From contig JAKMXF010000296.1 of NCBI GenBank assembly GCA_024704765.1, positions 284,465-348,464 of the forward strand: DNA of 64,000 nucleotides. Reading direction: 5' to 3'. The position numbers were made by a program, and so were the translations under genes. The notes beneath the pieces are model-generated. The model was not told the origin of the DNA. It ran no database searches and saw only the letters and a program-made list of their open reading frames with translations. This stretch comes from Oopsacas minuta. Lineage: Eukaryota; Animalia; Porifera. Positions within the stretch are counted from its first letter, which is position 1; each line of letters starts with the position of its first letter. Positions 1-64,000 of the stretch are shown in pieces.

Positions 1-1955
1 CTGCTCGTCAGGCCCATGGGAGTGCTCATTCGTGCGCTTGACTATCACCATCCCTTTGGTATGAACTCTAGCTTTGCAGACCCATCTTTGCTCACACAAC
101 CAATGCGCCACATCTCTTTCTCTTCTCACTCCACTCCTCTCCTCTCCTCTCCTCTATCCTCTCTATTGAGGTGCAGCTACCATGGAAGAAGAACAGTGGT
201 TATGATGCGGTAGCTGCACCTCTCTTGATCTTTCTCCTACAGCTCTCTTATATATATATTATTTTAATTTATTATAATTATTTATTCTCTTATTTTTATT
301 ATATTTATCATTATTTTCACTCAATTAGTTTGTACACACATGCATATTAGACATTAAATATAGTTTAGTTATGACTTGACTTGATTCATCTGACTTATTA
401 TCGAATAGAAACCTAAAGGGTTGATTCCCTGGAACGAACGGGGTGATTCAACTTTGCGTAGCACTTAATGCCTGAATTGGATATCCTACTGGCAAGTATT
501 CTTATGTCCCCATTTTGTGTAGGGGTATGAAGTTCATTTAATCATGACCTACGTGATATCATTATTATAAGTTAAATGAACAAAGTATCTGTTACAAATA
601 TCATTCCGATCTATCCCAGCAAGGCCAATATTTTAAAGTGGATGGCTAGTTTACTTTACCGAAACAGTACCCATCCAGAGATTAAATTATCACCTATATT
701 TATTGGATAAAGGTGTTTGCCAGATTAACCGGAGGCTCTATTAAACGGAGTCCACCGTATTATTAAAGGAATTTAAGTAGCAATTTTGAGTTAGGTCAGC
801 TCAAGGTGGGGAAATATAAGAAAGATTTTCCATAGAAAAACAGCTTCAAATTGTTTTATGATAAATCCGGAATGATTTTATTTATTTTTTTCCAAATGTA
901 TGGATAAAGTCTTTGATCACAGATTGTGCAATCCATACTTTACTACTTGTATAGTTCAAAAATTCAACATATACAAGTAAGTTACTCTTCCTTGCGGTAC
1001 GCAGTTGCGTACACGAAGCGTCCTCATTAGGCACTTTTCGAGCGCCTAGGTTACTCCTAATCAACCGATAATTTGTGTTATGTATTACTAAGTATCCTAT
1101 GTATGCTTTGAAAGTCACTCTCTAAGTCGAATATTCACGATATGTTGTTCGAACACTCGATTACCTCTGTAGCCGTTAAAAGTATACGAACTTTTGGAAA
1201 TTTCTTTACTTTATGTACATAATTAACAACAAAAATTGATTATACAATGTTAAAAATCATATTCGGAATCAATTGACCAATCAAATTAGGTGCGAATTGT
1301 CGGTATTCCTACTGAACCAGAACCATGAAACGTAAATCAGTCTGCTGTCAATTAAGTGGTCTTGAAGGTCGACACATTCAACAGCCATAACAAAATTCTC
1401 TTTGAACCATATACCTAGTGTATGTAAGTGAATGTACCACACAAACTTGAGCCAATTCCAGGAGAGTGACATTTTTGTTAACTGAGGCCTATATTATAGT
1501 CTCTTTAGAAAGTGGCGCAACCACTTAACATAATTATATCTCAAAAATATCATTCCGATTCAAATTTTCTTTAATGCCTACTATGTCCATAGAATGTCCT
1601 CTTGCTGAAAACATTTCTTCGTAAACTCTACTGGCCTACTCCAATCATAGCCTGGGCTAGTATTTGAAACATCCTGCCTATTTTATTCGTACACATTATT
1701 CTCCCTTTAGCGTTTTGGTGTATCGGGCCTATAAGCTTTAGTTTTGGACCGATATGCCTTCAGAGAAGGGATATCGTCCATGATGTCCCTTACAAATATT
1801 TCTGTGAAGTTGATAAATATACAATTTCTCAAATTACGTATTAATAATTAGAATGCAAATTTTCAGCTTTATACTTCATTAGTTTAACATTGTACTTATA
1901 TTTTCTATGCAAAGAAAAATATCTTTTTTTATTATTCGAGAGGTTTTCTATATCA

Positions 1956-2099
1956 ATGAGTCTTCGTGTAAATAAAAGCACTGCTAAGCTTGCTTTCAAA
2001 GGCATTGGACGTCAGGTTGAAAAAATGAAGCTGGGTTTCGGAATGGTTGAACAGACAAAAGATGATAACCTTGCTTTTCTAGAGAACAAATATTTTCAG
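1956..2099 (+). CDS. N-BAR domain protein (amphiphysin/BIN/Rvs161-like), exon 1
   Basis: ATG at 1956; MSLRVNKSTAKLAFKGIGRQVEKMKLGFGMVEQTKDDNLAFLENKYFQ resembles N-BAR helix 0 and start of helix 1 (..K.G..E.T.D..F motif); phase-0 donor CAG|GTACAT at 2100. Confidence 0.8.
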
Positions 2100-2287
2100 G
2101 TACATAAAATTTCGTCTTAATAGAAAGAATTCTACAATTAATTTTGTATATTCTTTTTCAATGTCAAATCAATCCATTTTTATTCTAATGAATGTATTAT
2201 TAATGCTGCACCTAGCGTCAGATTTTGCAAATTACCTGTGAGGAGGAGGAATAACGATTATACTTAGGGGGTAGTATTATCAACCTA

Positions 2288-2468
2288 CAGTTGAGCCTCA
2301 TTGGTACGAACACGGTTAATACGAATTTCCGGGAAGACAAACAAGAATTTACACAAAATCAGGTTCCCACAATGGGTTTTCAATCGATATTGCCACGCTT
2401 AATACTTTCTCCTGATACAAAGTAAATTTTGTAGGTCCTCTCGTGTTTGTATTAACGAGGTTCTACTG
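2288..2468. mobile_element. Tigger/pogo-type MITE
   Basis: TA|CAGTTGAGCCTCATTGGTACGAACACG ... CGTGTTTGTATTAACGAGGTTCTACTG|TA; imperfect TIRs with TA flanks. Confidence 0.65.
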
Positions 2469-4567
2469 TATAATGTGAATTTGTGCCATTTTAGTCCTAA
2501 GGCCCTTCGGCTGGAACGCGGGGTATCTATGAGTATTAGGCTGTGTATTGGGCGCTTTACCAGTCGCTCAACTTCCTACTGCAATGCCAATAAGGATGGT
2601 TGCATCCCTCAATTATATCCTATGGGATAGCATTCTGTATATAATCCCTAACTGTAGCTTGTAGATTTCGACTATACCGTGAACTATGTAAAATAAGGAT
2701 TGGATACTACAATTACTCAGGTAATCATCAAGTTTCACGAATATTATGTGACGAATCACACATTCCACATTTAGAAATTATTTTCAGGTCGGAAAGAAGT
2801 CATATGATCCCCAAAAGGCTGATATATCTTTAAAATGTAAAAGCTATAAAAACTAACATTGATCTCTGATTTCGAAGTTCTATTATGAAATATTCGATTT
2901 TCATAATATAATTGTTATTATGAAGTTGCCTAGTTGCTGAAACTATGGCACTTCTATGTCAATCTTAACTTATAACTCGATAATCGTTACAGTTATAGCC
3001 TACAATACTGAACTTCCCATATCCTGAGGATACATTTTGATGTGATATCTCTGGATTTTATTGCGTAATGTTAAAACTACCATATATGGGCATATTCACA
3101 ATTACACCACATTGCTAAAAGCTTTCATATCAGATTGTATTATCATTTTGTTGGAAGTAGTGTCATTTCTATAAATTAGCTATCCTGATTTGGTAATAAT
3201 TGTAACAAGTTAATATTGAAGTATTTTTTACTCGGCACCAAGTCCCTCGGTTAATTTTTCGTATGAGATAAATTTTTATTATCCATGATCCATCAATATT
3301 CCATTTAATGGCCTTCTGTGGTAGTACCGCAGCACTTACATGGCTCTAGATTAATATCTGGGCACTTCGTGTCTCTAATATTATGAAATTCTCAAAACAT
3401 CGAGTTTTTGATTGTTTTGCAGTCATGATTACCTAATAATCCCATGATGAGTTTGCATTCGTCTAAAATCATATTGTCAGAATGTGTGGGATATTGATAG
3501 GTACCTGTGATTCTAATTTCAATCTTGTATCATGTATATTTCCTAAGCAGTGGTTAATAATGTGATTTTCGAAAATCTAAAAGGTGACAATTGCCTCATA
3601 ATTTCGTCATATGTGTGATTTTCGGCCAAGACTCGAACTTGTTCGAGCCAGGCCCAAAATACCGCTGTATGCCAAAAATCAGTCCTGTTGGTCCTCTAGT
3701 TTCTTCAATTAATTCTGGAAATACAAACATATATATATATATTTTCACATTTATCTATAGATTAATTGCTTTTCAATTCATAATAATGTATCATCTCTGA
3801 TCTCAATTTTAACTCAAGAACGACCCCTTGCCATTCCCGAGTTTGTCGCACGCGGTTTCGGCTATTCGCGGACGATATTCCTTGTTCGCGACTCTTTCCC
3901 TCCATTCCCGGTCTTCTTCACATTTCAGCTATTTGATCGAAAATTTTACAGTGTTTTCTAAGTATTTCCTATATTTTCTATTACCATCGTATATGTATTG
4001 AGTTTGTTTTTCCTCCATTGGCATTATATATTTCATGTAACTCACTACTCCATATGTTGTATATATGTTTTAAGACCTTAATCTCAAAGTGCCATCTGTG
4101 CAACATAAGTTTAACAATCTAGTTTTGGTGGATTATTGAAACTATATTATTCAACTTCCAGGGCGTTCAATAATTCTTGCGGGTGATATAATAGAACAGC
4201 GTACAAACACTATGCACACTAATTCACTACATTATTTATTCGAAGTAATCCCCTAGTGCAGATACACACAATTTTAACCTTCCCACCCACTTTAAAACAC
4301 ATTTCTATACTCTTCTTCGCGGATGGATTTGAAGTACTGGTACAGGCCTGTTCCGAGTGCTTGTAATATGTTAAAATATTTGCCTTGAAGGTAGATTTTA
4401 AACTTCGGGAATAGCCAAAAATCACATGGAGCTAGGTCTGGTGAGTATGATGGATGGGGAAGTAACTCTAACCCTTCTACATTTAAGAAATTTGTGGGTA
4501 GCTTAGCTGTATGGGAACTGGCGTTATTGAATGAAATCTTCATTCCTCTAGTTCCGGTTTTCGGACG

Positions 4568-7500
4568 CACAGTGGGCTATTATTGCGAATTACTAGTATT
4601 AGGGTTTTGCGCGTTAAATTTTAGATTAGGGTTATACAATGCATTATTACTGTGTAGTAAGTCGACTATTCAGGTTCGTTTCTTGATTTCACTTTTGTTG
4701 TATCACATCAGGTTTGCAATATATGATGTAATCTTAATTACCATACAGAAGTCTAGATATTCACGTAACTTAGTTTTTATTAGGAGAAAACGAGTATATT
4801 AATATATTATAGTAACTGAAGAATAACTAACATACGAGTATCTTATTGGTGAATTAATGTTAAATACAAGAAGAGTTCATCTATGGAATTTTAAAGAAGA
4901 GAATCTTCATTATCAATAATATATTGTCACGTTTCCGCTTGCCTGTTTTTTAGACAATTTTTTTGATGGCCTACTTGACCACAGGTGGAACAAATGATGA
5001 TCCTTCTGACTTTTCATTCAGAATTGAACAACCATAGATGTAGAGCCTCATTGTAATATCACTTAATCCACTTAGAAATTCTGATTTCCTGCTCAAATGT
5101 GTTGGGAACTCTCGGATCAACTCATGTCCTTGTTCTAACCCTTCTTCAGAAAGACTACACAATCCTACCCTGTCTTCTCTCAATAAACTGATGGGCATGA
5201 GCAAAAAATTTGTGGAGTGATTGCTAATGAGACCCAGGGATATGTTTGTAAGATTAGTAAGTAGGTTTCTTGACTTAACACACGAAATCTGTCTACATCA
5301 ACAACTTCGCTACTATTAGCAACTCTGAGTAATGCAGATAAATTCCTGTGAATCTCTGTTAGAGCATCTCTATAAACATTCGGTACAAACGATAAAACGA
5401 TCCTAAAACACTGTTTTTTATATGAAAAATATGTTCTTGTCATGTGATTAGGCTTGTGTTCCCACTTCCTCTTGGTTTTTCGAATAATAAGTTCGTAAGC
5501 TCATGGATACGCTTACATACTAAACCTCGACAATCTCGCACCATTTGATCCTTAGGCGACTTGGACCTTCCTGCTGCAACTCGATAGATGAGGTTCAAGA
5601 ACCAATCTAAAATCGTTAGATAAGAATGTAAAGGTGCTGCAGGAAATACATCAATGCCACTTGCAGGTTCGTGTGTAATCCCATACCATTGCTTTGTATC
5701 GTAACTCATCAACTCTTTTCCATCAGAGGTTATCTGACGGATTGTCTCTTTGATATCCTTTATCGAACAATTCAAAGGTAACCCACAAACAACTTTTGTA
5801 ATACTATTTATATCACTTCGGGTTGCTTTGCAGGCAATACATGGCGCTCCTCTTTTACCTGTCATTGTTGCTAAGGTTTTTCCGTCAATTATTGAGGCTT
5901 TGACTTCTAACATGTCCATTAAGTGATCAAAACCATTCTCATTAAGTGAACAATTTCAGAGTTTAGTAACTTGCTCAATTCTATAACAGTGTAAATAGTC
6001 TCCTTTTGGCAAATAAGTGCTACTGGTTGGTTGGAAAAACACGAGTTATGATGTCTATTTTCCCACAGAACATTCCCGAATCTATCTATTACCTGAAGGG
6101 TTGAAACCATGAAGAAAATAAATTTAATCGGTCTATATTCAAGTGTGATAATATCCCAGGAGAGGAATGAGATCCAGAACCATCCAGTCCATGCTTGATT
6201 TTAAGTGTTGATGGATACAATTGTGGTACACGAAATGTAACACATATTCTTTTAACAATCGGTCAAAGAGAGAAATTACATGTGATGAGTAAGATATATG
6301 GACCGCAATAGGATTGGAAACATTTGGATACCAGCTAAATGTTGGAACAATTAACTTTCTAATTTGCAAATATTTCCCAAGTTGTCAAAACGAGGCCTTA
6401 TTGGAGATAATATTTAAGATCTCTCCATTTTCCTTTCCCCATCTTAAGTTGATGTGCCAAGAATGTTGATTTTTCTGGTGAAACTATGTTACTGAGGGTT
6501 GGTATCGATTCTTCGTTATAGATTTTCCAAGCGATATTTGCGATGCCTTTAAAACCAATTTGTTCTACAGCTACAAAATACAAGAGGAGAGCAATATAGC
6601 GAAGAACAGAATTATTTTCGAGTTGCGCTAACTGACGGAAGTAAGTATCCCATTCTGATCAAGCCTGGTCTTTTAGAACCAACTTGGATATCATCAATTG
6701 ATTTCTCCTCTACATTAGGAACCAATATAACGCCGCTTTCTTTATCACAGCCTGAAACAGAATGAAATGATTGGGTGCTCGTAGGTTTAACAGGGATCCA
6801 TGAAATACTTGCACTCCACCACACCATCTACGCTCTCGATAGATTTCTTACTCTTTCTGAGACAAAATGATATTTTAGACATTAGAGAGTATACAGAATG
6901 TCTCTTGTCTTCCTCGAGATTTAGTAAACGCATCACTTCATTAGCTGCATGATAGATATCATAGTTGTGAGCCTTCAATATGATAGCCAAGTGGAGACGT
7001 GTTTTCTGGTTTTCAGATAATATTATTGGTTCAGCCATTTTTAAATTGATAAGTAGAAGTTTAATAGGTTATCAAGTTACTGAATTTGTATGCTATCTCG
7101 TAATATGCAGTCTATATAAATAATTATTGCGTTATATTGGTGTCAAATGACCATGTAATAGCATTACATTGTATCATAGCAACGTAGATGTGAGAATGGA
7201 AATTGACAAAATTTAATGTGTTGCGCAGTGAAGCGACATTTGTACTTTTAATATAATGTTTATATTACTTGATAAGAAGAATATATACTAAAAATTCAGA
7301 TTGGAAACTAGTGGAAACAATATTTGCTGCCACCGAAATATGACCTATGACCAAGGGAAATTTCTACAAGTTTTTCACAGTAATGTATCCATAGTATTTG
7401 ATTAACCTTTTCGTTCCTGAAGAAAATGAACGATATATTCAAATTCAGCGCACACTCTTTGCTTGGAAAGCATGTAAAAAAATAATAGTGCATCATATAT

Positions 7501-7728
7501 TCAGCAGATTACTGAAATACCTTCAGTCATTTATATAATCGATGTATAAACATAGAAACAGCAATGAAGTTCTACATTTGATTGACCACAAAAATAGAAA
7601 TACTTAACTATTTCATGTGATACTTTACATATTCCTCGTTGAATATATCTAGAATCTAATTCATAATTCAAAAAGGCATAAATAGAAGGTAAGAATTTAG
7701 GCCTAATGCATCCTAGTAGCCCACTATG
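4568..7728 (-). mobile_element. RAG1-like (Transib/RAGL) DNA transposon, 3161 bp
   Basis: Termini CACAGTGGGCTA (4568) and TAGCCCACTATG (ends 7728, reverse complement CATAGTGGGCTA); flanked by CGGACG/CGGGCG; removing the element and one copy restores the mariner reading frame. Confidence 0.85.
4930..7038 (-). pseudogene. RAG1-core-like transposase, multiply frameshifted
   Basis: Colinear motifs: KIKHGLDGSGSH (D at 6182-6184), NSCFSNQPVALICQKE, SIIDGKTLATMTGKRGAPCIAC (D at 5884-5886), PLHSYL, YPWVSL..AH, SEEGLEQGH (E at 5133-5135), C-terminal CSTCGQVGHQKNC. Confidence 0.9.
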
Positions 7729-7949
7729 CGGGCGGCACTTTTCTATATTTTTTATCAAGTTTGGAATCACTTGCTCTGTAAAGAAAGTAGCAGCAACAGC
7801 TTTGCCACTCTCACTAGGTAATTGCAAGACAATTCCATTACTATTGAAGAAGATGGTATGCATAATCTTGTGAATTTGTGTATATAGTGTATGTGTCCTG
7901 TTCTATGATATCACCTGCAAGTCTTATTGAACCCCCTGGTAGAAACATG

Positions 7950-8885
7950 TTTAGTTAATTTCCCATTTTCGTGTCTTGTGTTGCTCAAAACGAGAATGTT
8001 GAGTCTATAGCAATAGTAACTTACATCCGAAAGCTATATGCTAGTGAAGTTAGGAATCATGATCTTGTCAGTTCATGCAGCAATTGATTGAGTGGGACAT
8101 TCAGAGGTATTGTTAGACGTTTACCGTTGGACAAATTGTTATCTTGCTTGATAAATTTGAAATCGGGAAGCGAAAGTATGCGAAATTGCACCAGCTCTAT
8201 AAGTCAGAAAACATGTTTCCTCCCTACAATAAAATCTCTGAATGAAAGTTTTATACTTCCACTCTCATCTAAAAAATTTCAGATTTAAAATGTTGTTTAT
8301 TGTTTGCTCAAAATTATTCAATGACAAGATTGGCTTGAATATAGATCAGCCAAGCAGTGATGGAGGCACTTCTTCTACTGTAAATGTAGCAAGATCGTAT
8401 TGTCTCACTAATAAAACCCACTTATTGCGTGTGCACTATGATTCCGGAAGAATTAAGGGAGCTGATACGTACTTTGCAAACCAACCTCTCTGTAATATTA
8501 CGTGTATCAACTCTAATAATGCTATTGATACAGACAAATTGGACACACTTTATAACGCGACATATGAATTAATACATTGATTTTCCATGAGCAAGTGTAA
8601 CACTTTATCTTCTAGGTTCCTATCTCATTCTGAATTAATACGAGATTCTAACAACTGTTTCGGATTAATGACTTTTCACAGGAAGCAGTTGAAGGGTGCA
8701 ATGAATTGATTACGAAATATTCTTAGCATCTTTCAAAATAGTTTACTTTCACTTCAATCGCAAGAGATGCATTTGTACGTCTCCTTAGTCAAATAGACCC
8801 TGTCCTAGCGAATAGCTCCATGTGCAGTGAAATCTGTGGCGAATTTGGACATACTTGTCGCTTGATATGTGGTTTCGGCAGCTTG
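7950..8885 (+). pseudogene. Second RAG1-like/Transib transposase fragment (C-terminal half, degenerate)
   Basis: VAQNENVESI; GLNIDQPSSDGGTSSTVNVARSY (Transib D.P..GGTSNDGN.ARR-like); SQEAVEGCNELI..ARDAFVRLLSQIDPVL; EICGEFGHTCRLIC; no TIR found. Confidence 0.75.
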
Positions 8886-10442
8886 TACCCCAAGAGCAAG
8901 ATGCTTTGTTCATATACTCCATTGTTGATAATTGATTATTCTAATATATATTTCCACTTAGTATCAGCAAAAATATCATAAAATAGTAAATGTCTACATA
9001 TCATGAGGAAGATATCATTAAACTTCATGGCTTATTCAAAATAATATTATTCAACCACAATTAAATTTATTGACATGAGTTTATTTTTCTTTCATAATAG
9101 GCTTAATCTTCCTTCCTACCTACTTCAATGTTGATAGTTGCAACGAACTCGTAACTACCGGTTTGCTATACATCAATAATAAATACCATATGGCAAAGAA
9201 GTATTTTAATATCTAATTTCATTAAATCCCCATTTAGAGCCACTAAAGATCTGCAATATCTGCCATAATAATATTTGGTATGGACAAATGAAAATTCATT
9301 TATAACATGTCCATTACTTTTATTTATTTGAGGGTTTTACTGTAGAATATAGATTTAAGTATTACGATACATGAAGTACAGAGAGTATGGCCGTGGTATC
9401 GAAAGCGACCTAACAAACAGCCCGCATTTCGTTATTACCAAAGTGAATAAAAATTATTTTACCTAGCAGCATAGAAACCTAAATTTAATCGAAATATGTC
9501 TACCTACGAACCGATATCTGGATATCCGAGACGCCGCCTCCCTCAACCGGGCGCCATTTTCTGAAATGAGTGAAATTTGACCAGTTTCAGTATATTTTCG
9601 TCATAATTGAGCTGTATTTACTTGTACTTCATATCTAAACGTTACCTTGTAACTAAAACCGTTAACAGTGTTTCTTTACGAAGAAAATGTCTATTATATG
9701 GAAGGTTAATGAAATGTGCAAATTACAGTAAAAACATTTTAATATGATGATTATTAAAGCATCTATTATTTTGTTGAATTGTTTGAACATAGGCAGGTAT
9801 CATTTCTTCAAAGTCAGTGTGGGTCAAGATAGGCCCATTTATTGCTATTTTCATTTTCACCTCTATTGCTAATTTGTTTTCAGATTTGAGTGTGATAAGC
9901 GGATACTTAGACGAGCTTTGATCAAATTCATCTAACTAAAGGGGCGATCACGCGATCCAGGTTCCGGTCTTCAAAATATTAGCGCTCCAGGCCAATTAAT
10001 GCTCTTATAATTACAATAATTGATAATCCGTGTTAAATATAAGTACTGAGTTCTACTTTAATTCGAATTTTTACTGTCTCATAAATATTATACGCAAACA
10101 GCACCTGTAATTTAGTCGTAGTTAGATTCACAGACTTGCTGTGGAATAATATGTGACAAATTTTGAATCTACAGTGTTGTTTAGCATGTAAAAGTGAAAC
10201 TTACTTTGATGTTTATCTTAACTATATCTTTTATGAATGCCTAATAGCCATTTTGGCTTAATTTCTATGGTTCCTGCATTATACACTTATCAGATTATAT
10301 AGGTCCACTATACCTTATTTCTCAACTTTCATAAATCGAATTATTTTTAGTTTTTAGTACAGTATAGATTGCATATTTGGTAAACTTGTTTCATAATTTG
10401 TAATAATACATGCATCATAAGCATTTGGAAATTGCCTGCATG

Positions 10443-11012
10443 CAGGCCCGATTATGGAAAGTGGGGGCCCTATGCCCAATTTTTTAAGTGGGCTCTCATC
10501 ACAGTTAGAATATACTGACATCATATTGTGACAAATTCATATGAACAATTGATGGCTACTAAATTCGAATTTGAAACTCTATTTATTGCCAGTTATTATT
10601 AACCTAGTTCCCGCAGTCCAATAAGACCCCCAAATGCAGGGCTCTCAACCTAGAAGCCTTAAAAATCGTGAGATTCGTCAAAAATTCACGATTCTATCTT
10701 GAGATGTGCAATTTAGTATTAGCTTGCTGTGAAAAGATCATGGATTCAGCAGTATTTATAGACCCGAAATCGTGAGACTCACTGCGAGGTTGAGAGCCCT
10801 ACAGATGCATAAGTCCAAAAACCGTGGTTATCCGTAATTTGAGGGCCAGTAGCTGAGCCGGGAATTTCTGGTGCGGATAATTGAATTACACTGACATTCC
10901 AGATAGTTAGAAATATCTTGAGGGGGTATACATTCCCTATCTCCCTACTCTGTCCGTCAGTGGTGGCGCCCTAGCCTATTGCTTATTTGGTTTAGTGGCT
11001 AATCAGGCTCTG
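10443..11012. mobile_element. hAT-like MITE containing a nested MITE
   Basis: CAGGCCCGATTA ... TAATCAGGCTCTG imperfect TIRs; flanks CCTGCATG/CTTGCAGG (6 of 8 match). Confidence 0.5.
10637..10801. mobile_element. Nested MITE
   Basis: TIRs CAGGGCTCTCAACCT / AGGTTGAGAGCCCTA (14 of 15); flanks CAAATG / CAGATG. Confidence 0.75.
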
Positions 11013-11088
11013 CTTGCAGGCCTTACATTGCGGCATTCCCAAATGGGGCCTGGGAACCTCTGCTTTATTGATTTCTCTCATTTATTAG

Positions 11089-11280
11089 CACCAGCAATGT
11101 TCTACAAAGTTTCTCAAATCTTTGCGCGAATATTATGACTGTCAAAAATCTCTATACGCTGCTCATCTTCAATTGCAATCTTCGATGACAAATTTCTATG
11201 ATGTTGATTGGATTAATAGAGATGAACTTCTTGACAACTTTGCACAATTTTCTCTCATTTATGAACAGCATATTTCGAAG
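11089..11280 (+). CDS. N-BAR domain protein, exon 2
   Basis: Acceptor TTTATTAG|; HQQCSTKFLKSLREYYDCQKSLYAAHLQLQSSMTNFYDVDWINRDELLDNFAQFSLIYEQHISK aligns colinearly with amphiphysin [35 protein letters not shown]...YHQK; phase 0-0; donor AAG|GT at 11281. Confidence 0.8.
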
Positions 11281-11639
11281 GTTGTTTTGGTATTAATTAT
11301 TGACCTAATTATAACCGTATATGCATTTTTGATATTTGTCTTTCCTTTCCTAGTTTTGATCACACGTTATTTTAACTTAGCAGATATGCTTGAACACTCC
11401 TTCCCATACCCTAGCAGTAACTTTTATACCTTATTTCTTACCAAGTACGCAATCTTGAAAATACCATAAGAGTTTGCCTATGTAAGTTTTTGCAAACCCT
11501 ATTTCCTATTCGAGTAATTCAAATTTGTTTAGATCGAATCTTGTATCTTTTATCATTAATCCTCTGAATTGTTGCTTTCTAACTTATTTTTGCTCTATCA
11601 TCACTTTTACTCACTCTCACCTTAGTTTATAATTTATTT

Positions 11640-12365
11640 GAATACAGCAAGAGTAGATTGGTTTCTGTTTATGCTTCAAAAATTTCTTAAAGGCCATGCT
11701 ACAACTTTCAAAAACATTATTCTTGGTGATGAGACATGGATATCATATGACCCTATACTAAGCCGCAATCATCCATTTGGATCTTCAGATAAACCATCAC
11801 TTAAGAATTGACCCGAAGTAACTGTGGTGGTGAGCAAATGGTTGTTTCTTTGGAATTTATTTGCATAAATAGACAATTCGATTCATTGAGAGAAAAATGT
11901 CAATTCTGAATGGTATACATCAGATTGTGCTCGATAAGTAATAGAATCGTTGTGTAAATGGCATCAGAGCTCAAAGTTTGCCTCCTCAATTGTATCATGA
12001 CAACGCAAGTGCTCATACCTCATCAAAAACTCTGGATTTTTTTATTGAAACAATGTTAGATTGTTATCACACACCTCACATTCTCCCGATCTAGTCCATG
12101 TGACTTCTTCCTATACGACAAGGTTTAAAAATAATCAAAGGAACCAAGTTTGACATACCGGAACAAGTCGTGTAGGCCTTTGAGAAAGTAATTGGAGACA
12201 TACCCAAAGATGAGTGTATAAATTGCTTTGAAATTGGTATAGGAGGATGATTTCATATATCCAATTCCTGTTAATACTTTAACGAATGTGTTTTAAAGCA
12301 TTTGCATGCCTATTTGAACCTCATCTTTTCAAATGAAGTTTAAGGTACTTATTTAGAGACCCTCT
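11640..12365 (+). pseudogene. Degenerate mariner transposase fragment
   Basis: RVDWFLFMLQKFLKG...IILGDETWISYDP, YHDNASAHTS, HSPDL..CDF; TIR-like TTATTTAGAGACCCTC near 12345-12364. Confidence 0.75.
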
Positions 12366-15205
12366 AATGTGCTTATTTTCAGAATTGCTCGGATTATGTT
12401 AAGATCTAAATTGTACATATAACTATATTACTAGGGTATGTCTGTCTTATAACACTGTTTTACGGCAATTTGGCTTCCTGAATAACGGATATTGTTTCTA
12501 TGCGTATTTACCATCCTGATTCCAAAATTTCCACTATTTCTCTTCATTCGTTCTTGTTTTGGAGAAATTCTCATTGTATTTTTTGCAAATTTTATCTATT
12601 ATTTTTGAAATTTCTTGTATGGCTCTTTAAATTCGATATTTATAAATATATTCAATGTTACTTCTTTCGACAAGTATTTCTCTTGTAGCTAAGTGATTGG
12701 ACTAATGCTCAACAATTGCTTTGTAGCTAAGTGATTGGACTAATGGTATTCAAGCTATTCGAATTTTCAAGCTGTCAGCCAGGTGACTACCCACACACAC
12801 ACACACACAATAGGGCTACGCTAGCATGAACCTACCCATGTTTCACACCTGCGATTTATCTCTTTAAAGAGTTTCTAATTGTTGGCGATTATATCTCTTA
12901 TTGATCGCTAATTGATTAGTTGAGTGTTTTCTGATATCATACGCTATCACGGGCACGTCATCCCAACATTACTTCACTAAAACTACAATAGTCTTATTTT
13001 AGCAGGCGATATTTGGGTATTTGTTTTGGGAGCTTCGAATTTTCAGGATGCTTGCAAGACAGATCTATAGAGCACCTTATATGGCTAACATATTGATTTA
13101 ACCTATACTATACAAATCGTAATTAGAGTTTAATCCAAATGTATGAGGTCATTAAATTTTGGCATAATTTACTGTATATGTAGAATATTCCATTTTGTTT
13201 AAGTTAAATCAAAGGCTTTTTGGTTTCAAAATGGCTAGATATTTGTCTTGTCAGTATCCTGAAATTTTGCAGCTACATAACACTTATATCCACAGAATGC
13301 TATGGAAGATACGAATATTGTCATTTCAGTGACGTAAGGTTCATATAACGTACCATTATATCGCTATATCTCAAAAGAAAACACGATCAATCTTTTAGCT
13401 CTCTTCAAACATATATTTTTCAGGAAGAAAAAATGTGTCTAACATTTGTATACCAGTGTCATTTTTCAGCACCGATGTATTTTGCCAGGCTCAAATTCAT
13501 ATACGTAGTATACTTACGGTGTGAAGTTAGCAGGATATTGAACCAGAGTCAGTTCAATAAACAAATTGTCCTACTTATACTCTTCAGATTTACCCAAAAT
13601 TGTTATCAATCGTAGAGGAGTGTTGGACATTGTATGAAGTAGATTTTTCTTTAAGAATTTTAGCTTTTAACAACCTTTTCGTCATGACAAGTAGGGTCGC
13701 TTCTCTATTAATAAGACGCCCTAAATGTGAGAATTCGAATCCGAATATTAAGTTTATAATTGTGACCCATTGATGTTTATGTAATTTACTTTCTTCCAAA
13801 AATTGCAAAAACTCGAGGAGATACAAGTATTCAAAGTTGATGTTGGAGTTAAAGTGGAGAGATGAGTATCATTTTACAAAAAGTGGGGTCGGTTCAAACT
13901 CATTTCTTATCCTAAATCTAACTGAACCCTAATTATTTTGATACAAATCGATAGTAGAGATCTAAACATGTCAAACAATATCTATATTACCAGAAATACT
14001 GAAAATTATCACCCGCATCGACCTTCTAAAAATTGATAAATTTTCTTTTTTTTTTTGTCATTTACGTATAGGTATAGGAAGTCAAATGATCATACTTATT
14101 ATAGTTCCAACTCTAACTTTCTTTCAACACTTCCAAAATTTAGCGCTTTGTCTTGTTGGAAATATATATTTTTATTTAATTTATTAAATTATATATACTA
14201 AATATATTTTGAACCAGTTACATAAAATATAGGTTTCAGATGTAATTACTTAAGAAAGTTGTGATATCTAGCAATGAAAGAAGCAGAGTCACGCCACTTG
14301 GTGGTCCAACTAAAAGTTTTTCAAATATTTCCTTCTTAAATACAACCCATCAACTAATATGTATAATTGTATAGTGTTAACTAAATATAGTATCCATTAT
14401 CAGTATCGTTGTATTTAATATCTGTAGAAACATATTTCAGCTTCTAGATCTAGAATCCAAATCTCCATTTTCATTTTTGTAAATGATAAAAACCATATTC
14501 CATTCTCCATATCATTTGAAACTGAACATTACGTAGGTACAATACTGTATACATACATAAAATTATGACAACATTTCTACAGGTACTATCCGATATACAT
14601 TTATACAGATAATATTCAGTCAAACTTGCCCACAGAAAGAGTTGATAAAAAGTACACAAGTGATAACAGCATCAATTTACAGTGATAGTTAGAAATTATA
14701 GTATTATATATCACTCTCATATTATAAAATTTCTTCCTTAAGATGGTTAGAATTGATAAATTGTGATATACATAATATCCAGAGCTATTATGAGCCCTAA
14801 GATCAAACAACCATAAAATTCCAACCATTTTTTTCTTATATACAAATATATCAGTTTTATCTCGTTAATTCTGCAACGAATAATTCTTATTTATGCTGCT
14901 GCACGAAATCTTCCTCTTCGGATCTGATTATATTACACAATCGGAAATATATAATTATTGCCAGGTATGCTTTCTTTTACTGTTCTCTATTTGTATAAAC
15001 AACTGAATATACATATATTACAGGGGCATTCAATAAATACTAATCATACCATCTAAAACTATAGATACTTGTGTAAAGTTGGTAATTTTTGCTATGAATG
15101 TTCAAAGTAGTCTCCTTTATACGCTACAACTGAATTTAGCCTTTTAACCCAACTAAGACTATGTGAAAAAAGACCACGTAAATGGACTAGGTGGAGTAAA
15201 AAATC

Positions 15206-15749
15206 TTGGGGTACGAACATATCCCGCTCAGTATATATTCGCACTTTGTATTTGGGGTACGAACATACCCCACTCAGTATATATTCGCACTTTGTATTTG
15301 GGGTACGAATATACCCCACTCAGTATGTATTCGCACTTTGTATTTGGGGTTTGAATATACACCACTCAGTATATATTCGCTCTTTGTTTTTGGGGTACGA
15401 ATATACCCCACTCAGTATATATTCGCACTTTGTATTTGGGTACGAATATACCCCACTCAGTATATATTCGCACTTTATATTTGGGTACGAATATGCCCCA
15501 CTCAGTATATATCCGCACTTTGTATTTGGGTACGAATATACCCACTCAGTATATATTCGCACTTTGTATTTGGGGTACAAATGTACCCCACTCAGTATAT
15601 ATTCGCACTTTGTAATTGGGGTACAAATATACCCCACTCAGTATATATTCGCACTTTGTATTTGGGGTACAAATATACCCCACTCAGTATATATTTGCTC
15701 TTTGCGGGGACAAATATAGTCCACTCAGTATATATTCGCACTTTGTATT
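15206..15749. repeat. Tandem array, 46-bp unit, about 12 copies
   Basis: Unit GGGGTACGAATATACCCCACTCAGTATATATTCGCACTTTGTATTT; each unit contains a GGGGTA..TACCCC inverted repeat; no unique spacers. Confidence 0.95.
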
Positions 15750-15759
15750 AAGCTTTAGT

Positions 15760-16838
15760 GAACCCGACGTAAGCAGAGCTTAAATTCTTGATTCGTTTGG
15801 TTGTAGCCCTTGCATCCACAACTTGCATACAACTTGTTTCACAACCCTTCATTTGCAAGTATGATGTCCATGCAGAAGAACTTGTCCTAAAACATACAGA
15901 GAAAGACGCATAATATACTATCTGACGAACAACTTAACTGCTTGGCCCTGAAAGTCAATCAGATCGACTTGTCCTCGAGATCCAACTTTGTTTGTCAGTA
16001 TTGGATGAGTACCTTTATTTTTCAGCGATTTTCGGCATTTCTGAAGCTGGCCTTCCTGACAGATTCAGGCAAATGCCATAACAATGTTCCCCGAAAAAGC
16101 CTGCATTAGTTGAGCAAAGAGTCGATCTCTTCCCAGATGTCTTCCTCCTTTCGAATGAACTATTTTACAGAGATCAAACAACTCCTCTTTAGCGATGGTT
16201 CTCAGCGGATTAGGTGAGTGTAATTCAAGCAAAAAATTGGTGTTCAGTAACTCTGAACATGAACTTCTTTTTGTTGCTATAGTATCTCTGTCGTTCTGCT
16301 CCTTTGTACTTGGAAAAGTAAGAGAAAGAATATTCGAATTTCAACAATTTCGTCAGTTGTTACTACAGTTAAAAATGGAGTTGAAACTTCTTAAATACAC
16401 TGATAAAATTCATCTTCCCGATGGCACATCTTCACTCAAATTTCGTTGATATGTAACAATGTAATACATTAACTTTCTTGTTGGGCCTCATGTATGTAAA
16501 ACAAATGCAGAAATCACTACCCACAATGTATTTACATATTTAATACTATTTTGGTTCCTTCACGAATTGTGAGTTTATTCATCCAAAGGTTTCGGCGTTA
16601 ATAACTGTTGACGCTAAACAAGTAGACACTTAGTTGACAGTTGACAAGTGTAATATTTTCGTCACAGTTTCAGTCATCACATTTGTAAGCGATCCTCCGC
16701 TTTAGACAATTGTATCATTGTAAGGATATCGTAATCGAACATTAAAACCAACCATGAGACAGTAAGAAAGCACTTCGCCTGGCGGAACGCGTTTCGGGCA
16801 TAACCCGTTTCGCATGCAAATCCATTTCGCCTGCAACA
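15760..16838 (-). mobile_element. Ginger2/TDD-type (KRBA2/SCAND3-like integrase) remnant, internally deleted
   Basis: EELFDLCKIVHSKGGRHLGRDRLF...GTHPILTNKVGSRGQVDLIDFQ matches the KRBA2-type integrase N-terminus; right end reads TGTTGCAGGCGAAATGG inward from 16838; left end uncertain (TATG|TG at 15160-15165 would match the right flank TATG). Confidence 0.65.
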
Positions 16839-17654
16839 TATGCACTAACCAGCTTAAATATTTCAACAAAGCTCAGTATACAATTATATATCCTGGAAAT
16901 AATTGAAATCTACGGGTCTCTATCACCACGGTATATATATTTTGAAATTTTCTGTAAATCCTTTTGACATATTAGCATTTTACATTTGTGCCACATGGCA
17001 CAACCCAAATAATGTTTGAGCCACTTCAAAGATTGATAAATATGTTTAAAAACTCGTCATATTCCCAACTATACAAATATTTCCTAATTAGGTTTGAGAA
17101 TCTCAAATGGTTTAATTCAGCTTCCCGTTCTGATTCTAGTGATGTGTCACGTCTGCCACAGTTGCACAAAAATTAATATGCAAATAAATCAACGAAATTC
17201 GAAATTATAATCCTAAGCTAATACAGACCCATAGATTCGAATATACTATCAGAAATGTTCCACCTCATTTGTATCTTGTGCAATTACTAATTGGATATGG
17301 AAGTAGCACATTATCTTTTTAATGAGCAAAGTGTTACTAGAATATAAGTAAATTTCAAAGGCATTCAGAAATTAGGTTAGGATGATGTATACTACAGAGT
17401 TATATAGTAATATCAGTAATTTTTTCGTATGCTTTCACAAAAATTCGCGTATAGCCGTAGTCTATATTATTAAATCTCAATTGTTGTTTGTTTGTTCGTC
17501 CGTTGTCAAGGAAAGGATTTACGGTATGCAATTTTGAAATTATCGCATAACTATTTTTACCGTGTTTATCAAGGAAGTAAATAGAATTCAATAAATCTTC
17601 ACTAAATATATCGAACATGCTGAATCCGATTTTCACACTTTTGGAATAATCATA

Positions 17655-18330
17655 TTTAAATTTATTGTTGTTTTTATGAATAAACAGGAAACAAAATTAG
17701 CAAAAATTTACCTAGATACCTGCTCTCAACGGCTACAAAGGGAGTTGATATTACTAAATAAGTCAATAATATATACGTATATTTGTGAATAATATTGTTC
17801 TAAATACATATATCTATATTATAATACTCAAAGTGGCCATCAATTTGGTGGAGAATAATGGATACCTCGAGACGCAATGCGACGAGCCAAAGGCTCGGAG
17901 GTATGTATATTTGTTATTGGTGATATGAGAAATTGTGGTACAATCATACTTTCAACGACTATACAGGGGTAATCGAGTATGCTGAGTCTGAATATGGTAT
18001 TGTAACAACATCAATATTATTAACTCTCAATTGTTAATTGTATATTTGTCCGTTGATATGTAAATATATTGTTGTTTTATGAATATACAGGAAATAATTA
18101 GCAATATCTCAAATTTACGCTGACACTTGCTCTCAACTGCTACAAAGGGGGTTTGTCTTACAAAGTATTTCAATAATATATGTGCCATATACGTATATTT
18201 GTGAATTACATCGTATTAAATATATCTATATTGTAATGCTCAAAGGAGCCATCAATTTGGAGAATAATGGATACCTCGAGGCGCAATGCGGCGAGTTCAT
18301 CGCGAAGCGACGAGCCAAAGGCTCGTATAC
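17655..18330. repeat. Diverged tandem duplication (~250-bp homologous blocks ~400 bp apart) ending in CGAGCCAAAGGCTCG hairpins
   Basis: TTGTTGTTTT(T)ATGAAT..CTCTCAAC.GCTACAAAGGG..AATGGATACCTCGAG..CGACGAGCCAAAGGCTCG occurs at ~17660-17900 and ~18065-18326. Confidence 0.75.
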
Positions 18331-18847
18331 AATTATATATTTAGTGATGTTGTAGTACTCATGCTCGGGAAGTGTATTTATGAGTGTTCACACCTTTAGA
18401 GGCTAATACATAAATTTGGCATATGTACTCGTAGTGACCTCGAGAAATGCAGCTTACATTAGAAAGTTCTAATGTGTATATTTTCACACCTTTCGGAAAC
18501 TTATATTTTAGCCCAATGAGATTGTGGGGGTTTGCAATTAGGTATATAAATACAAAATCGGTTCTGGTTATGTGTATGTTATTGTATTAGCACTGTAATG
18601 TATTTGAATTTATTGTGGAGTGTAATTCTATAGGTTAATAAAATCATACTAGTGTAAATATACTACTTAGCATATGATTAATCATATTTTCACACCTCTT
18701 TATCAATATTTCGAAATTATCCTTGATATTAGATTTAGGGGTAAACTGTTGCGTAGAATTCGATTCCAGCACTCTCAACTGTATAAAATGATTATTTACA
18801 CGTAATATGATATTTCTTTCTAAAAATTGATATTAAGTAGAATAATA

Positions 18848-19303
18848 GGGGCGGATGCATTAGTCCAAATATTTGGTGATGCTTGCGTTAGTCCAAATCC
18901 CAAAATCGGCAATATTACAAATTGTTGGTGAATGAATGCATGTATTCACGGGGAATTTCACCGCGAGGCAATATAGTCATTTACTTTTGTTGTTTTGAAT
19001 ACTCCAAATACGCTCAGAAACTCACAGCCTGCTCCAGATCCAACTCGAATCCAATCAAACACCACGCCAGTTATCCAAATAGTCTACTGAAATGCTTATC
19101 TTCTCAGCTCAAGCCAATCTAGCTAGATAATCGATAAAAATTGCCAATTCTAGCACCTTCAAACGTGAGTTCTAAATACTCTCAGCAACTCACAGCCTGC
19201 TCCAGATCCAACTCACGCAAACATCACCCAAAGATTGTACTAATACTGATTTTGATATCTGGACTAATGCCGATTTTGATATTTGGACTAACGACGCGAC
19301 CCC
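18848..19303. mobile_element. Non-autonomous TIR element with GGGG termini and 8-bp TSD
   Basis: GAATAATA|GGGGCGGATGCATTAGTCCAAAT ... ATTTGGACTAACGACGCGACCCC|GAATAATA; subterminal TTAGTCCA repeats at both ends. Confidence 0.8.
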
Positions 19304-20584
19304 GAATAATAGAGTGATAATAATCTACTGAAATTATTTGGTAAAATTTTATTGGCAAAGAGGGTGAATTGATGCTTTGATATTTAGGTCTTAATAAATT
19401 TGTTAATCTTTCAAATATTGTCATTTGACTACTTAAACATCGGTAGATTCTCCGCTGAGTCCAAATATCAAGAATTTCGATTTGTATAAAATAGGTATTG
19501 TATGATTTCAAATTGTATCACAGAAGGACACATTAAAATGACAGCCACCGTCAGATGTCATATTAGTTATGGTCTTACATCTAAAAATCCTTAGATAACA
19601 CCATCCATCTAGTTGTATGGCAAGTTACATGCATTCATGAAATATGGTACAATTCGATAATTGTTTACAAAATATCGCCTATATTGTTGGATGGGAAGTT
19701 GATATTGGATGAGCTAGGCAATGTATTGGTCTAAACTGTGACTGTCAACTTCGTTTTCTCGTAAATTTGCTTAAATGGATAATAGCATACGCAATAAAAT
19801 GCTCTCCAATTACGATTTTTGACGAAAATCAAGATCAAGCGAAAGATGATCATGTTTAGGTTAGTAAATTTATTTATCATAATAATTTCCCCCTAAAAAC
19901 ATTCGAATTTTTCTGCTTCCCATCATAAATTTTTTTGTTAAAAATAATTCTACATTTTATTCAGTAGTATGTATTAGACAGGTACTAGAGGAATCAAAGT
20001 AAACCAAACAATCTAAATTACCAAAATGTATAATTCAATAAACAATCCTCAAACTAAACAAACTGCTCCAAACAAATCAATCAAATATCCAAGGAAGACT
20101 GGCACCCTCATCCATTCCAACTCCGCTCATCCATTTACCCTGGATCCTCTTAGACATATGTTGGTTGCCCGTATTATTGCAAAAGATAACCCAGTACTTA
20201 CCAAACAGTGACTTCACTATTCCTCTTGTTCCATCTATAGTATAATTTTCGGCCATCTTTTAGTAAATGATTGAGCCTAGCGCCCCATTAGGCCATCAAC
20301 TTAAATTACATAAGGTGTGAAGAAAACACGTGTCAATTCCGCAGCCTATGTATATTTCGTATTTTTGGCCTGCTCAGCTGAGAAGAGTACAGTTTTTACA
20401 ATACGACCAGTCTAAGACTGAGCATTAGTGGCAACGACACGGATATCAAACAACCCCTTAGTTTGTGGGGCGCCATACTCCCCTAACTCCCAAACCTGGA
20501 ATTAGCGCTGCCACTCCTAAAAAGTCATCTACTTCACTTACTATCGGTTCTCGAACTATGTCTTTATAAGCCATTGAAGCAATA

Positions 20585-22540
20585 CAGTGAAACCCCGCGT
20601 ATCGGGGCACCTTTTGCCAAGCAAAAAGTGCCCCGATAAGCGGGGTTCTAGGAAAATAGTTGTACACCCTTGTAAATATTACCGATTTAGAACACAAACA
20701 TCATCATGACACACTCTGAAATATGACTGATAATTACGCAGAATACTACACATTCTAAGTTCACTAGGAGACTGTTATGCTATCTAAAGACTAGTTTTCT
20801 TGAAGAAATCTTCAATGGTGGTTTGCGTCGCCTCCATGTAGGCCCTTTCCTCGATAATTTGCCTATACCATGCCAGGTTGAAGCCACCTCCCAGCACTTC
20901 ATCATCTCCACGTCCAGCAGCGTACAGCTCGATTGTCTCAAGTGCTTGCAGCACCTGTTTGTTGTTAGGAATTTCTGCCACATCATCCTCTGTAGTAATA
21001 ATCTCGGTAGGTGCAATAGCCTGAATTGAAACTTCTTCCAGCTGGTCTTTCAATTCAGTCACCACCTTGTCAAACAATTCATCTGGCTCCACGACGGGGG
21101 GGAATATCTCCATCTGTTCCTCCTCATCAGAGAGCAGAGTCTCTGCCTCCGTTTCCAGTAGGGGTGTCTGTTGTGGCTCTACTATATCCCCTGCTTTAGA
21201 GAAGCCACAGTGGGAGAAGCACTTCACGATAGTTGCCGGTTTGAGGTCGCGCCAAGTTCTAAAAAGCCACACAATCACTCTTGCTAGATTGATTTCCTTG
21301 TACGGGTCTACTTCCCCACATTCATGAGTGAGAGCACTGAGAATAAAATTGTGCAGCTGCTTCCGATAGAGAAGCTTTACAGTCTGGATGATACCAGCGT
21401 CACACGGCTGGGTGCTGCAAGTAGTGTTCTTGGGGAAGAACACAACCTTCACAGCCCTGAATTCCATTTGTTCTACAATGTTGTGAACAGTTGCGTTGTC
21501 CATAAATAGCAGAACCTTGCGGCCAGCTTGATACATTAGGCTTTCAAATTCATTAATCCACCAGGAAAAGATGTCTCCGTTCATCCACGAACTTTTTTGT
21601 GATTTGTAGGAAATTGACATGTTCTCAAGATCGACACTACGAAGGCACCTTGGCCTGGTAGATTTACCGATGATGAGTGGTTTCACTTTTTCACCCATCC
21701 AAGAGCAGCATATTAGTAAAGTTAACCGCTCCTTCTGAGCCTTACCGCCATGACAGGCATCACCGGGCATTACAAGAGAAAGTGATGTAGTCTGTTTGTA
21801 GTAAAGCCCCGTTTCATCGCAATTAAAGATGTTTTTCGGGTCGTATCCTTCTATCAGCTCTGGGATCTGCTCCATCCAGTTCATCACCACTACTTTGTTG
21901 GCCGATGCCGCCTCGCCACTAAGGTGCCTTCCATGAATCCCATGACGTCTCTTTACTCGATCAAGCCAACCTTCAGAAGCAGAGAACCCTTGGATGTTGC
22001 AGTTCTCAGCCTTACGGGGGCAAGAGTGCGCAGCATTGGACCTTTTACCGGTATTCCATGCTCTTTGGCTCTCTCAAGAAAAAGGACGCATGCATTCTCG
22101 ATTTCGCAGTACTTTGGCGCTATGTCCACAAGCTTTCTCCTTTTGAGGTTGTTTGGAATGTTTCCCTGAACATCCTTGAGATTCTCGATCTTGTCACGCT
22201 GATCTCTAAGGATTCTCCCGACCTGACCTTTGCTACTTCCAACCTGCAAGGCGATTTGCCTCTCGGATTTGCCTGCCTTGCTGAGTTCAATTACTTCAGC
22301 ACGAGTCTCTATTGGGAGTGGATGACGCTTAGCCGCCATTGTACGTATATAAATACTAAGTTTTCAGGCACAAATATATGTTCAATAAGGAAACAAACTC
22401 TATTCGAGGTGCCCCGATACGCGAATGCCGCCCCGATACGCGGGGTTGATTTTAATTGAAGAATAACAAATTTCCATCCTACTGCCCCGATAAGAGGGGT
22501 GCCCCGATACGCGCCTGCCCCGATATGCGGGGTTCCACTG
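20585..22540 (-). mobile_element. Tigger/pogo-family DNA transposon, full length (1956 bp)
   Basis: TA|CAGTGAAACCCCGCGTATCGGGGCA ... TGCCCCGATATGCGGGGTTCCACTG|TA; subterminal GCCCCGATA repeats. Confidence 0.95.
20784..22339 (-). pseudogene. Tigger-type DD32D transposase (HTH-psq + CENP-B HTH + DDE_1) with one frameshift
   Basis: MAAKRHPLPIETRAEVI..., ..ASEGWLDRVKRRHGI.., NCDETG, FMDNATVH, QPCDAGII (32 residues between the last two D); frames join at the G5 run 22016-22020. Confidence 0.92.
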
Positions 22541-23879
22541 TACTATGTTTTACTAGCCTAAACGAATTTTCTACACTTTCGTTACTGTCTGTTACAGTAA
22601 TGTCTTTGTCACAACATGATCTAAACAAAATAATTCCACTCCACAAGGGTAGCAATGGCATGCAGTATGTTGACAAAAATTCAATTATGACAGGGAAATA
22701 TGAATTATTTATATCTTTAGAGATGTTCTCTTTATTCTTAATTTGAGATTTACACTTTAAATCTTGTTGCTAGTAATGTTTACCAAAAGGGGACTTTTTT
22801 TTCTACTTAACTGCATTTTCATTTACTATTATAGAATCAAGCTCTTCTGGAATGTAATTACCAATAATATATGCTCCTATAGCACATTCTTCAAATTCGA
22901 TTACACTATAATTTGTTTTTGTAAAATTGGCTTGTATCTCAAAACATAAATTGAAACATAATTTTTCAATTAGATTATCAATTTCGTTAATATTTTGCTC
23001 GTTAACATAGGATCAAAAACATTTAAGATCACTTGTTTGGTTTCTATTCAAGTTTATTCTTTTTATCTTGATTATAACTAATCCTATGCGTAACTTGGTC
23101 TGGGCAAACATGCAAAATTGTGGGAAAATTTATATCTTCACCACTTATTGCAAATTTCTTACAATTTTGAAGGTAATATAATATACGAAATTTATTAAAT
23201 ACTAAACAAGTACTATGTATCATCGCCCAGCCTTGTCCATTTCAACTTTTTGTATTTGAATCTATTTATTTAAAACTGATTTAACATTTGAACTTCGTTT
23301 ATTTACAAAATGTGATATTTCTGCAGTCCCATGATCACAGTTATCATCTCTACCACAGGAACTGGACTAGTAACACATTCTGGTGGTTGCGTTTTCAGAG
23401 CACAATATAATATTTTCTTTACTCAGGAAGATGTTTTAGTACGTTATTAAAGAACCTGTTGTTATCTAAATAGAAAATTATTGGCTGATTCAGAATGAGT
23501 TCAGCAAGTAGATTTGTTTCGAAGTTTACATATGAACTATGAAATGATCTCTTGAGAAATATTGGAAACAACCTAGAATACGAGAATCCTGTAATATATA
23601 CCTAAAATATTGTTGAGTGGCAGCTGCTTCTTCCATGGATATTAGAAAATGTATCTTTAGATTTAATTTCTGACTTTACCTTCCTAACAGTTATATAAAG
23701 GAAGGATCCTGCATGTTTTCAGGCGATTCTGTGAATGAATGAATTTGAAATTTCGAAAACACTCTTTGCCATTTTTAGAACCCCATTGTGACTGTTTCTT
23801 TCAGAATTTCATGATTTTACCTGTATTATTGTAAACGTCCATGTCTCAGCTATCGATTGTTTTCAAAATATAACAGTTT

Positions 23880-24130
23880 GAGTGTAATTTGGATATCAAG
23901 TATCAATTTGAACTGAACCTACTTTTTTACATTGATACACACCCCCTCCACTATAACTCCCTATTCAATTTTGAATACTTGTATCTCCTCGAGTTTATGG
24001 AATTTTTGATAAAATTTATTTACATAGACGTCCATTGGTCACAAATATAGACAACAAATTTCAGATTCGAATTCTCACTTTTGAGTCGTCCTTTTAATAG
24101 AGAAGCGACCCTACTCGTTGTGATAAAAGA
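23880..24130. repeat. Dispersed repeat; inverted copy at ~13680-13900
   Basis: Shared AGTAGGGTCGCTTCTCTATTAA, GTGAGAATTCGAATC, AACTCGAGGAGATACAAGTATTCAAA on opposite strands. Confidence 0.8.
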
Positions 24131-24299
24131 TGTTAGTTGAATGTAAATATAAACAATAAAAGGATGAGAGTTAGTTAAAGAAGACAATGATTCTGAATTA
24201 TTGATTAAAATATGTAATAGCTCGATTGAATGTTTCTATTCGCATTCACATGAGCTATTACGTATTTTATCAACAATTCGTAACCATTGTCTCCTTTAA

Positions 24300-24700
24300 C
24301 TAACTCTCAACTTTTTACTACCATTCAGCCATTATCCTTTCTAAAATTCTTGAATAAAATTGCTCCAAATGTAAAGTATTGATGAAACATAATCTTTCTT
24401 TATCCTTGCACACTTTCTATGCAATCTGCGTTTCAGAACAGCAAATAGATTTTCTACAGGGTTTTGTTTATGGCTTTGGCTTAGCCATTCTAACATATTT
24501 CTTCATGTTTTTCACCATCCACTCACTCACAACCTCTGATGTGTGTTTTGGATCGTTGTCCATGAATCTAAACCATTTCTGTAAAATTTCTGTGCTTGAG
24601 CCAACAATTTGCATTCTAGAATTTTAGTTTCTACGGCTTCCCTAAACTTCAATCATGTCAGGAATAACGTCCATGGATACGCGGTCTTAACTATGTATTT
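24300..24700 (-). pseudogene. Tc1-like transposase remnant
   Basis: FMDNDPKHTSEVVSEW..., then frameshifted NPVENLFAVLKRR. Confidence 0.6.
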
Positions 24701-25530
24701 TATCACGTAGAATTCAATGGGAATAGTTTTAAAATCGATTTCCAGGTAAATTTAGATGAATGATTTATATAAAATTTCACACCTTTATTCTATCTTAAAA
24801 TACATCTTATCTCTCAATCTATCATGTTTTGTTTTAGAGTATATTATCAAGTTATGGCAAGTCATTAATTTTTGTTATATTAGTGAATATATTTACAATA
24901 ACCAATAGAGGGGGGTATTAAATTATGAATTTTTATGGAATTGAGAATAATGGGAAAACTATATATGTAACAATTTCGATTATTATCCATGGTGTATGGA
25001 AACAGTATTTGCATTACGTTTATGTTACAATGAAATTATTTCGATTTTCAGCAAGATATCTATCTGAGAATCTTCAAATTGAATTCCACTGATAATACCT
25101 TTTTGATACCCGATTTCCATTGTTCATAATTTTCAAATTTGATGGATGTTGTGGGATTCCATATTTCCCCAAGAATTATACAAAGGTTGTTCAATAAAAA
25201 GGAGACTTATTTTCATAATTCACATAGTAACCTATACTTATCATAATTGATTATCAAATGTTTCTATAAATTCCCCTTTATCTTTATACATCGTTTCCAT
25301 CGTTCTGGTAACTTTTCCAGCCCATTGGTACAGAATTCTTTAGGGGTCCTTTTTTCCCACTGTTTTTTTTCATACTCCAGCCGTTTGAAATTCTCAAATT
25401 TCTTCCCTCGAAGAGGTCTCTTCATCTCTCCAAACAGCCAGTAGTCGCTGGGAGCCAGGTCTGGACTATACGGGGATGGGGAGGCATTCGAATCCTAAGT
25501 CGTCAATTGCAGCCATTGTCTTGGAGCTTG

Positions 25531-26915
25531 CAGTCTGTCAACTTGAAATTGGGAAAATCTTTTTCGATGTTAGAATGTTCCTAATTGCTTTTTCAAATTG
25601 GAGATCGTAATAATATTGATACTTTGTGTTTTTCAACTATTTCTAGTCATTTCTTAACCAACTGAACTTCTCTAGCTGACTGCGGTAACAAAATATTTCA
25701 ATTTATACTTAGTTGCTAATCAAATAATCTATATAAATATTTATCACTTGAATTTCTCGCAGCACTTCTATTTCTTCGCTAATAATTCTTTACTTCCATC
25801 AATTCAAAACCTTAAAATGAACGAGCAAGAACAGCGTAACAATATCAAGATACTTTTCGACACAGGAATCACGAATTGTATGGAATTATCTCGAAGAACT
25901 GGAGTTCCAAAAAGTACAGTTTATCGCACTGTTTACAAATTGAGGAATGCTGAATCCGTTGATAGAAAGATTGGTTCCGGGAAACAGCGTCAGACCAAAG
26001 CAAATAACGCTAGATTACTTGTTAGTTTGGCAATCAACAATCCTAGGTTATCTGTGAGGAAGTTGACTTGCAAATTTAACAAAAGGCGGGGTCTATCGTT
26101 CTCACACGAGGCTGTAAGGATTGAGATGAAGCGGCGTGGCTACACCCGCAAGGTTGCTAGAAAGATTCCGATGCTTACACAAACCCATAAGGCTTATCGT
26201 GTCGATTGGGCTAAGTCTAACAGATGTAGAGATTGGGAGAAAGTGATATTTAGCGATGAGATGTCCATTTGGCTAGCTGGTGGCAGAGTATGTGTCTGGT
26301 GTAAAGGTGATTCGAAACCTGTAAAACCCAGTACGAAACACTCTCCTAAATTGCATGTTTGGGGAGCGTTTTCAGCACGTGGAACGTTTCCTATCAAGGT
26401 TTTCAGAGAAAATCTCACCGGGCGACTTTACTGCGACATTCTGCACGAATGTTTAGTAGAACAAGCAAGTGTCTTGTACCCTGATGGATGGGTTTTCCAG
26501 GAAGACAACGATCCCAAACACACGTGCAACCTTGCTAAAGGATACATGGAGGAGAAAGGGATACATAGGATGGATTGGCCTGCTTGTAGTCCGGATTTGA
26601 ATCCGATCGAGAACCTCTGGTCGTGGATCAAGAGACAAATCGATTTGAAGTCACCACGAAATTTAAATGAGCTGGAAAGGGAGCTAAATAAAGGATGGAA
26701 TTCTTTAGAACATGAATTTTTACGTCCATTTTTGGTGATCGATGCCCAAAAGAGTCAAATTAGTACGAAAAGTAACGGAAATAAGATAAATTATTAGACC
26801 TACTATATTATTGATTGTTTAAGGATTCTAATAGTATATTTAGAATAGAAATACACTAAATGTACTTGTAGCTAGGGAAAAACAAAGATCTTCCCAATTT
26901 CATGTTGACAGACTG
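25531..26915 (+). mobile_element. Tc1-family (DD34E) transposon inserted in the mariner
   Basis: ~32-bp TIRs CAGTCTGTCAACTTGAAATTGGGAA / TTCCCAATTTCATGTTGACAGACTG; flanks TG (likely mutated TA) and TA. Confidence 0.93.
25817..26797 (+). CDS. Tc1 DD34E transposase, 326 aa, open reading frame
   Basis: Paired-like HTH, GSGKQRQT, VIFSDE, KLHVWGAFS, FQEDNDPKH, SPDLNPIENLW (34 residues between D and E); last ~20 aa appear locally out of frame. Confidence 0.9.
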   Translation: MNEQEQRNNIKILFDTGITNCMELSRRTGVPKSTVYRTVYKLRNAESVDRKIGSGKQRQTKANNARLLVSLAINNPRLSVRKLTCKFNKRRGLSFSHEAVRIEMKRRGYTRKVARKIPMLTQTHKAYRVDWAKSNRCRDWEKVIFSDEMSIWLAGGRVCVWCKGDSKPVKPSTKHSPKLHVWGAFSARGTFPIKVFRENLTGRLYCDILHECLVEQASVLYPDGWVFQEDNDPKHTCNLAKGYMEEKGIHRMDWPACSPDLNPIENLWSWIKRQIDLKSPRNLNELERELNKGWNSLEHEFLRPFLVIDAQKSQISTKSNGNKINY

Positions 26916-27874
26916 TACATGGGGCCTTGCGTTGTTATGCTGCAGCAATACGCCACATGTCAACTTGCCTCGCATCTGACGTTTAATCGCTTGATGCAAT
27001 TCTTCAATTTGTCAACGTAATAATCATTGTTTATGGTGGTCTTCTCAGCAACCAATCGAGGTGTTTTTCCTTCCATATCCCATAATACTGTTGCCATTCT
27101 CTTCCCTGCTGATTTTGCGGCCTTTACCTTAATGGGTACAGGTTCATCACCTCTCTTCCACTGCTTCGATTCAGTTTTGCTCTCTGGTTCATAATGTGAA
27201 ACCAAGTTTCATCCCCCGTTACTATACGATCCAAAAAGTCTTCCTCTACCTTATATATTGAAATTGATTCCTTGCTAACTCTGACCCTTTCGCGTTTTTG
27301 TTCTTTTGAATGTTTTGCGACCCACGTGCAGTTACCTTCGACATTTCCAGATCTTCAGTGATAATCGAGTGTAGTGTGGCTTTTGATATACCTACCTTAT
27401 CTTCTAACTCTCGCAGGGTTATTCGTCTGTCCTCGTCCAAAATTGTTTGGACCCTCTCGATATTACTGCTGGTTTTTGAGGATGTCGGACGACCTGGACA
27501 AGGGTCATCGTGGAGTTCCTCATCTCCATTATCAAAACGTCCAATCCATCTATATATTGTGGCTTTCAAAGGACATTCATCACCCAAAATATCCTGCATT
27601 TCACGAAGAATGTATGGGCCAGTCTTCTCCTTTTTCTACAGGTACCAAGTTATTTGTCGTTTTCCATCTTTGCTAAAATCCTTTAGTTGGAAAAAGTAGC
27701 CTATACAAATGAAACTTTATACTGAAGAATATGCTAGTAGAGTAAAGAGTATATTTTATCGAAGTTAGACAATCAAGTTAGACTTGTAATCTGATATTAG
27801 GCTTAGAGCTGTATTAACTAGAATATGAATTCAATACATTAGTCTCATTACTTATTAAACAACCTTTGTAGTTC

Positions 27875-28150
27875 AAAATACAAAGTCGCCAGTTCCAAGG
27901 AAAAGCTGCCCAAATATTCACTTTAGCACTATGTTTGAATGTACACTGAGATTTCATAATACCTCTTTTGTCCACAATTTCACTTCCCCTTATGGAGCCA
28001 TAATGATGCTTCATCACAACATTTGGCGTGTTTCCACTTTCTCCTTTGGTTTTAGGCCACTGGGGACTCTTTTTCCTCTTAACATCTTATTACATCTGTA
28101 CCTTAGATGCGAATTTCTTTTCGTACAGCAAACTGACTAAACATATATGA
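27875..28150 (-). pseudogene. Tc1-like transposase fragment
   Basis: KHSAKVNIWAAF motif in ORF 27814-28017. Confidence 0.5.
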
Positions 28151-28800
28151 ACTGTATCATACTATCCTATAAACAAAGGTTGAGGAACTTATTTTAATTC
28201 TGGTCCATGGATGGCAATTACCATGGGATTATTGTGAACGATGTCTCAAAAATTACCTAATTTAATGATTTTCTAACTAAATATGATATATTCATTTGCT
28301 CCTACTTAGTTAGAAGATATTTGCATAATTTATGAAACTGGTAAACTTCATTCTTTGGGATATTTGCATTATCAATCTATTGGTGGAAATCATCATAATT
28401 ATCATCCTACAATGTGAATATTCCATTAGTTTTTGCATTTTGTCAAATATCCTTCACTAGTCTTTTTGCTATATTTCAATTGTTTTCAAGATATTTTGCT
28501 CACTTAACCCACCAATTCCAATCTATTTTCACATCTTATCAGCTGTATTCTGCCTCTATTTCACTATTTTTCATTTATTTGATTCTACATCTAAAATCTT
28601 CGACATGCTTGTCTGGTATCTGGTTGTGAGTCTAGCTATTGCGATCAAGATGAATATTTGAATTTACATATATTTTCTCTTTACGAATGATAATAACACT
28701 CGTGAAGAGTGGTCACGACTATACCTCTACCGAGATAATACTATAAGATGAACAAACGATTGAAGGTATGTTGTCATACTATTCTTTAATCACACTACTC

Positions 28801-28957
28801 CAGCGGTTCCCAACCTTGGGTCCATGGGCTCATGGCAGTCCACGGGCCACAACACGGCTCCATAGGATCTAAAATTTTGTATTGAATTGTACGACAGGGA
28901 TCCATAGAATGTGTATAAATTAGTAAGGTGATACATGAAAAAGGTTGGGATCAGCTG
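28801..28957. mobile_element. hAT (Charlie-like) MITE
   Basis: Perfect 8-bp TSD CACTACTC; TIRs CAGCGGTTCCCAACCTT / AAGGTTGGGATCAGCTG. Confidence 0.9.
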
Positions 28958-30959
28958 CACTACTCTATAGCTATATAGCTCAATCAGTTTTCATTTTTAT
29001 CTTTCAGTCAACTCTCGTTATAACCAACTCTGATATATGAAACTTTCGTTGTTTCGAAGAGACTCTTGCCCCTGTTGCTTGGAAGTAAAATAACCTTTCC
29101 TTATACAATGTTCTGGGACTTAGTTTCATTTCGCTATAAGTGGAATTTCGTTAATCCCAGAGTTTTGTACTATCTTACAAGGTTATAAGTGTATTTATTC
29201 TACTCCGTTTATTCCGTAATGAACGCCGGGTCCAGAGGACTTTTCGAAATTATATTTTAATTTGTGAACTTTGAATGAGTATTCTTGTACTCCTTTTTTC
29301 CGAAATATATTTAACATAAACAAAGGGTTGCAGCTCAATTTTAAGAGCGTATTTTCTACTTATCCTATTTTGCCTCTAATTCTATTTACAATATCTTGGT
29401 CCAATCTGGTAAATCTAATATATTGAAATTTGATACGATAACAGCAAAATATTTTTCCCTCAGGTTTGGTAATTTCAAAGCGAAATTAACTTTGCAATCT
29501 TAATTTCGATTTCTAATTTATCATGAGTCATATGTTTGTCTTTTAGCTTGAAAGATGGAAATAGCACATACGGACCACTCAATGTACAATTCCTTTGCTA
29601 ATTATTAAGTGGTTGAAAATATTCAATGTAAAGGTTTGAAACAAATACCCTCACATACCGTTACATCGAAGCTCAAGGGACGACTGGGATAATTACTTTG
29701 ATATATCGGGAGTTCTATATAACTGATGAATTTTATGTTAGTTGTCGAATTGCGACAAAATCTGTATAATTTCAGACTTCGATATGAATAGGTATTTCAA
29801 GATACTCATGTTCGATATAACAAGCTTCGACATTATTTGATTTACATAGCTGCAAGTATTCATCTCCACTTTGGCTTCGGATTTTCTTCAATTACGTATT
29901 ACATTCTCTTTTTCTTGAATTAAGGCTAATATCAGCACAAAATTATACCATACCATGTTCCCAGATAGTTCTATTGATTTAGTAAATATAGCTTTTCTAA
30001 ATTGGTGGAAAGATTATGTGGATATCTTGTGTGAAACCTTTATCATTATTCAAATAGTTTCTTAAGCAATGAATCTATTCTGCGGCCTCCCGTATCATGG
30101 TGGCATTTATTTATATGACCATTAATTCAGATAGATATAGTCATATCTTGAACGATTAGAGTACCTGTGGTGTCTGAAACATAAATGGAACGGATCAGGG
30201 TTGACCGACCGGTATTATCGGGTCAGGTACCTATCGAAATCTTTACCGCCCGGTTGACCACTTTTGATATACCTTAAGAATTTGAACCTTAAAACTACTA
30301 AAATACTGCTTATTACACTTGTAATGGGGTCTATTTTCATTATTGACCTAATTTCTAGTTGTATGATTTATTAGATTTTTCCTCATTAATTTGTATTATT
30401 TAAGGTTACATAAGGATTACCTAATGACCGACTGTCCGGCCGGCTGGGTGGTCTTAAAAAAGCTGAGTGGTTCTATCTCCAGTCTGAAATTAGCATACAC
30501 AGTCTAAACCGTTTTTTCTTACTTATTGGTCTTTCCTACTTAGTTTTCAGGCTCGGATTGTGAAGAATGTTGGATTTACATTCATTTGTCCATTTGCTTA
30601 TCCTACTTTTCCGTGCAAAGAAATCAAAAGAGTTGACCCATTATACTGTATATAATGTCAATTTCGTCCTTGCCAGTTAAACACCTTCGTAGATCTGGGG
30701 CACTATTTTCTAAAACTATTTCAACACAAAATTTACTTATTTATTCACTGTTCTACCGCTTCTATATTGAAATGGTTTCCTGTTTCTATATCCTTTTTCT
30801 GTTCATGATTCATTAGCATCCGACAATTTGAGCTTGACAGCTTATTGCTCCAGGTTAGCTTGGGTATTGAACAGCTAAGTGTTATTAATCGCTTCGCGAC
30901 AAAGTATACTCTGCACTATGTGCTTCGAATTCACAGAATAGTTACAATTTTAAGATTTT

Positions 30960-31140
30960 ATTATCCATGGTCCATCAAAATTTCGTTGAATGGCCTTCTG
31001 TGGTGACACTGGAGATGCTTTTTCGCTTTTGGTTAGTAATCTGGGCACTTTGTGTCACAAGTTTAATAAATTCTTATATTTTCAAATTGTTTAGTATAGT
31101 CATGGTGCCGTAACAATCCCATGATGAGTTTGCCATTTGG
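30960..31140. repeat. Dispersed repeat; homologous copy at ~3280-3460
   Basis: Shared blocks CATG(G/A)TCCATCAA..AATGGCCTTCTGTGGT..ATCTGGGCACTT..GTC..TAATCCCATGATGAGTTTGC. Confidence 0.7.
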
Positions 31141-34100
31141 CCAGAATTCTGATCTCATATATTGTTATGAATGGGTGAATTTATAATTGATAACTGTAGT
31201 TGAATATTACTTACAATATTTAATCGACGGTTTATTCTGAAGCCTAAAGTATAGGGCCGAAGCGAGTGGCTCATACTCGCCCCGGCCCTAGCCCAAACTA
31301 CCCTCAGGCTCGGTCCGGGCTTGCGCCTAGTGTATTAATCGATCATCAAATCACGAGCGTTCATTAAAAATGATCGTTGACAAATGATCCTTGCCCAAAA
31401 CGGATGACTTTCACGATCATTTCTGTGATCGCTTTTCTGATTTTATCAGTATTATATAATCTGATTGTATGAGCACCATAGGAGATGCTCTATTATGTTA
31501 GTCCATCCCCCACGGCCATGCGTAACCTACCAGTCCGATTGCCATGAATATTCATCCTAAATTCACCTTCTTTTTATTCCAGTTGGTAGAACTCCGGTAA
31601 TTTAGACTTATATTCGTTTATATGTACTATTCATTCCAACTTAAATATAGTTTCCTATTCATTTAATACAATTCTTATTCATATATGATGTACACTAGTA
31701 CGTGCGTATATTTGATTCCCGGAATCTTTTATGTCTAACTTAATAAGCCCCAAACCTTCGTAAGCCTAGGGCATAGTGCCTCTAGTGCCTTGTATTCAAT
31801 CCTCCCCTGAATTTCACCCTGTCGAAGGTGTTCACATCTATAATTTTATGCTATTTAAGCATATTCTATAAAGCTTAATATACACACTTACTTTCATAAA
31901 TAATTACTCACCACAAATCTATCTGGAAATTATAGAATCAAACACAATTTTGCGGTGAATCTAAATAGAAAATATATGTTAGTAGTATAATGAATTGGGA
32001 AATGATTATGTTATGCATTAATATGTCCCAAAAATTGCAATTATTCCATTTTCCAAGGTGTTGAAGTCTTTAATTGGATAATTGGCTCTAAAAATTGAAA
32101 TCTTTGTGATATATTATTCATAACATGTTCATTTTCTTAATCCAATATATTACTAAACATATTTTCTATATAGTTTCACGACTTAGTTGTTGTATCCTTA
32201 AAACCTTTTCTGGAGATTTTGTGGTCAGTGAATATTTATAACCGCCAGTGTAGCTAATTTTTCCTTTTTTTGGATTATTTTACTCGCTACTATTGAAGCA
32301 CGTACAGTCAAACTTGTCATAAATTCCCACAAATATACTTGATAAAAGTGGTAGTTATTTTCGAGTGTTTGTTTTAAGAGTCCTTTATTGTAGGAGACCC
32401 TATACTGCACTATAAGTCAACGAATGTGACAGACCGACTAGTAAAGAATCACAATCAAGTCCAATAATCAACTGATCATTTTATTATTTGTATCAATTTA
32501 TTATGAATATCTATTAGTTCTGTATTGTTAATGAATTGTGATTTTTACATTAAATTAATACTATATATTATTGGTTTGAGTTATCCTACATCTTTAATGT
32601 ATGAATAATATTATATTATATTGCTTTAGAAAATAATATACAGTGTGCAACCTCGATTATCCTGACATACCCCCATGTCCCAGGTTGTATAAACGACCTC
32701 GATCATCCTGATGGTTGATTATCTGGACTCTTTTGACAGGTCCCAACCAGTCGGATAATCGAGTTTGCACAAACAATTATTTTGGTTCAGGGTATTTGCC
32801 ATCCATGGTTCTGCATTTGAATATAGTGCCATTGCCTTAGTGTATAGAATGCAAGACTTTCTTTTAAGACTTCAGTCCCCTTTTCATTTACGTAAACTTT
32901 TCTACATATTTATTATTTAAATGACAAATGATATTATAAACCAAGGTTTTTAGGACATAAATGAAGAGTAAAGTAGAATTTTTCAAAGAAAATGGACTTT
33001 TTTGTGGGATGACATTGAGTTGTGGATTTACTGTTTTGAATGTCTTTTTACCTAATTAATCATGAACTTCTAACTGCCCAGACAGTCAACTTGTTCACTC
33101 ATTTTGACTTATAACAAGCTAAGCCTTTGTGTTATTTTCGATATCTCGTAAACCATTAGTTCTTTTGGTATTAAATGAATTTTTATTGAATATGAAGTCA
33201 CGTATGAGTATTTCATTCGCCATAGTCTAAAGGTTTGTGATTTTGAGTTTTACGGTTTTCACCCTTTGTCATTATACACTTAGGGATGTCTATCTGTAGC
33301 GGCAATATTATAGTACCTTTTGCTAGAATATATATTTTCTTTATATTAAACAATGCACATTCTTTATCTTTACAAACTATTTCCAAGTCGATGTGATGTC
33401 ATCTGAGTGTTTACTAAGCGAATTTGTCAAGTTAGCTTGATAACCTTTAATGTTATTGTCAAATCGGCTAGTAAAACATGTCGTATATACCAGATTTCTC
33501 ATACTTTGATAGAATGTTTCGATTACATATCTCCAAAGAAGGTTGCGCAGCCATCAATAATAGCATATTTGGGTGTTATCAGAATTGCTTCATAATCGCT
33601 ATATATATCGTAGGAGTATGGACAATCGGTCATATACTACATTTATCTCTAAGGATTAGGATATCAACACAATTGTGGCATCCATTGTTGCAACTATTGC
33701 ACTGGAAGGTAGAAACTGTCTAATAAATTTTGATATTTCTCATGAAAATAGATCACATTTAATACCTTTAATCGTAAACATATTTATTGACTCTTGAAAG
33801 AGTTTTAAATATCTATCAATAGTCAATTAATTGGGACATTTTTTGACATCTGCTAAGTAAACAATCCGATCACTTCATTTCGAATTGAAATAGTTTGTAG
33901 AGAGATAGATTATGTGTATTGTTAAATATACATATCTTATATATTCGGGCCAAAGTTATCATCTAATACTGTCGCTATTGCAATACATCTTTAAGTGGAT
34001 ATTGATGAATGTGTGAAAGCCGCAAAGAACTACAACCCACAAACATTTCAAGTACCTCAATGTGACAAATTGAATCTCCATGTATGACTTCCTATTCAAC

Positions 34101-37100
34101 AATGATATATTAACTACCGATAGAACTAATAGTTTTCTAGGTCTCAAATATACCACACCTAGCCTAGCTCCTATAAAATTGATATAGTTGACAGCAGGTT
34201 GTTTAGAAGTCAATTGTATTATCAAAGAAACTACAAAATGGTCTCTATAATTCTCAATTTTACTTATATTGGCGTATAATATTTTTAGTGATCAATAATA
34301 TTAGACAGACTCTTTAGCTCATCTGATTAGACCATTATTTACACTTTTGGGGTTATAGTGTCCATTCACCTTAGATGTGCAGACTTGTATCTCAGGAACA
34401 TGGTTTTCGATCTTTGTATATTTTATTTATATTGTTGAATACATCTTTAGGTCTATTTTATTTGTTTTGAAATCAAAGATAATAATTTGAATGTCTTACA
34501 AGGTATCAAAGATGAGTATTTTGAGAATATACTTTACCATAAGTCGTCACTTATTGCTGGAAATTTTTCATCAATCTACCCTCCTCTACCACAAGGGTTA
34601 ATACACCTAAAATTTCCATTGAAATTAGTACTAAACTGAGTCTAATATTTGCCAATGGTTTATTCAATTTATATATGATGTTGCTATTTTGATTTCTTTC
34701 TAAACATTTACATGTCAATTACTGTAACCATACAAGTCTAATTGCTACTTTGTATGCTGCTAATTGACAATCAGTGTCACCATGTGCCACTTGTTCCCAT
34801 ATTGTTCAATTGCGGCAATTGTAAAACAATATGATTATTTTGAATATAACCTATGTCTAATTGAGTTGAAAGCTTCTTCAATGTTTAATTCGAATACGTA
34901 GATACAATGTGACTATTATAATACTATTTCTATGGAAATCTTTGGGTACGTGTACTCTTGGTAGAGGAGAGTATGTTGTGTGAGTTTGTATTGATCCTTT
35001 TTCAGGTCAGGGGAATTGCATATCAAGCCATCCAGCCATTTCACTAACAACAAACGATTTCCTTAAAAGTTTGTTAGTTGAATTCCCAACCCAACATTTA
35101 GATTTGCGTGATTTTAAACTGTTTCTGAAACTAGTTATGCGATTATGAAGAGACAAAATTTTAATTTTTTTAAATTTCGAAACCACTCCTTTTGTAAATT
35201 CAATTCTGACATGAACTTGTCAGTTCAAGTCAACAATAGAAGTCAAATCTCAGGAAAGGTCAACATGTAAAATCTGCCTATCGCCTTAAAAATACATTTA
35301 GATTGTATTGTGCTGGCATAATTGGGACTGGAACTAAAGTAAGAAGTGAGACCGTAACTATGACATAGCATTTGGGGAACCTAATTTTAGAGTTGTTGTA
35401 AAATATTACGAATATTGGTAGACTATGTAGAAAATTTGATTTGGTTCCCATCCCTTCTATTCATTTTCTTGTATTCTTTTTTAATATCCAGATTAATTTC
35501 AATTTTCTAATACATATATTAATCACGATTCAAGATTAATCAAATAATTGAAAAGTTTAAAGTCCCCAATTGATCGCATCAGATTAATATTTATGTTCGT
35601 AATTCGGTCATTTTTCCACGGATAATAATATTCACAAAGAATTGAATTTGTGTCATTATTCCTTGACTACATTAATTAACAATTTATATCCACACATATA
35701 TGATTTTTAGGTTGGGGCTTTCGATTATCCAACTTTCAGGGAAATCGGTTGTTGTTGAAAATGCTGGATGACTTGATATTGAATTCCAGTCAAATGTACC
35801 TTGTTCTTATTATTTGAATTATTTCAAATTCTTATTTCATTCACTTTATCTATTCCTGCTATCGCGAAGCTTTTGGCCAGTATTTTGTCTTCTCTGTCAT
35901 TCCACTCTTTCCAATTTGTGTAGTCATGATTGATATTTTGGAATCAAAATTCTTTATTCAAGTTATCAATCAACAATTTCACAACTTGCTTTATCAATAT
36001 GTGGTTCGACTTACCTAATGATTCTTATTCATGTAACATAAATTTATTAATTGCCATTAGTTGCAAGTTTTGGCACGTTCCAGGAATTCTGAAATATGAA
36101 CATGAACCCTCTCGTCATGTTGTTGAGGCCAAACTAATTTATAGATCTTTTTCCACGATATTGTCATAGATATGCATTTCATGTGTTTAGCGGTTTGATT
36201 ACTTTCGAACATATATCCTTGGATCCCCTGCATCCATAGAATTCACATTTGGTACAATCACTCTACGAAATTCCAGTGCAATTAACGACTATCCAGTGAT
36301 GGATTTTTATTGAAGGCGACATTTTAGATACAAAACTCGGAAGGTTTCAAAGGTATATTGGGATGCATCAGCTGCTGTTTTAGTTTTAACACGCCCATCC
36401 CTTTGATATTTGGTACTGTCATGAATTATGATTAATTTATAGGATTGTTATTTATTGTTACAACCCACTGGGAGTTTGAGAATAATTTGCAAACAATGGG
36501 CAAATTTGAAAATCTCTCTTTTCCACTTTGAAAATTACCAAAATATATTCAATAATTAAAATATGTTATGAATCGATGTATTTACTTATTGACAATCAAT
36601 CCTAATCAATATGTAGCAAAATAGATTAATTAGGATTTATATTAATGCTATCAACTCATACGTACTCTTCGTGTGTCGCACGATTTTGTATTAGACTTAC
36701 AATGAAATCCCTTGGATTTATCATAGATAAATAATATTAAATCCTAGGTCTCACTAAGAAATTATGAGTATTTCCCCGATTCTCACGATTTTGAAAGTTC
36801 CCATGTTGAGGTCGTGATTGAATATTCCCATTGGCGATACCGAAGGATATCAAAGGTTAGAATCATGGATTTATACTCTGTATTGGTTAATGTCAGCTTG
36901 TCTAGGACGCATATCTTTATTACACCGCTGTGGTATTGGAGTACTGTTAATCCTTCCGATACTACTAGCTCCCTTCACTGGAAGATCTTTTGATCCCTCT
37001 TGTTGAGGAAGGACGTGACCCTCGGTCCATGGTGTATCTTCATCGATGTATTAATGGTGCGCTGTTGACTAATAGTTTCTTAGAATGATTTTTGAATCGT

Positions 37101-38508
37101 AAAGATTTGTCATATACTACTATCATTTGAATTAAGATTATTCTTATTATTTGTCTCTTCTTTTCAGGTAGTAATTTTTTACTATTTGACTGTAGAATTT
37201 ATATACCTATATTTATAATACAGTATTATTAAGTATAGTTCAAACACGACCTTAGATTTAGTTATTTGTTGAGAACAAGTTGAAATGGGAACAGTATCAT
37301 GTAACAAGTATTACAATCTGACTTATTATTACAAATAATAAAATCCTAGAATATTTCCCACGGTTTTGGCTTGCAATTTTTGAATGTTAATTGGGACCCA
37401 TCATATACTGCTGTTTTGGTATTGTTTGATGATCAATATACATTGTCCCAGAACGATGATTATAGTCGAATAGGTATTTTAGTTCTCTTAGCTATATGAA
37501 ATGTATTATTTGGTTATTACTATCACAACTAAAACATAGATTAGATTGGTCAGAATTACTATATGAATTCTATATTTTAAAATATGGTGTCATCGACCAT
37601 GTTTACAGTTAATAGCCAAAATTACTTTATCTCTGAAATTTTGTGTACTGCATACTAAAAGTAGATTTTACAATATTTGAGAATTCGTAATGTGAAATTT
37701 CATGTTGTTGTGCCATATTCACAAGTATTTGGTCCACTTCATACTTAGCCATAAAAATTTCCGTGACCATTTCTTTTCAATAATTCTGGGCAAACTGGGT
37801 ACTGCACACCCTTACGGTGCTATATTAACCTCTGCGCTCATCCTCACTAGCATAAACCGTATATCACTTCTCAGTATTAGATTAACTAAAAATTCAAATG
37901 AAAAAATCTAACAAAATGAAACGCATTACTCTTCTGACACCACAACCTTATTTTCATCGACGAAAAATATCCAATATATTGAAGAATCTTTAACCACAGG
38001 TATCTACTTTGAATAACGAGAGTTCTGAAAAACATGTATATCTTTAGTACCACTTTTGTCGATTCATACATATTGCTTCTATCTTGTAAATGCTTTTGAT
38101 AAGAAAGATACACTGTTTAGTGATAATATCATGGAATTATACAAAAATAGTCTAGCTTGTAAATTTTGTTTGTACGTACACTGTGGTATTCCCAAAGTAC
38201 CCCAAATTGACATATTTTAATTAATATTTTTGTCGATTCTATTGTTTTCGACACTGCTGAGAACGATTTGAGGTGGTCAATATACTGCCTTTCGAAGATA
38301 TTCGGTAACTGTGAAATGTTTTCTAGGTTGGCCATGATTTTAGCTGGAATTTTCAACTATATTTTTCCTTTTTAGTTTATTTTTGAAATCGAGAGAATTT
38401 GCACATTTTTCCAAATTCTATATTTACCCCATCATTTACTTACTTGCTGATTTAGTTTATTATTCTTTGTAAATGATATCTTTATTTTATTGATGATAAT
38501 ATTTTTAG

Positions 38509-38829
38509 ATTTCTGATCGTATTATTGAACCGTTTACTCAATATCTTTCCCGTTTCCCCTATTATAAAGACAAACTTGATAAGCGTGGGAGAAAGCTTTT
38601 GGATTACGATTCTTGTAAACGAGAATTGGAAAGTATCAAAACAAAGATGGTTCGGAATAAGGATGGGAAAGATCCGAAATTATCTATTCGGGTAACTACT
38701 CTCGAAAATGAATTTCATAATGCTAAGGAGCAATATGATAAGATAACTGATGAACTTTATGATGATCTTACATTATTAATGAACAATCGTGTTGTATTTT
38801 CTGCGAAACTTTTGGAATATTTCTTCCAG
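38509..38829 (+). CDS. N-BAR domain protein, exon 3
   Basis: Acceptor TTTTTAG|; ISDRIIEPFTQYLSRFPYYKDKLDKRGRKLLDYDSCKRELES...LYDDLTLLMNNRVVFSAKLLEYFFQ contains the amphiphysin signature KRGRKLxDYD; donor CAG|GTATAT; phase 0-0 continues exon 2. Confidence 0.9.
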
Positions 38830-38920
38830 GTATATATCCGTATATTCTAGGTGGTATTATCCAAGCACGTTTTAAGAGCAAACCTCATTGATCTATTTGT
38901 ATTTTCATATGCTGCCACAG

Positions 38921-38986
38921 GTGGCAGAAGTAGCACATCACAGAATATTGGCATCAGAATGTAAATACATTATGAAAATCATTTGA
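38921..38986 (+). CDS. Candidate terminal exon 4 of the N-BAR gene (would give a ~240-aa BAR-only protein)
   Basis: 91-nt intron with pyrimidine tract and CACAG| acceptor; VAEVAHHRILASECKYIMKII* could complete BAR helix 3; weak similarity, no SH3 exon found in the window. Confidence 0.45.
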   Translation: MAEVAHHRILASECKYIMKII

Positions 38987-40416
38987 TATTCTCTAAACTG
39001 ACTGACAAAGTTTGTATAATCGAAGATCAAGAAAATTTTAGCCACATTTTTATTCATAAACGAACTGGCACACACATATTTGATATGTGCCAGTTCTGCC
39101 ATATGTGACCCAAATATGAAAATAATAATATGTAAACAAGATTTGCTCTAAAGAATGAGAAAGTGTAATACAGGGGTAATACACACATTATTCTATCCTA
39201 TTTGAATTCACTGTAATTTAGATCTGATGATTTTATTAGCTCATTATCTATTTAATGAACAAAGTGTGACTAGAAATATCTAATAGAAAAAATGTTTATC
39301 GATTTAGTTAGGACCATGTTGACTAACATAGTCAAATAGCTATTTCAGGTACATTATCCTATGCATAATCAAATATTCGCCGTGTTTCATTGATTTACAA
39401 TTGTATATTTACTAGTGTGCGAATACATCAGTTCGGTAGCGTAGCATAAATAATATAAATTATCTAACCCTAACATATCTTTATAACTTATAATATTTTC
39501 TTCTTGTTGGGGAATAACCTTGTTCTTATTTGCTTGAGGGTGTTTCCCCAGACAAAACTTAATCTAAGTGGTAGTAAGGATGAACATGATATTCTGTGCC
39601 AATATCACTTTCATCGAGAATATCAGGTTCAATGTCTTTATCTAAACTGGACGTACTCTCTGCATCAGTAGTCATACCATCTCAAAGTGCCTTTCCAAAT
39701 TTAGCTAATTTTCTCACCTTACGATGGCAGCTTTCCATCCCTTGCTCAATTGTCCAGGATATCCTAAGATTGCTAATCGAGACTTCAAAATTATTTGTTA
39801 GTTTACATTTTTCCTTATCCTTATTAGGAATTTCGAATTAGTTTAGATTCCCCAGAAATTGTTTGAACAAAACATGGACCTCATAAGCACCTACCATTCC
39901 ATTTTCGAGCCAATTTTGAAAATATTAGGCAGAGGTCTGATTTTCCTACTTTTCCAAAGTATGAGTCAATTACTTCAGAATAGGGATATTAGGGTTTAAA
40001 ACGATCAATTTATTCAGGCTCCTGGATTAAGTATACATTTTTAGATTGTCTCTGATCACTATCATAATTGTCAACTAAATACTAGTGGATCATTTTGTTC
40101 TCAGTGTTGCCCAACGGAAATAGAGAAGTGAGTTGTTCTCTCCTTGTGTCAATATAAGATTACCCAATCAATTGCAAGCGTATTCCCCATTCATTGCTAC
40201 TGCATGACTAGTATTCAAAGTTTTCACTCTCCTATAAATTGAAGTTAACGAGTAGTTCCTTGATCTTTAAGATTGTCCTTTATAGAAGGCTATTTAAGGC
40301 CGAACTCTATAGTTTTGTAATTTTCTCCCTTAATGTGCATGTCAATGACTCATGTATTGAGGACTGTTGCGTAGGATTTTGACCCGCAATACAAAATCCT
40401 AATAGCATATCCATGG

Positions 40417-40900
40417 TGCGGGTCAAAATCCTACGATGTAATATATGCGTAGGATTTTGACCCGCATCAAAATGTATTACACTAATTACAGCCGTAGGAT
40501 TTTGACCCGCATATAATATATTATTGTCGTAGGATTTTGACCCGCATATAATGTATTATTGTCGTAGGATTCTGACCCGCATATAATGTATTATTGTCGT
40601 AGGATTCTGACCCGCATATAATGTATTACACTAATTACAGCCGTAGAATTTTGACCCGCATATTATATATTATTGTCGTAAGATTTTGACCCGCATATAA
40701 TATATTATTGTCGTAGGATTTTGACCCGCATATAATATATTATTGTCGTAGGATTTTGACCCGCATATAATATATTATTGTCGTAAGATTTTGACCCGCA
40801 TATAATATATTATTGTCGTAGGATTTTGACCCGCATATAATGTATTATTGTCGTAGGATTTTGACCCGCATATAATGTATTATTGTCGTACGATTTTGAC
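40417..40900. repeat. Subterminal array of the Ginger TIR core (35-bp unit, some 44-45 bp): 13 direct copies plus 1 inverted
   Basis: GTCGTAGGATTTTGACCCGCATATAATATATTATT repeats with cores at 40449 through 40888; inverted TGCGGGTCAAAATCCTACG at ~40417. Confidence 0.95.
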
Positions 40901-42087
40901 TCTAAAGTAATCTTACTTCTCTTTCATTTGACTTTTTCGAATTCCATACACTTTCATTACGTAATTACCACTAAATGTACGTAATTTAATTCAACTTTAG
41001 ACTAGCTATACTTGTACGTAGCTGAATAAATAAGTCAATTTAGAGTTGGATTCTAGAAAGTAGTGAATTTGTTTGATAACATGTAAACTATGTTCCCACT
41101 ACATATTACAAATTTACAATATGTATAATTATCCAAAATGCCAAAAATGGACAGTTACGTATATAAATATTTTATATTAATATTACTTGGACAGGAGGTG
41201 GTAGGTATTTGATAATTGTGTTTAGTAACTCATAATAAATAATATAATTTAACATGTCAACCTATATATTGCAATACACTCTATCAAATAACAAAAATTT
41301 TACAAGCATTAGCATGATAATGAATATTCGGAATATCTTTAGTAGGAATTGTAGGCGATTTCATCTTTGCCCATTTCTCTATACTTCCTAACAAGCTTTA
41401 AGGAATATACCACTGAAATATGTTCATCTATTGGACAAGCATAGACTATGCATTTGTTACGGGAGTCTTGGTATAATGTTGATACACATATAGAGTTGAG
41501 GTGAAAACCGCGAGCCTCTGGCACGCTGCATACTCCTGGAAAACACTAGATTTCTATAAACAAAACAAGTCAGCTGCGGTGGCCTCCTCCTTCCCCTTAC
41601 AGCCACCCCCTAACGTTAAACGTTTAACGTTAACCTCACCTTGTTTATGTGTGCAGTGTTGGAGCGAGTTTGATGTGATTACGATCACACCAAATTCGAT
41701 TCTAAGCTGCAACATAAACGAATACGTACAATAAATCGTAATTTAACAGACACGCGAGGAGCTAACGGACCCCGAAGGGCCACAGACAAGGAAACATTAA
41801 AAAATAAAAAATAGATAAGAAACTCGCTTGTATTTGATTCTATGCTGTATTTCGTCTCGGCGTAGACTCGTCAGTTGCGCTGCCTTTCTCGCAATATACT
41901 TAGATGGTAGAGTGATGATATTTGCCACTGGGGATGTGCTGTTGCAGGTCGCGTTTCCATTATCTGGGCTCACCATGATAGGGATTGCGTTGCCTGAATA
42001 ACCTCGGGCAGAGCACCCCACAAGGTTCGATGTACCTTGCCTTTGAGCGCTTTTGAATGATGGAAAAGAGTCGTGAATCGCTAAAAA

Positions 42088-45000
42088 TTAGTCAGAAGAG
42101 TGCAAGAGGTAGAATACAGTATTGAGTGATCCGATGAAAGTGTCACAGTCCCAAAGTTGGATAATTGGTTCTCTCATTCCGTCATATTTATAGAATTGCT
42201 CGTTTTGGTAAAGGATTGAATCGAAGTGTCCATTATTCAATATGCTAAAGCCAGCAAGTTGGTAGTGAAGTGTCCGTTGGTTGTGACTGATGGTAAAGTG
42301 TTTGTCAATATCACTTGCAAAAATGTCTGGCAATTCGGGTAGATGTCCGATTTCAATTGTTAGCATGACAGGTATTGACTTGAATTGACCAGATATCCTC
42401 TCTAAGACAGCAGTAGTTGATCCACAAGACTTGCATTTAATAGGAACGAGACTTCGATTAACAGATGATTCCAGGTTTGTAATAACGCCTCCTATATTAC
42501 TAATCATGGATTGTGTCTCAAAGATATTGGTGCATTGGTGGCATTGGAAGATAGTGAAATATTTGTCGTTACACAAATCTTCTGTTCGTAAATATTTGAT
42601 GATGTTACCCTCTGATCCAAAGAAATCATAAGACCGTATCAATCCTGAGGAATCATAAATAACTTCAAGCCCAATTTTAGTAGCAACATATTCTCGAAGT
42701 TTCTCAAATTCACAATTAGCAGCCAATTGGAATATGTAGTGGAATTCAGCTTCAATATGTGTACTTCCGATTAACTTCAGTGAGTCTATGATGGTTGCTT
42801 TATTCGAACTAAGAATAGCCAATATATTGTCGGTAGAACAGGTGTTAGATTGCACGATGTTGTTATACTCTCCTCCCCATTTAGGATATGGGATAAGATC
42901 TGATGCATTTTGTATAGATTGTTCTGGTATTTCAATGATCTCATGAACTTGCTCAGTTGGGAATATTAACTCAATTATTACTGGTAATAGAACAGCAATT
43001 GGATAGTCAAGATCTCTTCGTGTCTCTTCAGGTATTTCAGTAGGATAGGAGGAACGATATTCTGCGTACCAATTACCGGCTGATACAGCAAGTTTCTCCT
43101 TAATCTCAAAATTTAGTTCGTTGGGTGGATGGTTAGAATATAGTAAATTCAATGAAGTTAGAGATGCAGCTTTTGTAGCGAGTTTCTCATGTAGTTGGGT
43201 TAAGTATGTGTTATTGACAAGAGCTGATAGTATTCGAGGTTTCAATTGAAGTAGCTCAGAATCGATATTTTCATAGATTGAGTGTTGTTGCGGTGTTTCA
43301 AATGTTTCTTCCATGGTATCCAGGTTCAATATATCATCCAAAGAATCTAAATACAAATAAATATGTGAAATGTAGGATTGCTATTACGTATTAATCGAAT
43401 CAATGCAGAACAAACTAGTTTATATGTACTTAATCATGGGCTGAGTCAATTAGTTATAGTCAGTACAATATTGTCTCGCTAATGTATTTACCGCTAGAAG
43501 GGAATTTGCAAGATCTTTTGGGCTTCTTTGATTTGCCTGTCTTCGTTCGAACCTGACGTTTTTCGTTCATGCGAGAATGATATTTTCTTGATAGATGGAT
43601 AGGTAATTTTGTTGTTTTGCTATCTGGGTCTTTGCGAGCAACTAGGTGGCTTGGTTTAACTTCCTCTATCGTATATGGCCCCAAATATTTCTTTGCATCT
43701 TTTGTTCCTGGGAGTCGCTTGGCTTTCTTTATATTATGTACAAGTACCTCATCTCCTTCCACAAATTCTGATCTAAAGTTTACACAATGATTATACAAAG
43801 AAAATAATGTGCCAATTACGTACAGTTTGTAATGATGCTAATTATATAACTAAAAGTAAGTGTTTTGGAATTTAAGAATTCATATAATTGAGGAAACAAT
43901 AAATTAGTTCTGATTCAAGATTATTTCATATTTATCTGAATATACAACAGTCAGTGGATTTAATTTAATTTTAGTAAGAGATGATGTATGAAATTCCAAC
44001 ATGTTACATCACAACAAGAATGTGTTTCGTTATTGCTTACCTGTTGTGTTTAACTTTGCTGTCATGTTTTCTTTTGAACTTTCTGACCAGCCTTGATGTT
44101 TTCAATAGCAGTCATCCTGTCAGCTTTACGTGTGGAAGAAAGATTTTCTATCCATTCGTTATCAATTATAGGAAAGTCAAATGGGCGTGTTTCGTTTGCA
44201 TCCATTTGAATATTCTCATCTTCTGGTACTTCTGCCTCTGAGATATCAGCTTCGGTTAGTAATCCGGGGTTAGTTGGAGAAGTGATAAGATTGAGAAGGT
44301 TAGATGAATCAAAGTCTCTCCCAAACATGAGATGGAAGGGTGTGTAGCTTGTAGAGATTTTGGTTTGAGTATTTGCTGCTAGTACTGCTGTCTGTAATTT
44401 CTCTGTCCATTCAGTGTCCCCATCAGATTGCATCTTGTTGATTTTTCTATTTGTAAAAAGTGTTAAATTGATTCAAAGCTATCTGATTATAAACGACGTG
44501 TATTAAACGTATGTAAGGCTTAGAATAGATATATATTTATAATTAGCATCAATACTCACGTTTTCAATATTTTGTTGTGTGACTCAACAAGTCCGTTACT
44601 TTGTGGGTGGTATGCTGTAGTTCTTCTGGTGTTGATATTTATCTTCTTGTGAAATTCCTGAAATTCCTATTTTGAAAGTAAATAAGAGAATGATAACAAT
44701 CTACTACGCGCATGTATTTAGTCTTGTACAACAATAGTAAGAAAGATAAAACGATTAATAAGGTAAATTTTCCATCCGAAGTTAGTAGCATTAATTCGTA
44801 AATTCTTATTTATTAGTATTTAACATAAATTAAAATCCAATTTTCCACACGGTTTCTTAAATATGGTCATCAGGACGCATAATTTCCTACCAGGGTATAT
44901 ATTGAAGCAATGCGTTGACAATTGACAATGCAACTTGTACGTACGTATATCCAATATAGTAAGTTGCATTGTATATCGGGAATAATTTACTTGGTGTATT

Positions 45001-46392
45001 TACAATTACTAATCTTGAGTATGTAAAAATATGAGTTACCTTGCTTGAGAATTCTGTTCCCTGATCATGTTGGAGGATGTTAGGCACACCGAATGAGAGA
45101 TAAATTTCCTGTAAACAATCCAATATTTCTTTAGATGTTTTAGTCTTGAGTGGTCGGGCAATTACAAATTTACTCAGGTAGCACACGATGACAAGAATGT
45201 GCTGAAATCCAAGTACAGTGCGAGACATATTACATATGAGATCAATTCCACAATGACACCATGGTTCTTCAGGAGGAGGAATAGGTTGAAGCTCTCGTTG
45301 TGGCTGAGGAGGTAGAGCAGCAGAGGTTTGACAGTCATGGCAAGTTCGGATCTAGAACGGGAAATGATTTAATTGTCAGTTGCAGTCCAGTCTAATGTAA
45401 TTTGCCACGTCCCAGATGTCCCACTAAATTAGCATTCCGTCTCGCTTTTTCTTCACTCAGGGTGGCAAATATGTTTATGTGAAATACTCCCACTACCTAT
45501 CCCAATTACTAACTACCGCAAGGATCATTAGTTGTTAGATACATGATTGGTTGGTTGTACCGCACAAATAGATTTCCATATGATAAAATTGTATACCGTA
45601 TACTAAATATCATCAGATCGCACAAATAAAGGTGTATACAGTAGAATAATTACAAGGTGAATAACCTCAAACTATAAAATACATCCTGTTCTCAGACTTA
45701 CCAACCCCTTTTGCAAATTTCCCTGGATTATCGTTGCTAAATCCCTGGATTTCAAAATTTGTAATCCAGGTAACCCTGGAGGGTTGGTAAGTCTGTGTTC
45801 TCAGCCACATTTTCTTGGAAAATCATATATGAAAGAAATAAGTAATTTAGTAACTCACGTAGGATCCAACATCATTGTATATACCATTCCAATCATATTT
45901 GTTTTGGATGCCATCAATGGTAGTGTTGATTCCAGGATGAGTGACATTGTGATAGAATCCGATAATGTTGTCAATTTCTGAGACTAGTGGAATCTCCAAG
46001 TATTTCACACAGCCATTCTTCTTTCTGAAAATCTGCAAGAAAATTATTCTAGTTAAACGCAGAGGTTATAGGTAGCATTGAGGGGGCAGAGGAGCCCCCT
46101 AGCGTTTTCGCCCTTCTCATCTCCCTATTGTACGCAAATTTAATGAGGGAACTACATATCTGCCTCCTCGCAGATATGTAGTTACCTCAAGATTTCTAAT
46201 TATGTCTCGGAAATATGTATAAATCAAAAATATCATTGAGGAATATACCTTCATTAGCTTATTCTCTTGAAAGTAAATCCCCTTGCACTTTCTGACAAAA
46301 TTCTTCTTTCTGTGGCGATCACTCTTGATTTCTGGTGGGATAATATTCGTCTGGAGGTATCCACGAATTGCTTCATGCTCTGTCGCATCCAT
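42088..46392 (-). CDS. Ginger integrase-USP-like fusion, 7 exons (46392-46249, 46032-45859, 45351-45040, 44666-44560, 44446-44041, 43772-43492, 43346-42088), ~893 aa, one +1 frameshift near 44067-44070
   Basis: All six introns are GT..AG with consistent phases (0,0,0,2,2,1) after removing one A; H2C2 finger (YHNVTHPG..TCHDC), GIDL / HDQGTEF / GLVESHN = DD35E, GPY motif (KYLGPYTI), then NTC / CxxC..CxxC / GHF / YDG. Confidence 0.88.
45693..45795. mobile_element. MITE within Ginger intron 2
   Basis: Perfect TIRs CAGACTTACCAACCC / GGGTTGGTAAGTCTG; flanks TGTTCT / TGTTCT. Confidence 0.85.
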
Positions 46393-47602
46393 AATGAAAA
46401 ATGCCAAAAGTAAATATAAGTGTTTGATGTTGAAATCTAGAAACAAAGTAAAATGTTAGTGTGTGCATTTAGGAAGTCACACATGTATAAATACGAATAC
46501 TATGTGACTAGGGATGAAATGTTGATATTACTTGATTTGGAATTGCTACTTGCGGGTCAAAATCCTACGCAACAGGACTTAAATGGTGCAGATTTCGAAG
46601 GACTATCTACTGCTAGGGCTTTCTTAACCAAACATTGTCTATAATTGATGCAAAATTTTATTCGTTCCAATCTGATCTCTTTCTGATTAAAATTAACAGG
46701 ACATACATCGGATTGACATAAGCCTGAATATTAGAGCAATTTCAAAGATCCATGGGTTCACCTACTTTCTATTTACATTACAAACATATTATTATTAACA
46801 TTTCAGATAACAATGACGTTCATAAATATTTAGTGTAGGATATTTCCTCTGAAGTTACTTATTCTATCTAAATTCAACCACCAAAATGTGTGTATTTTCT
46901 AATATATGAATGTATACCAAAAATGTATTTATAATGAATAATGATTCTCTAAAATTTCATTTATTAGTAAATACCCTTACAAACGGATAATCGTATTGTT
47001 TTTGGTGAATTCGCATCTTAATTGGGAGTATTTAGAAATCAGATTCAGAATTTTGAGAATTAGAAAGGTTTGTGTGGAAGCTGTCAATTCGTTTTCGATT
47101 TAAGTCTTCGACCACTTATCACCCAAAAAATGGCCAGCTATGGGATCAAAATGAGCCCATCTTGGATTCTTCCTAGATATATGTCTTGAATTCTACTATA
47201 AGTTGATTAGAATAACATAGCAGCGCGAACCCGCAGTCACACGATGGGGTTATGACTATTTGGAGAATAGAATGTTGCCACATCACTGGCAATTTCAACG
47301 TTGTTGGGGAAACAATTTGCCCCTACAAATACTACTGACCACTCGAACTATGCGAAATCCATCGCTAATTGCGAATATTGGCATAATATTCGTTTTCTGA
47401 TTAAACTGGATGAAATATGTCCATTTTAATATCTTCAAAATGTGTGCGAAAATGTCACTTTCCAGTGGCTAAATATTGAATGGCAAATAATTGCACCCGA
47501 CCCTATCTTAAACAATATCTTATCGTCAACTAAAAATTGCAGAGAATTGATTGTTACCAGACATTGCAATGATGACGTTACGATTGAATAACATTGTTCA
47601 TT

Positions 47603-47669
47603 ACTCACTCACTCACTCACTCACTCACTCACTCACTCACTCACTCACTCACTCACTCACTCACTCACT
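47603..47669. repeat. (ACTC)n microsatellite, about 16 copies
   Basis: Direct reading of the sequence. Confidence 0.98.
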
Positions 47670-48663
47670 GCATAGACGGTGTCAATTCAGAATTTATTCC
47701 TCTTTTTCCCATTAAGAATCAAAATTTTCCGACTTAATTCTTATTCCCATTCTGAATGGAGAAGGAGCTTGAAACCCAAATCCTAATTCCATTCACGCAT
47801 TAAACCCATCACTTTATTTGATTTATTTTATTCATTTATTCGAAGCGCATTTATTAGAAATATGCCTCATTCGGTTGTATCAAAGTTCTATTCACTGGGA
47901 AGCCTGTACATTTGCCGACTATTACTAGAATGTCTCTGTCATAATGCATCGAGTTCCCAGTGAATCAGAGTTGTAGTTGTCCGGACCAGATCTCTGCCTA
48001 AGCAGGACAGGACTGAACCGATCCGTTATCACTAGCGGCATCAAATATAGATATTGATATGCTTAGAGTAATTTATATAAATCAAATTTATTCGTTATTG
48101 TTTATGTTTGTTTATTCCATATAAGTACAGAGCATCTAGTTTTATTCACACAATTTCACGAATATAGTTTACCGAGTAAATTAGGGCTTCATCTAGAGCT
48201 AGGTAACCCCGCACTCTAAGTGTCCATATAGTATTTTTCGCGCTTCCGAATTATTAAGAAAATGTGGATCGTACTTGAGAAAGGTCAGTTTTCGCTTTAC
48301 CTCATAAAAATTCACAAGAGTCAAGCAGCCCTGGATGGGTGGGTCGCACCCAGAAATGGCCTGGTGCAAACCTTCGGTCCTGCTCGGTCAATATACAAGA
48401 TTCAAGGATTCAATTATCGACAACTAAATTACTTTTCTTTCAATATAATACATGTTCAACATTGCATTATTCCCCGACGAAATCTCGATATTTACTAGGA
48501 TAGTAGCCCCTCATCTAATAATCAAAGCTAATACTCGTCTAGACCTATTTCTCCCTTCGTTTGAAGTCTGAATAGTTATAAAATTACTCTGGCAATCTTT
48601 TGGGATAACTACCTCTAGAAAAACTACTTGCAGCGCCAATACATCTGGTAAGCGGTAAATATA

Positions 48664-49999
48664 CAGGGTGAACAAAAGTATTGTCGTCATTTTAATATAC
48701 ATAAATTCAAATTCCACATTCGTATGCAACCCTCGCTATTGATTTCTCTCAGTAAATATGTTTTTATACTACTTAGTTAAACTCGAGTGAAGTCAAATCT
48801 TAAATAAATATATTTTGGAATTATTTTCGTCATTTTGGAAATTTCTACCTAATTTTTGTGATATGAATGTCCAGGATTACGGATGATCTTAAAGATCTCA
48901 GGCATTGGGGATGCTTAAAGCAGGAGAAACGCCTAAAAAGGTTGCTCAAGTGTTGAATGTCAATATTCGATCAGTTCAGAGATGGGGGCGTAGCGATAGA
49001 TTGGGATTTTCAATGAAATCAAAGCCTAGGTCTGGACGTCCGCCGAAAATTGATAGAGTTGCGAAAATTGTCATAGCAAAGTCTTGGGGAGAGAAGGCAA
49101 TCTACACGAAAGCTAGCTCTGAGATTAATGAGAAGGGTTGTGATGTCCTCACACCTCTGTACATCGATATTTGAGAAAGTCTCTAGGTACTACGCCATTT
49201 AAAGGCCGAAAAGGCCTCGATTGACCTTGAAAATGGAGAAAAGCCGGATCGAATTTGCGCAGAAACACAAGGGTTGGATTGTAGAAGATTGGAATAGAGT
49301 TCTGTGGTCGGATGAATCTCCATTCGAGTTGTTTCCAACCCCAAACAGACAGAATGACCGAGTTTGGAGCAAGGATTCTGGTTCAATCGAACCCTGCAGA
49401 AAGATGAAATTTCCGGCGAAAGTTCACGTTTGGGGCATGATGTCTCACCAAGCCCTATCTGAGCTGCATGTTATACCTCAGGGGCAAACTATTAATGGAG
49501 AGTACTATCGTACGAAGATTTTGGCTGGATCTTGCAAAGATGCGATCAATAGAAGAGCAAAAATGGATCGGTTTTACCGCGGGCCATGACTTCAAAGATG
49601 TCCGAGATAATTTTTATGCAAGACGGGGCTTCCGCTCATACGGCCAAACTAACGCAAGAATGGTGCAAACAGAATCTTCCAGCGTTTTGGCAGAAAGCGG
49701 AGTGGCCTGGGAACTCACTTGACCTCAATCCCATTGAAACTTATGGTCAATACTGAAAGACAAAGTGGAAGAGTTTGAGCAAGCAAGCACCATGAGTAAC
49801 CTCGTAAAAAATTTGGAAAAGGCATGGAGTGGTATTTCAGGAGATGATTTGCAACATATGGTCTCCAGTATGCTCAGGCGGGTAGCACTCGTATTAGAAA
49901 GACAAGGAGACTATATTGGGAAATAATAATGTATTAATTGTTGTATTTTGCCTACGTTTGATTCATGATATAAAACGACAATACTTTTGTTACACCCTG
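48664..49999 (+). mobile_element. Tc1-related DD37E (TRT-like) transposon, full length, frameshifted
   Basis: TA|CAGGGTG(T)AACAAAAGTATTGTCGT TIRs; GRPPK, VLWSDESPF, KVHVWG, MQDGASAH...DLNPIE with 37 residues between D and E. Confidence 0.9.
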
Positions 50000-51159
50000 T
50001 AACTATTCAAGTATATACAGCTTTCCTATTTACACTGCACGTAGGTACACATATTTTCTTGCGGAAAATGATATTTCCTTCCTTTAGGGTCATATTGTAA
50101 ATATTTGAAATCAATCAGAACTTTCCATCATTCTTTAAATTTGCCTTTTCACATTGATAGTAATACATTTGTCTTGTAGTAATTCGAAAATTCAAGTAAT
50201 TTGCCTATGAATTTTCCATTTTTCAAATGGTTATCTTATTTGCTTGCCTATAGTGGTTATTTCTCCTTGTTGTTCAAAATATTTAACGGTACTTTCGGGT
50301 TTCTCCATCACGAACTTTTCTCCAAATATTTTTCTTATATTGTACTCAATGTATAGATTAAGAATTGTATTCGGATCAGAAATCTTTGGATAATTTCTTA
50401 CTAATTTTCGTTTGAACTTCTTATCCGAGCTTTACAAGACGATAATTTAATGCTTTCTCGTGGAGGTACAGAGATCCGAATTGGTTTTCTATCAAGAAAA
50501 TCTTGGACTTAACAGATTCACCATTATTCGCTGATTCTCTTGGAGAGATTTCTGTAATTCGAGCATACATTACGGATAGCCCCTCCAGGTCTATATCACC
50601 TCAGTTACTCTTAGTATGTCCTTTTTAGATCCCCATGCCTACGTTTTTAGGTATTCGCCGAGGTTACCGTATCCCAAGATTGACTAACCTTTATATATAT
50701 CATAGGCATAATACTTATACTTTGCTAAGAGTTTATTAGTAAAGAAGTGCTAGTAGATTTCATTTCGATTTATCCAAAATTGTTTGTGATTTTTTGAAAT
50801 TGCTCTTCATTTTTCAAATTATCGATTTTGTATCCTTCTTTGAATTCTTTTTAGAATTCTATTCTACTAGCTATTCTCTTCTGACGATGTAGAACAACTT
50901 TACCTTCGATTGTACGAGCCTATCAAATATATTCCCTGTGTTACACACATACAATGTGTACGTACTTTACCTATTTAGGAAAGCCCTCCAAAAATTCATG
51001 GATTTGGAACTACCATCTCTGTAACGATTCTATCACCGATTTGCTAATATGTGTATATATTCTGCTAAATATATATTAATTCCCTTCTATATAAGGGCTA
51101 CCATGCACCAGGATGTAGTAGTATATGGTAAATAGTATATTAGTGTACAGAATTATTTA

Positions 51160-52030
51160 ATATGGCACAAACAGTACTTATATGCCCAAGAAAATTTATT
51201 ACTGAGATGTAGAAAACAAAATCAATTTCAAATGTGCCAATTTCTTTGCTTAGTTAGCTTTATTTGGAGAAAATAGCCCGATCTTTGATGAGCTGCAGCA
51301 TTTATTTATTGTATCTTTGGTTTCAAAGCTAACGTACGGAATGTTGTATAGATGCTTTTGTAGAACATATTAAAATTTGTCATGATAAATTTTCCAGGTT
51401 TTTGATTTACTGTAGTGACCATGGATGGTAATAATTTGTTAATAACTGTTTAGAAGTCGTAAACACTCTATGATAAAACAAAACTCACTATTCCCGATTT
51501 ATCGTGTATATCGATTTCCTATTCCCTTATAGTACATGTTGATATGATATATCCTACGATAATGATAGAATCATGAATATTGCTATATATGGCTGTATTG
51601 ATTATTATGCAATAATCTTCCTAGATATGTCATAACAAGATGTATTACAAATATAAGGGAAAATCGGAAATATACTATAAATCGGCAATAGTGAGTTTTG
51701 TTATACCACTGAGGGCTTTCTACTTGTAAATGGGTATTTACAAATTATTACCATCCATGGTGACTACTGTAACTCAAAAACCTGCCAACTTCATCATAAC
51801 AAATTTTTAGTATGTTTACAGAAGCATTTTACGTACCCACTTTACATTACTTTGAAATTTATGATGCGATATTTAACCTTCTACGTTCATCAAAGATTGA
51901 GCCATTTTCTACAAATTTTGCTTACTAAGCAATATTATGACATCGTTTTTGCTTTTTTGGTTTGGGCATGTGATGTTAACATATCAGTAATACATTTACT
52001 TTTGCATAAAAGTACTGTTTGTGCGATATG
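51160..52030. mobile_element. Old foldback element (~400-bp diverged arms)
   Basis: GCACAAACAGTACTT, ACCATGGATGGTAATAATTTGT and AAAACTCACTATT.CCGATTTAT each have a reverse-complement partner across a short centre (~51555-51620). Confidence 0.75.
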
Positions 52031-55000
52031 AAACCATTTACAAATATATAATATACAGTACATCTCTAAATCCTAGTCCAAAATTCGAGGTTGATGGTTT
52101 CCCTTGTATAGAGAAGGCTATATTATATTGTTTTACTTATGTGAATTCCACATTGGCGGACACTACTTCCCGGGATTGGCTCTAATATGCACGGACATTG
52201 GTTGTCCATGCATCATGTTTAGACAGCCTGTGTCAAGCTTCCTAGGCTGTTAAGTGTCAGCGGATATGCAAACTCAACAAATTTTGACATTTGCCGCCTA
52301 TATTACACAAATTTCCAAAGTTAGCTCCATTGACGTAATATTTCTTAGACATGTAGCCTTGTATCTGATAACTAATTCCTTAAGTGACTGAAATATTTAC
52401 TCTCAAGGGGACATGAGCTTACCCAGCAGTGTTTTGTAATTTGTGTCCTAAACATTCCATATCAGCACAAAAACATTCTATAGAGATACTTCCACGTCGT
52501 CGACTGGTTCTACCAAGGTATATATACCTAATCCTTGGCACAACAAATTTCATTATGTAAATTATACCTATGTTCGCATTCTAATTACGCTGCTGTGGCA
52601 ACAGTCCCAGTAGCGGGTTCGTGTAAATTCATCTTGAAGTGCCAGTACCGATACTTGAAGGGATTTCCCGTATCGGTACTGTGGTTGTGGTTTTACCACT
52701 GAGAGTAACAGACTAGTCAAGCTAGTGAAAAGATCATTATAGGCATAGCAATTATAAAAGACTTCAACAATAATCCTAAATACACGAATTGCCTAAATAA
52801 TTGTTAATAAAGTAACAAAAGTCAAATTCAAATTTTGAATGACAATAATTACAGCACGTACCTAATTTTCGCGGTAGGTACGCGTTAAACTACTCCCTTG
52901 AGTACATTTGAATATTGTCAAATTGTAGTATTTGTGAAATTTTTCGTTTAGTTCACAATTCTACATTAGATGAGCGTCAAAAATACTCCTCATTGTTGTC
53001 AGAAGTTTCACTACTACCTAGATGCCACTAAAGTGTTTGTTTCAATATGTGTTCCTCAATAGGATTCAGACCAATAGGCTTACCAGTTTTCTAAGGAAAA
53101 CTTCTTCTAAACCAGGTCGCTCCTATTATATTACAAAATATATTTATTCCAGTACTCCAACTATATTTTGCTGTAAAGCTAAAGTGGACACAAAATTCTG
53201 ATAATTTTCGAACTAAAACTCAGAACTGATTCACTAATAATTTTATTGTTTATATGATCTTAAAACACTATAACCCTGCTCAAATTGAATCCTTGGGCAA
53301 ATTGTGTCTACCCATAGACGCTTGGACAAATGGCAAGATTCCTGGTCATTCCGGGGCGAATGTATGGGAATTTGGGCGTTTAGAGTGGCCATTTTCCAGG
53401 ATCATGGCCAAAATTCTTATTTCTCCAGCATCTAAAGGCATATTACAGATTGTTGAGTTATTATGTATCAGGACATTGAATTTATGTGAATTGAGATCAA
53501 CGCCCAAGAATTCTCGAATTTACCCAAAGTACGAATGCCACACATCATAACTAGTTTAGGACCTGAATGCAGCGAATATTTAATATTTAATTCACATATT
53601 ATGCCTTTCACTTTAAATATGCAAAACATCTTAATCAGGCTTGAAGCATGCGCTCGATACATAACTACTACATTTGTTAGTATCTTTTATAATTGAATGA
53701 AAGTAGATCGCACAGTCAGAAATTGTTATTGAATACACATTTTCAATTAGGATTTTATGTTTGTTATTAACTTACAATGTTCAATGTTCACTTTACGAAT
53801 TGTATTTGCCCAATTTGATACTACATGCTCACATGGCTATATCAAATGGCGATGATATTTCTGATTCCGCTCTTCAAAACACATTCTATTAACTTTGACA
53901 CTGACAATGATTCTACAGCAAACTCTCCAAATCTTCCTCATCAGCTGATTAGGTTTGCACATGTTTTTGACATTTCTCTATCCTAGATGTAGAGATATCA
54001 GTAGGAAAAAGCCACTATAACTGTAACTAGTGTTATATCAATAATCATGGAGTCTGAAAGTTAACTCAAATTTTTGAGACACTCTACGGTACGTTTTATT
54101 GATAGTGTTCTGATTTTTACATATACATAATCATGCACTAAGTTGAATATAACTATATATGTATATGTTTAGGGAACTGTTGGTTCATTATAATATAATC
54201 TTGTTTCAGCTCTGTAGGCGAGGTTTTTAAGCATGCAAACGAGCGGTATACCAGTATTTCATTATCAATTTTGAGTGAGAGTTGTCTAATTGTCCACCTT
54301 GAGCAATTAGGTTCGAGGCGGATAATAGGGAAACTGGAGAGTTACAACATTCTAAGTGATTAACCTTTGCGCAGTTTAAGTTTGTATAAGGGGACAAATA
54401 GAGAACCCAGGGAAAATTAGATACCTCATAATTAGAGAGGTCCCACTGTATATTATTTAATGCTGTCATGAATCTACAAATCTTTCTGATGTGCCTTAGT
54501 ATTTGTAATATTCTCCAATAGCATGGCTATTGTTTTTGCATCTAGACCAGGTACGGAGCTGTTGCGTAATACTTTGAGATTCATTGTATATTGGACGCTA
54601 GTATTACCATGGATATGCTATTACAAATTATACAGTAAGTATTTCTTTGAGACGCTGCTAATTAGCACCATAGGCGAGCCTATTCTAATGAGTCAGTCTG
54701 GCTTGTCTATGCTGGAAAAAATGACCTGGTCTGTACTTTTCTAGTATGACCAGGTTATCGTTTCCCTCCCAGACAGCAAGACTATGGTGCGTTTTACTAG
54801 CATCCCACTGGCTCGAAGTGTCTCAAAGTAGTAATTCCCAGGGAATAGGGAGATTATATTATATGAACATGAGCGGCGAATTTTGGTGTTGAGCGAAATA
54901 AGGTGAACTTAACTTGCCCAGTGTCACAATGTGGTGTGAATTGACCATAATCTGTTCTGCACAATGTTTACAATACTATTTTGTTAATCTTATTGTGACA

Positions 55001-55939
55001 TTTGTTACAATTGTTCTGCTCATTTTCTTCGAATTCTCTTCTTTTTGAGCGATTCTCGAGTTTACTCATTGAATTATTCAAATTTATGTCAACTTTCAAT
55101 ATGCTTATGTTATAACTGATGAATCATTCGATAAGCTAGTATCAGGGTTTGTTTCAATTATATTTGTACAATTTATTATTGTCTTGACATAATTGTATAA
55201 TTGTAATTGACATTTTAATTGACAAATTTTAACGAACATAATTGGAATTTTATTTTGATTCTAGAGTGTTTGTTTAGACAGAACTATCTTCCATATTAGC
55301 TTGACCTATTGTTGTTTTTATTTATTTTTTGATACAACTGGCTTCGATTAGAATTCTAGTTAATGCGTTGATTTTTCGAACATTGGAATTATTATTACCC
55401 CATTCTATTTCCTAATTGCAATTCTGGTGGTAATTATCGTATCTATATGTATATTAGGGTACCTCAGTTCTCTCTGTCAATTGAAAACGTAATTCGCTTT
55501 GCTACTTCTTGAGTTCCCTATGCGGTAATGATACTCCATACCGAATCTCCATGGGATCCAAAATGATTTAGTGGTACCGCAATAGTGTTTAGAAATGGCC
55601 GATTTTCAACCCAATTTTTGAAAATGATTATAATGACTAATGATTTAACAAATGGTTGGGTGTAGGTTTATGTCGGTCAATAAACACTTTGATAACCAAT
55701 CTAGTACACTTTAGAAGATATTAGTGAAAATCTCTTCAATCGTTGATAGGTGTCATACCAGCGTCAACACCACCGATTTGTGGTAATTTCTCCAAAACTG
55801 TACAAGCTTGGTTATCGAATAGTGTTTTTCACCGACATGAACCCACCACACAAGTGTAAGTTCTTTATGAAAAATTGAAAAAAATTATCAACACAATGGG
55901 CATATGGATTATACAATACAATTTATTGAGTAAGGAATT

Positions 55940-58900
55940 GCTATTTACTGTCTTCTGTGACGTTTGGAAAATACTTTAATTTTTGACCGGTTTTTCCCAA
56001 TTACTTTGGCTACAAAGCTCAAAAATCTTATTACGCTCAATATCAGGCTTGGGAATATTTATATTACCACTATTCTTTATTTGCGGCAATTTCTAAAAAC
56101 ATTATGAACATCTAATAAACCACTTCTGAGATATGTCCACATATATGTGAATATCTGATGTTTGTTGAACATCTTCCTCTAGATTTTTCAATTATTCATA
56201 AATGACCGAAACGGTTACTATAAATCATTTCCCCGGTATTATTCATGTGCATCATTGTCAAAAAGTGGGCTTTGTATGGTTATAATTCTACCCATAACTA
56301 ATATTTGAGACTCTATTATTCTAGTTGTGACGTTGAACAGTTACAAGTATACATAACTGGTGGTATTGAACATAAATCATCAAATATATACAGTATTTTC
56401 AAATATCTTATATTTGTAGATACGTACAAAGTTGAGCATGACGAATCCTTGGACTTGTATGAGTAATTTTGGTTGTTAACTAACAATCTGGATCACTGAG
56501 ATCTGAGTTTTCAGAACCAGTTATCCAATTATGCATTTCTACTTTCTCTTCAGCATTTTCAATCAATTGGTCATCAATATCAATTTCCTGAATATGATTT
56601 TCGGGATTTTCTGTGTTTGATCTCAAAGCTCTATCCCACTGCAGGTTATAATTGTATGTGTGCATACAAATCAACAAGACGTTGCGGGTAAAGTGGATTT
56701 TTGCTCTTGTTTTGGAGAGAAGATCCCACACTATTTGTAATCGTGAATGGTGCATTTCAACTTTGCTAAGAACTAATGGCTGCTCCTGCATCAGGGACAC
56801 TTTCATGATGATATAAATACTCTTCAAAATTGTCTGAGAGAATATGCGATTTTTAAGACCATGACAAACCTGTATTATGCCATGCTTCACGAAAATTTCT
56901 AATGCTGTCTTGCCATCCAAATTCCTTACATTGCATAAACACTCTCTTTACATGCTTCAATGCAATTAATGTACTCACTAATTTTGAAGAATTTTCAGGA
57001 ATTGGTATATTCCAAATTGTTTTAGATCCTTGAACATAAATTGCTCTCCAGGGTACCATACCAATATTCTGATCTTATGATATTATGAATGTGCAGTGCT
57101 GAACAATAAATTTTGAATAGTTTGCGTCCTCCTCTTCTCGATGAACAATCAGTAGGTCTTGCAATAGTGTATAGTTTGTTTGCCAATACCAAAAGAACAT
57201 GTAATGGAACTAAAGCAACTTTTCCAAACTGACTCAGTCCAAATAATGATCGGTTCATTGACGACGTTATGTTGATTTGAGCTGCTTCATTGAAATCACA
57301 AGTAATTTGGACGAGAAAATCTATGTGAATTATTATTTATTGAAAGATATGTAAACAGTTGTTTCGGATTGTGATAATTCTCAAGACCTTTTCCCATGGC
57401 ATGGCAAAATTAAATTGTATACTATTAGGAGTTGACATATATAGATTTCTAGACTTTATCGAGATAATATTCACAGATAATTTCAAGAACTTTGTAATCA
57501 ATGCATAAATCAAATGGGCTCTGCTCTGGTGTAATAACCATATTATCACGATATATCTCAAGTGTAACTCGAGTAAAGATATCACCTAAGACGGACCATT
57601 TTTCATCCCAAGTCACTCTAATTCCAGCAATAGGGAACGTAATTCCTTCTCGAAGTAGTATTCTGCCTAATTCCTAGTAAGTAAGTTTTCCAAGTCCTAG
57701 GTGGCCTAATCTTTGAATATCTCGAGCAGCTTCAACGCTCAATCGTGTATTCACACAATTTCTAGCTGCCTAGCCAACTGTAGATACCACGATTTGGTTG
57801 TTGGAATCGCGAGGATGATGCAAACTAACTGGAATATGAATATCGTCGCCTTACATTAGTGCGTTTTAGTCTATTTTGTTGCAACTACACTAGTGAAAAT
57901 TCGAGCTTCCACTCTTTCTGCAAATAGTGCAACTGCAGTTGAAGATTTTTGTAGGTGTAGCATAATGTTTTGACAAAATTTCTCAAAGTGATTCTGCATC
58001 TCTTTCTCACATTTGATACACATCAGCCTACATAGTGACTGTTCTAATGGCCTGCCAGGTCAGGGCCTGATTTTTAAGCTTGATTATGTAATTATTGAAG
58101 GACGGTACAAAGGCTTGGCCAATGTGACCGCGATATCCTGAGTTACATCCCGCAGTACTTCCGGTGATACATATGTTTTCTTCAACAATTTATGGAAACT
58201 AGACATTAGTACGAACTTGTTCCCATTTATTGATTTTTAATTTTCCTGTTTCTAGATTAGATAACCTAACCTGACAAATGCTACATATAACCTTTGGTTT
58301 TTGTAGTTCACCTACCTCCGATGCAAAGTTAACTTGGTAATATTTCTGAACTCTATTTGATAACAGTTGCGAGGGTAGTTGCCGAAGAAATTCCCTTGCC
58401 AGAGCGGAAGCAAGCCTATTGTAGCAAACATACATACTCGATAAAGATTATCAAGATGATAATGATCATAGAGAGATGATACTTCAGTTGCTATGACCAT
58501 TTAGAGATACCACAAACGAAATGTTTGGGATTGAATTTCGAATATAACAAATGGCTGAATTGTTAATCGTAATCAGTATCTAATGGCCCTGTTAATTTAG
58601 AATGTCGCTATATTTGTAGTTTCACTGACTCTATATTCAATTAGCATAAAAATACTACCAATTTTGGATAGTCTTTCATTGTTCAACGTCATAACTCGAA
58701 TAATAGAGTCTCAAATGTTAGTGATGGGTATTATTACGCGTATACCCATACATAGCTCACTTTTTGACAATGATGCACATGAATAATACCGAGAAAATGA
58801 TTTATAAGTAACCATTTTGGTCATTTATGAAAAACGTTAAAGTAAGGAGGGAGATGTTCAACTAAAGTCCAAAATTCACATATAAGTGGACATATATCTC

Positions 58901-59100
58901 AGAAATGGTTTGTTAGATGCTCATAATGTTTTGAGAAATTGCCGAAAATATAGAATAGCGGTAACACAAATATTCACAAGTCAGATATTTAGCTTACTTA
59001 ACATTTATGAGCAATGTTGCCAAAGTAATTGGGATAAAACAAGTCAAATTTAAAATTTGAAAAAAATTCCAGACTTCACAGAGGTCACTGAATGGCAAGG
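55940..59100 (-). mobile_element. Chapaev-like (CMC superfamily) DNA transposon with ~400-bp TIRs and a decayed transposase (58500-56480)
   Basis: 55946-56339 is an imperfect inverted copy of 58680-59090; N-terminal H..HLDNLYRVC..C...KPKVICSIC Chapa-like finger, PGRP, HNVVNEPII, VPLHVLL..ANKLY, EMHHSRL..W; exact termini and TSD unresolved. Confidence 0.6.
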
Positions 59101-59386
59101 TTGAAAGCGCTCAAACCGAATATCAGTATTCATGACTAGTACAATAACCGAATGCTGATATTCAGTTGGTATCCAAATATTGAACTATTTGCCAATACTA
59201 TTCGGTTGCAACATTGGTAAATGGTAATTTCTTAAACAACAAACATTATGATACATAGTTGATACTCTATTTTCTGTTGAAAGTTTTTCAATTTCTTAAG
59301 AATTTACACTGTAGCCCAAACTACTCAATTCCATGTTTGTTTGTTTTTGACGAAATGGGCAACTGATGCCCCCTAATATGTATATA

Positions 59387-60288
59387 CAGTTAAGGGACAA
59401 AAGTATTCAACCACACAAATATATTGTCATAAATTGTTTACTCTTTCCCGTTCCTATATAGTGTATAGTCTATATTCGTAGCTGCAATCTAGTAATTTGC
59501 ATAGAATAACATGTTTTTCAAGAATTTCAAAAAAATATTTTCGATTTACACTTTTTGAAGGTGTTAATTATTAATAATTATTAGATAATTATTGATAATC
59601 AAAATATGTGGTAATTCAAAACCTATTAAGAATCTATAATTTCTGACTTGATATTTGAATTCTACTTAGGCGAGTTACCCCAGATTAAATTTTCAATAGG
59701 ATTGAACAATTTTTGCCAGAGTTATAGATGAATTTCAATTTGTGCCATTTGTGCCACCTTTTGCCCAAGGGGCACAAGTGGCCGTTACCAAGAGGTTATT
59801 TTGTAATTCAAGGGTTAGCATAGTCATATAATCCGAAAATATTACTATGACTTATTCCTCCTAACCCTAGTTGATTTCCTTGTGGTGGCGCTTTTTCCAG
59901 CCACCAGTGTCACTTTTTGCAACAAGTGGCACAAATTGAAATTCTTCTATAACTTTGGTAAAAATTGTTCTATCCCATTGGAAATTTTAATATAGGGTAA
60001 CTCGCCTAGGTAGAATTCAAATATCAAGTCAGAAATTATAGATTCTTAATAGGCTTTGAATTACCACATATTTTGATTATCAATAATTATCTAATAATTA
60101 TTAATAATTAACACCTTCAAAAAGTGTAAATCGAAAATATTTTTTTGAAATTCTTGAAAAACATGTTATTCTATGCAAATTACTAGATTGCAGCTACGAA
60201 TATAGACTATACACTATATAGGATCGGGAAAGAGTATACAATTTATGGCAATATATTTGTGTGGTCGAATACTTTTGTCTCTTAACTG
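59387..60288. mobile_element. Tc1-derived foldback MITE, 902 bp, ~370-bp highly similar arms
   Basis: TA|CAGTTAAGGGACAAAAGTATT ... AATACTTTTGTCTCTTAACTG|TA; arms pair to ~59755 and ~59925. Confidence 0.92.
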
Positions 60289-61179
60289 TATATGTTTGTG
60301 TGTTTGGAATTGATTGAGGTAACTGGAATAACCCCATGACTGATTATTGGAATACAAGGTATATTGATCCTGACTTGGACATGTTTGAGTCTTGAACGGA
60401 AAATTCATACCTATGCCGAAATTATGACGTCATTGTCACCTTTTTGTATTTACGATAATCACATTATTAGCCACTGCTGAGCCACTATAAATGATGTTGG
60501 TGAAAGATGGTTGAAAGTTACATCGTAGACATCTCACAATTTTATCCAAGTGTCTACCTCAATACATTGGCAAAAGATTACTTATCATGAAATTATTCCT
60601 TCATCATAACTGTACCAAAATTGTAATTTTTCCAAATTTTAGAATTACTTGACACACCAGGTACGAAGTGCCGAGATTACTAACCAAATGCCCCTTAAGA
60701 GCACCAATATTGTCGCAGAAGCCAATAAATATAATTTGTAAGGACCATGAATTATTAACATTTCTGCAACAATTTACCTCAAGAGACCTTGTTTCGAGTC
60801 GATCCCCGCTGGGTAGCGATTCAAAGCACCTACACATGTTGCTGTATCATACTTGGGCTAAAACAAGGGACAAAGTGCAACGAAAATTCCACCAGTCACG
60901 CAGCGACGCAGCAAGCGAAGTGCGCTAGTTGTAATTGAAATTGATATTATATGGGATCATAGTTGGTATTGTAATTGTAAGTGAATATACATTTTGAGGT
61001 TCTCGTAATTGTATTTCTAATTGTAATTGAAAAACTAATATCGAACTCGATCCTAGCGTGCTAAAGTTGATCACTCCGCCGTCAGTAATGACGCCTATGT
61101 GTATAAGGGTGTAATTCATGGTCTACTTAATCCACTATAGTAAATGTCACCGAAATTGTTTAAAAACATAGAAAACGTA

Positions 61180-62476
61180 CGAAGGGAACTCGAAAAGTTT
61201 TGACGTTGACCGACATATCAGATAGTAATAATACAATTGACTATTACATTTTTAAAAATACTCTCCCTGACAATCTATACATTTTTTATCCTTGTAAACC
61301 AGTTATTAAAACATTGTTTCCACTTTTCTTTGGGTATGTCTCCGATCGCATGGAAAAGTGCCCCTCTCCTCATTAGTCGAAAATCTCCCCCACGTAATTG
61401 ATCTTTGAGTCTAGCAACCAGAAGTCGCAAGGGGCCAAATCAGGACTGTAGGGTGGGTGAAGTAATGTTTAGAGTCCAGAATTTTCCAAAAACTCACGAG
61501 TTCTGAATGCCGTATACGATGATGCATTATCATGATGAAGAAGAATTCCTCTAATGCCTATCCTCTCCCGCTGTGAATCAATTGCTGTGATGACTTTGGG
61601 TAGGCACACTGTAGTGTGCTAGTCGGCAGTAACAGTCTTTCTATCCTCCAGAGCAACAGCTTCGACAAACCTACTAGATCTGAAAAAAATCGCCCACATT
61701 TGTTTCCCAATAGATCTAACCCTCCGCACTTTGGTTGGAGGTTGGGCATCTTCTTCAATCCACTCCTTTGACCTTCGCTTTGTTTCTGGATCATAATGGT
61801 ATATTCATGTCTCATCACCTGTAAGGATCTCAGAAGCAGCTCTTGAACTTCCATTAGCAAACCTTTTGAGCATAATTTTGCAAAAGTCTATACGCGATAT
61901 TTTTTGCTGTAAGTTCAAAGAATGGAGGATCCATCGGGCACACAACTTCCTGACACAAAGCTCTTTGTGCAAAATGATATTAATTGTCCCCGATGATAAC
62001 TCGGTTTCATACTCTAACGGAGCGTACGTAATATGAGGATCTTTAGTAATTAGATCTAGCATTTCGTTAACATTTTCTTCATTATGTGAAATATTCGGTC
62101 TTCCTAAACGAGGGGCATCTTCGAGAACAAAGTTTCCGTGAATAAATTCCCTGTACCATCATTCAACTGTACTTAGAGAAGGAACTAGATCCGCGAAATG
62201 TTCCTGTGAAGATTCATAGATTTCTACTGTGGTCTTCTGTAGTTTGAATAAGATCAAAATCATTGCTCGAAAATCACGTTTTGTGAGATCTGACTTAGAT
62301 TGAGATATTTTAGAAGCCATGTATACTAAAGTTATCTAATTTATGGAAGTAGATGGGGTAAATGAATGAAAGTTTCAAAGTAGAGTAATAAATTGTGTCT
62401 GATAAGATGGATGCGGAATAAATGCGACAGATTAATGATTTCATATCAAACGACAAAACCTTTCGAGTGCCCCTTG
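61180..62476 (-). mobile_element. Mariner DD34D, full length (1297 bp), degenerate
   Basis: TA|CGAAGGGAACTCGAAAAGTTTTGACGTT / reverse complement CAAGGGGCACTCGAAAGGTTTTGTCGTT; LCARWILH, TGDET, HHDNASS...YSPDLAPCDF (34 residues). Confidence 0.9.
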
Positions 62477-63107
62477 TATTTGCTTTATATTTGTAAGACT
62501 TTTACTTTTTAGTTGTTTTCGGATATGATGAATTCATTAAAAATGTCTACATAATACCAACATCTGAAATTTTGAAACCATAATTATATTCAATATGTAT
62601 AGAAACCTTTTCTTATGTCTATGAATAGTGAATTAACTTGGTATCTGAGTTCTTCTTTCAGGAGATTATTGATTTTACCAAAATCGCCGCTCCGCGGGAT
62701 CCACGTACATTATTCACAAAACTTTTGCCTTGTAAAATTGTAGATATCTCTGCTAACTAGTAATGTATGGAAATTGTTTCAAAAACATATAATTTATCAG
62801 TATATTGTTATTTGTATGTTATATGTGGGTAAATCTTAAGTTTTTAGCTTCCCCTTTTATGCATAACAAAGTTGTTATTGGATATATATATTTATCGTAT
62901 TAATAATTTTTGCAGCTATTGGGGACATACTATTTGTCCGTTGTAGAGAATTGTCCGCTCCTCTGAGACTCCTTAAGCAGTAATTACATGCTTGGGAAAT
63001 TCAATCCGTGCCACGAGGTTTTTCCATTGTAGGAGTTGTCCGCTTCTCGGACTGTCTGTTTGGAGACACCACTGTATACTATTTATAAGCATATGTAAAC
63101 CTATATA

Positions 63108-64000
63108 TGTTGTAGTCAATGTATAAAATCAGTCAATTTACAAATTGATTGAAGTTTCCAGTCAATTTGTAAATTGACTGATTCACCTAGGCAATTTACA
63201 AATTGACTAGAGTATTCAGCCAATTTACAAATTGACTGAACCATTCGTTGGTTTTTTGACAGATTGACTGAAAACATATTAATATTTTCAAATCAATGAA
63301 GCAATGAATAATGAGAAATCTTGCAATTCTTGTTATTCCAAAACATATACGTCAACTTAACTTAAGAATTGAAAATGTAGAGAAACCTGACTCAAAGTAG
63401 TGTATCCTCAATAACAACATCAAAGGCAAGCATCTATCGACGTGAAATATTCTGGAGTATAAAAAGGCAAGGTAATATGAACACCCTCAAAACTCTAAAA
63501 GATATCGGACACTATGGAACAGTCCTTCCGTGAGGAGATGTTGAAACGAAATAGCTCTGATACCAAATCATTATTGATGACCAAACACGAGTATTTTTTG
63601 TTGCTTGAAGAAGTCAAAGTTGCATCTGACACCGCAAAGAAGTCCAACAGCAATACTATGTCCTTGGGAGGTATGTGAACTAATAATTATTGGTTCAACA
63701 ATTAAAATTTGAGTCAGGGCTGCGTTACTTGGATTCAGGTCAAATGAATGTTCTATACAATACCATAGTTAGTTCTCTAATTATATAGAGCCCACGTACG
63801 TACGATGTTTAGGTTTCCTTTGCTGTACATGGAAAATATGCCAATAATATTGCGCACTACGGTTGTGTACTATGTTACTGGCATCGATTAAGTGACATAT
63901 TTTAGATATTTTACAGGTAGTAAATTCTTCGGTGTGGCGATGTTGAGAAGTTGATTGGAAAGCAAAGTGAAGGCACCCAGGAATTTGTTTACTTCACTCA
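63108..64000 (+). mobile_element. Left end of an intron-containing Ginger2/KRBA2-like element, degenerate, runs off the window
   Basis: TGTTGTAGTCAAT terminus; MEQSFREEMLKRN...KHEYFLLLEEVK (63514) then intron AG|GTATGT..TTACAG| and ILRCGDVEKLIGK; contains frameshift and stops. Confidence 0.6.
63130..63270. repeat. 29-bp-period array of a 22-bp palindrome with 7-nt variable spacers
   Basis: CAGTCAATTT(A/G)(C/T)AAATTGACTG-like units at 63130, 63159, 63188, 63217, plus a partial copy. Confidence 0.9.

What the first reader, a model, noticed from the sequence alone, without database searches (positions are those of the whole stretch)
42088..43346. Ginger transposase carries a C-terminal USP (peptidase C19-like) deubiquitinase domain with an intact catalytic triad
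Seen: the last exon encodes PKWGG..QSNTCSTDNILAIL (Cys at 42838-42840), two CxxC pairs (CHQC, CKSC), FKSIPVMLTIEI, YQLAGFSILNNGHFDSILYQNEQFYKYDGM (His at 42226-42228, Asp near 42183) and terminal NTVFYL. It is spliced in frame (phase 1) to the integrase exons. Established: this motif order matches the USP Cys-box (GNTC), finger zinc ribbon, LP.xL box, His-box (GHY..W..xDD) and terminal LFY. As I recall, the accessory domains described for Ginger1 are OTU, Ulp1/SUMO protease and PHD, not USP. Inference: a mobile integrase-deubiquitinase fusion that may protect the transpososome from degradation or counter ubiquitin-based chromatin silencing at integration sites. This is the best candidate for an undescribed system here.
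Basis: partly seen in the sequence, partly recalled or inferred. Interest (0 to 1): 0.92.

Follow-up and report, generated by a model that had tools for sequence, protein, structure and literature searches.

The report
Sponge Ginger transposase with USP-fold protease
A young cut-and-paste transposon of the glass sponge Oopsacas minuta makes a spliced transposase whose tail is a very divergent ubiquitin-specific-protease (USP) fold domain, a third kind of deubiquitinase-type module for Ginger elements, where only OTU and Ulp1 were described.

Summary
The window (Oopsacas minuta, GCA_024704765.1) holds a complete 6,210-bp Ginger1-type DNA transposon at 40365-46574, on the minus strand. It has TGTTG...CAACA termini, 25-nt inverted ends and a 4-bp duplication, GGAC.

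Its 7-exon gene joins a Gypsy-type integrase (H2C2, DDE, GPY/F) in phase 1 to a 1,259-nt last exon at 43346-42088. Transcript-like contigs of a public run carry this exon 6/7 junction and three others.

Sequence profiles (Pfam, PDB sequences) do not recognise the last exon. A confident AlphaFold model (pLDDT 88.8) does match solved USP structures:
- The first 50 Foldseek hits are all USP-fold proteins (one is the inactive PAN2), and 381 hits have E <= 0.001.

The NTC cysteine, the four zinc-ribbon cysteines, the HF histidine and the YD aspartate are conserved across the family (141 clusters). dN/dS between subfamilies is 0.24-0.36.

A second lineage encodes integrase and domain in one 749-aa ORF. 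The nearest integrase relative carries a different tail (weakly OTU-like), so the modules were exchanged.

This window copy is broken by a 2-bp deletion in exon 5. Catalysis and substrate are inferred, not shown.

I found no paper describing a USP-bearing Ginger, but deubiquitinase modules on transposons are a known theme, so this is a new variant of a known kind. First readers of this scan noted the same fusion at least 8 times elsewhere in this genome; those notes are unchecked.

The parts
40365..46574 (-). Complete Ginger1-type DNA transposon, 6,210 bp
   Evidence: 25-nt terminal inverted repeats beginning TGTTG and flanked by identical 4-bp GGAC. A second copy, L003:3805-9736, is 95% identical end to end and has its own TSD, GGCC.
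40361..40364 (.). Target-site duplication GGAC (left)
46575..46578 (.). Target-site duplication GGAC (right)
40365..40389 (+). Terminal inverted repeat at the 3' end of the gene (TGTTGCGTAGGATTTTGACCCGCAA)
46550..46574 (-). Terminal inverted repeat at the 5' end of the gene
40493..40900 (.). Subterminal array: 11.4 copies of a 35-bp unit that contains the TIR core CGTAGGATTTTGACCCGCA. Likely transposase-binding sites (inferred).
46249..46392 (-). Exon 1 (start codon; N-terminal Y..P..F..Y region)
   Evidence: tblastn with P0145; intron 1 at 46033-46248 from GT..AG ends and loose ends of X2 contigs
45859..46032 (-). Exon 2 (integrase H2C2 zinc domain, the His pair)
   Evidence: Pfam PF17921, E 6e-7; joint 45351|45859 in X2
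45040..45351 (-). Exon 3 (CxxC of H2C2 at 45331-45342; the two Asp of the DDE core)
   Evidence: Pfam rve, E 5e-7
44560..44666 (-). Exon 4 (the Glu of the DDE core, HPQSNGLVES)
   Evidence: joint 44446|44560 in X2
44041..44446 (-). Exon 5. It is broken here by a 2-bp deletion near 44063-44066.
   Evidence: The frame changes after QKVQKKT. In run X2, 'AT' is put in behind 44063 in 7622 of 8148 depth, and in part of the depth of the DNA-like runs.
43492..43772 (-). Exon 6 (GPY/F motif; GPY at 43673-43681)
   Evidence: joints 43772|44041 (4 contigs) and 43346|43492 in X2
42088..43346 (-). Exon 7 (the finding): linker, helical region and USP-fold domain, then the stop codon
42964..43296 (-). Conserved helical region (exon-7 residues 17-127) of unknown affinity
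   Evidence: Six helices in the AF2 model, block pLDDT about 78-98. It is conserved in the family. No atlas match (0.48) and no hhalign match.
42091..42897 (-). USP-fold core (exon-7 residues 150-418)
42838..42840 (-). Candidate catalytic Cys169 (NTC motif), at the N-terminus of helix 169-180
   Evidence: 63 of 67 family representatives have Cys here; invariant in the 18 near-complete sequences
42424..42543 (-). Fingers zinc ribbon: Cys268, Cys271, Cys304, Cys307
42226..42228 (-). Candidate catalytic His373 (HF motif), at the start of strand 373-380
   Evidence: 35 of 43 representatives; invariant in alignment A4
42181..42183 (-). Candidate third triad residue Asp388 (YD motif), 15 residues after the His
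   Evidence: 29 of 37 representatives have D, the others mostly E or N

Best explanation
The locus is one copy of a recently active, multi-copy Ginger1-type cut-and-paste transposon of the glass sponge Oopsacas minuta.

Its single gene is spliced from 7 exons into a transposase of about 894 aa. The N-terminal 475 aa are a Gypsy-type integrase (H2C2 zinc domain, DDE core, GPY/F). The last exon adds a helical region and a 270-aa papain-like cysteine peptidase of the USP fold: a thumb with the Cys at a helix N-terminus, fingers with a Cys4 zinc ribbon, and a palm with His and Asp.

The most likely working model is as follows. The integrase part binds the TGTTG... ends and the subterminal repeats and carries out excision and integration with a 4-bp staggered cut. 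The tethered USP-like module removes ubiquitin, or a ubiquitin-like modifier, from the transposase itself or from chromatin and repair proteins at the transposition site. This is the role already proposed for the OTU and Ulp1 modules of other Ginger1 elements.

Shown here: the element's structure, the splicing, the fold, residue conservation, purifying selection, the conserved linkage to integrase, and recent mobility of relatives. Inferred: catalytic activity, the substrate (Ub, SUMO or other Ubl), and the benefit to transposition.

The window copy is disabled by a 2-bp deletion in exon 5, so it could move only if transposase came from another copy.
For: Element anatomy: TIRs, TGTTG termini and a GGAC TSD. 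Sister copies have their own 4-bp TSDs: GGCC, GACC, GAGC, CCCT.

Integrase domains: Pfam PF17921 and PF00665; the GPY motif is read directly.

Splicing: GT..AG joints occur only in run X2, whose depth is high in exons and low in introns. They include 43346|43492. The annotated model P0145 uses the same junction.

Fusion in a single ORF in a divergent lineage: P0276 is 749 aa, inside an element with 149-nt TIRs. In L004 and L005 the integrase lies directly upstream of the domain.

Conservation: N, T, C, D, two of the zinc Cys, E, G, H and F are invariant in 18 near-complete members. Across all representatives, Cys is kept in 63/67, His in 35/43 and Asp in 29/37.

Selection: dN/dS is 0.24 (dS 0.50) and 0.36 (dS 0.23) between subfamilies, and 0.43 between two O. 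minuta copies.

Recent mobility: two 99.6%-identical copies lie at different loci in one assembly. At least 12 annotated O. minuta proteins belong to the family.
Against: No sequence profile recognises the domain. Pfam UCH and UCH_1 are absent for the window protein. Among 142 members only 3 give sub-threshold UCH hits (best E 0.042). Family profiles find no USP among PDB sequences.

Foldseek TM-scores are modest (0.29-0.53) and identity to solved USPs is 9-16%.

The spatial arrangement of Cys, His and Asp in the model could not be inspected. No activity data exist. USP-fold pseudoenzymes such as PAN2 are among the hits.

The exon 6/7 joint rests on one contig (depth 298) of one run whose library type is not on record. 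Reads come from the whole family (>=93% identity), not provably from this copy.

This copy is frameshifted.
Confidence: 0.75

Rival explanations
1. The USP-fold domain is a non-catalytic ubiquitin- or Ubl-binding module (a pseudo-DUB). It would tether the transposase to ubiquitinated chromatin or repair factors rather than cleave anything.
For: USP-fold pseudoenzymes exist and appear among the hits (PAN2; 'inactive ubiquitin carboxyl-terminal hydrolase' clusters). The domain is too divergent for Pfam UCH.
Against: The NTC Cys and the HF His are invariant in near-complete members, and the YD Asp is largely kept. Pseudo-USPs typically lose at least one of these residues (established knowledge, not tested here).
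Confidence: 0.1
2. The domain is a cis-acting processing protease. It would cut the transposase polyprotein, for example releasing the integrase from its tail, as papain-like viral proteases do. Deubiquitination would be secondary or absent.
For: The fold is papain-like with a conserved triad. A long, poorly conserved linker lies between the GPY/F motif and the domain. Viral papain-like proteases combine both activities (established knowledge).
Against: No conserved Gly-Gly-like cleavage motif was looked for or seen in the linker. All closest structures are isopeptidases for Ub, SUMO, ISG15 or Fubi. The OTU and Ulp1 modules that occupy the same position in other Ginger1 elements point to Ub/Ubl chemistry.
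Confidence: 0.08
3. The last exon is a captured host gene fragment carried as a passenger, with no role in transposition.
For: Transposons do capture host sequences. Extra domains of Helitron-like elements are discussed as captures.
Against: The linkage to the integrase persists across lineages whose domains are only 25-35% identical (L004, L005, L009). The splice is in frame and transcribed. dN/dS is 0.24-0.36. Exhaustive search found only this closed family and no host USP near it.
Confidence: 0.05

Closest known systems
Ginger1 DNA transposons with OTU or Ulp1 (+/- PHD) C-terminal protease domains (Bao, Kapitonov and Jurka 2010, PMC2836005)
   Same: Gypsy-type integrase transposase with H2C2, DDE and GPY/F. 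TGTNR termini. 4-bp GC-rich TSD. GT-AG introns. A cysteine isopeptidase-type domain at the C-terminus of the transposase.
   Different: The C-terminal module is USP-fold, not OTU or Ulp1. The TSDs are GGAC, GGCC, GACC and GAGC rather than CCGG/CCGT. The perfect terminal inverted repeat of this family is only 25 nt plus a one-sided subterminal array, against the 40-270 bp described (the L009 lineage has 149 nt). The host is a hexactinellid sponge, a phylum not in the 2010 list.
Ubiquitin-specific proteases (MEROPS C19, Pfam UCH PF00443); best structural matches are USP30, USP35, USP46/12, CYLD, USPL1, USP18 and USP1
   Different: Identity is 9-16%. There is no significant match to any Pfam USP-clan profile or to PDB USP sequences. 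The motifs are altered (NTC..DN for GNTCY.NS, HF for HY, YDG for DD). The domain is fused to a transposase and preceded by a family-specific helical region.
Other deubiquitinase modules on transposons: VTD and OTU in Helentrons (PMC9741609), Pfam UCH in HLE2 Helitron-like elements (PMC11417382), peptidase C19 fused to an IS5-like transposase_11 in Trichomonas vaginalis (cited in PMC2836005), Ulp1 in Mutator-like elements
   Same: A thiol isopeptidase of the ubiquitin/Ubl system is carried by, and often fused to, the transposition protein. The proposed role is protection from degradation or modulation of DNA-damage signalling.
   Different: The transposase class differs (integrase-type DDE of Ginger1). 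The USP-like domain is not detectable with the Pfam model used in those surveys.

Membership tests
Ginger1 DNA transposons | Gypsy-like integrase with H2C2 zinc finger and DDE core | tested here: met
   PF17921 at E 6e-7 and PF00665 at E 5e-7 on window exons; 1e-11 and 3e-10 on the sister-copy protein P0145. The best non-family relatives are Gypsy integrases at about 30% identity.
Ginger1 DNA transposons | GPY/F motif after the DDE core (absent in Ginger2) | tested here: met
   KYLGPYTIEEV in exon 6 (43673-43681 for GPY) and WIGPYPIKEV in P0276. Read directly; no profile was used.
Ginger1 DNA transposons | YPYY motif upstream of the zinc finger | tested here: inconclusive
   Exon 1 has Y..(6)..P..(12)..F..(7)..Y, and L004 has a similar pattern. 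The published alignment is a figure and was not available for a column-by-column comparison.
Ginger1 DNA transposons | Terminal inverted repeats, TGTNR termini | tested here: met
   TGTTG...CAACA with 25-nt perfect TIRs. This is shorter than the published 40-270 bp. The related L009 element has 149-nt TIRs starting TGTTT.
Ginger1 DNA transposons | 4-bp GC-rich target-site duplication (CCGG/CCGT in Hydra) | tested here: met
   4-bp TSDs GGAC, GGCC, GACC, GAGC and CCCT in five copies; one copy is imperfect. The length and GC-richness fit; the sequences differ from CCGG/CCGT.
Ginger1 DNA transposons | No reverse transcriptase, RNase H or LTRs | tested here: met
   Between the TIRs there is only the 7-exon gene and non-coding repeats. 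The four sponge integrases form a clade (97/94) apart from RT-linked Gypsy integrases.
Ginger1 DNA transposons | C-terminal OTU or Ulp1 protease domain | tested here: not met
   The C-terminal domain is USP-fold. This is a described attribute of Ginger1 rather than a strict criterion: Ginger1-1_BF is listed with no such domain.
USP / peptidase C19 (Pfam UCH clan) | Significant match to a USP sequence profile (PF00443, PF13423, PF15499) | tested here: not met
   No hit for the window protein. Among 142 members, 3 give UCH hits (best E 0.042) and 2 give Peptidase_C98 hits (best E 0.0024), all below gathering scores. Family profiles against PDB sequences find no USP.
USP / peptidase C19 (Pfam UCH clan) | USP fold (thumb, palm, fingers) | tested here: met
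USP / peptidase C19 (Pfam UCH clan) | Catalytic Cys at a helix N-terminus, then His and Asp/Asn in the palm, in this order | tested here: met
   Cys169 starts helix 169-180, His373 starts strand 373-380, and Asp388 follows strand 383-387. They are conserved across the family. Residue-level equivalence to USP catalytic residues rests on motif order and the aligned ranges, not on a printed structural alignment.
USP / peptidase C19 (Pfam UCH clan) | Triad residues within bonding distance in three dimensions | not testable with these tools
   The tools do not return the model's coordinates.
USP / peptidase C19 (Pfam UCH clan) | Cys4 zinc ribbon in the fingers (present in most USPs) | tested here: met
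   CxxC at 268-271 and 304-307, conserved; weak zinc-ribbon Pfam hits.
USP / peptidase C19 (Pfam UCH clan) | Ubiquitin/Ubl isopeptidase activity | not testable with these tools
   Needs a biochemical assay.

The most novel reading that the evidence does not exclude
Glass-sponge Ginger1 transposons carry a previously unrecognised USP-fold isopeptidase family that current sequence profiles cannot detect. It has been exchanged with a different C-terminal module (weakly OTU-like) between closely related integrase lineages. If the USP-like domain is an active deubiquitinase or Ubl protease, Ginger1 would have recruited three unrelated isopeptidase classes (OTU, Ulp1, USP-like) to the same position. 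That would argue that removing ubiquitin or a Ubl is itself a selected step of integrase-type transposition. The best AlphaFold-DB matches (E 4e-13 to 1e-9, above canonical USPs) are C-terminal domains of uncharacterised multidomain proteins, one of them SWIM-type. This hints at a wider, unannotated clade of USP-like domains carried by transposons.
Probability: 0.45. Interest if true: 0.65.

Novelty: new variant of a known kind. Interest (0 to 1): 0.52.

Why it matters
Cysteine isopeptidases of the ubiquitin and SUMO systems keep turning up on eukaryotic transposons: OTU and Ulp1 on Ginger1, Ulp1 on Mutator-like elements, and OTU, VTD and UCH on Helitron-like elements. None of the papers read here ties such a domain experimentally to a step of transposition.

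This family adds an independent case. It has three useful properties:
- The domain is spliced in frame to the transposase and is transcribed.
- It is under purifying selection.
- It has been swapped against another tail within one integrase clade.

That makes it a natural comparison set for asking whether deubiquitination is needed for integrase-type transposition. It also shows that Pfam-based surveys of transposon cargo miss divergent USP-fold domains, which structure prediction recovers. It extends Ginger1 to hexactinellid sponges.

Tried and rejected
Tests that found nothing:
- Pfam on the exon-7 protein gave only weak zinc-ribbon hits.
- phmmer and two family profiles (A1, A4) against PDB sequences found no USP.
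- A profile search of the 5.8-billion-protein set with alignment A3 returned only the closed family and no Pfam-annotated USP bridge.
- hhalign of the family profile against the linker and tail of the OTU-type relative P0212 gave probability 0.9%.
- The ESM Atlas search on the helical region scored 0.48, which is meaningless.
- phmmer of the P0212 tail against PDB found no OTU, so its OTU nature rests on a Pfam hit of E 0.074 and remains tentative.
- The TIR pattern in JGI metagenome contigs gave 0 matches.
- Rfam and tRNA scans of the window found nothing.
- Literature searches for Ginger1 with 'ubiquitin-specific' and for 'peptidase C19' with transposase turned up nothing beyond the 2010 paper.

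Readings rejected:
- Chance ORF: rejected by the 141 homologous clusters.
- Separate downstream gene: rejected by the spliced contig, the annotated model and the single-ORF relative.
- LTR retrotransposon integrase: rejected because the element has TIRs, a TSD and no RT.

The organisms behind the five ENA assemblies (ERZ25766962, ERZ25072730, ERZ25069837, ERZ25072740, ERZ25071281) could not be identified with these tools.
Full report
**Where we are.** The exact 408-aa product of the ORF, from its first ATG, is on record on contig JAKMXF010000296.1 of assembly GCA_024704765.1. A sponge-genome paper lists that assembly as Oopsacas minuta, a hexactinellid (glass) sponge. The window is AT-rich (about 34% GC) and full of transposons.

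**The observation.** The minus-strand ORF 42088-43356 is 422 aa and is the longest ORF in the window. I number the exon-7 protein from S=1 at 43344.
- Cys169 is at 42838-42840, His373 at 42226-42228 and Asp388 at 42181-42183.
- The two CxxC pairs are at residues 268-271 and 304-307.

The exon boundary at 43346 is a canonical acceptor (ttag|AT). The donor of the upstream exon is AGCG|gtaaat, which gives a phase-1 junction.

**The element.** The gene lies inside a 6,210-bp element, 40365-46574.
- Its ends are 25-nt inverted repeats starting TGTTG, flanked on both sides by GGAC.
- The end downstream of the gene carries 11.4 tandem copies of a 35-bp unit that repeats the TIR core.
- A second O. 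minuta copy (L003:3805-9736) is 95% identical from end to end and has its own duplication, GGCC.
- Related elements in other assemblies have GACC, GAGC and CCCT.
- Two copies that are 99.6% identical sit at different loci of one assembly.

So this is a mobile, recently active TIR element with a 4-bp GC-rich target duplication and TGTNR ends. These are the published hallmarks of Ginger1.

**The gene.** tblastn with the annotated protein of the sister copy (P0145, LOD99_1838, 726 aa) and the splice signals give seven exons:
- E1 46392-46249
- E2 46032-45859
- E3 45351-45040
- E4 44666-44560
- E5 44446-44041
- E6 43772-43492
- E7 43346-42088

Exons 1-6 encode a Gypsy-type integrase. Pfam finds the H2C2 zinc domain and the rve core, and the GPY/F motif is read as KYLGPYTIEEV. 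There is no reverse transcriptase.

An intact copy would give 894 aa. In this copy a 2-bp deletion in exon 5 shifts the frame after ...QKVQKKT. The sister copy L003 instead has one in-frame stop in the last exon. Both are therefore recently decayed copies of an active family.

**Transcripts.** Four public runs of one sample hold the sequence.
- Three of them cover it evenly and show no GT..AG joint.
- The fourth, X2, has high depth in exons and low depth in introns. For example, depth is 34,729 at 43470-43626 against 288 at 43784-43940.
- X2 carries joints with GT..AG ends on the minus strand at 43346|43492, 43772|44041 (4 contigs), 44446|44560 and 45351|45859. Loose ends in X2 fit intron 1.

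The exon 6/7 junction that creates the fusion is thus present in RNA-like contigs and absent from the DNA-like runs.

In X2, 7,622 of 8,148 depth carries the two bases that the window copy lacks in exon 5. The expressed copies are therefore mostly intact at that point.

Caveats: the run's library type is not on record, the 6/7 joint rests on one contig, and reads at 93% identity or more come from the family as a whole.

**What the last exon is.** Sequence methods fail.
- Pfam gives only weak zinc-ribbon hits.
- phmmer and two family profiles find no USP among PDB sequences.
- Of 142 family members, only 3 give sub-threshold UCH hits and 2 give Peptidase_C98 hits.
- One of those C98 hits is collinear with the C-terminal half of the USPL1 profile (P0050 residues 48-188 against profile positions 126-259, E 0.0024).

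Exhaustive phmmer over 1.84 billion representatives finds a closed family of 141 clusters, mostly fragments of decayed copies.

With these as the alignment, AlphaFold2 gives a confident model: pLDDT 88.8, pTM 0.73. The structural searches agree.
- Foldseek against the PDB returns 381 matches at E<=0.001. The first 50 are all USP-fold proteins: USP36, USP46, USP12, USP1, USP18, Ubp8, USP35, USP30, USPL1, USP4, USP15, USP9X, USP21, USP8, USP14 and the pseudo-USP PAN2. Their E-values run from 4e-8 to 8e-7, all with probability 1.00.
- AlphaFold DB clusters and the ESM Atlas shape search also return USP/UCH families.
- The language-model feature search puts UCH clusters first, at 0.95 with 185 shared features.

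In the model, Cys169 opens helix 169-180, His373 opens strand 373-380 and Asp388 follows strand 383-387. The two CxxC pairs lie in the beta-rich middle part. This is the USP arrangement of thumb, fingers with zinc ribbon, and palm, as I know it from the published HAUSP/USP7 description. I could not measure the triad distances because coordinates are not returned.

**Conservation and selection.**
- In 18 near-complete members from lineages only 25-66% identical to the window protein, the N, T and C of the Cys box, the following D, two of the four zinc cysteines, the E and G of the E.GH box, and the H and F of the His box are invariant.
- Over all representatives, decayed ones included, Cys is kept in 63/67, His in 35/43 and Asp in 29/37.
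- dN/dS is 0.24 (dS 0.50) between P0002 and P0149, and 0.36 (dS 0.23) between P0034 and the tail of P0276.
- It is 0.43 between the two O. minuta copies, from only 23 substitutions.

**Is the fusion a rule?** Yes.
- In a lineage whose domain is only 30% identical, one uninterrupted 749-aa ORF (P0276) runs from the DDE core through GPY/F into the domain. It sits inside a 3.2-kb element with 149-nt TIRs and a CCCT duplication.
- In O. minuta's own divergent lineage (L004), a 452-aa integrase ORF ends 90 bp before the domain ORF.
- L005 and L002 show the same order.

**Module exchange.** In a maximum-likelihood tree of integrase parts, the four sponge transposon integrases form a clade (97/94) apart from RT-linked Gypsy integrases. 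Within that clade, the window family pairs (100/100) with P0212. P0212 is an O. minuta integrase about 50% identical over the kept columns, and its tail is unrelated to the USP-like domain. That tail gives only a weak OTU hit at E 0.074, not confirmed against PDB.

Forcing the USP-like carriers into one clade costs 31.5 log-likelihood units, with p-AU 0.001. The caveat is that I named this group after seeing a first tree, and the sample is small. The C-terminal module has therefore been replaced at least once among close integrase relatives.

**Comparison with what is known.** The 2010 description of Ginger lists OTU, Ulp1 and PHD as Ginger1 tails, from Hydra, Aplysia, amphioxus and aphid. It already speculates that the ubiquitin pathway is involved in transposition, and it cites a transposase_11 plus peptidase C19 protein of Trichomonas. 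Later work found VTD and OTU deubiquitinases in Helentrons and showed VTD activity, and found Pfam UCH domains in HLE2 Helitron-like elements. I found no paper joining Ginger1 with a USP. Repbase and Dfam could not be checked.

The finding is therefore a new variant of a known kind. It is a third isopeptidase class at the Ginger1 tail, represented by a USP-fold family that sequence profiles do not see, in a new host phylum.

**Mechanism.** The integrase part presumably binds the conserved ends and performs cut-and-paste with a 4-bp stagger. The terminal 23 nt are nearly identical between families whose domains are only about 53% identical.

The tethered USP-like module most likely cleaves ubiquitin or a ubiquitin-like modifier, either from the transposase itself or from chromatin and repair factors at the site. 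The near-equal structural scores for USPs acting on Ub, SUMO (USPL1), ISG15 (USP18) and Fubi (USP36) leave the substrate open. These steps are inference. Rivals are a non-catalytic Ub/Ubl-binding module, a cis-processing protease, and a passenger capture. The conserved triad, the kinds of closest structures and the conserved, selected linkage speak against each in turn.

**Verdict.** First-stage readers of this scan noted the same fusion on at least eight other pieces of this genome. Those notes are unchecked and are not independent evidence, but they agree with the multi-copy nature shown here.

Noticed in passing
ESM Atlas shape search, row 2: The vertebrate cluster 'Chromosome 14 open reading frame 28' (331 aa, no common Pfam family) is the best match by its own TM-score among rows that cover the core: 0.64, 258 residues aligned, rmsd 3.7 A over model residues 148-418. 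It looks like an unannotated USP-fold protein. Whether it is related to transposon-borne USP-like domains is open.
   Followed up: no
AlphaFold DB cluster hits: The best AFDB matches (E 4e-13 to 1e-9, 16-19% identity, better than canonical USPs) are C-terminal domains of uncharacterised multidomain proteins: A0A814FZU2 'SWIM-type domain-containing' at [592-859] of 861 aa, A0A0H5R1N7 'GCM domain-containing', A0A6P8IPW8 at [871-1149] of 1150 aa, and X1XT72 and X1WZY9. SWIM fingers occur in Mutator-type transposases, so other transposase plus USP-like fusions may exist unannotated.
   Followed up: no
window 20787-21890 (-): A 368-aa ORF with a full DDE_1 domain (PF03184, E 1e-36), i.e. a pogo/Tigger-type transposase. 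It lies in the GC-richer stretch 20001-22000 (GC 0.44).
   Followed up: partly
window 25748-26794 (+): A 349-aa ORF with HTH_Tnp_Tc3_2 and DDE_3 domains: an apparently intact Tc1/mariner transposase.
   Followed up: partly
window 48905-49926 (+): A series of short ORFs in shifting frames that look like a decayed Tc1/mariner transposase. Only a weak HTH_23 hit was obtained.
   Followed up: partly
window 4568-7728: First-reader notes of this scan describe a RAG1-like transposon here. The 159-aa ORF 5443-5919 (-) inside it gave no Pfam hit.
   Followed up: no
window 15131-15750: A tandem array with a 46-bp period (9 overlapping 164-nt copies reported). Two long ORFs (181 and 157 aa, + strand) run through the repeat and are probably artefacts of it.
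   Followed up: no
P0213 (O. minuta, annotated 'PEP-CTERM domain protein'): This annotated protein joins NHL-repeat beta-propeller sequence to an integrase 89% identical to this family. It is probably a chimeric gene model across a Ginger insertion.
   Followed up: no
L002, L007, L008 against the window: The terminal 23 nt of the TIR differ by a single base between the O. minuta family and families in other assemblies, although their USP-like domains are only 52-53% identical. This suggests strong constraint on the transposase-binding end.
   Followed up: partly
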